Source: an uncultured Gemmatimonadaceae bacterium (GTDB lineage Bacteria > Gemmatimonadota > Gemmatimonadetes > Gemmatimonadales > Gemmatimonadaceae). From it: a stretch of 64,000 nt of DNA. A model generated the notes under the pieces. The model made no database searches, had not been told where the DNA came from, and worked only from the letters and a program-made list of their open reading frames with translations. Positions 1 through 64,000 of this stretch are shown here, in pieces. Position 1 is the stretch's first letter. The number at the start of each line of letters is the position of its first letter. The position numbers were made by a program, and so were the translations under genes. The DNA lies in assembly GCA_963817955.1 (NCBI GenBank), contig CAWFQK010000007.1, positions 1 to 64,000 of the forward strand, read 5' to 3'.

Positions 1-20
1 CGGTGGGAGACAGACAAAAT

Positions 21-38
21 GCCCGTCAAATGACGGGC
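21..38. promoter_or_regulatory. Perfect palindrome GCCCGTCA-AA-TGACGGGC; possible enhancer-binding-protein site
   Basis: 8-bp inverted repeat with a 2-nt spacer, about 175 bp upstream of a sigma54-like motif. Confidence 0.35.
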
Positions 39-210
39 CGCCGGTGAAACGCGGACACGTCAACGCCATGTGGTTCGAGAAACAAGCGTCCAACCGCGAG
101 GACGTTCGCGGACACGAACTATGGACAACTCACGTCTTGTGATGGCGATCACGAGCGCTCTAACTCGTTGCAGCAGCGTGCTTTTGGTGCGTATTGCCGC
201 GGTCTGGTTG

Positions 211-226
211 CGGCATGCAACGTGCC
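211..226 (+). promoter_or_regulatory. Putative sigma54 (-24/-12) promoter
   Basis: CGGCATGCAACGTGCC: GG-N10-GC spacing with GGCA at -24, about 40 nt before the ATG at 267. Confidence 0.45.
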
Positions 227-266
227 CTATGACACGTGTGCAGGACTACAGCGAGGAGGAGTCGAT

Positions 267-686
267 ATGCGAAAATTTGAAATGCTTGCGGTCTTAGCAG
301 CTCTCGCGATTGCCACACCGGCCATGGCGCAAGGCAGAGGCAGGGACCGCGACCGCGACGACATCAGTGCGCAGCGGGCTCAGCGCATCGATCGCGATCA
401 GCGAGTCAGGAACTCGAACGGCCAGGTGATCTACGGTAATAACGGCCAACAGTGTGTCCAGCGGCCGGACAAGTACGGAAATCTGCGGACGTATTGCAAC
501 AACGGCGCGGTGTCCAATTCGCGTGGCGCCTACAACAATCAGTATGGCGTGTACAACCAGAACGGTGTGGCCAACCGCTCGGCTGTCTACGACCGCGATC
601 GCAGGGCGCGTCTGCAAGCAAACGCGGAGAAGCGGTACAAGAGGGGAAGAGACCGCGACCACGACAGCGGCGACAACGACCGCTGA
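267..686 (+). CDS. Secreted low-complexity R/D/N/G-rich hypothetical protein
   Basis: GAGGAGGAG SD before ATG 267; signal peptide MRKFEMLAVLAALAIATPAMA-Q; RDRDRD and NNG-rich repeats. Confidence 0.75.
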   Translation: MRKFEMLAVLAALAIATPAMAQGRGRDRDRDDISAQRAQRIDRDQRVRNSNGQVIYGNNGQQCVQRPDKYGNLRTYCNNGAVSNSRGAYNNQYGVYNQNGVANRSAVYDRDRRARLQANAEKRYKRGRDRDHDSGDNDR

Positions 687-708
687 TCGCCGCCCGACGT
701 AATGTTGC

Positions 709-744
709 CGAGAGCCCTTTGGGTTTGCGTCCGAAGGGCTCTCG
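709..744. terminator. Stem-loop after the first gene
   Basis: CGAGAGCCCTT...AAGGGCTCTCG inverted repeat; weak U-tract. Confidence 0.45.
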
Positions 745-759
745 TCTAAAGTTCACGAC

Positions 760-1329
760 ATGCGTCAACTCGCGCGCCGCCTGATCGGTGCAATCTCTGC
801 GATCGCCATGCTCTCCGGATGCGCGCGCAACGACTCGAATTTCGTACGCGGCCGCGGACTGTCTGTCGCGCAGCTGTCCGCTCGCGATCGAGCACACGTG
901 TACGAAGCAGCGACACGAGTTGCGTTCGATGTCAGCGATCCATCGCTCTCCCTGTTGCTCGATCCGCGACAGCTTCCGCGGACAGTAGGCCTCGCGGCCA
1001 CCGGACGCGTGAGTGACGATGTACGGGGCGAGCTGCGTGCACGCGGCGTCATCAAAGGCAGCTGCGAGCCGCCACTGCAAGGCGTAAAGGGAACCGCGCA
1101 CTGCAAAGCGCCGCTGCCGGGATACGTTCTACGATTCTCGCCCGTGTTCTCGCTGCACGGTGACACCGTGCAGGTCTACCTCTTTTCGCAGAAGTACGAC
1201 ACTCAAGGTTCGGGCATTTCCCAGACTCTGCGCTTCGAGCGTGCATACAAGGTGGTCGCGGCTGGCGGCGAGTGGCGCGCGATCGCCGAAGGCACAGTGC
1301 CGAAGACCGTCCGCGGTGAACCGCGCTGA
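760..1329 (+). CDS. Hypothetical lipoprotein
   Basis: Basic N-terminus, hydrophobic stretch, lipobox LSG-C. Confidence 0.7.
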   Translation: MRQLARRLIGAISAIAMLSGCARNDSNFVRGRGLSVAQLSARDRAHVYEAATRVAFDVSDPSLSLLLDPRQLPRTVGLAATGRVSDDVRGELRARGVIKGSCEPPLQGVKGTAHCKAPLPGYVLRFSPVFSLHGDTVQVYLFSQKYDTQGSGISQTLRFERAYKVVAAGGEWRAIAEGTVPKTVRGEPR

Positions 1330-1338
1330 CCGTTGCCA

Positions 1339-4300
1339 ATGACAACGCTGAACGACGCACCCATGATGACGCCGCCTGACGCGGAAGCGCTCGCGGCCGG
1401 ATACTATGCACTGGTCGGACGCGCCGAGCCTCTGCCCAGCGAACGCGATCAGAATTTTCTCATCACGGGCAACGACGGTCGCCGCATGGTGCTGAAGGTT
1501 GCGAACGCCGGCGAGCGTCGCACCATGCTCGAGGCGCAACAGGCGGCACTCGCCCACCTGAACTCGAGGCTCTCGATCACGCCGCGAGTCCTGCCGATGG
1601 GCGACGGCTCGACGCTCGCCGGCATCGATTCACCGGACGGACGCCGGCACCTGCTGTGGGGCATCACCGTGCTGCCCGGTGTCCCGCTCGCGTCCGCACC
1701 GCGCCGCTCGCCAGAGCTGCTGACGGATTTTGGCCGCCATATCGGTCTGCTGACGACCGCGCTGGACCAGTTCGATCATCCGGCCATTCATCGCGATTTC
1801 TACTGGGATCTCGCGCGGGGCCGGGCACTCGTGAAGCGGTCTCGTAGTTTGGTCAACGACGACGCCGTGTGCCTGGCGATCGATTCGTTGATGCGGGAGT
1901 TCGATCGCCGCGTTGTTCCGCTTCTCGACCGCTTGCCGCTCGCCGCCGTGCATGGTGATCTCAACGATCATAATGTGCTCATAGGAGGCCCGGGCAGTCT
2001 CGAACACCGCGGACAGACGGTCACCGGAATCGTCGATTTTGGCGACATGGTACATGGCTACCGCGTCGCCGACCTCGCCATCGCCATCGCCTATGCCGTC
2101 CTCGGCGCCGACGACCCGCTCGGCGTCGCGGCGCAGATGGTACGCGGGTACGCCGACGAGCGCGTGCTCGACGACGCCGAGCTTGGAGCACTGTTCGGGC
2201 TCGCGACGCTTCGCCTCTGCGCGAGTGCATGTATCTCGGCGGATCAGCAGCGCCAACGGCCGGACAATACGTACCTCAGCGTGAGTCAATTGGCGATCGC
2301 GCGCGCGCTGCCCAGGCTCGCGGAAATTCCGTTCATACTGGCCGAGGCGGTATTCCGGAATGCGACGAACGTCGAGCCGGTTCCTGCTGCGCGGCGGGTG
2401 AGAACGTATCTCGAGCAACAGACGCACTGCGCGCCGGTGCTCGGCGTGGACCTCCGTGCCGCACCCAGCGTCGTGCTGGATCTGAGCATCGCGAGTCCGA
2501 TGATCAGTGGCGACGCGCGTGAGAATGCCGAGCCGTTGCTCACCGAGCGAGTGTTTGCCGCGATGAAGAGCGCAGGCGTCGAGGCGGCGATCGGGCGATA
2601 CGATGAGCCGCGGCTGTTGTACGTCGCGCCGGCATTCACCGGCGGACCTGCGGGAACCGCCGAGCACCGCACGATTCACATCGGCCTCGATCTGTTCGCG
2701 AAAGCGGGAACGCCGGTGCATGCACCGCTGAACGGCGTCGTGCACGCCTGCGCGAACAACGACGCACCGCAGGATTATGGTGGCGTCATCATCCTGCGGC
2801 ACGAGACCGACGACGATACCGAGTTCTTCACGCTGTACGGACACCTGAGCCGCGCTTCGCTCGACGGCATAGCGGTCGGACAGTCTGTTGCTGCGGGCGA
2901 GCGCATCGCGGCGCTCGGGGAACCGTGCGAGAATGGCGGTTGGACGCCTCACCTGCACCTGCAGGTCATCACGGACCTGATGGGGCTCGGGACCGACTTT
3001 CCCGGTGTTGCGCGCCCCAGTCAACGGAGCGTGTGGACGGCACTCTGTCCCGATCCCAACCTCATCGCCGGCGTTCCCATCGCGCGTTTTCCGATCGTGC
3101 CGCCGGTCAAGTCGCGCACGTTGGCGACGCGACACGAACACATCGGCGGCAACCTGAGTGTCGCGTACCGTGATCCGGTGAAGGTCGTGCGCGGTTGGAT
3201 GCAGTACCTGTACGACGACGACGGCCGGCGTTTCACGGACGCATACAACAACGTGCCCCACGTCGGCCACTGTCATCCGAGGATCGTGGAGGCGGCCGCG
3301 TCTCAGATGCGTGTGTTGAACACCAATACACGCTACCTGAACGATCGGCTGGCCGAATACGCCGAGCGTCTCACCGCCACGTTGCCGCGCCCGCTCGACG
3401 TCTGCTATTTCGTGAATTCAGCGAGCGAGGCGAACGAGTTGGCGCTGCGCCTCGCGCGCGCGTACACCAGGCAGCGCGACATGGTCGTGCTCGAGGCGGC
3501 GTACCACGGCAACACCACGTCATTGATCGATATCAGTCCGTATAAGCACGCCGGGCGGGGCGGAACGGGCGCGCCGGACTGGGTGCACGTTGCGCCCCTG
3601 CCCGACGATTACCGCGGGCAATTCAGGCGAAACGATCTCGAGGCGGGCGCCCGGTATGCCGCCGGAGTGGGCGAGATCGTGCGCGACGTCATCGACCATG
3701 GTCGGGGCATGGCCGGGTTCATTGCGGAAACCTGCCCGAGCGTCGGCGGCCAGCTGATTCTTCCGGCAGGATACCTGGCCAAAGTATATGAGCATGTTCG
3801 TAATGCCGGCGGTGTGTGTATCGCCGACGAGGTGCAGACCGGTCTCGGACGAATGGGAACGAGCTTCTGGGCGTTCGAGAATCAGGGTGTGATCCCCGAC
3901 ATCGTCGTGATGGGCAAGCCGCTGGGAAACGGGCACCCAATCGGTGCGGTCGCGACGACGCGCGCGATTGCCGACGCCTTCAACAACGGAATGGAGTACT
4001 TCAGCACGTTTGGTGGAAACACCGTCTCGTGCGCAGTCGGCATTGCCGTGCTCGATGTGCTCCGAGACGAACGGCTGCAAGCGCATGCGTTACGCGTCGG
4101 GGATCGGCTGTTGGCCGGGCTTCGTCAGCTGATGACGCGCCACACGATCATCGGTGATGTTCGCGGCTCCGGGCTGTTCCTCGGCGTGGAGCTCGTACGC
4201 GATCGCGAGACATTGGAGCCGGCAGGCGAGGAGGCGGCGTTCGTGGCGAACCGGATGCGTGAGCGGGGCGTGCTGCTTGGTACGGACGGGCCATACCATA

Positions 4301-4398
4301 ACGTGGTGAAGATTCGGCCGCCGATGCCGTTCAACGAGGTGGATGCGGACCGATTGGTTGAAGTGCTCGACGAGGCGATCGTGGAGCTCCCGGTTTGA
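1339..4398 (+). CDS. Fusion: APH/hydroxylysine-kinase-like phosphotransferase + M23-like domain + class III PLP aminotransferase/phospho-lyase
   Basis: HGDLNDHN and DFGD kinase motifs; HIGLD, YGHL and PHLH M23 motifs; [18 protein letters not shown] and MGKPLGNG aminotransferase III motifs. Confidence 0.9.
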
Positions 4399-4402
4399 AC
4401 GG

Positions 4403-4446
4403 ACCGGCGCCCTCATGACTTTTGCGAAAGTCATGAGGGCGCCGGT
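4403..4446. terminator. Hairpin between convergent genes, probably a bidirectional terminator
   Basis: 20-bp perfect stem ACCGGCGCCCTCATGACTTT-TGCG-AAAGTCATGAGGGCGCCGGT. Confidence 0.7.
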
Positions 4447-4476
4447 TCACCAATCCAGCGTCTTCCCGCACCTCAG

Positions 4477-5955
4477 TTAATACCGGTACAACTCCGGCTT
4501 GTACGGCCCTTCCACCGGAACGCCAATGTACGCGGCCTGCTCCGTTGACAGTTCCGTCAACCGCGCGCCCAGCTTGCCAAGGTGCAGCCGCGCCACCTTT
4601 TCATCGAGATATTTCGGCAGCACGTACACTTTCGTCTCGTACTGGCCGGTGTTGCCGAACAGCTCGATCTGCGCCATCACCTGATTGGTGAAGCTCGACG
4701 ACATCACGAAGCTCGGATGGCCGGTGGCACAACCGAGATTCATGAGTCTTCCCTCAGCGAGGATCATCACACTGTGGCCGTCGGGGAAGACGTACTCGTC
4801 GTACTGCGGCTTGATGTTGATGCGCGTGATCCCCTTCACCTTCTTCAGGCCGGCCATGTCGATCTCATTGTCGAAGTGGCCGATGTTTCCGACGATCGCC
4901 TTGTCCTTCATCTTCGTCATGGAGGCGGCGGTAATGATGTTGAAGTTGCCGGTTGCCGTGATGAAGATGTCGGCGGTCGAGACGACGTCGTCGAGCGTCA
5001 CGACCTGATAGCCAGCCATGCACGCCTGCAGCGCGCAGATCGGATCGATCTCCGTGATCACGACGCGAGCGCCCTGGCCGCGGAGCGCTTCTGCACACCC
5101 CTTGCCCACTTCGCCGTAGCCGAGGACCACTGCCAGCTTGCCGGCGATCATGACGTCGGTGGCGCGATTGAGGCCGTCGATCACCGAGTGACGACAGCCG
5201 TAGATGTTGTCGAACTTCGACTTCGTCACCGAGTCGTTGACGTTGATGGCCGGAAAGAGAAGCGTGCCGGCTTTCATCATCTCATACAGGCGATGCACGC
5301 CCGTCGTCGTCTCTTCCGTTACGCCCTTGATGTCGGCGGCGACTTTCGTCCAGCGGCCTGGATTCCGCTCTGACTCCTGGCGCAGCAGATCGAGAATGAC
5401 CCCCCATTCTTCCGGGTCATTCTTGTCATCGAACGCGGGAATCTTGCCCGCCTTCTCGAATTCGGCGCCCTTGTGAACCAGGAGCGTGGCGTCGCCGCCA
5501 TCGTCGAGGAGCATGTTCGGGCCTTGTCCACTGGGCCACATCAGCGCCTGTTCGGTGCACCACCAGTACTCTTCGAGCGTCTCGCCCTTCCAGGCGAACA
5601 CCGGCACGCCCTTCGGTTCGTTCGGCGTTCCCGTGCGCCCCACTGCGGCGGCGGCGGCGGCATGATCCTGTGTCGAGAAGATGTTGCACGAGACCCAGCG
5701 CACGTCGGCGCCGAGGTCGACAAGCGTCTCGATGAGCACCGCGGTCTGCACCGTCATGTGCAGCGATCCCATGATGCGCGCGCCCGCGAGCGGTGATTTG
5801 CCCTTGTACTCCTCGCGGATCGCCATCAGGCCCGGCATCTCTTGCTCGGCGAGGCGAATTTCCTTGCGACCGAACTCCGCCAGAGACAGGTCGGCGACCT
5901 TGAATGGCGGACGGTCATTGGTTTGCGACTGGTCGATCAACTCGGCGACACCCAT
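4477..5955 (-). CDS. ahcY: Adenosylhomocysteinase
   Basis: [54 protein letters not shown]-terminal YRY. Confidence 0.98.
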
Positions 5956-5985
5956 TGCGATTCCCTGGAAGAAGTGAAGTGCCTA

Positions 5986-6936
5986 CTACTCACTGCGTCG
6001 TGCGCTCGCGACAAACAAACTGGGTCCCTTCGCGTCAGGATCGTCGGGAAGTGGACGGTATCGACAGCCGGTGAATCCGGCGGTATGCAGCCATTGCTTG
6101 ACTTGCTCGCCGTCGAAGCCTTGCCACACGTGGCCGAGCTGGACGACGTATTCCACACGGTCGTGCGACATCAGATCGACGACGAGCAACCGTCCATTCG
6201 GCTTGAGCACCCGCCAGATCTCGCCCATGGCCTTGGCGGGATCGGTGATGAAGTGTGCGACGAGAAAAAGTACTGCGGCGTCGAGGGTGCAATCGTCGAT
6301 CGGCAGCGCCTCGATGGTGCCCTCGCGGAAATCGATGTTGCCAAATGCCGAGAGTCGCGCTTTCGCGGCGTTGAGCATCGGGCCCGATTCGTCGACGGCA
6401 ATGACTCGATCGACGCATGGCGCCAGCGCTTCGGCAATGTGCCCCGTGCCGCACCCGAAATCGCCGATCACCCAGCGCTCGTCGAGCAGATCGAGCAGCG
6501 CCAGCAGATCGGTGCGCGCGCCGATCATGTTGGTGCGCATCTTGTCCCAGAGGTCGGCGGCGTTCAGGAAGAAGAGCTGTGCCTTGTCGCGCCGTTTGCC
6601 GAGCACGCTCACCGCCCGCCGCGTATCCTGCGACGCGCCGACTGCGCTCGAGACCTGCGTGCGCACCACGGCCCACAACTGGCGCGTTGCCTCGTCGAGC
6701 TGCGTGGGCACCATCTTGTAGAAGCGGCTCGTGCCATCGCCGCGTGCGATCAGCCATCCGTCGTCGGCGAGAAGCTTGAGGTGCCGGCTCACCGTGGACT
6801 GCGGGAGCTGAAGGATGGAACACAGTTCCCCGACCGTCAGTTCGTGGCGGTCGAGCAGCAGCAGGATCCGGCTCCTCGTCGGTTCGGCGAGGGTGCTGAG
6901 GCGATCCAGGACGTTGAATCGAGGGGCGGTGGCCAT
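5986..6936 (-). CDS. ArsR HTH + SAM-methyltransferase-fold regulator (SahR/SamR/AhcR type)
   Basis: N-terminal ArsR HTH (QSTVSRHLKLL), DFGCGTG motif I; directly upstream of ahcY; start taken as MATAPRFN. Confidence 0.88.
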   Translation of the reverse strand: MATAPRFNVLDRLSTLAEPTRSRILLLLDRHELTVGELCSILQLPQSTVSRHLKLLADDGWLIARGDGTSRFYKMVPTQLDEATRQLWAVVRTQVSSAVGASQDTRRAVSVLGKRRDKAQLFFLNAADLWDKMRTNMIGARTDLLALLDLLDERWVIGDFGCGTGHIAEALAPCVDRVIAVDESGPMLNAAKARLSAFGNIDFREGTIEALPIDDCTLDAAVLFLVAHFITDPAKAMGEIWRVLKPNGRLLVVDLMSHDRVEYVVQLGHVWQGFDGEQVKQWLHTAGFTGCRYRPLPDDPDAKGPSLFVASARRSE

Positions 6937-6938
6937 AT

Positions 6939-6987
6939 ATCCGTATATCCGGATCGAATGATAGCCGCCGGCACTCCGCCCTGTCAA
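6939..6987 (-). promoter_or_regulatory. sigma70 promoter with overlapping palindromic operator for the regulator-ahcY operon
   Basis: Minus strand TTGACA (6987-6982), 18 bp, TATCAT (6963-6958); palindrome ATCCG-N6-CGGAT at 6939-6954 over the predicted start site. Confidence 0.7.
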
Positions 6988-7088
6988 CCGCCTCGCATGC
7001 GCCGAGCGTTCCCACCCAAACCGGTTCCTCGTCCAGCGAGGTGCCTGTTTCTTTAGTTGATTATTCGGGTCCAACCTGGAGCAAACAC

Positions 7089-9146
7089 ATGAAACGCCCG
7101 CTCGCCCATGTGGCCACCGCAGTGGTCGCCATTGCCCTATCCAGCAGCATCGCTGCCGCACAACAACGATCCGTTCCCGTGTTCAACAAAGCGGACATGG
7201 ACACGACCTGTGCCGCCTGTACCGATTTCTATGAGTACGCCAATGGCGGCTGGCTGAAGAACGCCAAGATTCCGGCCGACAAGACGAGCATCAGCAGCTT
7301 CAGCACGCTGTCCGAGCACAACATGACCGTGGCGCATACGGTCATGCAGGACGATTCGGCCGCGGTCAAGGCAGGCAAGGCGAAGACCGGCACGGAGCAG
7401 TGGAAGATCGGCGCATACTACAGCGCCTGTATGGACACGGTCGCGATCGACGCGCTTGGCACGAAGCCCTTGCAGCCGACGTTCGACGCGATCGCCGGCA
7501 TCCGATCGCCCGCTGATCTCGTGCGCCTGTTTGGCTCGAACGAGCGGCGCGGCGGCATGACGCCGTTCGGCGTCAATCCCGGTGCGGATCCCAAGAACAG
7601 CACCGAGACGATCGTGTCGGCGAGTCAGGGCGGTCTGGGATTGCCTGAACGGGAGTACTACTTCCGTGCTGACCAGCATTCGCAGGACATTCGGAAGGAA
7701 TACGTCGCGCACGTCGCGCGGACACTGGTGCTCTCGGGCGAGCCCGCCGGCCAGGCGAGCCAGGACGCTGACCGCGTCATGGCGCTCGAGACAGCGCTCG
7801 CCGGCGCAGCGATGCCGCGCAACGCGATGCGTGACCCGAACGCGCTCTATCACAAGATGCCCATTGCCGACTTCTCGGCAATGACGCCGCACATCGACTG
7901 GCGCGCCTATCTCAATCAGGTCGGCGGCAAGGCGGCGACGGTGATCAACGTGCGTCAGCCAAGTTTCTTCAAGGCGCTCGACTCGCTCATCGCGACGGTG
8001 CCGCTCGACAATTGGAAGGCGTACCTCCGCTGGCGCGCGACCAACGGCGGTGCGGCCTTGCTCGGTTCGCAGTTCGCGGATGAGGAATTCCGTTTCGCCA
8101 AAGTCATGCGTGGTGTCGAGCAGCCGGAACCGCGCTGGCGTGCCTGCTACTCCGCGACGAACGGCGCGCTCGGCTGGGCGGTGGGGCACGAGTATGTAGC
8201 GCGTACGTTCACACCAGCCGCGCGGGCGCGCGCGGCGACGATGGTCGATAACCTCGTCAGTTCGTTGCGCGTTCGCATTCAGGGACTCGACTGGATGAGC
8301 GCCGCGACGAAGACGCAGGCGACGACCAAGCTCAACGCGTTCCTGCGCAAAGTCGCGTACCCCGACAAGTGGCGTGACTATTCGTCGCTGCAGGTGAAGC
8401 AGGGCGCGTATTTCGTGAACGCGACGGCGGCGGCGCAGTGGAACCAGAAACGCTCGTGGGAGCGTCTCGGCAAGCCGGTCGATCGCACGGAGTGGTCGAT
8501 GACGCCGCCAACGGTGAACGCGTCGTACAGTTCGTCGCTCAACCAGATCCAGTTCCCGGCGGGCATTCTCGCGCCGCCGTTCTTCGATCCGAACGCCGAC
8601 GACGCCGTGAACTACGGCGGTCTCGGTGCGGTGATCGGACATGAGATGTCGCACGGCTTCGACGACCAGGGCCGCCAGTTCGACGCCAAGGGCAACCTGC
8701 GCGACTGGTGGACGCCAGAGGATGCCGCGAAGTACAAGGCGTCGGCACAGAAGATCATCGATCAGTACACCTCCTACACGGTCCTCGACAGCGCAACGCA
8801 CGTGAACGGTTCGGCGACGCTGGGCGAGAACATTGGCGATTTTGGTGGTCTGACGGTGGCCTACTACGCCATGGAGAATGCGCTGAAGCAGAAGGGCCCC
8901 GCGGCGCGGCAGAAGCTCGAAGGCTTCACGCCGGAGCAGCGGTTCTTCCTGAGTTGGGCCCGCGTGTGGCGAGAGGTTCAGCGGCCGGAAGCTGAGCGTC
9001 TACAGGTCAACACGAATCCGCATTCGCCGGGCAAGTGGCGGGTGAATGGACCGCTCAGCATCATGCCCGAATTCGCGAAGGCATTTGGTTGCAAAGACGG
9101 CGATGCACTGGTCCGCGCCGAAGACCTGCGCGCAAAGATCTGGTAG
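7089..9146 (+). CDS. M13 family (neprilysin/PepO-like) zinc endopeptidase, secreted
   Basis: Signal peptide MKRPLAH...; DFYEYANGGW, VNASY, HEMSH, GENIGD, HSP motifs. Confidence 0.95.
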   Translation: MKRPLAHVATAVVAIALSSSIAAAQQRSVPVFNKADMDTTCAACTDFYEYANGGWLKNAKIPADKTSISSFSTLSEHNMTVAHTVMQDDSAAVKAGKAKTGTEQWKIGAYYSACMDTVAIDALGTKPLQPTFDAIAGIRSPADLVRLFGSNERRGGMTPFGVNPGADPKNSTETIVSASQGGLGLPEREYYFRADQHSQDIRKEYVAHVARTLVLSGEPAGQASQDADRVMALETALAGAAMPRNAMRDPNALYHKMPIADFSAMTPHIDWRAYLNQVGGKAATVINVRQPSFFKALDSLIATVPLDNWKAYLRWRATNGGAALLGSQFADEEFRFAKVMRGVEQPEPRWRACYSATNGALGWAVGHEYVARTFTPAARARAATMVDNLVSSLRVRIQGLDWMSAATKTQATTKLNAFLRKVAYPDKWRDYSSLQVKQGAYFVNATAAAQWNQKRSWERLGKPVDRTEWSMTPPTVNASYSSSLNQIQFPAGILAPPFFDPNADDAVNYGGLGAVIGHEMSHGFDDQGRQFDAKGNLRDWWTPEDAAKYKASAQKIIDQYTSYTVLDSATHVNGSATLGENIGDFGGLTVAYYAMENALKQKGPAARQKLEGFTPEQRFFLSWARVWREVQRPEAERLQVNTNPHSPGKWRVNGPLSIMPEFAKAFGCKDGDALVRAEDLRAKIW

Positions 9147-9164
9147 GCGCTCGAGGACGTGAAG

Positions 9165-9201
9165 ACAAAGAAGCCCGCGCACCCGCGCGGGCTTCTTTGT
9201 T
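9165..9201. terminator. Intrinsic terminator
   Basis: ACAAAGAAGCCCGCGC-ACCC-GCGCGGGCTTCTTTGT. Confidence 0.8.
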
Positions 9202-9202
9202 T

Positions 9203-9276
9203 GGGACACGGTGGTGAGACACGGGACACGGGACAGCGAGACACGCGATGCCTGTCATCCTGAGCGAAGCGAAGGA
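9203..9276 (+). repeat. GGGACAC heptamer units joined to a REP-like TGCCTGTCATCCTGAGCGAAGCGAAGGA
   Basis: Same composite occurs in reverse at 45821-45875; the REP-like part starts again at 63985. Confidence 0.75.
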
Positions 9277-9414
9277 GCGGTGGCCTCAACCGGAGCGCGC
9301 AGAGGAACGCGGGAGTAACTCTCATCCCAATGCGTTGGCTGACGCCGTCGTGACACATCGATGCGCCGGTGCCTGTGGTCTTGCGCAGACATGCTGAAAA
9401 AAACATATTCCCTC

Positions 9415-9795
9415 ATGGCCGCCGACGATGGCGCGCAGGAATCGTTTAAACCCGTCGAGTGGATCGCCTCGGCCCGTGACGATCTCCGCGCGATGCCCGA
9501 GGAGGTCCAGGACCTGTTTGGGTATGCGCTTTACGAGGCGCAACGCGGGAAGCGTCACCCACGCGCCAAGCTGGTCAAGGGCAATCTGCGCGGCCTCGTT
9601 GAGCTCGTCGACGATTTCGATGGCAACACATATCGGGCGATCTATACCGTCAAACTGGCCGGCGTCGTCTACGTGCTCCACGTCTTTCAGAAGAAATCCA
9701 CGCGGGGCATCGCGACGCCGCAACGCGAGATTGCCCTGATCAAAGAGCGATTGCAACGGGCCAAGCGGCATCACGCCGCGCGGGTCGGATCATGA
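9415..9795 (+). CDS. RelE/ParE-superfamily toxin (phage Gp49/DUF891-like)
   Basis: KPVEWIASARDDL...FGYALYEAQRG...TYRAIYTVK...YVLHVFQKKS; precedes an HTH gene; TTGCGC-N-CATATT promoter-like motif just upstream. Confidence 0.9.
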   Translation: MAADDGAQESFKPVEWIASARDDLRAMPEEVQDLFGYALYEAQRGKRHPRAKLVKGNLRGLVELVDDFDGNTYRAIYTVKLAGVVYVLHVFQKKSTRGIATPQREIALIKERLQRAKRHHAARVGS

Positions 9796-9819
9796 GCTTG
9801 AGCGAACGGGAGGGCTGAC

Positions 9820-10179
9820 ATGGCAAAGCGGAAACTACCTGACGACAGCGCGCGAATCGACGCGATCCCGGTCACGAGCGGGAGCGGAAACGTCTTCGCG
9901 GATCTTGGTCTACCGAATCCCGAGGAGCGGCTCGCCAAGGCCCAACTGGCGTCGCGTATCGACGACGTGATCCGCCGTCGGAAGCTCACGCAGCAGCAGG
10001 CGGCGGCGCTCATGGGGATCGATCAACCGAAGGTGTCGCATCTCCTCCATGGGCGCCTGAGTGGCTTTTCAACGCAACGGCTGATCGATTTTCTCAACGC
10101 GCTGGGGCAGGACGTCGAGATCGTCGTCCGGGCTGCACCCCGCTCACGGAAACGTGGCCGGCTGCACGTCGCGGCGTGA
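9820..10179 (+). CDS. XRE-family HTH antitoxin (toxin-first type II TA)
   Basis: SGNVFADLG motif, LTQQQAAALMGIDQPKVS HTH; GGGAGGG SD. Confidence 0.9.
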   Translation: MAKRKLPDDSARIDAIPVTSGSGNVFADLGLPNPEERLAKAQLASRIDDVIRRRKLTQQQAAALMGIDQPKVSHLLHGRLSGFSTQRLIDFLNALGQDVEIVVRAAPRSRKRGRLHVAA

Positions 10180-10486
10180 CCGGAGCGCGGTCGCGCGGGG
10201 TATGCTGGCGAGACCAATCACCCCTCCGCAACCGCGCACGGCAGGGGGAATCATCGGCCGAGCGTGCATCGCACCTCGGCCACTCCCGCAGACCATTACA
10301 GAACGCACAACACGCATCAGTGCGCCAGCAGAGAGGTATCTCCGTCCTCGCGCATGATGTGCGAGCAAGCTGGTGGAGAGAGAGGTCTCTCGCTTGCAGC
10401 TTGGCGGCAGCGCACGCGGCAATGGTCCCGTCCGAAGGCGCCTCTGGTCGCTGGATGCCGCTCATCACTCGGCACTGAGCACGCGT

Positions 10487-10970
10487 GACCAGCCCGACAG
10501 GCGTTTTGCATCCGCCGGCAGCAGATTTGTCTCCCGCGTTGGGAGACTTATTGGTGCGCTCACCTCACTTTCCCATGCACGCGGCAGAGTTTATTCGACG
10601 CGTGCTCGAGTTTCTGCCTCGATTACGAGACTTGCCGTCCGCCGCAGCACATTTGTCGTGCTGGTCAGGGCAGTTCGGGCCGCATCGATCGGCGTTTTCG
10701 CTGTGTCTGTCGCATTAGAGCATCTGGGCAACCTATTTGTGGCCGTCGGTACCGCCCTTCCGATCCGGTCCACCAGAGATCGGCCGATCGTCGGCAGCAT
10801 TCGGCCGGCGCTCGCCGGAGTTGCGTCGGTTCGTAGCGGAGTATCTGGCGGCGTCAGACCAGATTGCGCTGGGCGAACATTCCTTAATGGAGGCGTGACG
10901 GCACTTCAGTCCTGCGGCGTTCCATTTGGTAGAAGGCCCACCCGACATGCTCGCGAGAGGCCAGCGTTCT
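10487..10970. repeat. Degenerate 21-nt periodic array, anchor A-NTT (23 units)
   Basis: Anchor triplets at 10505, 10526, 10547 ... 10967 in exact 21-nt steps; 17 of 23 are NTT and 17 of 23 are preceded by A. Confidence 0.75.
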
Positions 10971-10988
10971 CGGCGGTGTCACGTGGCG

Positions 10989-11303
10989 CGCACGCATCGT
11001 GAGCTACGACGCACGCACGGTGAGCTGACGCGCACGCACGGTGAGCTACGACGCACGCAGAACGTTCAACGACCCACGCCCAACTACTGCCGTCGCACCC
11101 AGCGCGCGACCTGCCCCACGCTCAACCAACTCTGCCCCACACTCCACTATCTCCGGCCCACGGCGCGCCACCTCCCGCCCACGCGCAGAGCGCTCTCGTG
11201 CACTACGCCCCGCCTTTCTCCTACGCTGTGCCATCGCCAACGCACGGCCGGTCTCATTATCTGCACGCCGCACGCGCCGTTGCGCACGCACGGCCATCGT
11301 TGC
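10989..11303. repeat. Degenerate 21-nt periodic array, anchor C-AC (15 units)
   Basis: AC at 10992, 11013 ... 11286 in exact 21-nt steps (15 of 15; 14 are CAC); the first three units are near-identical CGCACGCACGGTGAGCTACGA. Confidence 0.85.
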
Positions 11304-11423
11304 GCACCCGGTAGTGGATTGGAACGATAGTTCTTATAGCTCAGGACGACAACGTACTGTCATCCAATACTCTGCTACGGCCCGCTGGCCGCTACCGTTG
11401 TGTGCTGTGAGTGCCGCACAACG

Positions 11424-11541
11424 CGCAAACGCATAGCTCACCACTGGAACCTCGAACCTCGCCGACCGGTGGGCCGACCGCTACGGAGCCGCCAGCGATA
11501 TCCAGCCGGTCAACACCCGAAGCCCAATCCACGTCGCACCG
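11424..11541 (-). repeat. Dispersed ~120-bp repeat R2, copy 1
   Basis: Aligns by eye with 30202-30318 and 45288-45354. Confidence 0.85.
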
Positions 11542-11570
11542 CCCGAGCTAGTGCCGTTCACGGAAATCGT

Positions 11571-12596
11571 CTATCGCAGTGCCGACTCGAGCCCCTTGAG
11601 ATCGTCGATCACGAGTCCGACGCGTTGCACGACGCGCGTCATGCCGTACGGGCCGTGTGCAGTGAGCGGCTCGCGCAGATCGAGCAATACGTTCGGCGTG
11701 CCGAGAACGGCGCGCAGATAGCCTGGCGTGCCTTTCGCCGGCGCCTTCACGCGGCCATACTCGATCTTCGCAATCTGATCGCGCGGAATGTCGAGCGACC
11801 ACTGCACGCCGGTGCGCACGCGCAGGTAGTCGCGCGTGACGAGCACCGGACGCAATTGCACTGAGCGCGCGAAGCCGAGCAGCCAGACCGCGCCAAACAC
11901 GCTCACCGCGAGGACCGCCAGCGCCAATCGCGGCGCGATCGCCCGCAGCAAGAAGTGCACGGCACATGCCTCGACCACCGATGCGAAGACGAGCGTGTAC
12001 AGGACCGCGGCGAACGCACTTGCCTTGTGGTACGAGAAAGCGCGCGCACCGACCGGCACAAACGGCTTGCGACGCCACGACGCGACGGCGTAGAACAGCA
12101 GCCCGGCTTCCATCGCCATGATGTCGGCAATGCGCGACCGCATCGACGATCCGCCGAGTGCGGCACGAATGCGTTCCGGCACGTCGAGCTCGGCGCCCGC
12201 CGCCGCGAGTTGCTGATGCGTGCGCCGCACCCCGACGATGATAAGCGCCATGACCGCGAGCTCGACGGGAATGCCGAGATACCGGATGTCGCGCACCAGA
12301 TACCGGTAGCCCACGGGCAGCGTGAGCGCCGCCGCAGCGACGCTGGCGATGAACACCGGGAGCGCGCTCCGCAACGCGGCGTGTCCAGGTCGGACGACGA
12401 GGAACCAGTACGCCGCCGTCACGCCCACGGTCAGGTCGAAGCTCGCGGCCATCGCCAACATGGCTGGGTTCTGGGCGAACGCCGGCGAGTGAACGACCGC
12501 GCCATCGATGAGGTACATCAGCAACGCGACAACGACGAACCCGGCCGGCGTGCGGATGCGTTGACGAGGGCCGTGTGGAGCGAGTGTAGCGTGCAT
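11571..12596 (-). CDS. Hypothetical multi-pass membrane protein
   Basis: 341-aa ORF with several hydrophobic segments. Confidence 0.75.
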   Translation of the reverse strand: MHATLAPHGPRQRIRTPAGFVVVALLMYLIDGAVVHSPAFAQNPAMLAMAASFDLTVGVTAAYWFLVVRPGHAALRSALPVFIASVAAAALTLPVGYRYLVRDIRYLGIPVELAVMALIIVGVRRTHQQLAAAGAELDVPERIRAALGGSSMRSRIADIMAMEAGLLFYAVASWRRKPFVPVGARAFSYHKASAFAAVLYTLVFASVVEACAVHFLLRAIAPRLALAVLAVSVFGAVWLLGFARSVQLRPVLVTRDYLRVRTGVQWSLDIPRDQIAKIEYGRVKAPAKGTPGYLRAVLGTPNVLLDLREPLTAHGPYGMTRVVQRVGLVIDDLKGLESALR

Positions 12597-12753
12597 GGAG
12601 CCTCGCGGCGAGAATGGCAGCTTCTGGAAAGCTATCGCCGTCCGGTCTCGGCATACATAACCCGAACACCACGCATGATGTACTCCCGGGTTGCCCTCCG
12701 CCGGGGGAGATAGCCAGTTTCAGGCGTTAACCCACTCACCCAGGGTTCATGAC

Positions 12754-14388
12754 ATGACCAGCAGACGTGATTTCCTCCGTCATACCGGCACCGCGGCCGC
12801 CATCGCGGCGGCCGGAGCAGTGCTTCGGCCCGGGATCGTCGGCGCGCTAGGCGCACAGCCGGTGTATCCGCCAGGCGTCGGTACATTCGAAGAACTGCCA
12901 ATCAAAGAACTCCTCATGGAGGCCCTGAACGCGGCCAAGGCCGCGGGCGCATCGTTCTCTGACGCACGACTCAGCCGGTATCGACAGAGCTTCGTTGGCA
13001 CGCGTGAGAAGCAGATCGTGCAGGTGGGTGATACGGATTCCATTGGCATTGGTGTTCGCGCCCTCGTGAACGGTGCCTGGGGGTTTGCCGCATCACAGAC
13101 ACTGACGCGTGACGGCGTCGTGGCCGCAGCGCGGGAGGCCGCGGCGATCGCCAAGGCGAACCGGATTCCGGGAGCCACACCGGTGACGCTCGCGCCCGCA
13201 CCATCCTATCCGAACGCGACGTGGAAGAGCTCGTTCGAGATCGATCCCTTCACGATTCCAGTTGAGCAGAAGGCGCAGCTCCTGATTGACGCGAACACGG
13301 AATCGATGAAAGTCGCGAATGTGAAATTCGTGAACAGCTTCCTCTTCTTCATCAAGGAAGATCGCAATTACGCGAACACCGACGGATCGCTCATCACACA
13401 GACGATCATTCGGAGTTGGGTGCCCTTCACGGCGACGGCAGTGTCTCCGGACTTCAGCGACTTTCAGTCGCGAAGCAACGTCGTGCAGCCTGCAGGACGA
13501 GGCTGGGAGTACGTCGTCGCGTCCGATCTCGTCGGCAACGCGCGGAAGTGGGGCGAGGAGGCGGCCGAGAAGCTCAAGGCGAAACCGGTCCAGGTGGGTC
13601 GCTACGATCTCGTGCTACATCCGTCGCATCTCTGGCTCACGATTCATGAATCGATCGGACATCCTACCGAGCTCGATCGGGCCATGGGGTACGAAGCCAA
13701 CTACGCGGGCACGAGCTTCGTGTCGCCGCCCGAGAAGGTGCTCGGGACACTCAAGTATGGCTCCGAGATCATGAACATTCAGGGCGACCGCACGCAGGAC
13801 GGCGGCTGCGCCACGATCGGGTGGGACGACGACGGCGTGAAGGCCGAGTCCTTCCTGATCATCAAGAACGGAATCTTCCACGACTATCAAACCAGCCGCG
13901 AGCAGGCGCCCTGGCTCGCGGACTACTACAAGAAGAACGGCATGCCGGTGAAGTCGCATGGCTGCTGCAACGCCGACAACTGGAGCAGCGTGCAGTTCCA
14001 GCGTATGCCGAATGTCTCACTGCTGCCTGGTGCGCAGGACAAGACGTGGGAGGATCTGATCGCCGCCACCGACAACGGCATCGGCATCGTCGGCGATGGC
14101 TCGTTCTCGATCGATCAACAGCGGTACAACGCGCAGTTCGGCGGGCAGGTCTTCTATGAGATCAAGGGCGGGAAGATCACCGGCATGCTCAAGGACGTCG
14201 CGTACCAGATGCGGACGCCGGACTTCTGGAACTCCATGGACATGATCGGCGGTAAGTCGAGCTACATGATGGGCGCCAGCTTCTTCGATGGAAAAGGCCA
14301 ACCGGGCCAGATCGGATCGGTGAGCCACGGTTGCGTGCCAGCGCGCTTCCGCAACATCAACGTCATCAATACGGGGAGCAAATCATGA
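12754..14388 (+). CDS. tldD: TldD/PmbA family metalloprotease, TldD-like, with Tat signal
   Basis: SRRDFL twin-arginine motif; HESIGH zinc motif; RMPN; GKGQPGQ. Confidence 0.9.
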   Translation: MTSRRDFLRHTGTAAAIAAAGAVLRPGIVGALGAQPVYPPGVGTFEELPIKELLMEALNAAKAAGASFSDARLSRYRQSFVGTREKQIVQVGDTDSIGIGVRALVNGAWGFAASQTLTRDGVVAAAREAAAIAKANRIPGATPVTLAPAPSYPNATWKSSFEIDPFTIPVEQKAQLLIDANTESMKVANVKFVNSFLFFIKEDRNYANTDGSLITQTIIRSWVPFTATAVSPDFSDFQSRSNVVQPAGRGWEYVVASDLVGNARKWGEEAAEKLKAKPVQVGRYDLVLHPSHLWLTIHESIGHPTELDRAMGYEANYAGTSFVSPPEKVLGTLKYGSEIMNIQGDRTQDGGCATIGWDDDGVKAESFLIIKNGIFHDYQTSREQAPWLADYYKKNGMPVKSHGCCNADNWSSVQFQRMPNVSLLPGAQDKTWEDLIAATDNGIGIVGDGSFSIDQQRYNAQFGGQVFYEIKGGKITGMLKDVAYQMRTPDFWNSMDMIGGKSSYMMGASFFDGKGQPGQIGSVSHGCVPARFRNINVINTGSKS

Positions 14389-15737
14389 GCGCCGTCGATC
14401 CCCGCGTGATGTCGCGCGAACAAGCACAGGCGCTCGTGGAGCGCACGATCAAGCTGTCGAAAGCCGACGCCGTGCAGGTGAACGTCGGCGGCGGCTACAA
14501 CGCCAACATCCGCTTCGCCGACAATAGAATCTCCACCGCCGGCGGTGTGTCCACCGCGACGCTGAACATCGAGAGCGCGTTCGGCCCGAAGCACGCGGTG
14601 GTTTCGACGAATGACTTCTCTGACGAGAATCTCGAGCGCGCCGTGCGACAATCCGAGGCGCTGGCGAAGCTCGCGCCGAATGATCCCGAGGCAATGCCGT
14701 TACTGGGGCCGCAGCAATACGAAGCCGTGAACACCTATTTCGACGCGACGGCAAAGCTCGGTCCAGAGGGCCGCGCCGAGGCGGCGCGCATGGCCATCGA
14801 TCCGTGCAAGGCGGCGGGCGACCTCAAGGCAGCTGGTTTTCTGATAACCGGAATCGGTGCCAGTGCGGTGGGCAACAACAAGGGCTTGTTCGCGTATCAG
14901 TCGGGCACCTCGTCGAATTACACGCTCACGGTGCGCACCGCGGACGGGACGGGTTCCGGTTGGGCCGGCGCCGATCACCCCGACTGGTCGCAGATCGACG
15001 TCAAAGGCGTCGCGCAATGCGCGATCGAGAAGTCGCATCTGTCGCGCAACCCGGTGGCAATCGAGCCTGGGCGCTACACGGTGATTCTCGAGCCGCAGGC
15101 AGTCGGCGACCTCGTGCAGCTCCTCGCGTTTGCACTCGACGCGCGCTCGGCGGACGAAGGGCGCAGCGCCTTCTCCAAGCAGGGTGGCGGAACGAAAGTT
15201 GGCGAGAAGATCGTCGATGAGCGCGTGACACTCTTCTCGGATCCCGCCGATTCGCAGCTACTGACCAACGCGTTCGACGGGCAGGGATTGCCGGCACATC
15301 GCGTTTCGTGGATCGAGAACGGCGTGCTCAAGCGCCTCACGTACTCGCGCTTCTGGGCCCAGAAGAAGAATCAGCAGCCGGATGCCGGCACGAACGCCGT
15401 GAAGTTCTCTGGCGGGACGCAGACGACGGAAGATCTCATCAAGTCCACACCCCGCGGCATTCTCGTGACGCGACTCTGGTACTTGCGGCCGGTCGATCCG
15501 CGCACCGTGCTGTATACCGGCCTCACGCGCGACGGCACGTTCCTGATCGAGGACGGAAAGATCTCCAAGGCCGTGAAGAACTTCAGGTTCAACGAGTCGC
15601 CGCTGTTCATGCTGAACAACCTCGACGCGATCGGCCGCGCGGTGCGCGTGGCAGGCACCGAGGCGGGCGGCGATGTCGTCATGCCGTCGCTCAAGGTTCG
15701 TGACTTCAACTTCACCAGTCTGTCGGACGCGGTGTGA
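14385..15737 (+). CDS. TldD/PmbA family partner subunit (TldE-like)
   Basis: ATGA overlap with tldD; EPGRYTVILEP, FDGQG, TGLTRDG, NFRFN motifs; no HExxxH. Confidence 0.88.
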   Translation: MSAVDPRVMSREQAQALVERTIKLSKADAVQVNVGGGYNANIRFADNRISTAGGVSTATLNIESAFGPKHAVVSTNDFSDENLERAVRQSEALAKLAPNDPEAMPLLGPQQYEAVNTYFDATAKLGPEGRAEAARMAIDPCKAAGDLKAAGFLITGIGASAVGNNKGLFAYQSGTSSNYTLTVRTADGTGSGWAGADHPDWSQIDVKGVAQCAIEKSHLSRNPVAIEPGRYTVILEPQAVGDLVQLLAFALDARSADEGRSAFSKQGGGTKVGEKIVDERVTLFSDPADSQLLTNAFDGQGLPAHRVSWIENGVLKRLTYSRFWAQKKNQQPDAGTNAVKFSGGTQTTEDLIKSTPRGILVTRLWYLRPVDPRTVLYTGLTRDGTFLIEDGKISKAVKNFRFNESPLFMLNNLDAIGRAVRVAGTEAGGDVVMPSLKVRDFNFTSLSDAV

Positions 15738-15777
15738 CGGTGTAAGCGCTGGCGAGCAAGTATCCCGGATGTCACAC

Positions 15778-17028
15778 CTACGGCAGGTGGACGATCTTGC
15801 CCATGAACAACACCGTCCCGCTGAGTCGCTCGCGAATGACGAACACATACGGACTGTCTACACGCATCACTGTGGCGACGGGCACCGCCGTCACGACGAC
15901 TCCGCCGATCGTGACCGCGGCGGCTTCGGTGCCTTCTTCGTCGATTGCCACGAACGTGTTCTGTCGTACCGTGGAGATCTCGAGCTCATGACCACGCGGC
16001 GACATGGGCGTGAAGTCCGCAGCACTGGTGAACGCCGCGTGCATTCCGAGCGCCTGGAGATCAGGGATCAATGCGCGTTTCCACGCCAGGGTTACGCGCG
16101 GCAGATACAGGTCTACGTATTGGGAATGAAACGAGGCAGCAAGCTGGTTCCAGCTTTCCGGTGACAGCGACAGGGCAACGGACTGTACGTCTGCGCCGAG
16201 CTTGGGCAGCAGTACGGTCATCGTGAACGATGAGTCACCGTACGCGAGATCGACTGCTTGGAACTTGTCAGTCTCGGCATACGCCATGTACTGCGTGCGG
16301 TGCATCAAGCGCGCGCTCTGATCGCCGCCAACAGAGTGAAATGGGGCATCGATCGTCTTGTTGGAATCGAACCGTTCGCGCCAACTGCCCTTGAAGTACA
16401 TGGCGTTGAGCAAGTACATCACGTCGTCGGAATGGACGGTGTCGAGCATGGACGGGATACGCCCGTTCGTCTTGGCATTCACCCATCCGTTCACTGCCGC
16501 GAGCGTGCCCGGCACGTCGTCGAAGTTCTGGGCAGTGACGTCGGCGTCGAAGTACGACGCGGCGCCGGTCAAGAAGGTCTGGTTGAACGGGAACCCGCTG
16601 CGATAGAAGATCGCGTTGGTGATCTGCATCGTCGTGGACGCGTCCAACGATGTCAGTAGCCCAATGAGCGACTTGTAGCCGCTGTCGATGGCGCCGAGTG
16701 AGGCAGTGTCGAACCGCAGCGCCGACCGCGTCTCGTCGAAGGTCTGTCCGGCTGCCCCGTTCAGCGCCATCCCCAGAGCGAACGATGCGCTGAGTGGTGA
16801 AACGAAGACATTGTCGCCGGTCTGGTCGGCGTTGATCGTCCGGAACAGATCGAAGGAGAACGCGCTGGCGGCGCCGAGTACGTCGCGCTCTGCTGGCGAG
16901 AGGGCGCGGGGCAGTGCAGTACGCGCGGCGCTGGTCCCATTGGACGGTGCCGTGGCGGAATGCCCGGAGCAGGCGGCGATGCCGATACAGACGACGCTCA
17001 CGGACAGGATGCGACCGAATCCCAGCAT
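15778..17028 (-). CDS. Serpin family protease inhibitor, lipoprotein
   Basis: Lipobox IAA-C; NVFVSPLS, NAMYFKGSW, hinge DEEGTEAAA, C-terminal VDSPYVFVIRE...LFMG. Confidence 0.93.
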   Translation of the reverse strand: MLGFGRILSVSVVCIGIAACSGHSATAPSNGTSAARTALPRALSPAERDVLGAASAFSFDLFRTINADQTGDNVFVSPLSASFALGMALNGAAGQTFDETRSALRFDTASLGAIDSGYKSLIGLLTSLDASTTMQITNAIFYRSGFPFNQTFLTGAASYFDADVTAQNFDDVPGTLAAVNGWVNAKTNGRIPSMLDTVHSDDVMYLLNAMYFKGSWRERFDSNKTIDAPFHSVGGDQSARLMHRTQYMAYAETDKFQAVDLAYGDSSFTMTVLLPKLGADVQSVALSLSPESWNQLAASFHSQYVDLYLPRVTLAWKRALIPDLQALGMHAAFTSAADFTPMSPRGHELEISTVRQNTFVAIDEEGTEAAAVTIGGVVVTAVPVATVMRVDSPYVFVIRERLSGTVLFMGKIVHLP

Positions 17029-17116
17029 GGAGCCTCCTGGCGGATAGAGTGGGCGACACGCGGCCCGTCATATGATCTAACTGGGGGTCGAAGGTTGCGT
17101 CATCCGGGAGTATGTC

Positions 17117-17144
17117 TTGACGAATGCAGGGCTCGAAGTACCTT
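17117..17144 (+). promoter_or_regulatory. sigma70-like promoter of the metK leader
   Basis: TTGACG-16 bp-TACCTT places the start near 17150, right at the first helix of the leader. Confidence 0.55.
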
Positions 17145-17150
17145 CAATGC

Positions 17151-17273
17151 GCGCGGTGATTTCCCCCGATTTGACGGGCCGCGCACGGAGGCGAGAACGC
17201 CCCGCGAAACCCGTCTAAGTCGTGGGGCGATGGATCGGCCCGCGACAAACAAGTCGGGGGCCGTTTTCATTTT
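17151..17273 (+). ncRNA. Candidate SAM-II-like riboswitch with terminator/anti-terminator
   Basis: P1 GCGCGGU/GCCGCGC, loop GAUUU, pseudoknot CCCCCGAUUUGACGG with CCGUC(U)AAGUCG(U)GGGG, terminator stem 17236-17263 plus U-tract; upstream of metK. Confidence 0.7.
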
Positions 17274-17301
17274 CTGATGGCGCTACGGCGCGGAGATCAC
17301 C

Positions 17302-18387
17302 ATGAGCTCGTACACGTTCTCGTCGGAATCAGTCAGCGAAGGCCATCCGGATAAGGTTTGCGATTATATCGCCGACTCGATCCTCGACGCACATCTCGCG
17401 GGAGACCCCAACAGCCGCGTCGCCTGTGAAGTGCTTGCCAAGAGCGGCCAAGTCGTGCTGGCGGGCGAAATCACGTCGCGCACGGACGTCGATTACGAAA
17501 AGGTGGCACGCGAGGCGATTCGCGAGATTGGCTATAATGACGCCAAGGAAGCGTTCAACGCCGATGGCGTGAATGTCATTCAGTTCATCAGCAAGCAGTC
17601 CGGCGACATCGCGATGGGCGTGGACACGGGTGGAGCCGGCGATCAGGGCATCATGTTCGGCTATGCCAGTGACGAAACGCCGGAGCTCATGCCGCTGCCA
17701 TTGCAGCTTGCGCATAGCCTGTCGCGCCGTCTGGCGACGGCTCGGAAGAAGGGCGAGCGGATGTGGCTCCGTCCCGATTCCAAGACGCAGGTGAGCGTTC
17801 GCTACGAAGACAACCAGCCCGTTCGCGTCGAGACCGTGCTCGTCTCCACGCAGCACACGGCCGAGGCCTCACAAGACGAGATTCGCGATTTTGTCGCGAG
17901 TTGCCTCTGCCCCGAGGTGCTCGGTGCCTGGTTCGGCCCACACGTCGAGGTCCTTGTCAATCCGACCGGCCAGTTCATTGAAGGCGGCCCGTCCGCGGAC
18001 TGTGGCGTTACTGGTCGCAAGATCATCGTCGACTCGTACGGCGGTGCGGGTCGGCATGGCGGCGGCGCATTCAGCGGCAAGGATCCGTCGAAGGTGGACC
18101 GCAGCGGCGCCTACTTTGGCAGATTCGTCGCCCGTCAGGTCGTGAAGGCGGGATTCGCGAACCGCGCGGAAGTACAGATCGCCTACGCAATTGGCCGCGC
18201 CGAGCCGGTGTCGGTGCGAGTCGACACGTTCGGCACGGGCGATTGGAAGGCGGCCGAGGAGTTCGTTCGCACCTTCGACTACCGTCCGGCTGCCATGATC
18301 GAGCGCCTGGCGTTGCGGAACCCGATTTACCGTTCGACCACCAACTACGGGCATTTCGGGAAGGCGGACTTGAGCTGGGAGCAGTAG
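17302..18387 (+). CDS. metK: S-adenosylmethionine synthetase
   Basis: SESVSEGHPDK, GAGDQG, GRKIIVDSYGG, GGGAFSGKDPSKVDRS, YGHFG. Confidence 0.98.
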   Translation: MSSYTFSSESVSEGHPDKVCDYIADSILDAHLAGDPNSRVACEVLAKSGQVVLAGEITSRTDVDYEKVAREAIREIGYNDAKEAFNADGVNVIQFISKQSGDIAMGVDTGGAGDQGIMFGYASDETPELMPLPLQLAHSLSRRLATARKKGERMWLRPDSKTQVSVRYEDNQPVRVETVLVSTQHTAEASQDEIRDFVASCLCPEVLGAWFGPHVEVLVNPTGQFIEGGPSADCGVTGRKIIVDSYGGAGRHGGGAFSGKDPSKVDRSGAYFGRFVARQVVKAGFANRAEVQIAYAIGRAEPVSVRVDTFGTGDWKAAEEFVRTFDYRPAAMIERLALRNPIYRSTTNYGHFGKADLSWEQ

Positions 18388-18417
18388 CCCGGGCCCGCGC
18401 CGGTTGCTGAATCACAC

Positions 18418-18458
18418 GAAGAAGGGGCCGTGACGCGAAGCGTCACGGCCCCTTCTTC
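18418..18458. terminator. Bidirectional terminator hairpin
   Basis: GAAGAAGGGGCCGTGACGC-GAA-GCGTCACGGCCCCTTCTTC between convergent genes. Confidence 0.8.
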
Positions 18459-18485
18459 ACTCTGGCGCAGTAGAAGCCCGCCGTC

Positions 18486-20555
18486 TTACCAGACGACCGC
18501 CCTCTTCTCTGCCGGCCTCAGCATGCTATCCCCGTCCTTGCATCCCCATGCCTTGGCGAACTCCGGCATGTTGCTCAATGGGCCGTTGACGCGCCATAAG
18601 GCCGGCGCGTGCGGATCGCTCTTTACCTGCGCTTTTGCGGCTTCGTTACGCTGCAAGGTGCGCCAGACCTGCGCCCAGCCGAGGAAGAAGCGTTGCTCCG
18701 GCGTGAATCCATCGATGTTCGGTTGCCGGCCCTTTGCCTGCATCGACTTCTCCATCGCCAGGTAGGCGATCTTCAGTCCGCCGAGATCGCCAATGTTCTC
18801 GCCGAGCGTGAGGCGACCGTTCACGTGGGTCGTGGAGTCGACGATGGTGTAGGCATTGAATTGGTCGACTACGCGCTGCGCCTGTGCGTTGTACTTGTCG
18901 CCGTCTTCCTTGGTCCACCAGTCGCGCAAGTTGCCCTTTGCGTCGAAGCGGCGCCCTTGATCATCGAACCCATGCGACATCTCATGGCCGATCACCGCAC
19001 CCATTGCGCCGTAATTCACGGCGTCGTCGGCGTTTGCGTCGTAAAACGGCGGCTGGAGAATGCCGGCCGGGAACACGATCTCGTTCCAGAGCGGGTTGTA
19101 GTACGCATTCACTTGATCGACCGTCATGCCCCACTCGGTCTTGTCGATCGGCTTGCCAACCTTGGCCCAGCTGATGGCTCGCGACCACGTGGAGGCGCGA
19201 TGCAGATTGCCGCTGTATTCGCCGCGCTGCACGTCCAGCTTGGAGTAATCGCGCCATTTGTCGGGGTAGCCGATCTTGCGCGTGAACGCGTCGAGCTTGG
19301 TGATCGCCTGCTTCTTCGTCGAGTCGCTCATCCAGTCGAGCTGCCCGATCTGGTCATGGAGCACCGACACCATGTTGTCCACGATCGCCTTGGCTCGCGC
19401 CTTGGCCGCGGGTGGGAAGGTCTTGTTCACGTATTGCTGGCCGACGGCCTCGCCCAGCACGCCCATCGTGGTGTTCGTGCAACTCTTCCAGCGTGGCAGC
19501 CGCTCCTTCTGCCCCGTGAACAGCTTGCGAAACGCAAAGCTCTCGTCGGCGAATCGCTTGGGCAGCGCGCCCGCCGAGCTGCTGAGGAGGCGCCAGCGGA
19601 GCAGCGTCTTCCAGTTCTCTACCGGGATGGACGTGAGATAGCCATCCATCGCTTTGAAAAAGTCGGGCTGCGCGACGTTCACCTCGGTCACGGCCGGAGC
19701 CTTTTGCGCCGCGAGAAAGGACTTCCACTTCAGGTGGGGGGTGAGCGAATCGAACTGAGCAATCGTCATCAGATGATAGATCGCCGTCGGATTGCGCATC
19801 GTCACGGGGTCCATCGACGCGTTCGCGAACTTCGTTTCCATGTCGAGCACCGTACGCGCATGCGTAGCGGCGTCGGCGCCATTCTCGCCGTACAGCTCGA
19901 ACATCTTCGTGACGTGTGCCACGAATGCGTCGCGGATCTTCTGCATACTCGTGTCGGCCGAGAGGTAGTAGTCCCGCTGGCCGATCGAGAGGCCGCCCTG
20001 GCCGGCGTTGGCGATCAGGCGACTGGAATTCTTGAGGTCGGGGCCGGCGCCAATGCCGAACGGCGCGAGACCATCTCTTTCTTCGAGGTCGGCCATGGCT
20101 GCGGGCAGATCCGCCGAGGAAGAGATCTTGTCGATGCGGGACATCGACGCCACGAGGGGCGTGGTATCGAGTCGCTCGATTGCTACCGTGTCCATGCACG
20201 CGTCGTAAAACGCGCCGATGCGGTACAGGTTCGTCCCCGGCTTTGCCGTTCCGGCGCGCATCGCTGTCGCGGCCGACTCGACGATCTCGTGCACGACCGT
20301 CTGATTCTTGTCCTGGAGCGTTTCGAACGAACCCCAGGAGGCGTACGCCGCGGGAATCGTATTGTGCTTCAGCCAGCCGCCGTTGGCGAAGGTGTAGAAA
20401 TCGGTACAGGCCGCGCAGGTGGTGTCGAGGTTGGCACGGTCAATGGCCTTGGTGGCAACCGCGGGCTTCGCGGGCTGTCCGGCCGGCTGCTGCGCGCGGG
20501 CCGTGCCCGCAGCCAACAGGCCGAGCAATGAGACGCGAGTCAGTATGTGTCGCAT
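18486..20555 (-). CDS. M13 family zinc endopeptidase, secreted (paralog of 7089-9146)
   Basis: Signal peptide MRHILTRVSLL...ARA-Q; VNAYY, HEMSH, GENIGD, HAP. Confidence 0.95.
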   Translation of the reverse strand: MRHILTRVSLLGLLAAGTARAQQPAGQPAKPAVATKAIDRANLDTTCAACTDFYTFANGGWLKHNTIPAAYASWGSFETLQDKNQTVVHEIVESAATAMRAGTAKPGTNLYRIGAFYDACMDTVAIERLDTTPLVASMSRIDKISSSADLPAAMADLEERDGLAPFGIGAGPDLKNSSRLIANAGQGGLSIGQRDYYLSADTSMQKIRDAFVAHVTKMFELYGENGADAATHARTVLDMETKFANASMDPVTMRNPTAIYHLMTIAQFDSLTPHLKWKSFLAAQKAPAVTEVNVAQPDFFKAMDGYLTSIPVENWKTLLRWRLLSSSAGALPKRFADESFAFRKLFTGQKERLPRWKSCTNTTMGVLGEAVGQQYVNKTFPPAAKARAKAIVDNMVSVLHDQIGQLDWMSDSTKKQAITKLDAFTRKIGYPDKWRDYSKLDVQRGEYSGNLHRASTWSRAISWAKVGKPIDKTEWGMTVDQVNAYYNPLWNEIVFPAGILQPPFYDANADDAVNYGAMGAVIGHEMSHGFDDQGRRFDAKGNLRDWWTKEDGDKYNAQAQRVVDQFNAYTIVDSTTHVNGRLTLGENIGDLGGLKIAYLAMEKSMQAKGRQPNIDGFTPEQRFFLGWAQVWRTLQRNEAAKAQVKSDPHAPALWRVNGPLSNMPEFAKAWGCKDGDSMLRPAEKRAVVW

Positions 20556-20805
20556 GGGAGGGAGTGGGGGGGGAGATGAGCCAATTATGACCAGCACGTT
20601 CTGTCTTCGCTCATATGGATCTAACACCGGGCCAGCTCCAGTGGCAGCGCGCCACTTGGCAGGACGCAAGGACGCAGGTTCAACTTTCATCACCAAGGTG
20701 TCGATCCTCATGCGAGCCAGCGGCGTGCCTGTGTTGCGCCGTGGCGGCCGACTCGTATGAAATCGTACGCATCGCCAGCACCCTGTTCCCCCCCCCGGCA
20801 GCCGC

Positions 20806-22242
20806 ATGTTTCGATTTCCACGTGTGCTTCTTGGCGCGACAACACTCGCTGTTGCGTTCGCCGTCGGCGCAGCCTCATCGCAGGCACCGCAATCCGGCGT
20901 CCGGCCGCTCGCTCATTCGCGCCAGGTGCTGCCCAATGGTCTCGTGGCGCTGTTCAACGAGGATCACTCATCGCCCGTGGTTGCCGTGGACGTCTGGTAT
21001 CACGTCGGCGCGAAGAACGAGTTGCCCGGGAAGACGGGGTATGCCCACCTCTGCGAACATCTGATGAACGAGGGCTCGCCGAACGAACCGCTGGCTGAAA
21101 AGAACTTCGTGCAATCAATCGGCGGGACATCGACGCGGTGGGCGACCACCACGGAAGACATCATGCACTTCTTCGCCACGGTGCCGCGGAACCAGCTCGA
21201 GACCATGCTCTGGCTCGAGTCTGATCGCATGGCGGCGCCGATGGCGCACGCCGACGATCAGCGACTCGCAATGGTGCGGGATGCGATCCGGCAGGAGCGG
21301 ACGCAGGATCGCGAAGGGCAGGTGTTCGGCCTCGCGAAAGCGCTCTCGCTTCCATGGCTCATGGATGTACCGTATCGGATCGACCCGCTCGGCCCGATGA
21401 CGGATCTGAACGGGGCTACCGTCGCGGACGTCAAGCAGTTCTGCCTTCCGTATTTCGTTCCGAACAATGCCGTGATTTCGTTGAGCGGCGATTTTTCGAC
21501 GGCGCAGGCCGCGATGCAGGTCAAGAAGTATTTCGGAGGCATCGCGCGCGGCCCGGCACCGCCTCGTCCGGCGGTGACTCCACTGCATCGCGCGGCGCAG
21601 CAGCGACTCGTGCTCGAGGACGCGCGGGCAGGGGGTGCCTTCCGCTTGCGGCTCTTATGGGCAGGCGCAGCGTTTTCATCGCCGGACCGTCTGGCGCTCA
21701 TGGCGCTGGGTTCCGTGTTGTCGCGCGATCGAACCGGACGTCTCACGAAGGCGCTGGTGTACGATCGTCCGCTTGCCACACGCGTTCTCGCGCAGCATTT
21801 CGACTTTGAGCAAGCGGGTATTTTCCAGGTAGAGGTCTATCCTCGTCCGAACGTTTCGCTCACGACCATCGAGCAGGTGGCGGATAGCGTGCTGGCGGCC
21901 ATCAACGAACATGGCGTTTCTGAGGACGAGCTGGTTCCCTTCAAGCGCTCCAATGCAGTCGTGGCTGTCACGACGCTTCAGTCGCGTGCGGCGCGCGCCG
22001 ACACGCTCGCTCACGGCGAGATCTTCGCCGGCGATCCCGTTGCCTACGCGACACAGGTTGCCCGCGCGAATGCACTGACGGCGGCCGATATTCTGCGCGT
22101 CGAGCGACAGTACCTTGGTGGCGACGGAGTGGTGATGAGCATGATCCCGGCAGGCAAGCTCGATCAGATCGCAAAACCGGAGCTGCCGTTCGTCAACGTG
22201 ACGAAGAACGCGACCATGCCGGGAAATCGGGTGGTGCCATGA
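20806..22242 (+). CDS. M16 (pitrilysin-like) peptidase, catalytic subunit
   Basis: Signal peptide; inverted zinc motif HLCEH; WLESDRM; PNNA. Confidence 0.92.
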   Translation: MFRFPRVLLGATTLAVAFAVGAASSQAPQSGVRPLAHSRQVLPNGLVALFNEDHSSPVVAVDVWYHVGAKNELPGKTGYAHLCEHLMNEGSPNEPLAEKNFVQSIGGTSTRWATTTEDIMHFFATVPRNQLETMLWLESDRMAAPMAHADDQRLAMVRDAIRQERTQDREGQVFGLAKALSLPWLMDVPYRIDPLGPMTDLNGATVADVKQFCLPYFVPNNAVISLSGDFSTAQAAMQVKKYFGGIARGPAPPRPAVTPLHRAAQQRLVLEDARAGGAFRLRLLWAGAAFSSPDRLALMALGSVLSRDRTGRLTKALVYDRPLATRVLAQHFDFEQAGIFQVEVYPRPNVSLTTIEQVADSVLAAINEHGVSEDELVPFKRSNAVVAVTTLQSRAARADTLAHGEIFAGDPVAYATQVARANALTAADILRVERQYLGGDGVVMSMIPAGKLDQIAKPELPFVNVTKNATMPGNRVVP

Positions 22243-23651
22243 ACGCGCGACTGGCATGGATGGTATTCGCCGGAGCCGCTGCCGTCTTGGTGGGGCATAA
22301 CGCGGGCGCGCAGGCGCTGGATCGCAGCAAGCAGCCGATTGCATCACCCGCGTCAGCGTTCAAGTTTCCTGCCGTCACGTCTCGGCAACTGGACAACGGG
22401 CTGCGCGTGATCGTCGTCGAGGAGCATGCACTTCCGCTCGTGGCGGTTCGCGCGGTGCTGGGCGTCGACTCCCTGCTCGACCCGGCAGGCAAGGAGGGCC
22501 TGCATGCCCTCACGATGGCGATGTTGCGCGAGGGCACCTCGACCATGACGACGGAGCAGCAATCCGCCGCAATTGGGGCGCTCGGAAACGATGTGTCTCC
22601 GTTGCGGTTCACGACGATCTCACAGAACCTCGATCCATCGCTCGCGCTGATGGCCGACATGCTCCTGCAACCGGCCTTCCCGCCCGCGGCGTTCGACCGG
22701 CAAAAGGCGGTGGTCGCCGAGGTGCATTCGCGCCGTCGCCTGTCTCAGGCCGCGATTGGGGTGCGCGAGTTCTATACGCATTTGCTCGGTGCGCAAGACC
22801 CGATGGCCAGAAGCATCATTGCGCCGGATGCGAGCATTTCGTCGATTGGGCTCGAGGACGTGAAGGCGTTCTATGCCGCCAACATTCGACCGAACAACGC
22901 GGCGATCATCGTTGTCGGCGACGTTCGCGCCGAGGAGGTCGTGGCACGTGTTCGCCAGTACTTCGGCGCTTGGAAGCGTGGAGCGCTGTCGCCGCGCGGA
23001 GCAACTGTGTCCGCATCGCCGACCGCGACGACGATCTACCTGTTCGATCGACCGGGTGCGCCACAGAGTTTCGTCTATGTCGGCGGTCTGGGGCCGAGTC
23101 GCTCGTCCGGGGATTTCGCTGCACTGGAGACGCTGGCCCCGGTGCTCGGTGCGTCGGCGAACAGCCGCTTGCAGCGTAGCCTCCGCGACCAGCACGCCTA
23201 CATGTATTCGGGCACGCCATTCGCCGTTCGTTGGGGCGCGGAAAGCACTCGTTCCATTCTGTACGGCTCTGCGGCTATAGGCGCGACGAAAACCGACAGC
23301 GCTCTGATCGAATGGATGCATGGATTGCGCGGCATTCGAGACAGCTCGGCGACCCAGCAGGAGATCGAAATGGCGCAATTGCGGCTGGTCGGTCTGCTGT
23401 CCGCCGAGACGGAAACGGCCGACAGTACAGCCGACCGCCTCGTGTATCTCGTGCAAAACGGCCTTCCACTGACCTACTACGATGCGTACGCAGCTCGCAT
23501 CGAGAAGGTCACGCGGGAAGCCGTAGCCGGCGCGACGCGGCGGAACATCGATCCAGACCATCTGGTCATCGTCGTGGTTGGGGATCGCAAGGTCGTCGAA
23601 CCGGCGTTGCGAGCGGCCAACATCGCACCCGTCGTGATTGTCGAGCGGTAG
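22239..23651 (+). CDS. M16 peptidase, non-catalytic partner subunit
   Basis: ATGA overlap; LDNGLRV, RPNNA, SRL..SLR motifs; no HxxEH. Confidence 0.85.
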   Translation: MNARLAWMVFAGAAAVLVGHNAGAQALDRSKQPIASPASAFKFPAVTSRQLDNGLRVIVVEEHALPLVAVRAVLGVDSLLDPAGKEGLHALTMAMLREGTSTMTTEQQSAAIGALGNDVSPLRFTTISQNLDPSLALMADMLLQPAFPPAAFDRQKAVVAEVHSRRRLSQAAIGVREFYTHLLGAQDPMARSIIAPDASISSIGLEDVKAFYAANIRPNNAAIIVVGDVRAEEVVARVRQYFGAWKRGALSPRGATVSASPTATTIYLFDRPGAPQSFVYVGGLGPSRSSGDFAALETLAPVLGASANSRLQRSLRDQHAYMYSGTPFAVRWGAESTRSILYGSAAIGATKTDSALIEWMHGLRGIRDSSATQQEIEMAQLRLVGLLSAETETADSTADRLVYLVQNGLPLTYYDAYAARIEKVTREAVAGATRRNIDPDHLVIVVVGDRKVVEPALRAANIAPVVIVER

Positions 23652-23750
23652 TGCCGGGTCGCTCTCGTCTCAGCATGCGGGAACGCGTACATTGCACGGA
23701 CGTGTAGACATCTCCCGCGCCCGTTCCCGCGCCGCATTGATCGCTTTCCG

Positions 23751-24758
23751 ATGACCGCAAAACCCAACCTCACATTGGTGACGTCGCCGCGTCCGCTTTC
23801 CGACGATCCCGTCGTGCGGAATCCCGGCATGCCGCTCGACCTCGATGTCGTTCGCGCGATCCGTGTCAATCGCAGCGCCGTCGAACGTCGCGCTGCGACC
23901 ATCCCCACGCGCCGCACAGTGAAGAAGGAGTGGCAGGCTGCCTGGCTGCTGCGGGCGATCACGTGTATCGACCTCACCACGTTGTCGGGCGATGATACGC
24001 CCGGGAACGTCCGCCGTCTCTGCGCCAAGGCGCGTCATCCGGTGCGCGACGATCTCCTGCTGGCGCTCGGCGCCACCGATCTCGGCATCACGGTTGGCGC
24101 AGTGTGTGTCTATCATGCCTTCGTGCACACCGCGGTCGAGGCGCTCGAGGGCTCGGGCATTCCCGTCGCCGCCGTGTCCACGGGCTTTCCCGCTGGTCTC
24201 ACCCCGATCGAGCAGCGCATCGCGGAAATTCGCGCCAGCGTTGCCGACGGTGCCCGCGAGATCGACATCGTCATCACGCGCGGCCATGTCCTCACGGGCA
24301 ATTACGAAGCGTTGTATGACGAGGTGCGCCGATTCCGCGAGGCCTGCGGCGACGCGCACATGAAGGCCATTCTCGCCACGGGCGAGCTCGCGACCCTCGG
24401 CAATGTGGCGCGCGCCAGCGTCGTGGCCATGCAGGCGGGCGCTGACTTCATCAAGACGTCCACGGGAAAGGAGGGTGTGAATGCCACTCTTCCGTTTGGC
24501 GTCGTGATGTGCCGCATGATCCGCGAATACTTCGAGCAGACCGGCTATGCCGTCGGGTTCAAGCCCGCGGGCGGCATTCGCTCGGCGAAGAACGCGCTCG
24601 AATACTTCTACATGATGAAAGAGGAACTCGGCGACCGTTGGCTGCGCCCCGATCTCTTTCGGTTCGGGGTGAGCTCGTTGCTCACCGACATCGAGCGCCA
24701 GCTCGAGCACTTCGTTACTGGCCGTTACGCCGCGGCGTATCGTCAGCCCATGCCATAA
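23751..24758 (+). CDS. deoC: Deoxyribose-phosphate aldolase
   Basis: IDLTTL, STGFPAG, GAREIDIVI, GADFIKTSTGK, GFKPAGG, FRFG. Confidence 0.95.
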   Translation: MTAKPNLTLVTSPRPLSDDPVVRNPGMPLDLDVVRAIRVNRSAVERRAATIPTRRTVKKEWQAAWLLRAITCIDLTTLSGDDTPGNVRRLCAKARHPVRDDLLLALGATDLGITVGAVCVYHAFVHTAVEALEGSGIPVAAVSTGFPAGLTPIEQRIAEIRASVADGAREIDIVITRGHVLTGNYEALYDEVRRFREACGDAHMKAILATGELATLGNVARASVVAMQAGADFIKTSTGKEGVNATLPFGVVMCRMIREYFEQTGYAVGFKPAGGIRSAKNALEYFYMMKEELGDRWLRPDLFRFGVSSLLTDIERQLEHFVTGRYAAAYRQPMP

Positions 24759-24771
24759 CGCCGGAGACGAC

Positions 24772-27171
24772 ATGGCGACTGTAGCCGAGATCTTTGAAAC
24801 GATGGAATACGGCCCCGCGCCGGAGAGCGACAAGGACGCAGTGTCCTGGCTGCGGACGCACGAGTCCGTGTTCGGACACTACATCAATGGCCGGTGGACC
24901 GAGCCCGGGACATTGTTCGACGTCGTCAATCCTGCCACGAACACGAGCATCGCGCGCGTCACCAACGGCACGGCCGGCGACGTCGCGACCGCGGTTGCCG
25001 CGGCGCGCGCCGCGCTTCCGGCATGGAAGGGGCTGACCCCGCATGCGCGCGCTCGTTACTTGTATGCACTCGCGCGCGGCGTGCAGAAACACTCGCGGTT
25101 GCTCGCGGTGCTCGAGAGCCTGGACAACGGCAAGTCGATCCGTGAAACGCGGGACATTGACGTGCCGCTGGTGGCGCGGCACTTCTACCACCATGCGGGC
25201 TGGGCGCAGCTGCTCGGCAGCGAGTTCGCCGGCTATGAGGCGATCGGCGTCGTTGGTCAGATCATTCCGTGGAATTTCCCGCTGCTCATGCTTGCCTGGA
25301 AGATCGCGCCGGCATTAGCAGGTGGTAATACTATTGTTCTGAAGCCAGCGGAGTTCACGCCGCTCACCGCGCTCTGTTTCGCGGAGATCGCCGACGAGGC
25401 CGGCATTCCGGCCGGTGTGATCAACATCGTGACTGGGCATGGCGACACGGGCGCTGCGATCGTCGACCATCCCGACGTCGACAAGATTGCCTTTACAGGA
25501 TCCACGGACGTCGGGCGCATCATTCGAAAGGCGACGGCCGGCACCGGCAAGAAGCTCAGTCTGGAGCTCGGCGGCAAGAGCCCGTTCATCGTCTACGATG
25601 ACGCCGATCTTGATAGTGTGGTGGAGGGCGTGGTCGACGCCATCTGGTTCAATCAGGGACAAGTGTGTTGTGCCGGGTCGCGCTTGCTGATGCAGGAGGG
25701 AATCGCCGAACGTCTCGTGGCGAAGCTGCGCATGCGCATGGAGAAGCTCAGGGTGGGTGCGCCGCTCGACAAGTCGATGGATATGGGGGCGATCGTCGCT
25801 CCGGTACAGCTCGAGCGCATCAGGGGACTCGTGCAGCAGGGTGTCGACGAAGGAGCACTGATGTGGCAGCCATCGTGGGCATGCCCCACGGAGGGTTGCT
25901 TCTACCCGCCGACGCTCTTCACCAACGTCCAGCCCGCGTCGACCATCGCGCAAGTCGAGATTTTTGGTCCCGTCCTCGTGGCGATGACGTTCCGCACCCC
26001 CGACGAATCAGTCGCGCTCGCGAACAACACACCATATGGCCTCGCGGCCAGCGTGTGGACGGAGAACATCAACCTCGCGCTCGACATTGCGCCAAAGATC
26101 AAGGCGGGCGTGGTGTGGATCAATTCTACGAACTTGTTCGACGCTGCCGCCGGTTTTGGCGGGTATCGCGAAAGCGGGTTCGGACGCGAGGGTGGCAAGG
26201 AAGGGATGTGGGAGTACGTGAAGCGGGTGGTCAAGGATGAGGGACGAGCGGCGCACCTGTCGAAGAAAGCAACGGTCGCCAAGCGCTCCGCCGCGCACGT
26301 CCCCGCTCGCCAATCGCCTCTTCCCCTCATCGATCGCACGCCAAAGCTCTTCATTGGCGGCAAACAGGCTCGTCCCGATTCCGCCTACTCGCGCCGCGTC
26401 CTCGCGCCGGACGGCACGGTCCTCGGCGAGGTGGGCGAAGGAAACCGCAAGGACATTCGCAATGCCGTCGAGGCGGCGCACGCCGCGAACGGCAAGTGGT
26501 CGCGTTCCACGGGACACAACCGCAGCCAGATTCTCTACTACATCGCCGAGAACCTTTCCGTGCGTGCCGAAGAATTTGCGTCGCGCATTGACAGCATGAT
26601 CGGCGGCGGTGCGAAACGCGCTCGTTTGGAAGTGGACGCGTCGATTTCGCGCCTGTTCACGTACGCTGCATGGGCTGACAAATATGACGGCGCCGTGCAC
26701 AGTGTGCCAATTCGCGGTGTTGCGATCGCGATGAACGAGCCAATCGGCGTCATCGGCCTTGCGTGTCCCGATGCGTACCCGCTGCTCGGCATGATCTCAC
26801 TCGTTGCGCCGGCGATTGCCACCGGCAACACCACCATCGTCATCCCGTCGCAGGAACATCCACTGGCAACCACGGATTTCTACAGCGTGCTGGAGACGTC
26901 CGATGTACCGGCCGGCGTGGTGAATATCGTGACTGGTGACAAGGACGCATTGGCGAAGGTGCTTGCCGAGCACGACGACGTCGAAGCGATGTGGTACTTC
27001 GGGCACCGCGACGGAGTGAAGATGGTGGAGCTGGCCTCCGCGTCGAACATGAAGCGGACCTGGGCCTCCTGGCATGAACGCGATTGGCCCGATACCAGCG
27101 ATGGCGAAGGCCGAGAATTTCTTCGCGCATCCACTCAAGTGAAGAACATCTGGGTGCCGTACGGGGAGTAA
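24772..27171 (+). CDS. Two-domain aldehyde dehydrogenase (ALDH16-like)
   Basis: IPWNFP, FTGST, ELGGKSP, GQVCCAG, EIFGPV, followed by a second partial ALDH domain; 799 aa. Confidence 0.92.
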   Translation: MATVAEIFETMEYGPAPESDKDAVSWLRTHESVFGHYINGRWTEPGTLFDVVNPATNTSIARVTNGTAGDVATAVAAARAALPAWKGLTPHARARYLYALARGVQKHSRLLAVLESLDNGKSIRETRDIDVPLVARHFYHHAGWAQLLGSEFAGYEAIGVVGQIIPWNFPLLMLAWKIAPALAGGNTIVLKPAEFTPLTALCFAEIADEAGIPAGVINIVTGHGDTGAAIVDHPDVDKIAFTGSTDVGRIIRKATAGTGKKLSLELGGKSPFIVYDDADLDSVVEGVVDAIWFNQGQVCCAGSRLLMQEGIAERLVAKLRMRMEKLRVGAPLDKSMDMGAIVAPVQLERIRGLVQQGVDEGALMWQPSWACPTEGCFYPPTLFTNVQPASTIAQVEIFGPVLVAMTFRTPDESVALANNTPYGLAASVWTENINLALDIAPKIKAGVVWINSTNLFDAAAGFGGYRESGFGREGGKEGMWEYVKRVVKDEGRAAHLSKKATVAKRSAAHVPARQSPLPLIDRTPKLFIGGKQARPDSAYSRRVLAPDGTVLGEVGEGNRKDIRNAVEAAHAANGKWSRSTGHNRSQILYYIAENLSVRAEEFASRIDSMIGGGAKRARLEVDASISRLFTYAAWADKYDGAVHSVPIRGVAIAMNEPIGVIGLACPDAYPLLGMISLVAPAIATGNTTIVIPSQEHPLATTDFYSVLETSDVPAGVVNIVTGDKDALAKVLAEHDDVEAMWYFGHRDGVKMVELASASNMKRTWASWHERDWPDTSDGEGREFLRASTQVKNIWVPYGE

Positions 27172-27211
27172 CATCCTCCTGTCATTGTTGTCCCTCTTGT
27201 TGGTGCGCCGT

Positions 27212-29803
27212 ATGTCCATCCGTGCCCTCTTGCTCGGATTCGTCACCGTGGCATTCGTCGCCGGGTGCAAGGAATCATCACCCGTTCCCCATACGCCGAC
27301 ACACTTGATGCTCGTGTCGGGCGCAAATCAGTCGGGCGATGTCTCCGCGGCACTGTCGCAGCCATTGGTCGTTCAAGCGCTCGACGGCGCCGACCGTTCA
27401 GTGAGTGGCGTGCCGATCACGTGGACCGTGACTGGCGACGGCAGCATCTCGGCGGCCACCGCGACGACCGATACCGCCGGCAAGGCGTCAGTCATCTGGA
27501 CATTGTCGCCTTCCGCCGGCGTGCAGGTCGTGACCGCGACAAGCACGCAGATCACGGGCGCGGGGGTGAACTTCGTGGCAAACAACGGTGCGATCATCAC
27601 GGGTACCGTGTCGGCAGCTGGCGGCAACCCGTTCGCCGCGAGTTTCGCGCGCACCGTTTCACGCACGGTCCAACTGGGCTCGCCGCGAGCGGTGACTCGC
27701 CATCCGTCGCCGAACCGCGTGATCATCGGATTTCGCAATGACGTGCTCGGGGTCCCTGCCGCCGCGTCTGGCGCATATCGCTCGTTGTCGATGGCGCGGC
27801 AGACGAGCGGTCTGCTGGCCGAGCGCGTGGCGTCACTCGCTCAGTCGTACCACATCGGCGGCGCCGTACTATCGCCGGCGCTGCTCGCCGCGCGCGTCAC
27901 GGTCCAAGACACCCTGCAGATCGACGCGCTGATGCAGTCCTTGCGCGCCGATCCGAACGTCGCGTGGGTGGAGCGCGATGAGATCGTCTCCATTCGTGAC
28001 GGCGCCCCCCGGGCAATGTCCGCCGAGCTGGCGACGAAGTTCGCGGCCCAGGCGAGCGGTGGTGCAGTGACAGCGACGAGCCGACTGCCGAACGATCCCA
28101 GTTTCTTTGCCCAGTACTGGCCGGCGAACATGCTGGACCTGCCGCGCGCATGGTCGATCACGACCGGGAGTGCGAGCGTGACGGTTGCGGTCGTCGACAT
28201 GGGCATACGCTTCGACCACCCGGACATCGCGGCCAATCTCACCAACGACGGCTACGACTTCGTCTCGCAGGTGGGCTATGGCTCGGTGCAGAACAACTGT
28301 GACGGCAGCACGTTCACGACGATCGACGGTGACGGCGATGGACCCGATCCCGATCCCACCGACCCGGACGATCTGGAGTTTGACACCAACAACAACTGCT
28401 GGGCGCGCAGCACGCTCGGCGATCACGGGCTGTGGACGGCGGGCATAATCGGGGCAGTGGGGAACGATGGCGCCGGCACGAGCGGGGTGAACTGGACCGT
28501 GCGCATCCGTCCAGTGCGCGTGCTCGGCATCACTGGTGACGGCACCGACTTCGACATCGCGCAAGGCATCCTATACGCCGCTGGGTTGGCTGCGCCGGGC
28601 GCGAACGGCGCGCTCGTGCAGACCTCGCGCGCCCCGATCATCAACATGAGCCTCGGCGGCCCAATTCCGAGCACAGCGATGGCGACGGCCATAAGCGCGG
28701 CATCGAATGCCGGATCGCTCATCGTCGCGTCGGCTGGCAACGACGGACTGGATATTCCGGTATATCCGGCCGGCTTCAGCAACGTCATGGCCGTGGCCTC
28801 GGTGGGTGAGGACGGTACGCTCGCCACGTATTCGAACGGCGGGACGTTCGTATCGGTCGCGGCGCCGGGGGGCGATTTCCGCTTCGACGACAACGGCGGG
28901 GGCGGCGTGCTTGGACCGGGCTGGGACTTCGTCAATAAGCAGGCGACCTATCTGTTCGGCTACGGCACCTCAGCATCCGCGCCATACGTATCCGGCATTG
29001 CGGCATTGCTGCTCGCCCAGACACCAGGTCTATCGGCGACCGCGCTGCGACAGCGTATCGAGCAGTATGCCACGCGGCCAGCGGGAATGACGCGCAGCGA
29101 TGTGCTCGGCTGGGGCATCGTGAACGCGTACAACGCGCTCACGCAGCAAAACGGTCCAACGCGGCGGACGCTTGTCCGCTTGATCAACGCGACGACAGGC
29201 GCGAGCGTGCGCACAGTAACTGTCTCCAGCACCGGCATGTTCGCCCTCACGCAATTGCCGCAGGGCGCGTACTACCTTCAGGCGGGCGACGACGAAAACG
29301 GCGACGGCGCTATTGGTGTGCCGGGAAGGCGGTTCGGCTGGGCCGGCGGGTTTGGGGCCCCGAGCGTGTTCAACGTGAATGGAAACGCACAGGCGGCCGC
29401 GATTGCGCTGGGGCTTCCGACCGAGGTCGAGCCGAATGACGACGTGACGCATGCGAACATGCTGAGCGTCGGCAGCTACGTGGTCGGAAACATCACGACG
29501 CCGGACATGCGCGACATGTACAGCGTGACAATCCCCGCGGCCGGCATGTACACCTTCGAAACGTCCGGTCTGGTCGGATCGTGCGGCTATGGCATCGAGC
29601 TCGACACGTTTCTGACCGTCGCCACCGCCGCCGGTGTAGTGGTGGGGAGTAACGACGACTTTTCCTCAGCGACGAGCCGCGCATGCTCGCGGGTGCAGGC
29701 GACGTTGTCACCCGGTATCTACTATGTGACGGTGACCGGTGTCAGTGGCGGTGTCTTGGCGTCGCATGGACGCTATCGTCTCGAGGTGCGGTCGGGGGGC
29801 TAA
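27212..29803 (+). CDS. S8 subtilase lipoprotein with N-terminal Ig-like and C-terminal PPC-like domains
   Basis: Lipobox VAG-C; triad VVDMG, DHGLWTAG, GTSASAP; INMSLGG, SAGND; EVEPND. Confidence 0.92.
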   Translation: MSIRALLLGFVTVAFVAGCKESSPVPHTPTHLMLVSGANQSGDVSAALSQPLVVQALDGADRSVSGVPITWTVTGDGSISAATATTDTAGKASVIWTLSPSAGVQVVTATSTQITGAGVNFVANNGAIITGTVSAAGGNPFAASFARTVSRTVQLGSPRAVTRHPSPNRVIIGFRNDVLGVPAAASGAYRSLSMARQTSGLLAERVASLAQSYHIGGAVLSPALLAARVTVQDTLQIDALMQSLRADPNVAWVERDEIVSIRDGAPRAMSAELATKFAAQASGGAVTATSRLPNDPSFFAQYWPANMLDLPRAWSITTGSASVTVAVVDMGIRFDHPDIAANLTNDGYDFVSQVGYGSVQNNCDGSTFTTIDGDGDGPDPDPTDPDDLEFDTNNNCWARSTLGDHGLWTAGIIGAVGNDGAGTSGVNWTVRIRPVRVLGITGDGTDFDIAQGILYAAGLAAPGANGALVQTSRAPIINMSLGGPIPSTAMATAISAASNAGSLIVASAGNDGLDIPVYPAGFSNVMAVASVGEDGTLATYSNGGTFVSVAAPGGDFRFDDNGGGGVLGPGWDFVNKQATYLFGYGTSASAPYVSGIAALLLAQTPGLSATALRQRIEQYATRPAGMTRSDVLGWGIVNAYNALTQQNGPTRRTLVRLINATTGASVRTVTVSSTGMFALTQLPQGAYYLQAGDDENGDGAIGVPGRRFGWAGGFGAPSVFNVNGNAQAAAIALGLPTEVEPNDDVTHANMLSVGSYVVGNITTPDMRDMYSVTIPAAGMYTFETSGLVGSCGYGIELDTFLTVATAAGVVVGSNDDFSSATSRACSRVQATLSPGIYYVTVTGVSGGVLASHGRYRLEVRSGG

Positions 29804-29838
29804 GCTACGGATCTCGGTGACCGGTAGAACTGCTTTTT

Positions 29839-30183
29839 ACCGCAGAGCGGCCCAACAGCTTTTGAACGCAGAGGTCGCAGAGAACTGCAAGAGAACTGCA
29901 GAGAACTGCAGAGGACGTGAAGGATTGTCTCGCCGGGAAGTCTTGGCCGTGATGCTCCGATGGTATCGCCCAGGTCGGGATCATCAACGATATGAGCGGA
30001 ATGATTGTGGACTCGGCAATCACGGTTCATGCCACCGATACGCGCTTCCCTCTTCCGCGCGCTTATAGTTCTCTTTGCAGTCCCCTTTTCCAGTTCTCTC
30101 GCAGTTCTCTCTTGCAGTTCTCTGCAGTTCTCTTGCAGTTCTCTGCGACCTCTGCGTTCAAAAGCTGTTGCGCCCTCCGCGGT
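29839..30183 (+). mobile_element. MITE-like element R1, copy A
   Basis: 58-bp perfect inverted repeat 29853-29910/30113-30170 containing tandem GAGAACTGCA(A); core shared with 45434-45806; no transposase. Confidence 0.7.
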
Positions 30184-30201
30184 CACAAAGACAACGAGAC
30201 A

Positions 30202-30318
30202 CGCAACGCGTAGCTCATCACTGGAAACTCGAGCCTCGCCGACCGGCGGGCCGGCCGCTACGGAGCAGCCAGCGACATCCAGCCGGTCAACGCCCGGAGC
30301 CCAACCCGCGCTGCACCG
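30202..30318 (-). repeat. Dispersed repeat R2, copy 2
   Basis: Aligns with 11424-11541. Confidence 0.85.
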
Positions 30319-30364
30319 GCGGCGAGAGTGGCCTACAAGCCAGGGACCCCGGAGCAAGCATCCC

Positions 30365-32449
30365 TTACGCTTTGGTCTTTCCCTCGAGGTACTTTTCGAG
30401 CCAGCTCTGCACCTCGTTCCACCATAACTGCTGGTTCTGCGGCTTGCCGATCCAGTGTCCTTCGTCGGGGAAGATCACCAGACGGCTTGGCACGTTCATG
30501 CGCTGAAGCGCAGTGAACATCGAGAGGTCTTCCGTGTACGGCACGCGAAAGTCCAGCTCTCCGCCGGTCACCAGCGTCGGCGTTTTGAAGTTCTGCACAT
30601 ACAAGTGCGGTGAGTACACGCGGTACTGCGTCGCCATCGCCTTTGGATTCCAGAACGGACCGCCGTACTCCCAATCGGGGAACCACAGCTCTTCGGTTGC
30701 CGTGGCCATATTCTCGAGGTTGAATGGTCCGGCGTGCGACACGAGAACCTTGAAGCGGTTTGTGTGTCCGGCGATCCAATCCACCATGTAGCCGCCGAAC
30801 GAACCGCCGGCGGCACCGAGCGCGTTACGGTCCATCCACGGGTTGCGTGCCAACGCCGCGTCGAGTCCGTTCATCAGATCCGTGTAGACTTTCCCGCCCC
30901 AACCCTTCGATACGTCGTCGACGAACTTCTGTCCGTAGCCTGTTGAGCCGCGGGGATTGATGATGACGAGCGCGGCTCCTGTCGCAGCGAACATCTGATA
31001 ATTCCAGCGGCCGTGCCACTGATCCAGCCACGCTCCCTGTGGACCGCCGTGGATCAACAGGATGACCGGGTATTTCTTGCCCGCCTGCCAGTTGGGCGGT
31101 TTCACCACGAAACCCTGCACCTTGGCGCCGTTCGCGCCGGTGAACCAGAAATCTTCCGCGGGGTTCACCGCGAGCTGCGCCACGAGACCATCATTCTCGT
31201 GTGTCACCGTGCGGGCGCTCAGTGCGCTGGACGTGACGTTAGCCGCGTATATCTCGGCCGGTCGGTCGGTTGCATCGCGCAACCACGCGACTGTATGCCC
31301 ATCCCGCGAGAATACGAAAGACGCGTTGTTGTGATCACCAATGAGCAGCTGCGGCGCTGCAGCCTTCAGCACGCTCGATCCAGCCGCGGCGGACTCGAAA
31401 ACGACGCGATAGAGCTTGTCGCGCCCAGCGTCGGTGGTCTGCACGTAGATGGCGTTCTCATCCAGCGCGAAGCTGTACGCGTCGGCATTGCGGTCCCACG
31501 CCGGCAGCAACTCGCGCGTCGTGCGGTCGGCGCGATTGTAGAACATGAGCCGCACACGATCCGATTCAAATCCCGCGCGTGCCTGTGACGCGTACGCGAT
31601 GAAGCGCCCATCGGGCGAATAGACCGGATTCTGATCCGCACCCTTGTTCGCGGCCGTAATGACCGTGGACGGTCCACCGGCCGCGGGCACCGTATAGAGG
31701 TTCAGGTCAGTCGTCCAAGCGTTGGCGCGCCCCTGATCCTTGGCTGTGTATGCCAGCTCGCGTCCGTCGGGCGACCAGGCATAACCTTCGCTGCCCCCGA
31801 ACGGTCCAGGGGGCACATCGTAGCGGGCGCCGGGAATGAGATCCCGGAGTCCGTTTCCATCCACGCCCACAACGAACAGATGTGAGCGCGTGCCATTGTC
31901 CCACGCCGTCCAGTGGCGGACCATCAACTGATCGGCGATGTGCGCCTTCACCTTGTTGTCGTTCGCTGCCTTTTCCTTTTCGGCATTGCAGGCATCGGTC
32001 GAGCAATCCGGATACACGGTAGAGGTGAAGGCGATGCGATCGTTGCCCGGCGACCAGACCGGTCCAGTCGCACCGCCGTTCAGCTGTGTGACCTGATGCT
32101 CGTTTCCGCCATCGGCGTCGGACACCCAAAGTTGACCGTCCGAGATGTAGGCCACGTGCTGGCCGTCAGGTGACCATCTCGCTTCCGTGGCCGACACGCT
32201 CGAACCAGGAAACACACGCGGCGTTCCGCCGGCTGTGGGAATCACGAAGGTCTGCGACGCGCGCTTGTTCGCGGCGACGTCGGCGGTGCGAACTGCGTAG
32301 AGAATAGACTTGCCGTCGGGCGACAGTTGCGGATCGCTCACAACGCGTACTGCGGCGAAGTCGTTGAAAGTGATCGTACGTTTCTGCTGGGCTCCGCCGG
32401 CACTGACGATCGTGAGCGCCAGCGCAGTCGCGAGTATTGGTATACGCAT
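30365..32449 (-). CDS. S9 family (dipeptidyl/acylaminoacyl) peptidase, secreted
   Basis: Signal peptide; WSPDG propeller repeats; IHGGP, GGSFGG, DFRVP, DEGH. Confidence 0.95.
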   Translation of the reverse strand: MRIPILATALALTIVSAGGAQQKRTITFNDFAAVRVVSDPQLSPDGKSILYAVRTADVAANKRASQTFVIPTAGGTPRVFPGSSVSATEARWSPDGQHVAYISDGQLWVSDADGGNEHQVTQLNGGATGPVWSPGNDRIAFTSTVYPDCSTDACNAEKEKAANDNKVKAHIADQLMVRHWTAWDNGTRSHLFVVGVDGNGLRDLIPGARYDVPPGPFGGSEGYAWSPDGRELAYTAKDQGRANAWTTDLNLYTVPAAGGPSTVITAANKGADQNPVYSPDGRFIAYASQARAGFESDRVRLMFYNRADRTTRELLPAWDRNADAYSFALDENAIYVQTTDAGRDKLYRVVFESAAAGSSVLKAAAPQLLIGDHNNASFVFSRDGHTVAWLRDATDRPAEIYAANVTSSALSARTVTHENDGLVAQLAVNPAEDFWFTGANGAKVQGFVVKPPNWQAGKKYPVILLIHGGPQGAWLDQWHGRWNYQMFAATGAALVIINPRGSTGYGQKFVDDVSKGWGGKVYTDLMNGLDAALARNPWMDRNALGAAGGSFGGYMVDWIAGHTNRFKVLVSHAGPFNLENMATATEELWFPDWEYGGPFWNPKAMATQYRVYSPHLYVQNFKTPTLVTGGELDFRVPYTEDLSMFTALQRMNVPSRLVIFPDEGHWIGKPQNQQLWWNEVQSWLEKYLEGKTKA

Positions 32450-32525
32450 TGGGTGGGTTGGTTCGAGGTGACATGGAACAGTACCGCCGGATGGGGGGCA
32501 TGATCCAGCCGCAGGATCCAGAGGC

Positions 32526-32553
32526 TCAGTACCGTGCAGGTCGCTGCCGATAA
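32526..32553 (+). promoter_or_regulatory. Putative sigma28 (FliA) promoter
   Basis: TCAG-N16-GCCGATAA; perfect -10, weak -35. Confidence 0.5.
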
Positions 32554-32664
32554 TTAGTCATAGAAACAAGGCTGCTCCGGCGCCGCGGCACGCATTTCCC
32601 ATTAGGGAAGGGCACGCTTGAGGCATCTCGGGGTAATAAACACCAGAGCCATCGGAGGCCCCAC

Positions 32665-32895
32665 ATGTCACAGTACCGATTTAGCGTGAGCGGTCTGGAG
32701 TCCCGGCAAGCCGGCGTCATCGAGAGCGATTCATTTGTCGATGCCGTCGACGCATTGGGTCAACACGTGGAAGTTCGGCGCGGTGATGTGCTGGAGATCG
32801 GCGTGCTCGGCTTTCCTCCCGCCATGTACGAGTGTGTGGGCGAGATCGAAAGCGGCTTCCCGGTCTGGATGCCTAAAGGCCAGCAGGCGGCGTAA
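32665..32895 (+). CDS. Small hypothetical protein (76 aa)
   Basis: GGAGG SD; protein-like composition; fills an intergenic gap. Confidence 0.7.
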   Translation: MSQYRFSVSGLESRQAGVIESDSFVDAVDALGQHVEVRRGDVLEIGVLGFPPAMYECVGEIESGFPVWMPKGQQAA

Positions 32896-32931
32896 CTGAC
32901 AGCAGCGAGCCCATCTCCAGCGCGTTCGTGG

Positions 32932-34035
32932 TCAGGTGTCCCCCGAATCACTACTCTCGGCATCTAGCAAGCGGCGCTTGCGATCGACTCCCCACTTGTA
33001 GCCCGCGAGAGCGCCGCCGGTGCGCACCACGCGATGACACGGAATCACAACGGCGACGCGATTCGTTGCGCAGGCGCGCGCCACTGCGCGCGTGGCGGTT
33101 GGCCGGCCGATTGCCGCGGCCACTTCGGTGTACGTACGACGTTCGCCTGCAGGAATCTCGCGCAACGCATTCCAGACCTGTCGTTGGAACGCGGTGCCAC
33201 CCACATCGAGCGGAATGCAATCCGAGAGATCGCGCCGCGGGTTGCGCACGCGGCCGAGTACGGCGTGCACCCAGTCGTGGTGCGTCTCGTCGGCTCGCTC
33301 GAGGGTCGCATTCGGGAAATCGCTCGTCAACGCGCGCAGCACATCCTCGTCGTTCGATCCGAGCTCCACTGCACAGACGCCCCGGTCCGTCAGGCCGACG
33401 AGTACTCGGCCAACCGGTGAGTCGGCAATGGCGTAGCGGATACACACTCCGGTGCCACCGTGGCGGTATGACGCAGGCGTCATGCCGAGCATGGCATCGG
33501 CACGCTCATACACTCTGCTGCTCGAGCCAAATCCGGCTTCGTACGTCGCGCGGCTCACCGTGTCGCCCGCGCGAAGGCGGGCCTTGAAACGAGCGGTACG
33601 CCGGCCGTCCTGATACTGCTTGGGCGAGATTCCGAGGACCTTCTTGAAGGAGCGCTGGAGATGCGACGCGCTCATTCCGGTGTGTGACGCCAGTTCTTCG
33701 AGCGACACGGGCCGCTCCGCGTTCGCGTCGAGAAAGACGCGTGCGCGCTCGACGGCTGCGGTGGTAGTCGTGGGCCCCTGGGCCGTCTGCGGCGTACATC
33801 GCTTGCACGCGCGAAATCCCGCTCGCTCGGCGGCATCAGCCGTGGCAAAGAACATGACGTTCCCGCGCAAAGGACGCCGCGAGGCGCAGGACGGGCGGCA
33901 ATAGATTCCGGTCGTGCGTACCGCATACACAAAGCAGCCGTCGTAACGCGCGTCATGCGCCTGAACGGCGCACCACGCCTCGGCGTCGGTTGGTTGGGTA
34001 CTGGATGCGCCGTGATCGGCTGCCATGGTCGCCAT
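32932..34035 (-). CDS. ada: Bifunctional Ada regulator / O6-methylguanine-DNA methyltransferase
   Basis: TTGIYCRPSC and FRACKRC zinc motifs, AraC HTH, IPCHRV active site. Confidence 0.96.
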   Translation of the reverse strand: MATMAADHGASSTQPTDAEAWCAVQAHDARYDGCFVYAVRTTGIYCRPSCASRRPLRGNVMFFATADAAERAGFRACKRCTPQTAQGPTTTTAAVERARVFLDANAERPVSLEELASHTGMSASHLQRSFKKVLGISPKQYQDGRRTARFKARLRAGDTVSRATYEAGFGSSSRVYERADAMLGMTPASYRHGGTGVCIRYAIADSPVGRVLVGLTDRGVCAVELGSNDEDVLRALTSDFPNATLERADETHHDWVHAVLGRVRNPRRDLSDCIPLDVGGTAFQRQVWNALREIPAGERRTYTEVAAAIGRPTATRAVARACATNRVAVVIPCHRVVRTGGALAGYKWGVDRKRRLLDAESSDSGDT

Positions 34036-34159
34036 GATTTGCTCGCTGAAGGGACTGACCGCAAGCTATGGCGCCGCAAAAAGTCCGGATATCCGAACGT
34101 TGCGGTCAATGTCGACGCACCCAGGAGGACGAGACCGTCCCCCCCTGGGTGCGCGCTGA

Positions 34160-35551
34160 CTACTCCACGTTCTTGATTTCCGAAACGAGCGACGTCAGCG
34201 ACGTCTTGGCATCGCCAAACAACATGCTCGTCCGCTTGTCGTAGAACAGCTCGTTCTCGATTCCGGCAAAGCCCGCGCTCATGCCGCGTTTCAGCACGAT
34301 CACGCTCTTGGCATGGTCTGCGTTGAGGATCGGCATGCCATAGATGGGCGACGACTTGTCGTTGCGAGCCGCGGGGTTCACCACGTCATTCGCGCCAATG
34401 ACGAGCGCGACGTCCGCCCGATCGAAGTCGCCGTTGACTTCGTCCATGTCGAACAACTTGTCGTACGGGACGTTGGCTTCCGCGAGCAACACGTTCATAT
34501 GGCCCGGCATACGCCCTGCCACCGGGTGCACAGCGAACTTCACCTCGCCGCCGCGCTTCTCGATGAGCTCCGCCAACTCGCGCACCGCGTGCTGCGCCTG
34601 GGCGACGGCCATTCCGTAGCCGGGAATCACGATCACCAGTTGCGCATATGCAAGCTGAATAGCGGCGTCCTCCACACCGATCGACCGGACGGTAAGGCCC
34701 TCGGACGTCTTGCCGGCCACCGCCTTCGTCTCACTGCCGAACGCGCCGAACAGCACGTTGGTGAACGACCGATTCATGGCCTTGCTCATCAGGATCGACA
34801 GAATGAATCCCGACGCGCCGTCGAGCGAACCGCTGATGATCAGGATGACATTGCCGAGTGCAAACCCGGTGGCGCACGACGCGAGGCCCGAATAGGAGTT
34901 GAGCAGTGCCACGACCACAGGCATATCTGCGCCACCGATCGGCATCACGAGCATCACTCCGAACACGACCGATGCGCCGAGCATGGTGTAGAACGCCCAC
35001 TGCTGCGTCGGATCAACAATCGTGTAGACGAGCAGACTGATGATGCCAAGGAAGACCACGGCGTTGAAGAAGTTCTGTCCCTTGAACGTGACAGGCTTTG
35101 ACGTGATCCATTCTTGCAGCTTTCCCGCGGCGACGATCGTACCACCTACCGTGATCGCTCCGAGCATGATCTCGAAGCCAAGCGCCGCCATCTTGACGTG
35201 CGAGGGAACGACACCGGATGTGATCGACGTGTAGAACTCGGCCACGCCCACGAGCGCCGCGGCGAGCGCGCTCATGGTGAGTGACAGGGCAATTCGCTGT
35301 GGCATTGCCGTCATCGGCACCCACATGCCCATTGGATACCCAATGACGACGCCGAGAATCAGCCCGGCGGCAATCCAGCGGTAATCGACGATCGTATGAT
35401 TGAGTAGCGTTCCGGCAATGGCGAACAGCATTCCGACCGCGGCCATCTGCATGCCGCTTCGCGCCTTGTCTGGCCGCGTAAGGCTGCGTAGTCCGAGAAT
35501 GAACAGGACCGACGCAACGATATAGCTGAGTTGTATGAGAGTATCGCGCAT
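34160..35551 (-). CDS. pntB: NAD(P) transhydrogenase beta subunit
   Basis: IGGADMPVV, LNSYSG, PGYGMAVAQAQ, HPVAGRMPGHMN, GANDVVNP. Confidence 0.97.
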   Translation of the reverse strand: MRDTLIQLSYIVASVLFILGLRSLTRPDKARSGMQMAAVGMLFAIAGTLLNHTIVDYRWIAAGLILGVVIGYPMGMWVPMTAMPQRIALSLTMSALAAALVGVAEFYTSITSGVVPSHVKMAALGFEIMLGAITVGGTIVAAGKLQEWITSKPVTFKGQNFFNAVVFLGIISLLVYTIVDPTQQWAFYTMLGASVVFGVMLVMPIGGADMPVVVALLNSYSGLASCATGFALGNVILIISGSLDGASGFILSILMSKAMNRSFTNVLFGAFGSETKAVAGKTSEGLTVRSIGVEDAAIQLAYAQLVIVIPGYGMAVAQAQHAVRELAELIEKRGGEVKFAVHPVAGRMPGHMNVLLAEANVPYDKLFDMDEVNGDFDRADVALVIGANDVVNPAARNDKSSPIYGMPILNADHAKSVIVLKRGMSAGFAGIENELFYDKRTSMLFGDAKTSLTSLVSEIKNVE

Positions 35552-35552
35552 C

Positions 35553-35864
35553 TTAGCTGGCTCGCGGCGCAGAGCCGGCCTTGTTGCCGGCCTTTCCGCT
35601 CTTGAACATCCGCAACATGCGGTCGGTGATGAGGAAGCCGCCGACGATGTTGCTCGTCGCACAGACAACGGCTACGAATCCGAGCAGCGTCGCCACTCGG
35701 TTGTTCGCCGCACCCGCGGCGATGAGCGAGCCGACGAGCGAAATGCCCGAAATGGCATTGGTCGCGGCCATGAGTGGCGTATGCAGCAACGCGGGCACGC
35801 GCGAGATCACCATGTATCCCACGAACGCAGCCAGCACGAAGACGTACAGCTCGAGAAATTCCAT
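35553..35864 (-). CDS. pntAB: NAD(P) transhydrogenase alpha subunit, part 2 (membrane)
   Basis: LHTPLMAATNAISG, NIVGGFLITDRML. Confidence 0.95.
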   Translation of the reverse strand: MEFLELYVFVLAAFVGYMVISRVPALLHTPLMAATNAISGISLVGSLIAAGAANNRVATLLGFVAVVCATSNIVGGFLITDRMLRMFKSGKAGNKAGSAPRAS

Positions 35865-36973
35865 TAGCGAAGCACCTGTCCGTCGTGAGTCATCATCATG
35901 GCGCCGGTGATCTCGTCGTCCTTGTCGAGCTGGAGGGCGCCGTCCTTCACCAGATGCTTGAGTAGCTCGATGATGTTGCGGCCGAACATCTGACTGGCGT
36001 GGAAGGCCACGGTGCTCGGCAAATTGATTGGAGCGAGGATCGTGACGTCATTCACCGTCACCGTCTCGCCGGGCTTGCACTGCGTGCAGTTCCCGCCCGT
36101 TTCGGCGGCGAGATCCACGATCACCGATCCGGCGCGCATCGATGCCACCATCTCGTCGGTGATGAGTTTGGGCGCCGGCTTGCCCGGGATCTGCGCCGTG
36201 GTGACGACGAGATCCATGTCCTTGATGTGATTGGCGATCGCCGCGAGCGTACGTGACTGTTCGTCACTCGTTTGCGCGCGTGCGTAGCCGCCCGCCGTCT
36301 GCGCATTGTCGCTCACCAGGTCATTGGCGACGAACATTGCGCCGAGGCTGAGCACTTGTTCGCGCGCCGCTGGTCGCACGTCGAAGCCGGATACCACGCC
36401 ACCAAGGCGTCGAGCGGTGGCGATTGCCTGGAGGCCGGCGACACCGGCGCCGATCACGAAGACTTTGGCCGGAGAGATGTTGCCGGCTGCGGTGGTGAGC
36501 ATCGGCAGAAACTTGCCGAGGGCGGCGGCGCCGACGAGCACGCCCTTGTAGCCCGCCACCGTGCTCTGGGACGAAAGCACGTCCATCGACTGGGCGCGAG
36601 TGATACGCGGGACGAGTTCGAGTGCGAGCGCGGTGACCTTGCGTTGTGCCAAGGCCTTCACGATGTCGGCACTCTGGCCGGGGCGGAGCAGGCAGAGGAG
36701 CGTAGACCCGCCGTCGATCATAGCGATCTCGGCAGTCGAGGGTGGTTGCACCTTGGCGACGATCGGTGAGCCGCCGAGCGCCGCCGCCGCGTCGGCGACG
36801 ATGACCGCACCGGCGGCCTCGTACGCTTCGTCGCGGAAGCCGGCGCGTAGTCCCGCGCCGCGCTGCACCACTACCTCGAGTTTCTGCTGCTTGATGAGTC
36901 GTGCGACGCTGTCAGGCGCGAGCGCAACCCGCTGCTCGCGCGGAGCGGTTTCCGTAGGAACGCTGATTTTCAT
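35864..36973 (-). CDS. pntAA: NAD(P) transhydrogenase alpha subunit, part 1
   Basis: PRITRAQSMDVLSSQ, GAGVAGLQA, TAQIPGKPAP, DLAAETGGNC. Confidence 0.96.
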   Translation of the reverse strand: MKISVPTETAPREQRVALAPDSVARLIKQQKLEVVVQRGAGLRAGFRDEAYEAAGAVIVADAAAALGGSPIVAKVQPPSTAEIAMIDGGSTLLCLLRPGQSADIVKALAQRKVTALALELVPRITRAQSMDVLSSQSTVAGYKGVLVGAAALGKFLPMLTTAAGNISPAKVFVIGAGVAGLQAIATARRLGGVVSGFDVRPAAREQVLSLGAMFVANDLVSDNAQTAGGYARAQTSDEQSRTLAAIANHIKDMDLVVTTAQIPGKPAPKLITDEMVASMRAGSVIVDLAAETGGNCTQCKPGETVTVNDVTILAPINLPSTVAFHASQMFGRNIIELLKHLVKDGALQLDKDDEITGAMMMTHDGQVLR

Positions 36974-37206
36974 GAAGATGCGGTTGACCGGCGGGCGAAC
37001 TGCTTCCGGCACGTCTAACTTTGCGCCGTCGGGGAAATGCTGACGCATCTAGAAAATAGACACCTCAGCCATTAGCGCAAATCGGGGAAGATCCCGAACG
37101 TGTGGTCGGGCGTTATCTCACGTCGCCAAATGGAGCACCACCAAGGCCGAGGGCCGCCAGAACCTGCGACCGCGCTATCTTGGACAGGTGACCTACAACT
37201 ATCCCC

Positions 37207-37719
37207 ATGGCCATGCTTGCTCGACTCCGTAGGGACCTGGTCGCAGCAGCCGTCCTCGCTGGCCTGGCGAGCTGTTCGCGCATGCAAGGTCGGATTCCGA
37301 TAGCGCCTGTTGCCAGTCCGCCGCCAGCGCCGGTTGCCGGCCCACCCTCGACGTTCGTTCCCACGACGTCGGACGTGAAGTCGACACGAATAATCGATTT
37401 GCGCGATGGCATTACCAAAGCGATGGCCTTTCGTGCCGCGACCGATGTCCTATCGCAGCGCAACTCTGTGGACGTCAGCGATCAGCACGCCGGATTCCTG
37501 ATGACGCCGTGGCAGGCGAGCTCCGTCGTAGGGGGCGCACCCGACCTGCGCTATCGTACCCGCGTGGTCGTGCGCTTCCTTGGTGACGAGTGGAAGCAGG
37601 TGTCCATTCGCGTCGAGGCCAATTGGCAGCGTGCCGTTGATCAGTGGGACATTGGTTACGACACCAAGATCCTGCAAGACCTGACGAACGATCTGACGGC
37701 GAAGATCGGCAAGAAATGA
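37207..37719 (+). CDS. Hypothetical lipoprotein
   Basis: Lipobox LAS-C, Pro-rich linker, globular C-terminus. Confidence 0.7.
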   Translation: MAMLARLRRDLVAAAVLAGLASCSRMQGRIPIAPVASPPPAPVAGPPSTFVPTTSDVKSTRIIDLRDGITKAMAFRAATDVLSQRNSVDVSDQHAGFLMTPWQASSVVGGAPDLRYRTRVVVRFLGDEWKQVSIRVEANWQRAVDQWDIGYDTKILQDLTNDLTAKIGKK

Positions 37720-37743
37720 TCGTTCACCACCAGCGCGTCCTTC

Positions 37744-39588
37744 CTATTGCGGCGCCTTCAGGTCCATGATGATCCAGCCATCGCCGCGGTGCTCCAATGC
37801 CGCCCGATACCGCAGCACAGTAGTTTCGCGCTGCTTGGAATTGCGCCGCACGTAGCTCAGGTGCAACGTGAACGGCATCTCCGCGCGATTGCCGGAAACG
37901 GCGGCGTTTCCGAAAACGGCCTTCGAGCGTATGCTCTCCATGGCGCCAAACAACTGTTCGAACCACGCCCGTTGTGCGTCGGCGATGGTCGGATAGGCAT
38001 CGACGACTGACGCAATGCTTCCGCTCTCCGCTGCCATCGCGAAGCGCTCGAGCGGTTTGCGCGCAGCGAGTTCCTCCGGCGGCGTAGCCACTGGCTTTGG
38101 CCGAAGCGTGCTCGAGTCAACTCTTGGCAACGTAGCGGCTGAGGTGACGTGTAACGATTCAGAGGCAAAGACTGGCGCCGCTGGCGACTTCGATCGCATG
38201 CTGTCCGAGCTGCGTAGAGTCTGAGCGGGTTCGCGGCGCGACCACAGCATCAGCCCGCCCAGCAATAGTGCCGAGCCGATTGCCGTCCCGCCGACGATGC
38301 GCATGATGCTCCCGCGCCTCCGGCGCAGCGGCAGGGTCGGTTGCATTGACGGGTCAGCGGCGGGTCCGACCACCGTTGGCGCGCTCCGCGGCGTCAGCGT
38401 GGAATACTGACGCAGAGGGACCGACGACGGCTCCCAGCCGCCAAGTGCCAGCGCGGGATCGAGCATGTCGCTCGCCTCCGCGGCGCTGGCAAGGCGATCA
38501 GCCGGCGAGCGCGCGAGCATGTGCATGATGAGCGTGTCGAGGCGGCGCGGCAAATTCGGCAGCACGTCGCGTACGTGCGGCGGCGTCTCGTGCAGTCGGC
38601 GTCTGATCATCTGCTCGCGCGAGTCGGCGGCAAATGGCTGTACGCCGGTGAGCATTTGATAGAGAATGCAGCCGAGGCTGTAGATGTCGGCGCGCGCATC
38701 GACGGGATCACCGAGCAGCTGCTCGGGGCTCATGTATTCCGGTGTGCCGATCACCAGGCCGCTGCGCGTGAGCGCGTCCTTCGGTGATTCGGACACCGCT
38801 TTTGCAATGCCGAAGTCCACGACCTTCGGCGTTTCCTTTCCCAAGCGGGTCTGCGCGACGATCACGTTATCCGGCTTGAGGTCTCGGTGTACGATGCCCA
38901 ACTCGTGCGCGGCCGAGAGTCCGTCAGCGATCTGGCGCGCGAGGTCGATGGCGCGCCGCGGATCCAGTGCGCCCTCGCGCTTGAGTATCGACGCCAGCGA
39001 ATCTCCGTCGACGTACTCCATGACGAGATACACGATCTTGTCCGCATCGCCGTAGTCGAAGACGGCAGCGACATTCGGATGAAGAATGCGTGCAGCGCTC
39101 GATGCCTCACGCGCGAACCGCGTCGATGACTCCGCGTCGTTGACGAGCGACGGATTCATCACCTTGATCGCGCATTGCCGCGTCATCTTCACATGCTCGG
39201 CGAGATAGACGCGGCCCATGCCGCCTTCGCCGATGCGCGCCAGAATCAGGTAACGGTCGGCGATGACGCGACCGATGAGTGCATCGCCCACCGTCTTGGG
39301 ACGCAGCGGTGAGCCGTCCTTGGGACAGAATCGGTCGCTGGTTTCATACTCGCTGCCACATTGCGGGCACACCTTCGCGATCGCGACCGTCTCGTCTGCC
39401 GCGGGGGTTGGCTGCTGCGCGAGTAGTCCGGAGCCAATACTCGTCCGCAGCCCGACCGTTGATGGCACGTCCTTGTCCCGATGCGCGCCTGCGACGCCTG
39501 CCGAGTTCGCTTCCGTTGCGCTCACGTCGTCGGAAGGGACGGTCTTGTCGCCCGGGACGTCTGAATCGCTGGGGTTGCGGTTGGGCAT
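37744..39588 (-). CDS. Hanks-type Ser/Thr protein kinase with N-terminal zinc ribbon and one TM helix
   Basis: CPQC..CPKD; GEGGMG, AIK, HRDLKPDN, DFG, GTPEYMSPE; start uncertain. Confidence 0.93.
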   Translation of the reverse strand: MPNRNPSDSDVPGDKTVPSDDVSATEANSAGVAGAHRDKDVPSTVGLRTSIGSGLLAQQPTPAADETVAIAKVCPQCGSEYETSDRFCPKDGSPLRPKTVGDALIGRVIADRYLILARIGEGGMGRVYLAEHVKMTRQCAIKVMNPSLVNDAESSTRFAREASSAARILHPNVAAVFDYGDADKIVYLVMEYVDGDSLASILKREGALDPRRAIDLARQIADGLSAAHELGIVHRDLKPDNVIVAQTRLGKETPKVVDFGIAKAVSESPKDALTRSGLVIGTPEYMSPEQLLGDPVDARADIYSLGCILYQMLTGVQPFAADSREQMIRRRLHETPPHVRDVLPNLPRRLDTLIMHMLARSPADRLASAAEASDMLDPALALGGWEPSSVPLRQYSTLTPRSAPTVVGPAADPSMQPTLPLRRRRGSIMRIVGGTAIGSALLLGGLMLWSRREPAQTLRSSDSMRSKSPAAPVFASESLHVTSAATLPRVDSSTLRPKPVATPPEELAARKPLERFAMAAESGSIASVVDAYPTIADAQRAWFEQLFGAMESIRSKAVFGNAAVSGNRAEMPFTLHLSYVRRNSKQRETTVLRYRAALEHRGDGWIIMDLKAPQ

Positions 39589-39683
39589 CGATGAAGGTGT
39601 GTCAGCCAAGTGTATGCCTGGACGGCGACGATCGCTACCGCCCGCGCATGGAATGGTCCCGATCCTGCCCGGAAATTCGGGCC

Positions 39684-41576
39684 ATGCTCCCTCGCCAGCC
39701 GACAATCTCCCCCTCGACAAGGCGCAGACTTCCAATTGGCGCCGAGGTCGTGCGCCAGGACGGCGGACCGATCGGCGTACATGCGCGGATCTGGGCTCTC
39801 GACCATCGAACGGTCGAACTCGTCACTGACGACGCCAGCTACCCCCTGGCTCCAGAAGGAAACGGGTACTTCAACGGATTCGCGCCAGGGATCGGCGCGG
39901 GAACGCTGTATCGCATTCGGCTGGATGGTGGTGAGTCATACCCCGATCCCGCCTCGAGATTCCAACCCGATGGGCCGCACGGTCCATCCATGATCGTCGA
40001 TCCATCGGGGTTTGCCTGGACGGACAAGGACTGGCGTGGCGTGACCATGGACGGCCAGGTGCTCTATGAACTGCATGTCGGCACGTTCACCCAAGCTGGC
40101 ACCTTCTGCTCCGCGATCGAGCACATGCGTGATCTGGCGGACATCGGTGTAACGACTGTCGAGCTCATGCCCGTCGCCGATTTTGCCGGCACATTCGGGT
40201 GGGGATACGACGGCGTCAACCTGTTCGCACCGTCGCGACTGTATGGATTGCCGAACGACTTTCGCGCCTTCGTCGACGCAGCCCACCGATTGGAACTCGG
40301 CGTCATTCTCGACGTCGTGTACAACCATTTTGGTCCGGACGGGAACTATATCACTGCCTTTTCAAAACGATACCTCAGCGGAATGCCAACCGAGTGGGGC
40401 GACGCGATCAACTTCGACGGAGACCACTCGGCGCCCGTCCGCGAGTTCATTCTCTCCAACGCACGCTACTGGATCGACGAGTTTCACCTCGACGGACTGC
40501 GACTGGATGCGACACAGCAAATCTTCGATACGTCGACGCCGCACATCGTCAATGAAATCTGCAGCGCGGTGGCGCAGGCCGCGGGCGAACGCCAGGCGAT
40601 CGTAGTCGCGGAGAACGAGCCGCAGCAGGCGGAGTTCCTGCGCAAACCTCGGACGGAGCAGCGGTCACTCGATGCCTTGTGGAATGATGACTTTCATCAT
40701 TCGGCGCGCGTCGCGGCCACTGGCCGAAGCGAGGCATACCTCAGCGGGTACCGCGGCTCGGCCCAGGAGTTCGTATCCGCAGCGAAGTACGGATTTCTGT
40801 ATCAGGGCGAGTGGTACCAGTGGCAGAACAAGCGGCGCGGTACGCCGGCGCTGGATCTGTCGCCCTGCCACTTCGTAATCTTCACGCAGAACCACGATCA
40901 GGTCGCGAACGGCGCTACCGGTGAGCGCCTGCATCACCAAACGAGTCGAGGACGATATCGCGCGTTGACGGCGCTGCTGCTCCTCCTTCCGCAGACGCCA
41001 ATGCTCTTTCAGGGACAGGAGTTCGCGGCATCGGCTCCTTTCCTGTACTTCGCCGACCATGAGCCGGATCTGGCAGCGAAGGTACGACAGGGGCGCGCCG
41101 AGTTCGCCTCGCAATTCCCGAGTATCGCATCGGCGGAAGGCATGCGACGACTCCATGATCCCGGCGATCCAGCGGCATTCTTGCGATGCAAGCTCGATTG
41201 GACGGAACGGCAGAACAACACGGACGTGGTGCGGCTGCACAAGGACCTGCTCCGCCTGCGTCATGAGGATCCTGTACTGCGCGCGCAGCGGTTGCGCGGC
41301 CTGGATGGAGCAGTGATCAATGATCGGGCGTTCGTGCTGCGGTACTTCGGCATGACCGACGGAGACCGGTTGTTCGTCGTCAACCTCGGCGCGCGCATCG
41401 ATTGTCATCCATTGGCCGAACCACTCATCGCGCCGCCGGCCGAGCACAGATGGAAGGTGCTCTTGTCCACCGAATCTCCGGAATACGGCGGGTGGGGAAC
41501 GCCGGACATCGACCGCGTCGACGGCGAATGGGCTGTTCCCGCTGAGTCGGCGGTCTTCTTCATTGCCGAACCATGA
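39684..41576 (+). CDS. treZ: Malto-oligosyltrehalose trehalohydrolase (GH13)
   Basis: PDPASRFQPDGPHG, YELHVGTF, WGYDGV, DVVYNH, LRLDAT, WNDDFHH, QNHDQV; start uncertain. Confidence 0.9.
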   Translation: MLPRQPTISPSTRRRLPIGAEVVRQDGGPIGVHARIWALDHRTVELVTDDASYPLAPEGNGYFNGFAPGIGAGTLYRIRLDGGESYPDPASRFQPDGPHGPSMIVDPSGFAWTDKDWRGVTMDGQVLYELHVGTFTQAGTFCSAIEHMRDLADIGVTTVELMPVADFAGTFGWGYDGVNLFAPSRLYGLPNDFRAFVDAAHRLELGVILDVVYNHFGPDGNYITAFSKRYLSGMPTEWGDAINFDGDHSAPVREFILSNARYWIDEFHLDGLRLDATQQIFDTSTPHIVNEICSAVAQAAGERQAIVVAENEPQQAEFLRKPRTEQRSLDALWNDDFHHSARVAATGRSEAYLSGYRGSAQEFVSAAKYGFLYQGEWYQWQNKRRGTPALDLSPCHFVIFTQNHDQVANGATGERLHHQTSRGRYRALTALLLLLPQTPMLFQGQEFAASAPFLYFADHEPDLAAKVRQGRAEFASQFPSIASAEGMRRLHDPGDPAAFLRCKLDWTERQNNTDVVRLHKDLLRLRHEDPVLRAQRLRGLDGAVINDRAFVLRYFGMTDGDRLFVVNLGARIDCHPLAEPLIAPPAEHRWKVLLSTESPEYGGWGTPDIDRVDGEWAVPAESAVFFIAEP

Positions 41577-43651
41577 CACGACGACTGCTCGACCGCGTCA
41601 CGCGACGACTGGAGCTTCCGAAGGAGCGTGAAGCACGTGCCGCGCGTCTGCTCGAGACCGAGTGGATCGTGACCAACGGACTCGGCGGGTACGCGTCCTC
41701 GACGATGGGCGGCGTGATCACGCGCCGCTATCACGGCCTGCTCGTTGCGGCGCTGCCCAACCCGCTGGGCCGTACCGTGATGCTCAATCACGTCGGGGAG
41801 CGGCTCGTGCTCGACGGACGCAGCACCTATCTCAACAATGAGGAACGCGTTGCGGGGCGGATCGATCCGGCAGTGGCCGATCACGTGAGCGACGTACGGC
41901 TCGAGGCGGGGCTGCCTGTGTGGGAGTATGCGTGGGAAGGCATCCGCTTGGAAAAACGCGTGCTCATGCCGCACCGCCAGAACACGGTCTACATGAGTTA
42001 TCGCTTGTTGGACGGACCGCGGGGCGTGAGCCTCGAGCTTCACCCTGCCGTGCATTTCCGCGGCTATGAAGACCCCGTGGGGAGTATGGCCGACTCACCG
42101 GTCGCAAAGCGGTATGCCATCGCGAGTTCTGGTGATGTGCACGTCATCTCGATCGACGCCGATCTTCCGCCGCTCCGGATACGGATCACTGGCGCGACTC
42201 CTCCGCGGTTCGTGGCGGACGGGCGTGTGACGAGTGAGTTCCTGTATCCGGCGGAAGAGGGCCGCGGATATGAGTTCCGCGGCACCCTATGGACGCCGGG
42301 CCATTTCCTGGTCGAGCTGAGCAGCGAACGACCCGTGACGCTGGTTGCGTCGGTCGAAGCGGAAGACGTGATGCTGGCGTTGTCACCCGAAGATCTCGCG
42401 GCGTGCGAACAGGAACGCCGCCGCCGTCTTCTGGCGACGGCGGCGCCGCACCTTCAAGAGGAAACCGGTGCCGAGCTGGTGCTCGCGGCGGATCAGTTCA
42501 TCATCTCGCCGGCTGGGCGCGTGGCCGATGCCACGCGCGCCGCGGCGATGGGGAACGAGATCCGCACCGTGATCGCCGGTTACCACTGGTTCACCGACTG
42601 GGGTCGCGACACGATGATCAGCCTCGAGGGTCTGACGCTGGTCACGGGGCGCGAACGCGAAGCGGAATTCATCCTGCGGACGTTCGCGCATTACGTGCAG
42701 CACGGCCTACTCCCGAACATGTTCCCGGATGGCAGTAACGAAGGACTCTATCACACCGCCGACGCCTCGCTGTGGTTCTTCCACGCCGTCGAGGCGTACG
42801 TGCGTCGCACGGGTGATGAGGTCATGCTCATGCACCTGCTGCCCGTGATGATCGACATCGCCGACGCGCACATCGCCGGTACGAAGTTCGGCATCGGTGT
42901 GGACCCGACAGACGGCCTGTTGCGACAGGGCGCCGAGGGCTATCAGCTCACCTGGATGGATGCGAAGGTGAACGGGTGGGTCGTCACGCCGCGTCGCGGC
43001 AAGGCGGTCGAGATCAACGCGCTCTGGTACAATGCCCTCCGGCTGCTCGAAGGCTGGCTGACGGCGGTACGCGGTGACGGCGCGGCGGCGACGATTCGAG
43101 CACGCGCCGAACAAGTGTATGAATCTTTCAACAAGCGTTTCTGGATTGCCGACCGTGGGTATCTCTACGACGTGGTAGACGGTGAGGACGGTGACAGCGC
43201 CCTCTGTCGGCCGAACCAGCTCTTCGCGATTTCGTTGGATCATCCGGTCCTCGAGCGGGCGCGATGGGAACCCGTGATGGACGTCGTGCAGCGGCGCTTG
43301 CTCACGCCGGTCGGGCTGCGATCGCTCGCGCCCGGAGAGACGGACTACAAGCCGCGCTACTTTGGCGATCTACGCTCCCGCGACGCCGCGTATCACCAGG
43401 GTACAGTGTGGGCGTGGCTGATCGGTCCCTGGGTCGATGCATGGCTCAAACTGCACCCGGATGACCGCGCCGGCGCACGCCGTTTTCTCGATGGCATGGT
43501 CGCGGCCCTCGGCGAGTTCGGGCTGGGCACGATTGGCGAGGTCTTCGACGCCGAGTCTCCGTACACCCCCCGTGGCTGTATCGCGCAGGCGTGGAGCGTG
43601 GCGGAGGCGCTGCGCTGCTGGGCGAAGACCGCCAGTAATACCGCTACTTGA
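41573..43651 (+). CDS. Amylo-alpha-1,6-glucosidase (glycogen debranching enzyme)
   Basis: EWIVTNGLGGYAS, AGYHWFTDWGRD, LTWMDAK, RPNQ, YHQGTVW, AQAWS. Confidence 0.93.
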   Translation: MTRRLLDRVTRRLELPKEREARAARLLETEWIVTNGLGGYASSTMGGVITRRYHGLLVAALPNPLGRTVMLNHVGERLVLDGRSTYLNNEERVAGRIDPAVADHVSDVRLEAGLPVWEYAWEGIRLEKRVLMPHRQNTVYMSYRLLDGPRGVSLELHPAVHFRGYEDPVGSMADSPVAKRYAIASSGDVHVISIDADLPPLRIRITGATPPRFVADGRVTSEFLYPAEEGRGYEFRGTLWTPGHFLVELSSERPVTLVASVEAEDVMLALSPEDLAACEQERRRRLLATAAPHLQEETGAELVLAADQFIISPAGRVADATRAAAMGNEIRTVIAGYHWFTDWGRDTMISLEGLTLVTGREREAEFILRTFAHYVQHGLLPNMFPDGSNEGLYHTADASLWFFHAVEAYVRRTGDEVMLMHLLPVMIDIADAHIAGTKFGIGVDPTDGLLRQGAEGYQLTWMDAKVNGWVVTPRRGKAVEINALWYNALRLLEGWLTAVRGDGAAATIRARAEQVYESFNKRFWIADRGYLYDVVDGEDGDSALCRPNQLFAISLDHPVLERARWEPVMDVVQRRLLTPVGLRSLAPGETDYKPRYFGDLRSRDAAYHQGTVWAWLIGPWVDAWLKLHPDDRAGARRFLDGMVAALGEFGLGTIGEVFDAESPYTPRGCIAQAWSVAEALRCWAKTASNTAT

Positions 43652-43690
43652 TCACACGCAGGCGTTTCTCTTGACCGTTCACTAACGGAG

Positions 43691-45238
43691 ATGGACATGA
43701 CAGAACAGGCGCAGCTCACAGGTCCCGATCTGACCGCCGGTATCGACGCGGCCACCCTGCGTGAAGGGGATAAGCTTCTCGGGCACGCGAACGGCGAGGC
43801 CGTACTATTGGCGCGGGTGAATGGTGCGGTGATGGCCATCGGCGCCACATGCAGCCACTACGGCGGCCCGTTGGCTGACGGCGTGATCGCCGGCGACACG
43901 GTGCGATGCCCCTGGCACCACGCCTGTTTCAGCTTGCGCACGGGTGAGGCGTTACGTGCACCGGCGTTGTCTCCTGTCTCCTGTTGGAATATCGAGGAGC
44001 GCCGTGGAAAGATCGTCGTCGTCGGCAAAATCGATCGTGATCCGCTGGCGGGAACGTATCCCGAACACCTTCATGTGACGATGCCCGCGCACGTCGTGAT
44101 TGTTGGAGCCGGCGCGGCGGGATCGGCCGCTGCCGAAATGCTGCGGCGCTGCGCGTTCACCGGGCGCATTACGATGATCGACGATGATAGCGGCGCGCCC
44201 TACGACCGACCGAATCTCTCCAAGGACTATCTCGCCGGGAACGCTCCGGAGGATTGGATTCCATTGCGGCCTGAAGGATTCTACGCCAAGCATGGCGTGG
44301 AGCTCGTCCGCGACAGAGTCTCACGCCTCGACGTACAGCGGAAGCAGCTCGAGACGACGAGTGGCCAGCACCTGTCGTACGATGCGCTGCTCCTCGCCAC
44401 TGGCGCCGAGCCGGTCCATCTCAAATTGAACGGCGACGACCAGCCCCACGTGCACTATCTGCGGTCGCTCGCCGACAGTCGCACGATCATCGCCGCCGCC
44501 AAAGAGGCCAAGCGAGCGGTGGTGGTGGGCGGGAGCTTCATTGGGCTCGAGGTTGCCGCGTCACTGCGCGCGCGCGACGTCGAGGTGCACGTCGTAGCGC
44601 CCGAGAAGGTGCCGCTCGAGCGCATCGTCGGCGAGCAGCTCGGTGCGTTCATCCGGTCCCTGCACGAGAGCAAAGGCGTGCATTTCCATCTCGGACACAC
44701 GCCACAACGCATCGAAGCGGACGCCGTGGTGCTCGATGACGGATCGCGCCTCGCCGCGGACCTCGTCGTGATCGGTGTGGGCGTACGTCCGCGACTCCAA
44801 CTCGCCGAACAGGCGGGGCTGACGTTGGATCGTGGCGTGGTTGTGAACCAGTACCTCGAGACAAGCGTCCCCGGGATCTATGCAGCGGGCGACATCGCCC
44901 GTTGGCCCGATGCGCATAGCGGCGACAGCATCCGTGTCGAGCACTGGGTCGTGGCGCAGCGCCAGGGTCAGACGGCGGCTCGCAACATTCTTGGCGCGCG
45001 CGAGCGTTTCGATCAGGTGCCGTTCTTCTGGAGTGCGCATTACGACGTGACCATCAACTATGTCGGTCATGCCGAGAAGTGGGATTCGGTCCAGGTGGAC
45101 GGCTCCGCCGCACAGCGCGACGTGGCCGTGCGATTCGTGCGTGGCGGGAAGACGCTCGCATTGGCGACCATTGCCCGAGATGAGGAGAGTCTACGGGAAG
45201 AGCTGACGATGGAGGGCGTCAACGTGGGGCATGTCTAA
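43691..45238 (+). CDS. Rieske [2Fe-2S] + FAD/NAD oxidoreductase fusion (AIFM3-like)
   Basis: CSHYGG and CPWH Rieske motifs; GAGAAG, YDRPNLSK, GGSFIG, EHW. Confidence 0.93.
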   Translation: MDMTEQAQLTGPDLTAGIDAATLREGDKLLGHANGEAVLLARVNGAVMAIGATCSHYGGPLADGVIAGDTVRCPWHHACFSLRTGEALRAPALSPVSCWNIEERRGKIVVVGKIDRDPLAGTYPEHLHVTMPAHVVIVGAGAAGSAAAEMLRRCAFTGRITMIDDDSGAPYDRPNLSKDYLAGNAPEDWIPLRPEGFYAKHGVELVRDRVSRLDVQRKQLETTSGQHLSYDALLLATGAEPVHLKLNGDDQPHVHYLRSLADSRTIIAAAKEAKRAVVVGGSFIGLEVAASLRARDVEVHVVAPEKVPLERIVGEQLGAFIRSLHESKGVHFHLGHTPQRIEADAVVLDDGSRLAADLVVIGVGVRPRLQLAEQAGLTLDRGVVVNQYLETSVPGIYAAGDIARWPDAHSGDSIRVEHWVVAQRQGQTAARNILGARERFDQVPFFWSAHYDVTINYVGHAEKWDSVQVDGSAAQRDVAVRFVRGGKTLALATIARDEESLREELTMEGVNVGHV

Positions 45239-45242
45239 TGGT

Positions 45243-45281
45243 CACGGGACACGGGACACGGGACACGGGACAACGGGACAC
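45243..45281 (+). repeat. Tandem heptamer (CACGGGA)n
   Basis: About five units directly after the stop codon; inverted relatives at 45854-45875. Confidence 0.85.
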
Positions 45282-45287
45282 GCACAA

Positions 45288-45354
45288 CTCATCACTGGAA
45301 ACTCGAACCTCGCCGACCGGCGGCCCGACCGTTACGGAGCCGCCAGCGACATCC
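45288..45354 (-). repeat. Dispersed repeat R2, copy 3 (truncated)
   Basis: CTCATCACTGGAAACTCG...CCAGCGACATCC matches copies 1 and 2. Confidence 0.85.
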
Positions 45355-45433
45355 CGCTTAACGGACTGTTGAAATAGTGCTGGACAGGAGTCAGATCAGT
45401 TCGAGGGCCGGACGGCGTTTTCTAGCGCAGACG

Positions 45434-45806
45434 GCGCAACAGCCTTTTAACGCAGAGGACGCAGAGAACTGCAAGAGGTCGCAGAGAACTGCAAGCGAAC
45501 TGCAAGAGAACTGCAAGAGAACTGCAAAAGAGAACTGCAAAAGAGAACTGCAAAAGAGAACTGAAAAAGGAAACTGCAAAGAGAACTGTAATCGTACGGA
45601 AGAGGGAAGCGCGTATCGGTGGAATGAATCGTGATTGCCAAGTCCACAATCATTCCGCCTATCGTTGACGATCCCGACCTGGGCGATACCATCGGAGCGT
45701 CACGACGGCATCAGCCAAGACTTCCAGGCGAGACAATCCTTCGCGGTCCTCTGCAGTTCTCTGCGTTCTCCTGCAGTTCTCTGCGACCTCTGCGTTCAAA
45801 GGCTGG
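45434..45806 (-). mobile_element. MITE-like element R1, copy B (inverted relative to copy A)
   Basis: Imperfect terminal inverted repeats, about ten GAGAACTGCA-type units on the long arm, same ~150-bp core. Confidence 0.7.
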
Positions 45807-45820
45807 TCTATCGTTGACAG

Positions 45821-45875
45821 AGATCCTTCGCTTCGCTCAAGGATGACAGGCATCCCGTGTCGCCTGTCCCGTGTC
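45821..45875 (-). repeat. REP-like element plus heptamers (reverse of the 9203-9276 composite)
   Basis: AGATCCTTCGCTTCGCTCAAGGATGACAGGCATCCCGTGTC... Confidence 0.75.
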
Positions 45876-48800
45876 TTACGGTGCTCTGTAGTACCGCAAG
45901 CCGCTCATCCCGCGCCTGAAACCGGCGGCGCGAAACGCATCGAGATGCCGACTCGTGCTCGCCGGCCGACCGTCGATGATCTCGATGGCAAGGTCTCGCG
46001 TCGTCCGCGCGCTCAGGTGCTGTACCAACGATTGCGCGGCGCGCGCAACGTCTGCATCGGACGTGTCCGGACGGACGGCGATGCGGGTGCCTCGCGTTTC
46101 GGCGATCATGACGACGGTGCCGTTGATCGTGACAAGTAGCGCACCGCGGCTGTGCGGCCGCACGAATGCATCGCGCGCCGCGTCCTGCGGCATTGGGAGG
46201 GGGTAGACGTTCGCTGGATCTGCAGCCGACAGGACGATTGGCGCCGCGTCGGCCGCGTCGGTCGCCCGCAGCAACTCGATCGCCTCTGGAAGCGCGAACT
46301 GGGCGCCGGATAATCCGCGCACGAAGTATCCTCGACGCACGTCGCCGCGAAACTCGAGCCGCTTGAGCTCCCGGTAGATCGCGCGCCAGCCGATCGCCGG
46401 ACGCTCGCGCCGCCAGATCTCGCGTGAGACAATGCCATATCGATCGAGCCACTGGCGGGCAATCATCTCTCCCCACACGCTCTCATCCGCTTGTGGGCCC
46501 ATCACTCGCGGGGCGCGGACCAGCGACCATCGGCCCGGCCAGTGTGCGGCGTCGGCGCCTTCTCTTTCCGGCCGCTTCCACTTTGGCAGTCGGCGGAGAT
46601 TCGGTCGGCGTTGCACCACGTGCCGGTCGCCCGACGGTGTGAAGTCGGCGGGTAGCCAACGAGTTGGATCGGGCTGATTGTGATCGCGAGATGTCACCGT
46701 CGGTCGCCAGCGAACGACGAGCCGGAGCGCATCCACCGTGTCGTTGGTCGCGAGTCCGGCGCCCGCAAGCTCGCGCAACGCATCTCGCAGATCGCGCGCG
46801 GTGAGGGTGGTGCTGGCGAGCAACTCGTCGAAGAACGACGCACCAGCGGTCTGAAGTGTGTCGGCCACACGCTGCGCGTGTTCGCTCAGCGACGGTGTGT
46901 CCGCCGTATTGATCCAGGCGCGCGCCGTCCCACGCTTCACGAAACGAACGGTGGACAGGGTTCCCGGCTCGTCCACTGCGCGCGTGTTACCGCCAATCCA
47001 TACGAGCTCGCCGAGCGCCATCATCCTTGAAATCACATCGCCGTCGTAGGCGTCGACGCGAGACGGTAGAATCTCTCGCTCCCAGTGTTCGGCAGGGCGG
47101 GCGAGCCCGTACATCTGTCGAACGACAGTCATGGTGCCCTCGTCGCCACTGAGTCTGGTGCGCGGAGCGAGGTGCTGCCAGTGCTCGAGGAACAGTGAAA
47201 AGCGGCTGAGCTCTACTGCCTCTATTTGCTTGCGTGCCTGTGCGAGCTCGCGCCGACGTGCTTGCTCCAGCAGCCTCCGAGTACACCAGCGGGCCGTACT
47301 CGTGTCACCGCCGAATGCGCCGCGCACTAGCTTGCCGGTGCGTGTCCATTCCTCGAGACGGTCGTGCACCCATTCGGCATCGAAGGCATAACGCGTCAGC
47401 ACATCTTCGAGTGATATTGCACCGGCGAGCGACACGAATTTCACCAGCAACTCGCGCCGCGCAGCGGTTGCCGTAAGCGCCGACTGCCGAAGCGCCTCTG
47501 GCACGGCCAGATTCGCCGGGCGAGGCTCGAGCGCCGATCCGACGAAGACGCTGGACGTGGCGCCCTCCCCGAATGCGGCGCAGTAGCGGCCGTACGTCTC
47601 GGTGAGGATGAGCCGACGTTCCGTTCCGCCCCCGCCAACCGGGATGTCGATGCCCACGACGCGGCCGCGCTCGAGGAGTTCGTGCATCGGATCGCCGCGA
47701 CGTCCGTCTTCGATTGACGCAACACGCTCGTGCAACTCCTCTGGCGTGAGATCGGACGCCCGATCGAGCAGCGCCGCGAGCTCGTCGGCGGTGCGCGCCC
47801 GTGAGCCCGGGGCGGTGCCTCGTCGCCGCGCGAGAATTGCATCGAGCATGACGAGCGTCGAGTCATCCGCACCTTCACCGCCCATCAGTTCATCGAGCAG
47901 CGCGCGGTCGAGCGAGAGCAACGCCGCGCGCTGCTCGGCGCGCGGGGCGTCGTCGGCGTACATCCAGTCCATCACGAAGCCGAACTGGAGCGATGCGGCG
48001 AAGGGCGACGGCACGTCCATCTCGACGGAACGCAGCGAGATGTTGCCGGTCGCGAGATCGTTGAGCACACGTGTGAGCGCGGGCAGGTCAAAGGCGTCCT
48101 GCAAGACGTCGCGGTAGGTCTCTACCAGAATTGGAAAGGACGGGAATTCCTGCACGGCCTGCAGCAAGTCGGCCGCTTTCAGTCGCTGCAACCAGAGTGG
48201 CATGCGCCGGCGCGGATTACCGCGCGGCAGGAGCAGGGCGCGCGCGGCGTTCATACGGAAGCGCGCGCCGAATAGCGACGAGGTTCCGATTTCGGCGATC
48301 ACCCGTCGCTGCGCGTCGTCAGCGCTCATGTCGCGCAGCACTGCCACCGGCAGCCACTCGCGCAAGTTGGGCAACCGCAGCATGATGCCGTCGTCGGTCG
48401 TCTGGACCTGGATCTCAAAGGTTCGCGCACCCTGGCCGCCCAGCCACTCGCGCACACGGTTCGCCAACGCCATTCCCCAGGGCGCATTCACGCGGCCGCC
48501 GAACGGCGCGTGGATCACAACGCGAAGGGAATCACTCTCGTCGCGGAACTGCTCCACGACGATCGCGCGCTCATCGGGCACCGTCCCCGTAGCGGCGCGC
48601 TGCTGATGCACGTATTCGACGAGCGATCCCGTGGTGGCTTCGTCGGCGTGATACGTATGTGCCAGCACGGTGATCTGCTCGGTCGTTCGCACGGCATCGA
48701 GCTCGCGCCGCAGCTCGCCAATGCGCTGCGCCAAGTGCGCCGACCGCGCCGAATACTCGCCATGCCAGAAAGGCATGCGTGCTGGTGCGCCGGGCGCCGG

Positions 48801-50439
48801 CGTCACGATGACGCGATCGTGCTCGATCGCGTTGACCCGCCAGGTGGAGGATCCCAGTTGAAATACATCGCCCACGCGCGTCTCGTGCACGAACTCTTCA
48901 TCGAGTTCGCCGAGGCGCGTGCGGTCGGGCAGATTGACCGTGTAGAGCCCGCGATCGGGAATCGTTCCGCCGGACATGATAGCGACCATGCGCGCGCCAC
49001 GCGCCGCGAGCAGCATATCGGTGATACGGTCCCAGTGCAGTCGCGCGTCGAGCTCGGCCGCGACATCAGATAGGATATTTGCCGGCGAGCATCGACAAGA
49101 CTTCGTCGAACGCGCCGCGCGAGAGCTCGTGATACGGGTACGCCAAGCGCACCATGTCGAACAATGCGGCGCTCGTCCAATCGTCGTCCGCGGCGACGAT
49201 CGCGACGATCACCTGGGCCAGGACATCGAGTGCGTTCTGTACGATTCGCGTCGGCTCCACGTCGCCCTCGTGCATGGCGCGCACGACGGCAAGCAACTCC
49301 ATGGCGTCGTCGCGAAACGTGGGTACGAACACACCGCGACTCACGGCATCGAGTGAGTGGCCGGCGCGCCCGACGCGCTGTAGTCCGTTCGCGACGCGTT
49401 TGGGCGACTGCAGTTGGAGTACGAGATCAACGGACCCAATATCGATCCCCAACTCGAGAGAGCTCGTGCTGACGAGTGCGCGCACGCTACCGGCCTTGAG
49501 TGACTGCTCGAGCATCAGACGCCGCTCGCGCGATAGCGATCCGTGATACGGCAGCGCGAGCTCCTCGCCTGCCAGCGCGTTGATGCGCGCCGCCACTTTT
49601 TCGGCCTGCGCGCGATTGTTGACGAATACGAGCGTCGTGCGGGCACTGCGCATCTGCCGCAGCACCAGCGGCGTAATCGACGACCAGATGGTACTGCCGA
49701 CGTGCGCCAGATCTTCCACAGGCGACTGGACGGAGATCTCGACCTGTTTCACGAGCCCGCAGTCGACACTGCGGCAGGGGCGGGCACCGCCGGCGAGAAA
49801 GCGGGCAATTTCGTCCAGCGGCTTCTGTGTAGCTGACAACCCAATGCGCTGCGGCGATTGCTGGCACAGGCGCTCGAGCCGCTCGAGCGTGAGCGCGAGG
49901 TGCGCGCCGCGCTTCGTTCCGGCAATCGCGTGAATTTCGTCCACGATCACCGCCCGCACGCCGCTGAACATGCCGCGGCCGCGCAGCGTCGTCAGCATGA
50001 TGTGCAACGACTCCGGGGTAGTGATCAGGATGTGCGGCGACTTGCGAATCATTCGTGCGCGCGCTGACGCCGGCGTGTCGCCCGTACGCACGGCGACACG
50101 AATATCAGGAAATGCCTGGCCCGCTTGGGCAAAGCGCTCGCGCAGTTCAGCGAGCGGCCGCTCGAGATTGCGCTGCATGTCGTTGTTCAGCGCCTTGAGC
50201 GGCGACACGTACAGGATGTGAACGGCATTGCCGAGTGGCGCGCGCAGCCCGTCGACAATGAGCTGGTTCAGCTCCCAGAGAAACGCGGCGAGTGTCTTGC
50301 CCGTGCCGGTCGGCGCCAGGATGAGTGTATGCTCACCAGTCGCGATTGCCGGCCATCCCTCGCGCTGCGGCGGACTTGGCGCACCGAGCGTGTCGCGGAA
50401 CCAGGCGCGAACGAGCGGGTGAAATTGGCGGAGGGACAC
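45876..50439 (-). pseudogene. lhr: Large Lhr-family SF2 helicase interrupted by a single-base frameshift near 49071
   Basis: APTGTGKT, SPLKAL, DEIH, LSAT, QRVGRAGH in 49066-50439; GTIPD, WHG, RGYFV in 45876-49070; removing one base restores KYPSDVAAELDARLHWDR and a ~1520-aa ORF. Confidence 0.85.
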
Positions 50440-50464
50440 GCGATGGCTGGAGGCTCGCGTATCC

Positions 50465-51364
50465 CTAGCTCATCACGATCGGCTGCGAGAGCGTGATCCT
50501 CATTGGGGCGCCAGCGGGTAGGCAGGCCTCCCACTTCTCCCCCGATTTCGCGACGGCGGCACCGGCCGCGGCACCGGCGGCAGCCCCGATGACCGTTCCT
50601 TTCGTATTGTGACCGATCATCTGGCCGAGGATCGCCCCAGCGATCGCGCCGCCGATCACCTTTTTCTTGTCAGCGTTCGGATCGACGTTTGCCACCTTCG
50701 CGCGATCGAGTGGTGCGAGTGGCTCGACGTTGCCGGCAGCGTCGTAGGTCCTGTCGTTCACCACCACAGCACGCACGCGGAAGGTGATCTGCGCGGCCTG
50801 CCCGTTGTCGCCTGGATTCACCGACGCAACCTCGAGTACGACATTCGAGCCGGCGGGAATGACCGCGCCGTTGGCGCCCGTCACAGACTCATTCACGGTT
50901 GCCACGAGCTTGTCGCCCGGCAGGTTCGTATTCGTACACACCTTCGATCCGCTCGTCAGGGCGAAGCCGGTGCCGGCACCGATCTCCCCGTGCGCAACCG
51001 TGGCAGCGGGGCCTTGCGAGACCGGAGTGGGTGCTGGCATTGGCGAAACAGATGGATGTGGCGCGGGCCTCTGAGCGACACGCGGTGCTTCGCGCCTCGG
51101 TGCCTGAGTGCGCGCGCGAACCGGTGCGGGAGTCTCCCGGTGTGCACGGCCGGTCGGCGTCGGCGTCGGCGCCGGCGCGATTGCCGTGTCCTGGAACGTG
51201 GGCTGTTGCGTCTGGGTGCCGGCGAGCGCGAGATCGCGCGCAAGCGAGGAGTCCGTATCCGCGGACTTGGACCTGTCGCTGCACGCTGCTGCGGCGACGA
51301 GTACGGCACCTGCCGACCACGCGCGTAGCGCACGCGTACGCGCCAGCTTGGTCGTCGAGATCAT
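50465..51364 (-). CDS. Hypothetical lipoprotein with Pro-rich linker and glycine-zipper C-terminus
   Basis: Lipobox AAA-C; GGAIAGAILG...GAAAGAAAG. Confidence 0.75.
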   Translation of the reverse strand: MISTTKLARTRALRAWSAGAVLVAAAACSDRSKSADTDSSLARDLALAGTQTQQPTFQDTAIAPAPTPTPTGRAHRETPAPVRARTQAPRREAPRVAQRPAPHPSVSPMPAPTPVSQGPAATVAHGEIGAGTGFALTSGSKVCTNTNLPGDKLVATVNESVTGANGAVIPAGSNVVLEVASVNPGDNGQAAQITFRVRAVVVNDRTYDAAGNVEPLAPLDRAKVANVDPNADKKKVIGGAIAGAILGQMIGHNTKGTVIGAAAGAAAGAAVAKSGEKWEACLPAGAPMRITLSQPIVMS

Positions 51365-51469
51365 GAGAAGCTCCGGATTAGTAGGCGACGCCTATACCCC
51401 GCCGAAACGGTCGAGTTTCGGTAATACTGCGTTGTCAAAGGAGTGGGGAAAGCGGCGGAATCGCGTCGC

Positions 51470-52222
51470 TCAGTCCGCCAGCCTCATACCATGGGTGCCG
51501 CCGGCGTCATCGTTCAGAGCGCAGAAACTGTAGGGTGCGCGCGGCCCAATGACCAGGAAACGGGAATCACGGTTTGGCACCACGCCGGAGACCGCCTGTC
51601 GGTACCGTTCCACATCGGCGCGCCGAATGAGGTGTGATATGGTGCGGAGCGGCAGTGGGGTCACCTTTTCGTGAAGCGCTGACCTGCAGACGAAGGCACG
51701 CGTCGCATGCGCCAGTCGCGCCGCCAACTCCCCGGTCGTGGTGCTGACCGCTCCGGTCGATGCCTCTCGCGATCGCAGCGTTTCAACGTACCGGCGCCCG
51801 CCGCCCGGCCGGTCTGGCTTGACCATCTCGACAAGCACCGGCTCCAGATCGGCGAGCATCCTGTGGGTGGACGGAGTGATGAGCAAAGTCATTTCGACGA
51901 ACCCTTGCATGTTCGCGAGCAGCGACTCCACCGAGGCCGCGCGGCTGACAATCGCTGCACGGCAGGCGTCATCGTCGAGGAAGCGCTGTCCGAACCGCGC
52001 CGGTACCGGTGTGGAGCCGGTTTCGAGCGCAGCTTCGACGACCGCGTCGTGCGCGCTCACGCCATCAACCGATAGCGGAATTTCGCGCGCGATGTCGCTC
52101 ACCCATGCGACGAGACTGTCGACGGGCAGGGCGCGAACCCGTTCGCCCTCCACGCCACTCAGTCCCAGTGGGATGGCGCCCCGCACCTCGTGCGGCAATA
52201 CGCAGTACAAATGTGTGCTCAT
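51470..52222 (-). CDS. GvpL/GvpF family protein
   Basis: HLYCV, AHDAVVE, PVPARFG, C-terminal GPRAPYSF. Confidence 0.8.
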   Translation of the reverse strand: MSTHLYCVLPHEVRGAIPLGLSGVEGERVRALPVDSLVAWVSDIAREIPLSVDGVSAHDAVVEAALETGSTPVPARFGQRFLDDDACRAAIVSRAASVESLLANMQGFVEMTLLITPSTHRMLADLEPVLVEMVKPDRPGGGRRYVETLRSREASTGAVSTTTGELAARLAHATRAFVCRSALHEKVTPLPLRTISHLIRRADVERYRQAVSGVVPNRDSRFLVIGPRAPYSFCALNDDAGGTHGMRLAD

Positions 52223-52323
52223 CACGGCTCCGCTGACTTCCTCTGCGCAAACCTGTCGCGCGGCGCTCTCCGGTGGAAGAGGGACGGCATACATCGTACC
52301 CGGGATAGTGTCCCGTGTCCGCG

Positions 52324-53004
52324 TTATGCGAAGACGCGCTTGCGCGATACGGCGGGCCAGAGCTCCGTCTGCGGCAGCTCGCCCTCGAGCTGCAGCCGCA
52401 CGCGGCCGGCGATTTCCTCGATCGCGTCGGAATCCGTCACCAGGTCGTAATCGCGGACGTCCAGCCAGAGTACCGGGCAATTCCGAAATTCGCCGATCCA
52501 TCGCTCGTATCGTGCGTGGAGCGCAGACCAATAGTCGATCGCCGCATCCTTTTCCTTCGGGCGCCCGCGTGTGTGGATCCGTTCGACGATCACCTGGAGC
52601 GGCCCATAGAGGTAAATGAGCAGTCGCGGTGGGCGTGCAGCTGGCGAGTGAAGCAGTTCAGCATATAGCTGACGATAGAGCGTCCACTCGTGGGAGCTCA
52701 TGAGCCCTTGCTCGAATAGGCCGCGCGCGAAGATCTCGGCATCTTCGTACCAGGTGCGGTCGAGAATCCAGCTTCCACCAAGTCCGCGCATCCGTCGCAT
52801 GCTCGCGAAGCGCGTCGCAAGGAAGTGCAGCTGCAGTTGCAGCGCATAGGCGCGCATCTCATCGGGGCCGCCGTAGAAGCTCTCGAGCCACGGGTTCTCA
52901 GCGTCCACGCTTTCCAGGGCCATCTGGAGTCCAAAGCGCGCCGCAAGTGCGCGAGTGAGCGTGGTTTTCCCCGTCCCGACCATTCCTGCGACGCCAATCA
53001 ACAT
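52324..53004 (-). CDS. Deoxynucleoside kinase family protein
   Basis: GMVGTGKTT P-loop, NPWLESFY, LDRTWYED, RIHTRGR. Confidence 0.9.
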   Translation of the reverse strand: MLIGVAGMVGTGKTTLTRALAARFGLQMALESVDAENPWLESFYGGPDEMRAYALQLQLHFLATRFASMRRMRGLGGSWILDRTWYEDAEIFARGLFEQGLMSSHEWTLYRQLYAELLHSPAARPPRLLIYLYGPLQVIVERIHTRGRPKEKDAAIDYWSALHARYERWIGEFRNCPVLWLDVRDYDLVTDSDAIEEIAGRVRLQLEGELPQTELWPAVSRKRVFA

Positions 53005-53053
53005 GTTACACAAGCTAAAAAACGTGCGCCGCGCGGCAATAGTTACTCCGGAG

Positions 53054-53560
53054 TCAGGACACGTTCACGAGCGCCACACCGGCGAGCGTGATCACAAACC
53101 AAAATCCGAGGCTGGTGACCGCCGTACGATGTAGCGTAGCCCATGCGGGCGCGCTCTCCCCGGCGTCGCGCTTGAGTGCCGACTCGGCGCGGGTCATCAC
53201 GACCCCATTAATGAGAAGCAGCGCCACGAGCACCATCTTCACCCAGAAGACCCACGAACCGAAGAACGTCTCTACGTCCGCGGCGAGCATGGCGACGCCG
53301 CTGATCATGACGACGGTGAGGCCGGTGAGCACCCAGCGATGCACCGTGCCAAGCTCTTCGACGAAGTGCTGCTTACCTTCTGCGGCCAGGCGCAGCGCGC
53401 GCACGGTGGAGCGATCAGCCGCGATCGCGAGCCCGCCAGCGAGCAGCAACCCGCCGATGTGCAAGAAGGTGACGATCGTCTCAGCCACTTTCGAATGGCT
53501 GTAGAAGTCTGCCCACGGCTTGAGCAGGGTAACGAGCGATTCCGGGGGTGCGATGATCAT
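53054..53560 (-). CDS. Four-TM membrane protein of unknown function
   Basis: Four hydrophobic helices, LHIGG and FWVKM motifs; start uncertain. Confidence 0.7.
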   Translation of the reverse strand: MIIAPPESLVTLLKPWADFYSHSKVAETIVTFLHIGGLLLAGGLAIAADRSTVRALRLAAEGKQHFVEELGTVHRWVLTGLTVVMISGVAMLAADVETFFGSWVFWVKMVLVALLLINGVVMTRAESALKRDAGESAPAWATLHRTAVTSLGFWFVITLAGVALVNVS

Positions 53561-53610
53561 TTCGATTAAATGGGTTCCAGAGTGTGGCGCGACTAAATTG
53601 CCGGGATTGG

Positions 53611-53637
53611 TCGAGGGGGCACCAATGTGACCGATAA
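53611..53637 (+). promoter_or_regulatory. Putative sigma28 promoter
   Basis: TCGA-N15-ACCGATAA upstream of the EAL-HDOD gene. Confidence 0.4.
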
Positions 53638-53759
53638 TCAGACACACGTCTTCCGTTACGACCACGACGCATATATAAACTGCTCCATCAAATGCTTCCC
53701 GTCGACTGCCTATCTGTCCGCCCGCGGTTCTGCGCCGGCCCATCGAGCGGATTCCTTTC

Positions 53760-54977
53760 GTGAGTAGCATCTATGTCGCGCGCCAGCCGATCTTTGAGCT
53801 GGGCCGCGGCCTCTTTGGCTACGAGCTGCTCTACCGGCGCAACGGGTCGATCGAGCACGCCGACGGCGACAGCGACCACATGTCCGCGGAAGTCATCGTC
53901 GCGTCCATGCTCGGCATCGGGTTGCGCACGATCACGGGCGCGGGATTGGCGTTCATCAATTTCTCCGACGAGCAGCTCTTGAATCAGAGCTGGGAGCTAT
54001 TCGATCCCGGCAGCGTGGTCATCGAACTGCTCGAGCACGTCGAGTGCAATGCGGAGACGGTTGCCGCCTGTGAGTGTATGGTCCGGGCAGGCTATCGCCT
54101 AGCCCTGGACGATTACGTGTTCGATGAAGCAAGACGGCCGCTACTCGCCCTCGCTTCCATTGTGAAAGTGGATGTGCTCGACCGCTCTACCGGCGACATC
54201 CAGGAAATCGCGCGCCAGCTCCGTCCAAGCGGCGTGCGCTTGCTTGCCGAACGCGTCGAGACCGCGGCCGTGCGCGACGTCTGCGCCGCCGCGGGATTCG
54301 AGTTGTTCCAGGGCTACCTGTTCAGCCGGCCCGAGACACTCGCCAAAACGGATGTGTCGGCCGGGCAGTTGGCGACCATGCGGCTGCTCAATCTGCTACA
54401 GGATCCTGACGCGACCGACGTTGCGCTCGATTTGGCGTTCCAGAGTGATCTGGCGTTGAGCTACAAGCTGCTTCGAATTGTCAACGCTGCCGCGATGGGC
54501 GGGCGGGGAATCACGTCCATTCCCCACGCCGTGCGTCTGATCGGACGTCAGACGCTGCACCGGTGGCTTTCGGTCATCCTCGTGGCGTCGCTCGGACGCC
54601 CGGGCGACGTTTCGCACGAAATGGCGCTCACCGCGATCACGCGTGGGCGTATGTGCGAGTTGTTGGCGGCGAAATCCACGGACCGTGGTGCTGCAGGTTC
54701 GGCATTCATCGTTGGACTGCTATCACTGCTTGATGTCCTCCTCGAAGTGCCGATGGAGAAGATCCTGTCGCGGCTCGAGCTGAGCGAGGACATTCGTGGC
54801 GCCCTGCTCGATCGCGGCGGATCGCTCACGTCAGCGCTGCGCCTGGTCGAAGCCTACGAGAAGGCCGACTGGGCAAAGGCGAAAGGGCTCGCCGGCGAAA
54901 GGGGTGTGCCCGACGAGCTGCTACCGAATCTCTATCTCGATGCGCTGGGATGGGCGGCGCAACAGATCGCGACCTGA
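53760..54977 (+). CDS. EAL + HDOD domain protein (YuxH-like c-di-GMP signalling)
   Basis: ARQPIF, YELLYR, IELLE, LALDDY, LLAERVE, FQGYLFSRP, LSYKLLRIVN. Confidence 0.92.
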   Translation: MSSIYVARQPIFELGRGLFGYELLYRRNGSIEHADGDSDHMSAEVIVASMLGIGLRTITGAGLAFINFSDEQLLNQSWELFDPGSVVIELLEHVECNAETVAACECMVRAGYRLALDDYVFDEARRPLLALASIVKVDVLDRSTGDIQEIARQLRPSGVRLLAERVETAAVRDVCAAAGFELFQGYLFSRPETLAKTDVSAGQLATMRLLNLLQDPDATDVALDLAFQSDLALSYKLLRIVNAAAMGGRGITSIPHAVRLIGRQTLHRWLSVILVASLGRPGDVSHEMALTAITRGRMCELLAAKSTDRGAAGSAFIVGLLSLLDVLLEVPMEKILSRLELSEDIRGALLDRGGSLTSALRLVEAYEKADWAKAKGLAGERGVPDELLPNLYLDALGWAAQQIAT

Positions 54978-54983
54978 CGCCGA

Positions 54984-55811
54984 TCAGGTGCCGGCGGGCC
55001 CAGGGCTGACGACAGGTGGCTTCGGCACGGCCGGCACTTCGTCCAACTGCGTCGTGAACGGCAACATGATCGTAATACGCCGGTTGCGTGGATCGAGTGG
55101 GTTTTCCGTGTTGCGCAGCTGACGGTCCGCCAAGCCGCGCACCTCGACAATGCGAGCGTCGTCGAGCCCGGAGGCCTCGAGCACCCGGCGCGCGGCATTC
55201 GCGCGATCGGCCGACAGCTCCCAATTGCTATACTCGCCCGTATACTGCGCCGCGTCGGTATGGCCTTCGATGACGACCGGGTTTCGGAGCGGCGCGAGCT
55301 CCTGGGCTACGATCTCCAGTGTCTTCTGCATGACCGGCGTCATAGTGGACGATGCGATGGGGAAGAACTCATGGCCGCTCGCTCCTTCGGCCAGCTCGAT
55401 GCGCAGGCCCGCGCTCGTCTGCACGATCTCTATGCGATCGCCAATCGCAGAGAGCCCCGCGTCCTTGAGCCGCGACTTGATGCGTCCGCCAGTCTCAGCA
55501 AGCTCCGTGGTTTCCCGTTCGCGGGCCATGAGCTTGAACGGCGTCGTCTGCACCATGCCGGGGGACGAACCGGACGACACCGGACTCTTGCCCGCCGAGT
55601 AGCCCCTCTTGTAACCGACTGGATTCGAGAAGTAGCCCTCGATGGATTGCCTCGTGTGCTGGTCCATGCCGAGGATCCACATAACCATGAAGAACGCCAT
55701 CATGGCGGTGACGAAATCAGCATAGGCCACCTTCCACGCCCCCCCGTGCGAGCCGGCGTGGTGTCGTGGCCTCTTCTTGATGATGATTATTGGCCGATCG
55801 CCCTTCTTCAC
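54984..55811 (-). CDS. motB: Flagellar stator protein MotB
   Basis: WKVAYADFVTAMMAFF, EGHTD, NWELSADRANAAR, NRRI. Confidence 0.96.
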   Translation of the reverse strand: MKKGDRPIIIIKKRPRHHAGSHGGAWKVAYADFVTAMMAFFMVMWILGMDQHTRQSIEGYFSNPVGYKRGYSAGKSPVSSGSSPGMVQTTPFKLMARERETTELAETGGRIKSRLKDAGLSAIGDRIEIVQTSAGLRIELAEGASGHEFFPIASSTMTPVMQKTLEIVAQELAPLRNPVVIEGHTDAAQYTGEYSNWELSADRANAARRVLEASGLDDARIVEVRGLADRQLRNTENPLDPRNRRITIMLPFTTQLDEVPAVPKPPVVSPGPAGT

Positions 55812-56666
55812 TTACGCCGCCCGGCGAGTCAGCGCCTCGAGCTCGGCGAACGTCGGGCGTTCCACCGGCTCGATATTGCGCCGCGCGAATTCCACGCAGG
55901 TCATGGGTGCGTCGCCGCGAGCGAACGCCAGGAGTGCCGTCCGGATACAGCTCATGTAATCAGATTCGGCGCGGAGGCGCGCTTCGAGTGCATTGGCCAG
56001 CGGATTCACCAATCCGTACGACAGGAGAATGCCGAGGAAAGTGCCGACGAGCGCGGCCGCCACTTTCTCGCCGATTTCCGCCGCCGAGCCGCCAATTGAG
56101 CCCATGGTGATCACCACGCCCAGCACGGCGGCGACGATGCCGAAACCCGGTAGCGCGTCGCCGATCTTGGCCAGGGCTGCGGGCACGGCACGAGCTTCTT
56201 CCATCTGCCGCTCGAGATCCAAATCGAGGATCTCGGCAAGATGGTGATCTTCCACGGCGCCGGTGAGCAACACTTTGAGCGTGTCGCAAAGGAACGGCAG
56301 CGCGTGCTTGTGGTTGCTGAAGAACGCGTACTTCTTGAATATCTCGCTCTTTTCCGGCTCCTCGATGTGTGATTCGAGACCGACGAGTCCGTCCTTGCGC
56401 GCCTTTTGAAAGACGCCATACAGTACCTGCAGTAGCTCCGCGTACGCCTTTTCGGTATATGGACTAGGTTTGAGCAGACCGAGCACGCCCTTGATGCTCG
56501 CCATCACCACCGCCATCGGATTGCTGATCAGGAACGCCCCGAGCGCGGCCCCACCAATGATGATGAACTCGGACCACTGAAGCAGCACGATGATGTGTCC
56601 GTGATGCATCGTGTAGCCCATCAGAATGCTGCCGAAAACGATGACGAGTCCAACTATGACGAACAC
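55812..56666 (-). CDS. motA: Flagellar stator protein MotA
   Basis: ARKDGLVGLE, LPGFGIVAAVLG, ALVGTFLG, EFARR. Confidence 0.96.
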   Translation of the reverse strand: MFVIVGLVIVFGSILMGYTMHHGHIIVLLQWSEFIIIGGAALGAFLISNPMAVVMASIKGVLGLLKPSPYTEKAYAELLQVLYGVFQKARKDGLVGLESHIEEPEKSEIFKKYAFFSNHKHALPFLCDTLKVLLTGAVEDHHLAEILDLDLERQMEEARAVPAALAKIGDALPGFGIVAAVLGVVITMGSIGGSAAEIGEKVAAALVGTFLGILLSYGLVNPLANALEARLRAESDYMSCIRTALLAFARGDAPMTCVEFARRNIEPVERPTFAELEALTRRAA

Positions 56667-56725
56667 GAGGCGCTCGGTGAGAGGCGAAGCTACCGTCGGC
56701 GTGACGCCGGGAGATCCGAGTCAGA

Positions 56726-56753
56726 GTATCGGGCGCGTTTTGATGGACCTATA
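56726..56753 (-). promoter_or_regulatory. Putative sigma28 promoter of motAB
   Basis: Minus strand TATA-N16-CCCGATAC. Confidence 0.4.
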
Positions 56754-56769
56754 GGAAGGGAACGAAACG

Positions 56770-57429
56770 ATGCCGCAGGCAATGCCCACCTCTCCCCTCG
56801 AGGGCGTCGAGGAATGGCTGGAGCTGGTCGATCAAGCACTTCAGGGCTTGCACCATGCCCTGAATAATCGCATCGGCTCCCTATCAGCCTTGGTTGAGCT
56901 CCACCAACTCGGCGATCTGCCCAACGACGGCACAGGGTTCGACACGTTGGCCTCCGATTTAGCGCGGCTGGAGGAGTGCAACCGAATAGTGCGTCTCCTG
57001 CCCCGTGACGGGGTCAACGGTGACGAACCGTTGATCCTCGACGACGTGCTGGCTGACGTCTTTGCGATTCACCGGTTTTTGCATCAGGTGCGGGATCAGC
57101 AGGTCACAATCGTGCCGACGCGTCACCTTGAACCCGTGCGGGCGGCGCGTTGGGCGCTTGTCCGGGTGCTCACGCTGCTGCTCGCCGACGCGAAGCGGCT
57201 GGCGAAGGAGTCGTCATCCGTCGTCCGGGCAGTCACTGAATCCGACGAGGCATGGGTGCGCCTCGAGTTCCGGGTCGGAACGCCGCTGGTCGCCGATGTC
57301 CCAATGGGCCGCGGGCTTTACGCCGAACTGCTGGCCCAGTCGTTCGGAGGAACCGTATCGCGTCGCGCCGGCGTGGCCGAGCTGCGACTTCCGACGCTCA
57401 AGGCTCGTCGCGCCGCGGACCGCCAATGA
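56770..57429 (+). CDS. Degenerate histidine-kinase-fold protein
   Basis: H-box-like LHHALNNRI; ATP-binding N/G boxes eroded; no sensor or TM segment. Confidence 0.55.
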   Translation: MPQAMPTSPLEGVEEWLELVDQALQGLHHALNNRIGSLSALVELHQLGDLPNDGTGFDTLASDLARLEECNRIVRLLPRDGVNGDEPLILDDVLADVFAIHRFLHQVRDQQVTIVPTRHLEPVRAARWALVRVLTLLLADAKRLAKESSSVVRAVTESDEAWVRLEFRVGTPLVADVPMGRGLYAELLAQSFGGTVSRRAGVAELRLPTLKARRAADRQ

Positions 57430-57637
57430 CACGCAGCCATTCCTGACCCGCGTTGGCGGCGCCGGCCCGCTGGTTCTCGGCGGAGATGTCGCTGACGATT
57501 TCGCCGCGCAGGATGGTGACCTCGCTGGGTGCTTCGATGCCCAGTCGTACGCCACCGCGGTCACAGGCGAGCACGACGACGCGAATGTGGTCGCCGATCA
57601 TGATCGAGTCGCCGACCTTCCGGCCAAGAATCAGCAT
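57398..57637 (-). CDS. csrA: Carbon storage regulator CsrA
   Basis: MLILGRKVGDSIMIG...VRLGIEAP..V.ILRGEI. Confidence 0.93.
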   Translation of the reverse strand: MLILGRKVGDSIMIGDHIRVVVLACDRGGVRLGIEAPSEVTILRGEIVSDISAENQRAGAANAGQEWLRVIGGPRRDEP

Positions 57638-57646
57638 CCCTGAAAA

Positions 57647-59071
57647 CTAGCGTCCGAGATCGATCAGCGTTTGCGCCATGTCGTTCACCACGGACACGAG
57701 CCGGGCTGCCGCCTGGTACGCTTGCTGGTGTTGAATGACGTTGATGAGCTCTTCGTCTGTCGAGACGCCGCTGACGCTCTGGCGCTGCGTATCCGCGTTC
57801 GACGTCAACGTGGTCTGTACGGTGGAATCGTCCTGTGCCTGGCGGGTGGCCGTCGCGACGTCAGCGACCGTCTGATTGTAGAAGTCGCCAAAGCTCGCCG
57901 TCGTCGTCTGGGCGCCCGGCAAATTCAGTGTGACGGCCGTGGTGTTCAGCGCGGCGAGTGCCGTCGCAACGTCGTTGTTTCCCGGCCCCGTCGCTGTCCC
58001 GCCCGACGCGGTCACGTCGGCGGCTGTGAGCGAGGGCACGATGCGGATGCCGCGTGCCGTGAGTAGCGGATCGACGCCCGTTGGTGCCGGATTCGTGACG
58101 TCAAAGAAGTTTCCCGCCGGCGCCCCCACCGGCGGAGTGCCCGTGTACACGGTCCCGGCGGCGTGAATGCCGTTGACGGTTTGGACAATTCCGCTCGCCA
58201 ACGAGTCCAGACTCTGCATCACTGTCGGAATCGTCGTCGCCGAGATGCTGATCTCGGCGCCAATGCTGCCGCCGGCACCGTCGATTGCCGCCGTGCTGCC
58301 GGAGAACGACACGGTCGGCGGTTGACCGTTGTTCATCTGTAACGAATACACTGCCGTACCGTCGACGAGCACGCGGCCGCCGACGTACACGGCGGTGCTG
58401 CCGTTCGCCCGGTCGACGGTTTGACCGCCGATGAGCTTTGCCGTCTGGTCGAGTAGGTTGTCGCGTTGGTCGCGCAAGTCGTTCGCCGTCGTGCCGTTCG
58501 ACTCCGCCGCCACGATTTGCTTGTTCAGCGCGGCGATCTGGGTCGACAGCGAATTGACCTGGGCGACATCGGCGGCGAGGGACACGCGATTGTCGTGATC
58601 GAGGCTATCGAGCTGACTCGCAAACCGGTTGAGCGTGGAGGCGACGTCGGCGCCTGCTTCGCGGACGACGCTCTTCGCGGGGCCATTCGTCGGATCGTTC
58701 GCCAGATTGCCCCACGACGACCAGAATGCGTCGAGCGACGCGCTGAGGCCGTTGTCGCTTGGCTCATTGAGGATCGATTGCACCTGCGTGAGCGCCTGAT
58801 TCGTCGTGTCGGCGGCTGACGAGGCGGCCGAGTCGCTGCGGAACGTCGTGTCGAGCAACGCGTCGCGCGCGCGCGTGATGCTGGCGACGCGAACGCCGGT
58901 GCCGACCGAGCCGTAGGAAAAGACCGACGGCTGCGCCGCCGTGAGGTTCACGGTCTCACGTGAGTATCCCACCGTTTTCGCGTTGCTGATATTCTGCGAC
59001 GCGGTCTGCATGGCAATCTGCTGCGCATTCATGCCGGACCGCACCTGATTCAGTATGCTGCCGATGCTCAT
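57647..59071 (-). CDS. flgK: Flagellar hook-associated protein FlgK
   Basis: NISNAKTVGYSR, NDLRDQRD, SGVSTDEE, QQAYQAAA. Confidence 0.95.
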   Translation of the reverse strand: MSIGSILNQVRSGMNAQQIAMQTASQNISNAKTVGYSRETVNLTAAQPSVFSYGSVGTGVRVASITRARDALLDTTFRSDSAASSAADTTNQALTQVQSILNEPSDNGLSASLDAFWSSWGNLANDPTNGPAKSVVREAGADVASTLNRFASQLDSLDHDNRVSLAADVAQVNSLSTQIAALNKQIVAAESNGTTANDLRDQRDNLLDQTAKLIGGQTVDRANGSTAVYVGGRVLVDGTAVYSLQMNNGQPPTVSFSGSTAAIDGAGGSIGAEISISATTIPTVMQSLDSLASGIVQTVNGIHAAGTVYTGTPPVGAPAGNFFDVTNPAPTGVDPLLTARGIRIVPSLTAADVTASGGTATGPGNNDVATALAALNTTAVTLNLPGAQTTTASFGDFYNQTVADVATATRQAQDDSTVQTTLTSNADTQRQSVSGVSTDEELINVIQHQQAYQAAARLVSVVNDMAQTLIDLGR

Positions 59072-59604
59072 CAGATTCTCCGATCGACCAGGCTGTGCGC
59101 TTGCGTGCGGACCTGTGGCGCGGATGGCGTGGCATACACCGGTAATTCCTCTGCGCCGGCGAGCGTGCGGGCGTAAGCGTCCCCGGAGGCGAGTGCGTCG
59201 CGGAGAATGCGGCGATTCAGGGCGACCTCGCGCGACAACAGGCGCGCGGTGTTGTGCAGATCGTCGCGCGCCAGGCGGAGCGCGGTCGTCATACGCGGAC
59301 CGAGCACCTCGTCGAGGCTGTGAATGCCCAGGTCCTCATTCTGACCGATGAGCGTATTCAGCGCGCGGCGTCGGCGGCGCGCTTCACTGAGTGTGACGAG
59401 CACGCGGTGCGTGGCGAACACGCTGTCGTCCACGGCCTGGAGATCGTCTTCGCCGACCGCTGAGCGTTGGCGCCGAAGGACCGTGATGAGCTCATCGAGC
59501 AGCCGGCGCTCGGTCACGAGAGCGTCGGTGAAAGAATCCACCGTCGACACGATGGTCCGGGTCACGGGTGACGGATCGCCGGTCTTCTGATCGGTCGGCA
59601 TCAT
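59071..59604 (-). CDS. flgN: Flagellar export chaperone FlgN
   Basis: Helical 177-aa protein directly upstream of flgK. Confidence 0.7.
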   Translation of the reverse strand: MMPTDQKTGDPSPVTRTIVSTVDSFTDALVTERRLLDELITVLRRQRSAVGEDDLQAVDDSVFATHRVLVTLSEARRRRRALNTLIGQNEDLGIHSLDEVLGPRMTTALRLARDDLHNTARLLSREVALNRRILRDALASGDAYARTLAGAEELPVYATPSAPQVRTQAHSLVDRRI

Positions 59605-59933
59605 TTCGACGGTGGGGAGCCGGGAGTTTCAGCTGCCGGCGGCGCAAGTCGCTGACGAAGCTGCTGGTACAAGGCGTTGGAGAGCGAATGTTCGCCGTTC
59701 CACTGTGCGGGAACCTGCTCGGACAATTTTTCGTCGAGCATGCTCGTGAACGTGCTTTCGCCGTTGTTTTGCGAGACCAGTCCGTCATCGGGCACGGTAT
59801 CGCGCATCGCGGCGAACATGCGCTGTACGAACAGGCCTTCGAGCTGTGAAGCGCTCTTCTTGAGGCGCGCGTCGTCGGCCGCGGCCGATGGATGCACCGG
59901 CGGCTGCGTCATCGAAGGAGGGCGGACGGTCAT
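59601..59933 (-). CDS. flgJ: Short FlgJ rod-binding protein (no muramidase domain)
   Basis: QLEGLFVQRMFAAMRDTVP...LYQQL. Confidence 0.88.
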   Translation of the reverse strand: MTVRPPSMTQPPVHPSAAADDARLKKSASQLEGLFVQRMFAAMRDTVPDDGLVSQNNGESTFTSMLDEKLSEQVPAQWNGEHSLSNALYQQLRQRLAPPAAETPGSPPSK

Positions 59934-60985
59934 CGGATGACCACTTCGGCCGCGATGGCGCCTATGGCGCGCAGTGATTCGAATATTGCGGCAATCTCGG
60001 CCGGCGGCGTTTGCACGGCGTGCAGCGCGGCAGCCACGCGCGTGACCGGTGTACCGGACGGCATGCGCAGGTTGTTCGGCGCAGCGGCGGTTGTATCCGT
60101 TGCCCCGATGGTGAGCGTGATACCGCCGTGGCTCACCGTGGCCTCTCCAATCGTGAGATCGCCGCCGGCCATGATCGTGCCATCGCGACCATCGATGATC
60201 AGTCGGGCAATGCGCTGTGGCTGCACGCGCATATCCTGAATGCGCGCCAGAACCGTGGCGTGATCATCCTTCTGTGTCTTGAGTGAGAGCGCAATCGCTC
60301 CCGGATCCTCGACCGACGCAGTGCCCTCGCCCAACTCCTTGTTGATCGCGGTGGCGATCCGCGTCGCCATCGTGACGTCTGGGTCGCGGAGCAACAGCGT
60401 GGAACTGGTCGCGAACTGCGGTCGCGGCAGGTCAGCTTCGAGCAGGCCGCCCGATGGGATGCGCGCCGAATTCTCGATCGACGAACTCCGGCCCGCGCCG
60501 AGGTCGGCCATGAGCACCGCTCCCTGCGCTGACGCGACCGGGTCGCCGCCGACATCGGAAAGCAACGGCGTCATCCACAGCACACCGCCGCGCAGCGATC
60601 GCGCATCGCCCATCGACGAAACGTGCACCTCGAATTTGCCGCCGGCGCGCAGGTACGGCGACACCTCGGCGGTGACCAGCACCGCGGCGATGTTGCGCGT
60701 CTTCAGCGCTTCGACTGGCAGCTGAATGCCGAACCGCCGAAGCAGGTTGACGACGGAGTTCACGGTCATGCCGCCCTGTTTGCCGCCGCTCGAGCGATCG
60801 CCGGTGCCATCGAGGCCGATTACGAGGCCGTACCCCATGAGGCGCAACGGAATGGCTTTGTCCTCGATCGTGAGATCGCGGATGCGGATCATTTCTTGAG
60901 CATCGAGTACGGAGGGGCGAGTAGCGAGTGTCGCGAGACACACCAGTACCGCCCACGCTGACCAGAACTTCCGTGCGCTCATCAT
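59930..60985 (-). CDS. flgI: Flagellar P-ring protein
   Basis: GYGLVIGLDGTGD, NIAAVLVTA, SMGDARSLRGG. Confidence 0.95.
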   Translation of the reverse strand: MMSARKFWSAWAVLVCLATLATRPSVLDAQEMIRIRDLTIEDKAIPLRLMGYGLVIGLDGTGDRSSGGKQGGMTVNSVVNLLRRFGIQLPVEALKTRNIAAVLVTAEVSPYLRAGGKFEVHVSSMGDARSLRGGVLWMTPLLSDVGGDPVASAQGAVLMADLGAGRSSSIENSARIPSGGLLEADLPRPQFATSSTLLLRDPDVTMATRIATAINKELGEGTASVEDPGAIALSLKTQKDDHATVLARIQDMRVQPQRIARLIIDGRDGTIMAGGDLTIGEATVSHGGITLTIGATDTTAAAPNNLRMPSGTPVTRVAAALHAVQTPPAEIAAIFESLRAIGAIAAEVVIR

Positions 60986-61653
60986 GGCCAGAAGACGTTG
61001 ACGAGCCGACCGATGATCCCACCGCGGGTCTTGCCGAGATCGCCGGTGAGCTGATAGGTGAGCTGCGCGTCCGCCACGCGTTCGCTGGCGATGATATTGT
61101 CCGGCGAAACGTCTTGTGGACGCACCCAGCCGGTGAAGTTCAGCGTCTGTTTGTTCTTATCCACGTCAACGAGCTTCAGACCCTTCACTTGCAGGAGTCC
61201 CGTTCGGTCCACCGCGACGACGCGAACGCTGATGTCGCCCTTGAAGTTGACGTTCCGCTTCGCGTCACCGGTCTGGGTGGACGCCGCGTTCTTATCCATG
61301 TTCATCGTCGCGTCGATCGATGGCAGGGCCGTTGTGCCAACTTTCGGCGGCACGAGACCGAGGTCGTTCTTGCGCGTTTGCTGATCGGTGCCGCCCTGCG
61401 ACTTGGCCGCCGACGCGAGCGTCGCCTCGCTGACCAGCACGGTGATGACATCGCCCACCTGGTACTCGTGGCGGTCCGCGGTCCAGGATGAGAGACGGCG
61501 CGCCGGCGTCGCCGCCGCTGCCGCTGCCGCTGCCGCTGCGGTTGCGGTTGCGGTTGCGGTTGCCGGTACCGGCTGGTTCTTGGTCTGCGCGAGCAGCAAT
61601 GGCGCGCCCAACAGCAGCAGGATAATCGAGAGAACGGCTTTGATACGATTCAT
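60982..61653 (-). CDS. flgH: Flagellar L-ring protein
   Basis: VGDVITVLVSE, GWVRPQDV, SERVADA. Confidence 0.92.
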   Translation of the reverse strand: MNRIKAVLSIILLLLGAPLLLAQTKNQPVPATATATATAAAAAAAAAATPARRLSSWTADRHEYQVGDVITVLVSEATLASAAKSQGGTDQQTRKNDLGLVPPKVGTTALPSIDATMNMDKNAASTQTGDAKRNVNFKGDISVRVVAVDRTGLLQVKGLKLVDVDKNKQTLNFTGWVRPQDVSPDNIIASERVADAQLTYQLTGDLGKTRGGIIGRLVNVFWP

Positions 61654-61663
61654 TGTGAATTCC

Positions 61664-62113
61664 TCAATCGATGCGGGCGCGGCCCGGTGCCACGACTATT
61701 GCCTGCAAGCGACGGCCGGTTTCGGTGCGAACGCTTATGCGGTCGCCGAGCGACGCGTCATGCGACGCAATGCCGCGCAAGGTCAGCCGCACATTCTTAT
61801 CGCTCCATTCCACCTGGACGAGCGAATTCGCCTCGACGAGAACGGGCCGTTCCACGGCCGGCGATCGAAGCACTTCGCCCGCGCTGATCACGCGCCGCGT
61901 GACCCATCCAGGCGACACACTGTCGGCCGGCGACTGCGCGGTCGTGTCGCGAAACGAGATGTCATCTGCGGTGAGTACAGTGCCGCGCGCCAGCGGCCGC
62001 GCCGCAACCGCGGCGCGATGCGGTGGCTGCTGGGCCACCGCGAGGCGCGCCGTCAATAGCGCGAGTGCGGCGAGTGCCACGAGCACGATCGGGCGTAACA
62101 GACGCTGCGTCAC
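61664..62113 (-). CDS. flgA: P-ring assembly chaperone FlgA (short, SAF domain)
   Basis: ARPLARGTVLTADD, GDRISVR; lies between flgG and flgH. Confidence 0.85.
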   Translation of the reverse strand: MTQRLLRPIVLVALAALALLTARLAVAQQPPHRAAVAARPLARGTVLTADDISFRDTTAQSPADSVSPGWVTRRVISAGEVLRSPAVERPVLVEANSLVQVEWSDKNVRLTLRGIASHDASLGDRISVRTETGRRLQAIVVAPGRARID

Positions 62114-62114
62114 G

Positions 62115-62903
62115 TTACCGCACCATTTCGGTGGCGGTCTGCGACATCTCGTCGGCCGCCTTCACGGCTTTGGAGTTGAGCTCATACGCGCGTTGCGCGC
62201 TGATCATGTCCACCATCTCCTGCACGATCTCCACGTTACTGCCCTCGAGCTGCCCCTGAACAAGACGGCCCATGCCTTCGTCGAGCGGGTACCCGGTGGT
62301 CGCCTCGCCGGAAGCCGGCGTGGCGGCGTAGATATTCTGACCCATGGCCTCCAGCCCGCTCGGATTCGCGAAGCGCGCCAACTCGATGCGACCAAGCTCC
62401 GTGACATCGCTGCCGGCACCCTTGGACCCGCTGACCACGCCGGTTGGCGAGATGTTGACGTCGGTGACATCTGATGGGATCTTGATGCCCGCGCCAACCT
62501 GATAGCCATCTGACGTGACCAGCACGCCCTGATCGGATATCTGGAAACTGCCATCGCGAGTGTAGGCGGTCTGGCCGCTCGGGAGCTGGACTGGAAAGAA
62601 CCCTTCGCCGTCGATCCCGACGTCGAGCGAGCGCCCGGTCTGCTCGAGCGCGCCCTGGCTCTGCAGTCGGGTCACGGCCGTGAGGTGCGTACCCCGACCA
62701 ATCTGGATAGCCGGTGCCGTGTTCGTTTCGGAGCTGCCGAGTACCTGGGGACCTTGCATGTTCTGATACAGCAGGTCCTCGAACTGGGCTCGCCCACGTT
62801 TGAAACCCGTGGTGTTCACGTTCGCCAGGTTGTTGGCGATGACTTCCGTACGCGTCTGTTGCGCGGCCATGCCGGTTGCAGCGGTACTCAGGGCGGGATT
62901 CAT
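62115..62903 (-). CDS. flgG: Flagellar distal rod protein
   Basis: ANNLANVNTTGFK, FEDLLYQ, YTRDGSF, LEGSNV, QRAYE. Confidence 0.96.
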   Translation of the reverse strand: MNPALSTAATGMAAQQTRTEVIANNLANVNTTGFKRGRAQFEDLLYQNMQGPQVLGSSETNTAPAIQIGRGTHLTAVTRLQSQGALEQTGRSLDVGIDGEGFFPVQLPSGQTAYTRDGSFQISDQGVLVTSDGYQVGAGIKIPSDVTDVNISPTGVVSGSKGAGSDVTELGRIELARFANPSGLEAMGQNIYAATPASGEATTGYPLDEGMGRLVQGQLEGSNVEIVQEMVDMISAQRAYELNSKAVKAADEMSQTATEMVR

Positions 62904-62921
62904 GATCGTTGCTCCAGTTCT

Positions 62922-63623
62922 CTACAGCGGTTTCGCGAGCTGTGTCGTGATCGTTTCGTTGGCCTGATCCATCTCGGTGATCGCCTTCTGCACCGACGCG
63001 TACGCACGCTGTACGGCGACCATGTCCACGAGCGACGTCATGGAATTGACGTTGCTCTCTTCCACGAATCCTTGCTTGACGTTTCGGGCGTCGGGCGCGA
63101 TCGCTTGCCGAGTTGCGGGGGGAATCCACAGCGATTGGCCCTCGCGCGAGAGCTCCGTCCCCTGCGGAGCGGCTTCCATGCGTAGGCGATCGACGATCTG
63201 GCCGTTCTGGCTCACTGCTCCGGTCCGGTCCACATCCACAGGTCCATCCTTCAGCGTTAGCGGCTCGTTCTTCTTCATGCCGAGTAGTGGGCGCCCGTCG
63301 GCATCGACGAGGTGATGCTTCTCGTCGAGCCGCAGACTGCCGCCGCGGGTGTAACGCTCGCCGTTCGGCGTGGCGACGACGAAGAACCCTGGGCCGTCGA
63401 TCGCCGTGTCGAGGGCGTTGCCGGTTTGCCGGAGATTGCCCGTGCTGAGATCTGATTGTGTGTTCGCCACCGGGCGTACGCCGTCGAGCAGACTCGCGAA
63501 CACGCGTTGCGCCTTGAACCCGTCGGTTGAGACGTTGGCAAGGTTGTTGGCCACGATCTCCTGCTTGCGCTCCCAATAACGAAGGGCGCTGGAGGCGCTG
63601 TCCATACCGTTCAATTGAGGCAT
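62922..63623 (-). CDS. flgF: Flagellar proximal rod protein
   Basis: ANNLANVSTDGFK, YTRGG, EESNVN; directly upstream of flgG. Confidence 0.88.
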   Translation of the reverse strand: MPQLNGMDSASSALRYWERKQEIVANNLANVSTDGFKAQRVFASLLDGVRPVANTQSDLSTGNLRQTGNALDTAIDGPGFFVVATPNGERYTRGGSLRLDEKHHLVDADGRPLLGMKKNEPLTLKDGPVDVDRTGAVSQNGQIVDRLRMEAAPQGTELSREGQSLWIPPATRQAIAPDARNVKQGFVEESNVNSMTSLVDMVAVQRAYASVQKAITEMDQANETITTQLAKPL

Positions 63624-63716
63624 GTGGCGACTAGTCCGAAGCGGCTGGAGGGCGGAAGGCGAGACGACAACGAGCGGTGGAGCTACAAGAACTTCCTGTA
63701 CGCGTTCCATGGGAAA

Positions 63717-63733
63717 GGCAACGGCCATGCCCC
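63717..63733 (-). promoter_or_regulatory. sigma54 promoter of the flgF operon
   Basis: Minus strand GGGGCATGGCCGTTGCC, GG-N10-GC with TTGC at -12. Confidence 0.7.
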
Positions 63734-63984
63734 GTCATTGTCCGCTCGACTATTGCGCGTAACGCCTTGTTGCATGGTCGCTTACGCGGCGTTTCTCCGT
63801 TCTGTCGGCCAAGGGCTGCGGCAGGCAATTGTTGCCGGTATGGATGGAATTGCCGGGTCATGACACCGGCACCGGATGCCGGTTCACCCACAAATGCAAA
63901 GATCCGGGCTTGTACGCCCGGATCTCGCCCTGCCATCCCTCACCCTTTCGGGAGATGTGTCTTCGCGGAAACGAGTGGGCGAAT

Positions 63985-64000
63985 TGCCTGTCATCCTGAG
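63985..64000 (+). repeat. Start of a third REP-like element, cut by the window edge
   Basis: TGCCTGTCATCCTGAG identical to 9249-9264. Confidence 0.7.

Follow-up and report, generated by a model that had tools for sequence, protein, structure and literature searches.

A cryptic 21-nucleotide phased tract in a Gemmatimonadaceae genome, and a class of period-conserved arrays upstream of a paralogous gene family

Plasmid iterons (19-22 bp, theta plasmids) and the centromere-like site parC of R1 are made up of 3-10 near-identical sites that follow a defined consensus and have a Rep or Par gene linked to them, and a spacing of 21-22 bp is typical of iterons and of the TnsB sites at the ends of Tn7. 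In coding DNA, regions for coiled-coil (heptad) proteins, such as chemoreceptor genes, carry a latent 21-nt periodicity. Upstream of hmw1A and hmw2A in Haemophilus influenzae, 7-bp repeats grade the expression of surface proteins; these repeats are perfect, and their copy number is altered by slippage. Evenly spaced motifs also serve attenuation by TRAP (11 (G/U)AG triplets) and HutP, with a spacing of 5 nt and about 6-11 motifs. CRISPR arrays alternate repeats of 23-50 nt with spacers of 26-72 nt, and the STRR heptamers of cyanobacteria are built of near-identical units.

The tract described here shares a regular beat with all of these and differs from each in how little sequence accompanies it. 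It lies in a window of 64,000 nucleotides, the whole stretch of DNA that was analysed (positions 1 to 64,000 of contig CAWFQK010000007.1 of an uncultured Gemmatimonadaceae bacterium). A sequence-only reading had described an xTT anchor recurring every 21 nt without an indel from 10505 to 10967, and had proposed as explanations a phased protein-binding or bending track, an array of fixed-length units, or a decayed heptad gene.

The 21-nt tract in the window

The anchor was indeed borne out. All 23 triplets were found at 10505+21k, and xTT itself is present in 17 of the 23 units. T occupies the second base of the anchor in 20/23 units and the third base likewise in 20/23; an A stands immediately 5' of the triplet in 17/23, a purine six bases 5' of it in 22/23 (A in 15), and C or G two bases 5' of it in 22 of 24 rows. 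On the + strand the anchor reads R....SA.TT, the remaining positions of each unit (about 15) being unconstrained. Column information is bimodal, with 1.6-1.8 bits for TT, about 1 bit for the two A columns and 0.05-0.27 bits for the other columns.

The period is highly significant. The anchor phase takes 17 of the 38 TT dinucleotides of 10487-10970 (binomial P = 2.3e-13, corrected for 21 phases), and at period 21 the TT indicator has a power of 1.63. The maxima were 0.67 among 5000 mononucleotide shuffles and 0.93 among 5000 codon shuffles, so that neither set contained a shuffle reaching the observed value. Among periods 12-33, 21 alone stands out (3.28 vs about 0.7), with smaller scores at periods 14 and 28, both of which share the 7-nt harmonic, and T shows a second peak at 10.5 nt. 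Across the 4.53-Mb genome, divided into 215,727 windows, the tract has the second strongest 21-nt A/T periodicity. TRF, at a minimum score of 30, nevertheless reported no repeat in 10505-10970, just as had been guessed of tandem-repeat finders. The further argument that the conserved A, which falls on a third codon position of the open ORF 10373-11002, points to a constraint at the nucleotide level also stands, the frame and the codon position being as described.

The overt repeat (Table 1) is a direct continuation of the cryptic part with the 21-nt register kept, and the whole periodic tract extends from 10505 to about 11190, or some 0.7 kb. Units alike in the manner of a minisatellite were found by TRF in the overt repeat and, within the decaying part, at 11111-11162 (2.5 copies, 77% matches), and nowhere else in the tract. 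The + strand is C-rich over 10971-11190 (GC skew -0.255), and the skew of the cryptic part is 0.007. Terminator-like sites in the scanned region numbered 3 vs 2.2 expected from shuffles, which is not above chance, and the same region held no sigma-70-like promoter site.

Table 1. Features of the periodic tract and of its flanks (positions in the window).
Feature	Position	Strand	Remarks
higB-like (Gp49, PF05973) and higA-like (HTH_37) toxin-antitoxin pair	9361..10179	+	Left flank
Cryptic 21-nt phased array	10505..10970	none	23 units, 0 indels
Hairpin, 8-bp stem, then TTATTGG	10529..10547	+	Inside second unit; sole terminator-like site in gap
Overt 21-nt tandem repeat	10989..11059	none	TRF: unit CGCACGCACGGTGAGCTACGA, 3.4 copies, 88% matches
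Decaying 21-nt units, anchor C.CACGC	11060..11190	none	Row alignment, TRF, GC skew
Most A/T-rich patch past the right end of the array	11320..11350	none	Weak likeness to A/T-rich element at gene-distal end of multi-copy AAP arrays
Copy of dispersed repeat, about 100-150 nt	11397..11545	none	114 loci in genome
341-aa ORF, no Pfam family	11571..12596	-	Right flank; 3' end faces array; syntenic with TldD in two relatives

The tract sits in a species-specific insertion beside higBA, between convergent genes. In two relatives the membrane gene adjoins TldD, and other genes replace the array and higBA. The dispersed repeat on the right is probably context, outside the array proper. The ORFs scanned between 1333 and 17028 comprise metabolic genes, peptidases, a serpin and higBA. 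In 40 related genomes the tract had no DNA relative save the dispersed repeat and one 50-nt match in genome G013. A scan of metagenome contigs for exact 26-mers gave 0 matches. Near-identical pieces of the tract do occur in four DNA runs (for example 10715-10912, with one difference), all of them short soil-metagenome contigs of one study; they may derive from the source sample of the genome itself and so lend the tract no independent support. The only length variant in these runs was a gap of 8 nt at 10430, in a single contig of low depth.

A genome-wide class of arrays and its link to the AAP family

The genome holds many arrays of this period. TRF returned 252 rows of period 21 among 1922, together with 70 of period 18, 29 of period 24 and 279 of period 7, and the genome is also rich in 7-, 21-, 42- and 63-nt repeats, including arrays in intergenic DNA. 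A lag-21 identity threshold of 0.40 caught ordinary genes, and only regions at 0.5 or above were used. The genome has 47 strong arrays, 46 after merging; under a crude gene model, 43 of the 47 are less than half genic. Nineteen of the 46 lie directly upstream of a gene of one paralogous family, named AAP here, and 26 have no adjacent AAP gene, so that orphans are common. The earlier suggestion of an array of fixed-length units is supported: 21-nt arrays that preserve the period but not the letters are a habit of this genome and of its lineage, the tract is one of them, and many others stand upstream of AAP genes.

Other arrays of the class do not behave as genes. The median triplet power was 1.60 in 41 arrays vs 7.29 in their genes, the array being lower in 38/41, and all six frames are closed by stops in 8 of 19 strong arrays. 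Between paralogous arrays, anchor columns change about 10-fold less than the others (0.02 vs about 0.3) with no codon-like pattern. No consensus common to the arrays was found: anchors and sequences differ from locus to locus, and the period alone is shared. A PWM comparison of the window array with 19 arrays gave equal scores in both orientations. The window array does have the architecture of the class, namely a tract of 0.4-1.4 kb that combines overt repeats with cryptic, anchor-only units without a shift of register, and a like architecture was seen in the rows of arrays L019, L023, L024, L153 and L156. A true heptad-coding example exists in the same genome at C5:124760-125378; it reads ELETTNEELQSTNE and lies wholly inside a predicted gene. 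As a side observation, a search of this 94%-complete genome detected no Piwi domain, and the idea that 21-nt units feed guide RNAs to an Argonaute was dropped on that ground.

AAP is a Gemmatimonadota-restricted family of about 250 aa with no assigned function, present in 53 of 301 sampled Gemmatimonadota genomes (a tally that takes in one unpublished genome, G089). Its AF2 model is an all-helical bundle (pLDDT 81.7). Foldseek found no match to this model in the PDB at E <= 0.001 (best E 0.12) and gave no hint of a binding role, and a search of the ESM Atlas returned only unnamed Gemmatimonadota clusters. In the BLAST table of the present genome, AAP and its array form a multi-copy unit of 2.1-2.3 kb in at least 22 places. 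Arrays were scored by an all-harmonics statistic, the power at the fundamental alone being poor for several anchor columns (18/43 vs 4/43). Of the 22 AAP loci of this genome, 19 are preceded by an array that exceeds the 99th percentile of the genome; the control (gene plus downstream) gave 2 of 22. The figures were 25/42 vs 0/42 matched controls in 12 other genomes of the same genus and 14/18 vs 0/18 matched controls in other genera, from two families. The best period among 12-33 was 21 in 30/43 and 15/18 of the AAP upstream regions, the arrays typically occupying 0.4-1.4 kb directly upstream of the genes. The link between period 21 and AAP thus holds across two bacterial families. In the window itself no such gene is found: the AAP HMM had no match on contig C7, and a relaxed search of 9000-11700 returned only negative bit scores. 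The window copy is an orphan, with neither an AAP gene nor a remnant, and, with no AAP gene beside it, its membership of the class is judged from architecture alone.

A proposed DNA platform and its alternatives

We favour, with a rough probability of 0.4, the view that the tract is an orphan from a class of phased 21-bp arrays serving as multi-site platforms for a cooperative binder. This account takes as established the period, the lack of coding signatures, the class and the link to AAP across two families. From a mechanistic point of view, the arrays would grow by in-register duplication of 21-nt units. Selection would then preserve the register, together with a few A/T-rich anchor bases in each unit, and let the other bases drift. 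The binder would sit once per two helix turns, on one face of the DNA, and the platform would control the adjacent gene; the window copy, which has no AAP gene, would be a relic or might act on its own. A similar beat, carried by unrelated letters, recurs upstream of AAP in many relatives, and the spacing itself therefore looks like the signal. A length of 21 bp makes two turns of the DNA helix, and the phased protein-binding track proposed earlier may be regarded as the most economical mechanism.

The bending track proposed alongside it fared less well. Under a wedge model with provisional parameters, the window array is tentatively predicted to be curved: its end-to-end/contour ratio of 0.784 falls at the 1.3rd percentile for windows of the genome, and the value was reached by 2 of 200 controls with rotated units. 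With the same model, a family-B array, L019 and L023 were not curved, and the support for a bending track is weak and does not extend to the class. That predicted curvature is not common to the class counts against the platform, as do the want of a DNA relative of the tract in the 40 related genomes and the fold of AAP, which gives no hint of a binder. So does the triplet power of the window array, which at 3.1-4.0 is intermediate and not low, although the anchor comb must supply a part of it, 21 being divisible by 3.

In a further and slightly more tentative proposal, spacing, and not sequence, would be the information in a cis element. Some 20-60 units of exactly 21 nt would precede a lineage-specific multi-copy family in two Gemmatimonadota families. 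Their reader would be a protein polymerising along the nucleic acid in steps of 21 nt, and the units could diverge freely provided that the register and one small A/T-rich contact in each unit are kept; the window copy would be free-standing. The rod-like AAP protein is one candidate for a reader with such a step.

The same class may instead be read as RNA, an account that we find rather unlikely. The array would then be transcribed into a lengthy leader or non-coding RNA with little structure, and a protein would bind or cleave its motifs, spaced 21 nt apart; at AAP loci this would control read-through into the gene, and in the window it would yield an orphan transcript. Strand asymmetry supports it, AAP upstream arrays being C-rich (C>G) on the gene strand at 39/43 and 32/41 loci. 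Arrays of the genus end 30-100 nt from the Shine-Dalgarno sequence and start codon, and several arrays have A/T-rich, promoter-like segments on their distal side. A terminator-like hairpin stands 50-110 nt before the AAP start codon at 13/74 loci on the gene strand vs 6/74 on the opposite strand, although this excess is weak. The C-rich gene strand, the arrays near the start codon and the hairpins together fit a leader better than a DNA platform. The anchor A-N-T-T of the + strand also resembles the preference of RNase E, R-N|W-U-U. Against this stand several observations. No RNA run carrying 10300-11400 was found; folding is ordinary (MFE z = -1.0 on the + strand and -1.5 on the - strand); and Rfam 15 gave no match, its single row being a chance-level mir-337 outside the array (E 0.96). 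In the window, the cryptic part lacks the skew noted above, and its two halves imply opposite sense strands. The two arrays that were read in the sister family end about 210 nt short of the gene, far enough for a promoter to fit in between. Finally, RNA offers no physical ground for the number 21, whereas on DNA it corresponds to two turns.

That the tract is a relic without function, a 21-nt minisatellite grown by slippage or unequal exchange and now decaying, is in our judgement improbable. Its register would persist through changes of whole units, and its anchors would be survivors of chance or of mutational bias. In keeping with such a history, the cryptic part has overt repeats next to it, repeats of 7, 21, 42 and 63 nt abound in the genome, the location is a species-specific insertion between convergent genes, and no AAP gene is near, as in the 26 orphans among the 46 strong arrays. 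Neutral decay, however, would wear all columns equally, whereas the information per column is bimodal, and in a genome of 64% G+C the A/T bases would be expected to erode first. Nor would decay readily leave 23 saturated units without an indel. The roughly 10-fold slower change of the anchor columns in multi-copy arrays and the survival of the period-21 link to AAP across two families, despite the turnover of sequence, likewise speak against a relic.

Very little room is left for a heptad-repeat protein gene or a recent pseudogene, that is, for the decayed heptad gene of the sequence-only reading. Such a gene could take two forms. In the first, ORF 10373-11002, which is open throughout its 209 codons and repeats x-x-x-x-x-R-[FLV], would be translated. 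In the second, the frame of 10485, with [DEHQ]-[LF] and a small or hydrophobic residue four positions on, would be a coiled-coil gene broken by two stops. In this frame L/F/I/M/Y stands at position 1 and mostly A/L/V/S at position 5, and such d/a-like spacing would also account for the 10.5-nt harmonic of T. The multi-copy arrays, moreover, have one clean L-x-x-x-L-x-x heptad frame, open for 430-670 codons in 4 copies, and this frame scored 39.2 bits against the coiled-coil family DUF7310, just short of the cut-off of 40. Codon usage tells against both forms: the score per codon is negative in all six frames (-0.32 to -0.72, the best frame being at -0.32), whereas real genes of the genome score 0.29 +/- 0.10 (1st percentile -0.05), and GC3 outside the anchors is 0.69-0.73 vs a gene median of 0.79. 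The ORF matched no Pfam or NCBIfam family and had no homologue in 5.8 billion proteins or in 1.84 billion representatives. The NTT frame has 0 stops, and so do 8.6% of 20,000 column-preserving shuffles, T being confined to the anchor columns. The TTN frame (that of 10485) contains TAG at 10716, TGA at 10896 and many prolines. Paralogous arrays are separated by numerous gaps of 1 nt without an excess at third positions, and the stops in all six frames of 8 of the 19 related strong arrays point the same way. No frame of the tract looks coding, and 10505-11190 is apparently non-coding.

A mobile-element end, or a site of replication or partition, with transposase, Rep or ParB-type sites about 21-22 bp apart, can be set aside as barely credible: the spacing matches that of iterons and TnsB sites, the insertion that holds the tract also carries higBA, and AAP with its array is a multi-copy unit, but such systems use 3-10 near-identical sites and not 23-60 units sharing 4-6 bases, no transposase, Rep or Par gene was present among the ORFs scanned between 1333 and 17028, and no inverted partner array was seen.

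Significance and comparison with known systems

The tract was passed over by repeat finders and gene callers, yet it is among the two most periodic places of its genome. It led to a rule that spans two bacterial families, in which the hundreds of bases before AAP change in sequence but stay in a 21-nt register. A period conserved without its sequence is, to our knowledge, rare in bacteria, and it implies a molecular ruler, either the DNA helix itself or a filament-forming binder. The best reading is that these arrays constitute a previously undescribed class of period-conserved cis elements; full-text literature searches turned up no account of such arrays, including for STRR. Confirmation would open a way to the function of the AAP family and would add a new kind of regulatory or structural element to a soil phylum that has been little studied. 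It would also be grounds for searching genomes for cryptic periodicity besides sequence repeats. Even if the arrays were neutral minisatellites, they would still account for a large set of gaps that carry no annotation in these genomes.

Among known systems, iterons and centromere-like arrays resemble the arrays described here in being non-coding direct repeats about two helical turns apart, with proteins on one face, beside the gene that they control. Here, by contrast, 23-60 units share 4-6 bases, the consensus varies by locus, and the arrays are chromosomal, with 46 strong ones in a genome and no Rep or Par gene among the scanned ORFs. Heptad coding regions have in common with the tract the 21-nt period, the 10.5-nt harmonic of T and, in two frames, hydrophobic codons at the anchors; the tract differs from them in having neither codon bias nor a homologue, in the stops of its heptad-like frame and in its conserved third positions. 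The regular conserved elements with unrelated sequence between them recall CRISPR arrays, from which the tract is set apart by its architecture, the conserved part being 4-6 scattered bases per 21-nt unit. TRAP and HutP targets likewise place short motifs at fixed spacing in a leader, here a putative one, and a terminator-like hairpin precedes the gene at the 13/74 loci mentioned above; the spacing here is however 21 nt, with up to about 60 units. As for STRR and minisatellites, this genome is indeed rich in heptamers (the 279 TRF rows of period 7) and in intergenic 21-, 42- and 63-nt arrays, whereas cryptic, anchor-only arrays tied to one gene family set the present class apart. The repeats of hmw1A and hmw2A, finally, like these arrays separate upstream signals from the beginning of genes in a multi-copy, variable family, and the unit here is a multiple of 7 nt; unlike them, most units here are too diverged to slip, and the register is nevertheless kept.

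Periodicity and setting of the window array

Written in 21-nt rows, the array displayed all 23 triplets that the sequence-only reading had listed between 10505 and 10967, in a single register and with zero indels. The anchor took the form xTT in 17 of the 23 units, with T at the second base in 20/23 and at the third in 20/23, and was immediately preceded by A in 17/23; a purine stood six bases 5' of the triplet in 22/23 units (A in 15), and C or G two bases 5' of it in 22 of 24 rows, while the non-anchor columns carried 0.05-0.27 bits apiece. TT dinucleotides occupied the anchor phase in 17 of 38 cases in the region (binomial P = 2.3e-13, corrected for 21 phases). The periodicity withstood comparison with shuffled controls, since its TT-indicator power of 1.63 at period 21 was reached in 0 of 5000 mononucleotide shuffles (highest value 0.67) and 0 of 5000 codon shuffles (highest value 0.93). 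T alone peaked at 10.5 nt. When periods 12-33 were scanned, 21 was the sole standout (3.28 vs about 0.7), and the array ranked second for 21-nt A/T periodicity among 215,727 windows scanned across the 4.53-Mb genome. As had been anticipated of tandem-repeat finders, TRF (minimum score 30) made no call in 10505-10970; overt 21-nt repeats lie directly behind this cryptic part, so that the periodic tract extends to about 11190. Weaker 21-nt A/T periodicity was also seen at about 358-820 of the window (power 1.4-1.5, the 99th percentile within the window being 1.0), on the upstream side of a 1021-aa ORF (1333-4398) in which an APH phosphotransferase, Peptidase_M23 and a class-III aminotransferase are fused.

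The tract occupies most of a 1.4-kb gap between a higBA-like toxin-antitoxin pair and a 341-aa ORF. The dispersed repeat on its right was found within 500 nt of 11/46 strong 21-nt arrays of the genome vs 47/743 other gaps of at least 400 nt, and GACACGG-type heptamer repeats stand in front of other copies of it. Between an M13 peptidase gene and higB, at 9200-9300, lies another short dispersed repeat, which has about 11 further copies in the genome. In two relatives the membrane gene still adjoins TldD and other genes stand in the place of the array and higBA; as no DNA relatives of the tract were found in 40 related genomes either, the region is read as a species-specific insertion. Near-identical pieces of the tract occur in short soil-metagenome contigs, possibly from the same sample as the genome assembly.

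A lineage-wide link between 21-nt arrays and the AAP family

Whole-genome TRF gave 1922 rows, overlapping rows possibly describing one array, including 252 of period 21, 70 of period 42, 15 of period 63, 279 of period 7 (GACACGG type), 70 of period 18 and 29 of period 24. Merging the 21-, 42-, 63- and 84-nt rows yielded 44 regions of at least 150 nt (20.8 kb in total), and lag-21 self-identity of at least 0.5 yielded 47 regions, or 46 once merged; 43 of the 47 were less than half genic according to our own crude gene model, whose 3030 ORFs cover 75% of the genome. At 45454-45519 of the window and at many genome loci, two families of 20-nt tandem repeats, with units like AGAGGACGCAGAGAACTGCA and GCCTGTCATCCTGAGCGAAG, co-occur.

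Two array sub-families form, with an adjoining gene, a 2.1-2.3-kb multi-copy unit present in at least 22 places according to the BLAST table. This gene, a 252-aa ORF whose start lies, by eye, four nucleotides past GGAGG, belongs to a paralogous family found downstream of many 21-nt arrays and here named AAP. Some copies of the unit are 95% identical in protein; several AAP copies carry truncations or frameshifts. No family was found for AAP in Pfam or NCBIfam; five relatives were retrieved from a collection of 5.8 billion proteins, and the ESM Atlas search gave exclusively unnamed Gemmatimonadota clusters. In its AF2 model (pLDDT 81.7), AAP is predicted to fold as an all-helical bundle that includes two helices of roughly 55 residues and carries a disordered tail rich in Pro and Thr; Foldseek returned nothing from the PDB for this model at E <= 0.001. 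An HMM built from 20 members detected 22 loci in this genome, none of them on the window's contig. In a profile scan whose tallies include the unpublished genome G089, AAP was present in 53 of 301 genomes of the phylum, with up to 12 copies per genome: 6/69 from other genera of the window's family, 46/125 from the sister family and 0/106 from ten other families. Judged from these 301 genomes, AAP is apparently restricted to two Gemmatimonadota families.

The link between arrays and AAP was evaluated with an all-harmonics period-21 statistic in 420-nt windows (genome 99th percentile 13.11; window array 28.6), comparing the 1.5 kb 5' of each gene with an equal-length control made of the gene and its downstream DNA. 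In this genome, 19/22 upstream regions exceeded 13.11 vs 2/22 controls. For 12 other genomes of the genus, 44 near-full-length matches were taken, partial and weak ones being left out; 25/42 upstream regions vs 0/42 controls exceeded the threshold (L121 and L124 excluded for short flanks), and 21 was the best period between 12 and 33 at 30 of the 43 loci with at least 600 nt upstream. For other genera of the own and sister families, 20 matches reaching the protein N-terminus were picked blind to their flanks, and the corresponding values were 14/18 vs 0/18, with 21 as best period in 15/18 (17/20 in all); the two loci excluded for short flanks scored 23.6 with best period 21 (L139) and 7.8 with best period 13 (L158). 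A lineage-wide link between 21-nt arrays and the AAP family is thus shown.

The period, not the sequence, is common to these arrays: 19 strong arrays gave 19 different consensus patterns. They are not coding, with stops in all six frames in 8/19, a frame open on the gene strand in 9/19 and on the opposite strand in 3, and a median triplet power of 1.60 (41 arrays) vs 7.29 in their genes, the array being lower than its gene in 38/41. Between paralogous copies, change at anchor columns was about 10-fold below that at other columns (0.02 vs about 0.3), 1-nt gaps were common, and substitutions by position mod 3 (0.19/0.26/0.24 and 0.22/0.30/0.23, against 0.18/0.18/0.25 in the adjacent gene) were not codon-like, a comparison that is indicative only because BLAST alignments are noisy within repeats.

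Opposite the AAP strand, a near-perfect L-x-x-x-L-x-x heptad ('ELRCRLG...') was observed at C5:100994-102016, C4:1541836-1542827, C2:997401-998445 and C4:1120623-1121915; its frame is open for 430-670 codons, has poor codon usage, is shifted by 20-nt units and, at 39.2 bits, fell just short of the cut-off of 40 for the coiled-coil family DUF7310. In several species, a conserved element of about 50 nt with TCTACTTATTACTTAT lies about 1.0-1.1 kb 5' of AAP, at the far limit of the upstream region (L020, L120, L122, L123, L125 and L126); similar motifs, TAGTAGGGG / TTAGAGGGG, were seen close to other arrays. The element could be a lineage-specific promoter.

The window array matches the class in period, length, mixture of overt and cryptic units and absence of a coding signature. 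The AAP HMM found no gene or remnant beside it, making it an orphan, as are 26 of the genome's 46 strong arrays. In the multi-copy arrays the TT anchors lie on the strand opposite AAP, and by this rule a lost AAP gene would sit left of the window array, where higBA now stands. The overt part at 10971-11190, being rich in C on the + strand, points to the opposite orientation, so the two cues conflict.

Features of the window array, its surroundings and related loci (bare positions are those of the window; C3, C4, C5 and C8 are other contigs of the genome)
Feature	Location	Strand	Remarks
higB-like (Gp49/DUF891, E 1e-20) and higA-like (HTH_37, E 5e-30)	9361-10179	+	left flank
Overt 21-nt repeat	10989-11059		TRF, 3.4 copies
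Overt 21-nt repeat	11111-11162		TRF, 2.5 copies
Dispersed repeat, ~100-150 nt	11397-11545		114 genome loci
341-aa ORF, no Pfam family	11571-12596	-	right flank, 3' end toward array
Overt array, example	C3:118426-118860
Cryptic array, example	C8:39981-40716		~35 TTC-anchored units, no indel
Multi-copy unit, AAP gene and its array	C8:38600-40900; C5:100100-102200		at least 20 further places
AAP gene	C4:1540985-1541740 (L010:1986-2741)	-	21 further loci in the genome
Another orphan array	C4:1663763-1664624		also between convergent genes

Possible origin and role of the arrays

The results show that the 21-nt register is strict, that a few positions, mostly A/T, are conserved, and that a coding signal is absent. 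From a mechanistic point of view, the arrays may have grown through in-register duplication, as overt 21-, 42- and 63-nt sub-arrays sit inside them, and register and anchors would then be kept by selection, because neutral decay would not preserve 1.6-1.8 bits in two columns of the window array with fifteen others close to zero. Our preferred reading, with a probability of roughly 0.4, is that of a DNA-level platform: 21 bp corresponds to two turns of the helix, a 10.5-nt harmonic is present in the window array, and a geometric ruler predicts a period that is kept without sequence. The proposal of an array of fixed-length units is borne out by the class of 21-nt arrays. Bending, proposed alongside it, is probably not a common property. 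In a wedge-model estimate of curvature, the window array had an end-to-end/contour ratio of 0.784, which ranks at the 1.3rd percentile among windows of the genome, a level reached by 2 of 200 unit-rotated controls, and one overt array was strongly curved, but three others were not.

Action as leader RNA, which we rated nearly equal to the DNA platform, is possible if somewhat doubtful. It is favored by the strand asymmetry of the arrays, mildly C-rich on the gene strand (negative GC skew in 39/43 and 32/41), by their proximity to the start codon (in the genus they reach to within 30-100 nt of the Shine-Dalgarno sequence), and by terminator-like hairpins, found in the 320 nt preceding the start codon at 13/74 loci on the gene strand and at 6/74 on the opposite strand. 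At the two sister-family loci read, the arrays stop about 210 nt upstream of the start. That the window tract is a neutral relic appears unlikely in view of its bimodal columns.

Coding heptads are improbable. The ORF 10373-11002 is indeed open, as reported, yet two of the three + frames are stop-depleted by construction because most T residues fall into the anchor columns, and this frame stayed open in 8.6% of 20,000 shuffles preserving column composition. The heptad-like frame from 10485 ([DEHQ]-[LF], followed at a distance of four positions by a residue that is small or hydrophobic) is proline-rich and interrupted by TAG at 10716 and TGA at 10896. When codon usage was modeled on 617 long, high-GC3 ORFs of the same genome, the six frames scored -0.32 to -0.72 per codon, vs 0.29 +/- 0.10 for in-frame windows of real genes (1st percentile -0.05) and 0.07-0.30 for the neighboring genes. 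Outside the anchor columns, GC3 was 0.73, 0.69 and 0.70 in the three + frames vs a gene median of 0.79. Triplet power was 3.1-4.0, the 5th-25th percentile of genic windows (median 5.80), and part of it must stem from the anchor comb, since 3 divides 21. No translation matched a relevant Pfam or NCBIfam family, the sole row being a sub-threshold low-complexity match of the 10926-11327 piece, and the 209-aa ORF had no homologue among 5.8 billion clustered proteins or among 1.84 billion representatives scanned in full by HMMER. We read the tract as non-coding; negative scores, missing homologues and families, and the stops of the 10485 frame leave the proposed decayed heptad gene a small residual chance. 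Mobile-element or iteron sites are hardly credible; no transposase, Rep or Par gene was found among the ORFs scanned at 1333-17028.

Comparison with known systems

No description of such arrays was found in those parts of the literature reached by a full-text search. The closest parallels are the arrays of iterons and centromeres, tandem repeats close to the promoters of phase-variable surface genes, leaders recognized by oligomeric RNA-binding proteins, and the latent 21-nt periodicity of coiled-coil genes. From each of these four, the 21-nt arrays differ in unit number, in having no shared consensus and in being non-coding; in kind, they are like known phased repeat arrays.

Follow-up and report, generated by a model that had tools for sequence, protein, structure and literature searches.

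A Putative SAM-II/SAM-V-Like Riboswitch Variant in metK Leaders of Gemmatimonadota and Vicinamibacteria

The metK Locus and Its Leader

The window analyzed here is a stretch of 64,000 nucleotides from an uncultured Gemmatimonadaceae bacterium (contig CAWFQK010000007.1, positions 1 to 64,000), and all coordinates refer to it. The open reading frame downstream of the leader was assigned to metK since its product contains all three S-AdoMet_synt domains (3/3 in Pfam, E-values from 2e-38 to 3e-58), which confirmed the gene named in the original prediction. A serpin gene (15778-17028) is located upstream of metK on the opposite strand and, given both flanking genes, the 270-nt spacer between them is regarded as the promoter and leader region of metK. 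The features of this region are listed in Table 1.

The candidate promoter would place the transcript start at about 17150, right at helix P1, and a TAnnnT-type box recurs in relatives 6-13 nt 5' of the aptamer. A simple consensus scan of 16900-17500 flagged no promoter and no terminator; the terminator was overlooked because its stem contains single-base bulges, which the scan disallowed. The 166-nt leader had a minimum free energy of -84.1 kcal/mol, compared with -63.8 ± 4.2 kcal/mol for 200 dinucleotide shuffles (z = -4.81), and none of the shuffles (0/200) equaled the energy of the native sequence. In relatives, a hairpin judged by eye is likewise kept before the Shine-Dalgarno sequence, and its sequence differs.

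Table 1. Features of the metK leader, with the corresponding SAM-V elements
Feature	Position	Strand	Sequence	Pairing, place or basis	SAM-V counterpart
Promoter-like element	17117-17144	+	TTGACG (17117-17122), 16-nt spacer, TACCTT (17139-17144)	read from sequence	
Candidate aptamer, 72 nt	17151-17222	+		5' of metK	
P1, 5' strand	17151-17157	+	GCGCGGU	pairs with 17178-17184	
Loop 1	17158-17166	+	GAUUUCCCC	directly after P1; starts with GAUUU (17158-17162)	third strand of SAM-V/SAM-II (GAUUU)
P2, 5' (descending) strand	17167-17177	+	CGAUUUGACGG	pairs with 17211-17222	U20:A48 (U17172:A17217), U19:A49 (U17171:A17218)
P1, 3' strand	17178-17184	+	GCCGCGC	7 pairs with 17151-17157, the last U:G	
P3 hairpin	17186-17204	+		inside loop 3; sequence and length variable	P3 hairpin
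A-rich linker	17205-17210	+	CGAAAC	5' of P2 3' strand	A-rich linker
P2, 3' (ascending) strand	17211-17222	+	CCGUC-U-AAGUCG	U17216 bulged	bulged U47 (U17216)
Switching strand	17219-17226	+	GUCGUGGG	predicted to pair with 17167-17170 (upper P2) or 17239-17246 (antiterminator)	
Terminator hairpin	17236-17263	+	GC-rich	single-base bulges in stem	
U tract	17264-17273	+	UUUUCAUUUU	3' of terminator hairpin	
Small hairpin	17280-17291	+	GCGC-UACG-GCGC	read from sequence and fold	
Shine-Dalgarno sequence	17292-17295	+	GGAG	directly 3' of small hairpin	
metK, S-adenosylmethionine synthetase, 361 aa	17302-18387	+		Pfam	

Search Against Known RNA Families

No match to Rfam 15 was obtained in the whole window at gathering scores. 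When all 4227 families were searched against 17030-17320 at E ≤ 10, neither a SAM family, SAM/SAH (RF01727) included, nor a T-box was found. Matches to Termite-flg, SBWMV1_UPD-PKh, ctRNA_p42d and malK-III at this threshold were rejected as chance-level. In whole-genome searches at E ≤ 10, the metK leader was matched by none of SAM_alpha (RF00521; cut-off 36 bits), SAM_V (RF01826) and SAM-II long loops (RF01726; cut-off 44 bits), an escape from these standard models that the original prediction had considered possible.

Three canonical SAM_alpha copies (39.3, 37.1 and 33.1 bits) were found elsewhere in the same genome, preceding genes encoding a metH-type homocysteine methyltransferase, homoserine dehydrogenase (hom) and a metY-like Cys/Met PLP enzyme. 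The positions of these matches indicate that the methionine genes of this organism use canonical SAM-II and that metK alone carries the variant. SAM-II long loops gave only sub-cut-off matches in this genome, which fell on two of the three canonical loci, and the variant's own model scored the canonical loci at noise level (4-7 bits). No description of the variant was found in the literature searched, which covers subscription journals and supplements thinly, so that a prior mention is possible.

Occurrence Across Genomes

When 17100-17310 was searched by BLASTN against 30 further genomes from the same genus, 29 gave matches, with a conserved block at 17150-17267; with the window's own genome and a few in the family and order, the total was 35 of 61 genomes. 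Within the order, a covariance model (R1), built from an alignment (A1) of 28 distinct copies, detected the element in 29 of 151 genomes, representing 13 of 63 genera and all three families. In the phylum-wide sample, R1 gave no match in the 46 genomes from outside the order (families f4-f12).

When public species genomes were scanned with an IUPAC pattern, at least 119 stretches matched. Among the listed matches, the Gemmatimonadota were represented by Gemmatimonas, Roseisolibacter and many metagenome-assembled genomes (MAGs) of Gemmatimonadaceae or Gemmatimonadales, and further matches came from Vicinamibacteria or Acidobacteriota MAGs. One listed match lies on a 2.8-kb contig of an Acidimicrobiia MAG that may be mis-binned. 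R1, trained only on Gemmatimonadota, matched 22 of 151 sampled Vicinamibacteria genomes.

Architecture and Covariation of the Pseudoknot

Two further alignments were examined: A2, with 31 distinct sequences found by the covariance model alone, and A3, with 97 distinct sequences from the listed pattern matches. The pattern behind A3 fixed many core bases and permitted only transitions in part of P1; loop 1 lay outside it.

P1 and the GAUUU loop are present exactly where they had been predicted. The seventh pair of P1 (Y:G) is always C:G or U:G in A3, and the 5' strand of P2 abuts the 3' strand of P1 without a linker, as in SAM-II. The bulged U17216 sits between G17173:C17215 on one side and U17172:A17217 and U17171:A17218 on the other, with five pairs of P2 below this putative pocket and four contiguous pairs above it. 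A possible sixth pair of lower P2 (G17178:C17210) is poorly supported, being unpaired in 23/97 sequences; for G17178, a pair with the pyrimidine just before it, closing P1, is more likely. P2 had originally been drawn as 17163-17177/17211-17227; its core (17167-17177/17211-17222) and the U17216 bulge were retained, and the four outer pairs were dropped as unconserved, since CCCC (17163-17166) and GGGG (17224-17227) can pair in this window only.

In A3, 98.0% of the 1740 cells of P1 and P2 were paired, compared with 29-47% when the 3' partner was slid by 1-3 columns. Two-sided changes were seen at five pairs; shuffles averaged 1.8, and 1 of 500 shuffles reached five, a contrast that is inflated by the relatedness of the sequences. 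P1 was 99% paired, with changes on both sides at three of six counted pairs (G:C/A:U and C:G/U:A exchanges). In P2, 97% of cells were paired and both partners changed at two pairs, which lie in its lower part: A:U/G:C at one, and C:G/U:A/A:U at the other, in 32/97 sequences. The same two P2 pairs, together with two P1 pairs, covary in A2, in which 96.9% of cells were paired. Six of the 12 P2 pairs, or half, are invariant in A3, so that the variation behind upper P2 is one-sided, U:G/C:G (50 vs. 47). Compensatory changes were thus observed in both P1 and P2 and across two phyla, and with the shared core in place the proposed SAM-II/SAM-V-like H-type pseudoknot is upheld.

Unpaired positions are conserved as well. 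Within loop 1, UU is present in 97/97 sequences of A3, the preceding U in 91/97, A in 82/97 and G in 93/97. Among the model-found matches, exceptions to the UUG/C-U-AA core with its bulged U were L057, L058, the second copy of L038, L057:498-561 (the weakest row) and L200. Loop 3 ranges from 12 to 38 nt and has no conserved sequence, and a hairpin of at least three pairs is possible in 96/97 sequences; it is short in some members, for example 12 nt in L132 and 13 nt in L138. A accounts for 36% of the five nucleotides before the 3' strand of P2, compared with 15% overall.

Comparison with SAM-II, SAM-V and SAM/SAH Riboswitches

The variant and SAM-II share an H-type pseudoknot in which the P1 hairpin loop pairs with the 3' tail. 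YGAUUU follows straight after P1, whose 5' strand ends in GG, in the Rfam SAM_alpha consensus, in the copies of the same genome and in the variant. The P2 core UUG lies opposite C-U-AA in both, with a single bulged U between G:C and U:A; in the SAM-II consensus and copies, UUGC terminates the loop immediately ahead of the 3' strand of P1 and the 3' tail reads GCUAAA. Both are followed by methionine/SAM genes, often with a terminator. In contrast to SAM-II, in which lower P2 comprises 2-3 pairs, the variant has five, its upper P2 is continuous without an internal loop, and loop 3 contains a P3 hairpin. A G:Y pair takes the place of the conserved unpaired A of SAM-II (CUAAA). The variant was found in Gemmatimonadota and Vicinamibacteria records, whereas SAM-II occurs mainly in Proteobacteria.

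According to the SAM-V structural report (PMC6061858), U8, U9 and U10 of the third strand touch the bulged U47 and build two triples, U20:A48.U9 and U19:A49.U10; the SAM adenine pairs with U47, and the U20:A48.U9 triple has the sulfonium at its side. The amino-acid end of SAM is held by A50, which pairs weakly with A18; a P3 hairpin follows P1, and adenines occupy the P1 minor groove. SAM-V has the same topology as the variant, with P3 placed after P1 and an A-rich segment leading into the 3' strand of P2, and both have a single bulged U beside U:A pairs and a U-rich third strand. By analogy, loop 1 is presumed to be the third strand of a major-groove triplex with P2, and the A-rich linker may be the positional equivalent of the SAM-V A-minor adenines (PMC6061858). 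Only three bases before the invariant UU of loop 1 would be available to span the five-pair lower P2, which is tighter than in SAM-V.

The position of A50, a conserved A in SAM-II and SAM-V, is occupied in the variant by G17219, whose partner is U17170 and, in relatives, either U or C. Such a G:Y pair was observed here in 28/28 sequences of A1 and 29/31 of A2. Part of the SAM-V pocket, as known from the same source, is therefore absent from the variant. SAM-V, as described there, also hides the ribosome site in a two-pair P2a, whereas the variant has a terminator platform and its Shine-Dalgarno sequence lies about 70 nt downstream, outside the aptamer. Relative to SAM-II and SAM-V, P2 of the variant is extended both below and above the pocket.

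Two other relatives were considered. SAM-II long loops is a SAM-II relative missed by the original model and reported from Bacteroidetes and marine samples (PMC2864571). The SAM/SAH riboswitch (RF01727) is listed for Rhodobacterales (PMC2864571) and binds both SAM and SAH (PMC7367207); it is a metK-dedicated H-type pseudoknot from a lineage whose other met genes are served by SAM-II. Its core sequence is unlike that of the variant, and it controls translation, whereas the variant has a terminator platform.

Terminator and Putative Switching Platform

A putative terminator-type expression platform follows the aptamer, with an alternative helix predicted to share an aptamer strand. The terminator and its U tract are present as originally described, with an energy of about -24.7 kcal/mol for 17227-17270, a segment that also takes in further closing pairs beyond the stem, and this type of platform is conserved in relatives. 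A lenient detector found a hairpin with a U run within 110 nt downstream of 104 of 136 distinct aptamers, compared with 42/136 in the upstream control. RNAalifold was run on 46 post-aptamer segments out of 60 random picks, the other 14, judged by eye to be near-duplicates or of atypical layout (e.g., L048, L132, L145 and L179), having been omitted. It predicted 7 bp at the base of the terminator stem, six of them with compensatory changes. The top of the terminator 5' arm almost always reads ...CGCGAC, with CGAC or CGAU in 132 of 138 distinct segments.

GUCG at the 3' end of the aptamer, together with the next bases, can pair with the terminator 5' arm as an antiterminator, with eight pairs in the window and a contiguous helix of at least six pairs in 94/136 leaders, at a fixed distance. 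Compensatory variants were found in L013, L038, L040, L114 and L139, and the variant pairings include GUCGUGAG/CUCGCGAC in L013 and GUCGAGG/CCUCGAU in L038 and L059. The helix reached 6.2 pairs, a modest excess over the 5.05 pairs in shuffles, and the duplex energy was -14.0 kcal/mol, whereas shuffling the partners gave -10.6 kcal/mol (z = -1.5).

A different antiterminator, pairing 17250-17260 with 17163-17173, had been proposed. Its 11 pairs, one of them G:U, are real in the window, and the helix exists because the terminator 3' arm nearly copies the aptamer 3' end, but it is only weakly conserved: its duplex energy was -8.9 kcal/mol against -6.9 kcal/mol for shuffled partners (z = -0.9), and the GUCG alternative does better. 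The switch was therefore placed at GUCG (17219-17222), whose helix with the terminator 5' arm is the better conserved, and the other helix may contribute alongside it. The competing hairpin 17198-17207/17220-17229 can likewise form, with ten pairs including one G:U, but is peculiar to the window; its equivalent in 139 leaders was no more stable than in shuffles (-6.7 vs. -6.5 kcal/mol, z = -0.1). The core of the original prediction, shutdown of metK by termination, thus holds as far as computation shows, with the details of switching corrected.

Downstream Genes and Tandem Arrangements

The nearest same-strand open reading frame was recorded for the 76 loci among the listed pattern matches with at least 400 nt downstream. 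Most of them (55/76) precede methionine/SAM genes, namely metK (37), genes encoding metY-like Cys/Met PLP enzymes (16) and genes encoding alpha/beta hydrolases of metX type (2). No methionine/SAM gene was evident at the other 21 listed loci, at which genes encoding 1-Cys peroxiredoxin (3), SNF2 helicase (2) and MacB (1), and frames without a Pfam match (15), were found. In Vicinamibacteria, a terminator and the MetK N-terminus were visible by eye after 18 of the 22 matches.

At seven loci, the variant and its hairpin are followed by a canonical SAM_alpha aptamer above the cut-off. Six of these tandems belong to the Gemmatimonas-titled genus and the seventh, L039, to another. In the Gemmatimonas tandems, SAM_alpha lies about 100-200 nt after the variant and hairpin, and its 3' strand overlaps the ribosome site of the metY-like gene. 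SAM-I was found after the variant above its 44.4-bit cut-off in L045 (48.5 bits) and L067 (47.9 bits), and under it in L064 (42.9 bits) and L044/L097 (41 bits). The open reading frames picked after variant and SAM-I in L044, L045, L057, L064 and L067 were set aside as probably wrong frames because they have no Pfam match and do not align with one another.

Tandems of known classes with two mechanisms have been reported: PMC9481103 gives 149 SAM-II/SAM-V, 44 double SAM-II and 7 SAM-II before SAM-I/IV, with a terminator on the first member and translational control by the second. A terminator on the first aptamer is also found in the tandems described here, in which the first member is the variant and the partners are SAM_alpha or SAM-I. 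The layouts match those in that source, so the variant takes the slot of SAM-II in such tandems.

The metK genes of four Gemmatimonas genomes and of one genome from another genus had no Rfam-detectable leader. In five variant-bearing Vicinamibacteria genomes, SAM_alpha was not found at E ≤ 0.001, and control genomes were equally silent there.

Discussion

At a minimum, the element is almost certainly a conserved cis-regulatory pseudoknot RNA. It is most likely an undescribed variant that belongs structurally to the SAM-II/SAM-V group and is separate from both, lacking two of their traits, a match to the existing models and the tail-binding adenine. We estimate at roughly 70% the probability that it acts as a SAM-responsive riboswitch of the SAM-II/SAM-V type.

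In the scheme that we infer for ligand identity, triplex and folding order, the aptamer (17151-17222) would fold as an H-type pseudoknot with loop 1 in P2's major groove, and the P3 hairpin and A-rich linker would fill loop 3. [quoted passage not shown] Ligand binding would lock upper P2 (17167-17170/17219-17222), allowing the terminator and U tract to form and turning metK OFF. In the ligand-free state, GUCGUGGG (17219-17226) would pair with CCCGCGAC (17239-17246), the terminator 5' arm, giving read-through and turning metK ON.

The same fold and switch could serve another ligand specificity, accepting SAM and SAH alike, like the metK-specific SAM/SAH riboswitch, or binding another adenosyl-sulfonium compound. 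Either is conceivable since a G:Y pair stands in for the tail-binding A, and the essentially invariant G (28/28 and 29/31) occupies the very position whose role in SAM-V is described in PMC6061858. A different specificity would also fit a genome in which SAM-II serves metH, hom and the metY-like gene and metK alone has the variant, a situation paralleled in Rhodobacterales, whose metK is served by a SAM/SAH class of its own (PMC2864571, PMC7367207), and the repeated occurrence of the variant in tandems with a SAM aptamer of another kind. However, the bases reading the adenine and sulfonium are kept (the bulged U, the two U:A pairs and the UU of loop 1), the regulon of metK, metY-like and metX-like genes and the OFF logic fit SAM, and tandems of different SAM classes with the same ligand are already documented in PMC9481103. 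An altered specificity is considered unlikely, and it is similarly doubtful that the variant is a separate riboswitch class, with a pocket that lacks the tail-reading adenine and differs in specificity. If it were, metK would have its own sensor, and the tandems would be two-input gates before SAM-I or SAM-II aptamers.

It is highly improbable that the leader is a structured RNA whose terminator is controlled through a protein, a tRNA or translation of a leader peptide rather than by direct binding of a small molecule. A lone short frame (AUG at 17230, 15 codons) does overlap the terminator, but its AUG is missing in relatives and it has no run of Met codons; leader-peptide attenuation was rejected because this frame is unconserved. 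Furthermore, the conservation of unpaired bases extends over two phyla and matches the pattern of a solved ligand pocket, and neither a T-box nor another family was matched. Slighter still is the chance that the likeness to SAM-II/SAM-V is coincidental and that the leader is a stable hairpin with an attenuating terminator and no sensing. GC-rich sequence folds easily, as seen in the 42/136 terminator-like hits of the upstream control and the five-pair helices formed by shuffled partners. Coincidence is nevertheless hard to reconcile with two interlocked helices that covary, invariant loop bases, the 55 of 76 listed copies that precede methionine/SAM genes and independent placement before other SAM riboswitches.

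If the reading as a SAM-responsive riboswitch of the SAM-II/SAM-V type is true, the variant would be a third structural branch of this group, found in two soil phyla (Gemmatimonadota and Acidobacteriota/Vicinamibacteria) whose metK leaders are left unannotated by current libraries. More than 140 sequences would be at hand for a new covariance model, with which annotation pipelines could mark such leaders, and the list of mixed-class tandem SAM riboswitches would become longer. The variant would also be a natural experiment on how far the triplex pocket tolerates the loss of the tail-binding adenine.

Complementarity around the ribosome site of the metK leader

In the metK leader of the window, the end of P1 together with loop 1 (17156-17165, GGUGAUUUCC) was fully complementary to 17293-17302 (GGAGAUCACC), a stretch containing the Shine-Dalgarno sequence, with 10 pairs including one G:U, and these two segments were paired in the minimum-free-energy fold of the leader. 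The GAUUUCC/GGAGAUC complementarity was found again in several relatives, and may be a side effect of loop 1 being rich in pyrimidines and the ribosome site in purines. Immediately 5' of the Shine-Dalgarno sequence, bases 17280-17291 form a small UACG-loop hairpin; a hairpin was retained at this position in relatives with a different sequence, as judged by eye. The metK gene is flanked by a small cluster of protease-related genes (see table).

Features at and around the variant element and known SAM riboswitches
Feature	Locus	Coordinates	Strand
PmbA/TldD-type metallopeptidase	window	14331-15737	+
Serpin	window	15778-17028	-
M13 peptidase	window	18486-20807	-
Canonical SAM-II aptamer	G000 (L204-L206)	C2:1011204-1011279	
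Canonical SAM-II aptamer	G000 (L204-L206)	C4:1199514-1199585	
Canonical SAM-II aptamer	G000 (L204-L206)	C2:374684-374754	
SAM-I in tandem after variant and hairpin	L045	1669-1772	
SAM-I in tandem after variant and hairpin	L067	1450-1556	
1-Cys peroxiredoxin 3' of element and hairpin	L052	1607-2275	
1-Cys peroxiredoxin 3' of element and hairpin	L077	580-1215	
1-Cys peroxiredoxin 3' of element and hairpin	L104	582-1292	
1-Cys peroxiredoxin 3' of element and hairpin	L113	581-1216	

Atypical copies of the element

In one Vicinamibacteria copy (L200:395-462), the bulged U was replaced by G (CUAUCGAAGUUG) and the gene downstream was not recognisable; this copy may be decayed or altered in specificity. 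Locus L038 (same as L127) carried two copies on the same strand, 940 nt apart: the first (712-776), with C at the bulged-U position, was followed by a YceI-like gene, and the second (1654-1718) by a short stretch in which no gene was evident. In L132 (572-627), loop 3 was only 12 nt long and a real P3 was lacking; this copy comes from a MAG whose record title is Acidimicrobiia, where its contig measures 2.8 kb, indicating either a third phylum or a mis-binned contig.

Downstream genes and tandem arrangements

Each canonical SAM-II aptamer in the window's genome (G000) was accompanied by a hairpin and U run, and the downstream genes were metH-type, homoserine dehydrogenase and metY-like. The variant also preceded 1-Cys peroxiredoxin genes at four loci, followed in L113 by a gene encoding an OsmC-like protein; to our knowledge, 1-Cys peroxiredoxin is not among the usual SAM-riboswitch targets.

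At seven loci (L035, L037, L040, L041, L047, L049, and L039, whose source genome is flagged unpublished), a canonical SAM_alpha aptamer was observed about 100-200 nt 3' of the variant and its hairpin, and metY-like genes lay downstream of this tandem in the six Gemmatimonas-genus loci. The arrays of the variant with SAM_alpha or SAM-I are predicted mixed-class tandem SAM riboswitches. The variant and SAM-I tandem of L045 was followed by a frame of about 200 aa (1905-2502, start MNTNLF...), which matched no Pfam family and looks like a genuine protein; its product may be an uncharacterised member of the SAM regulon.
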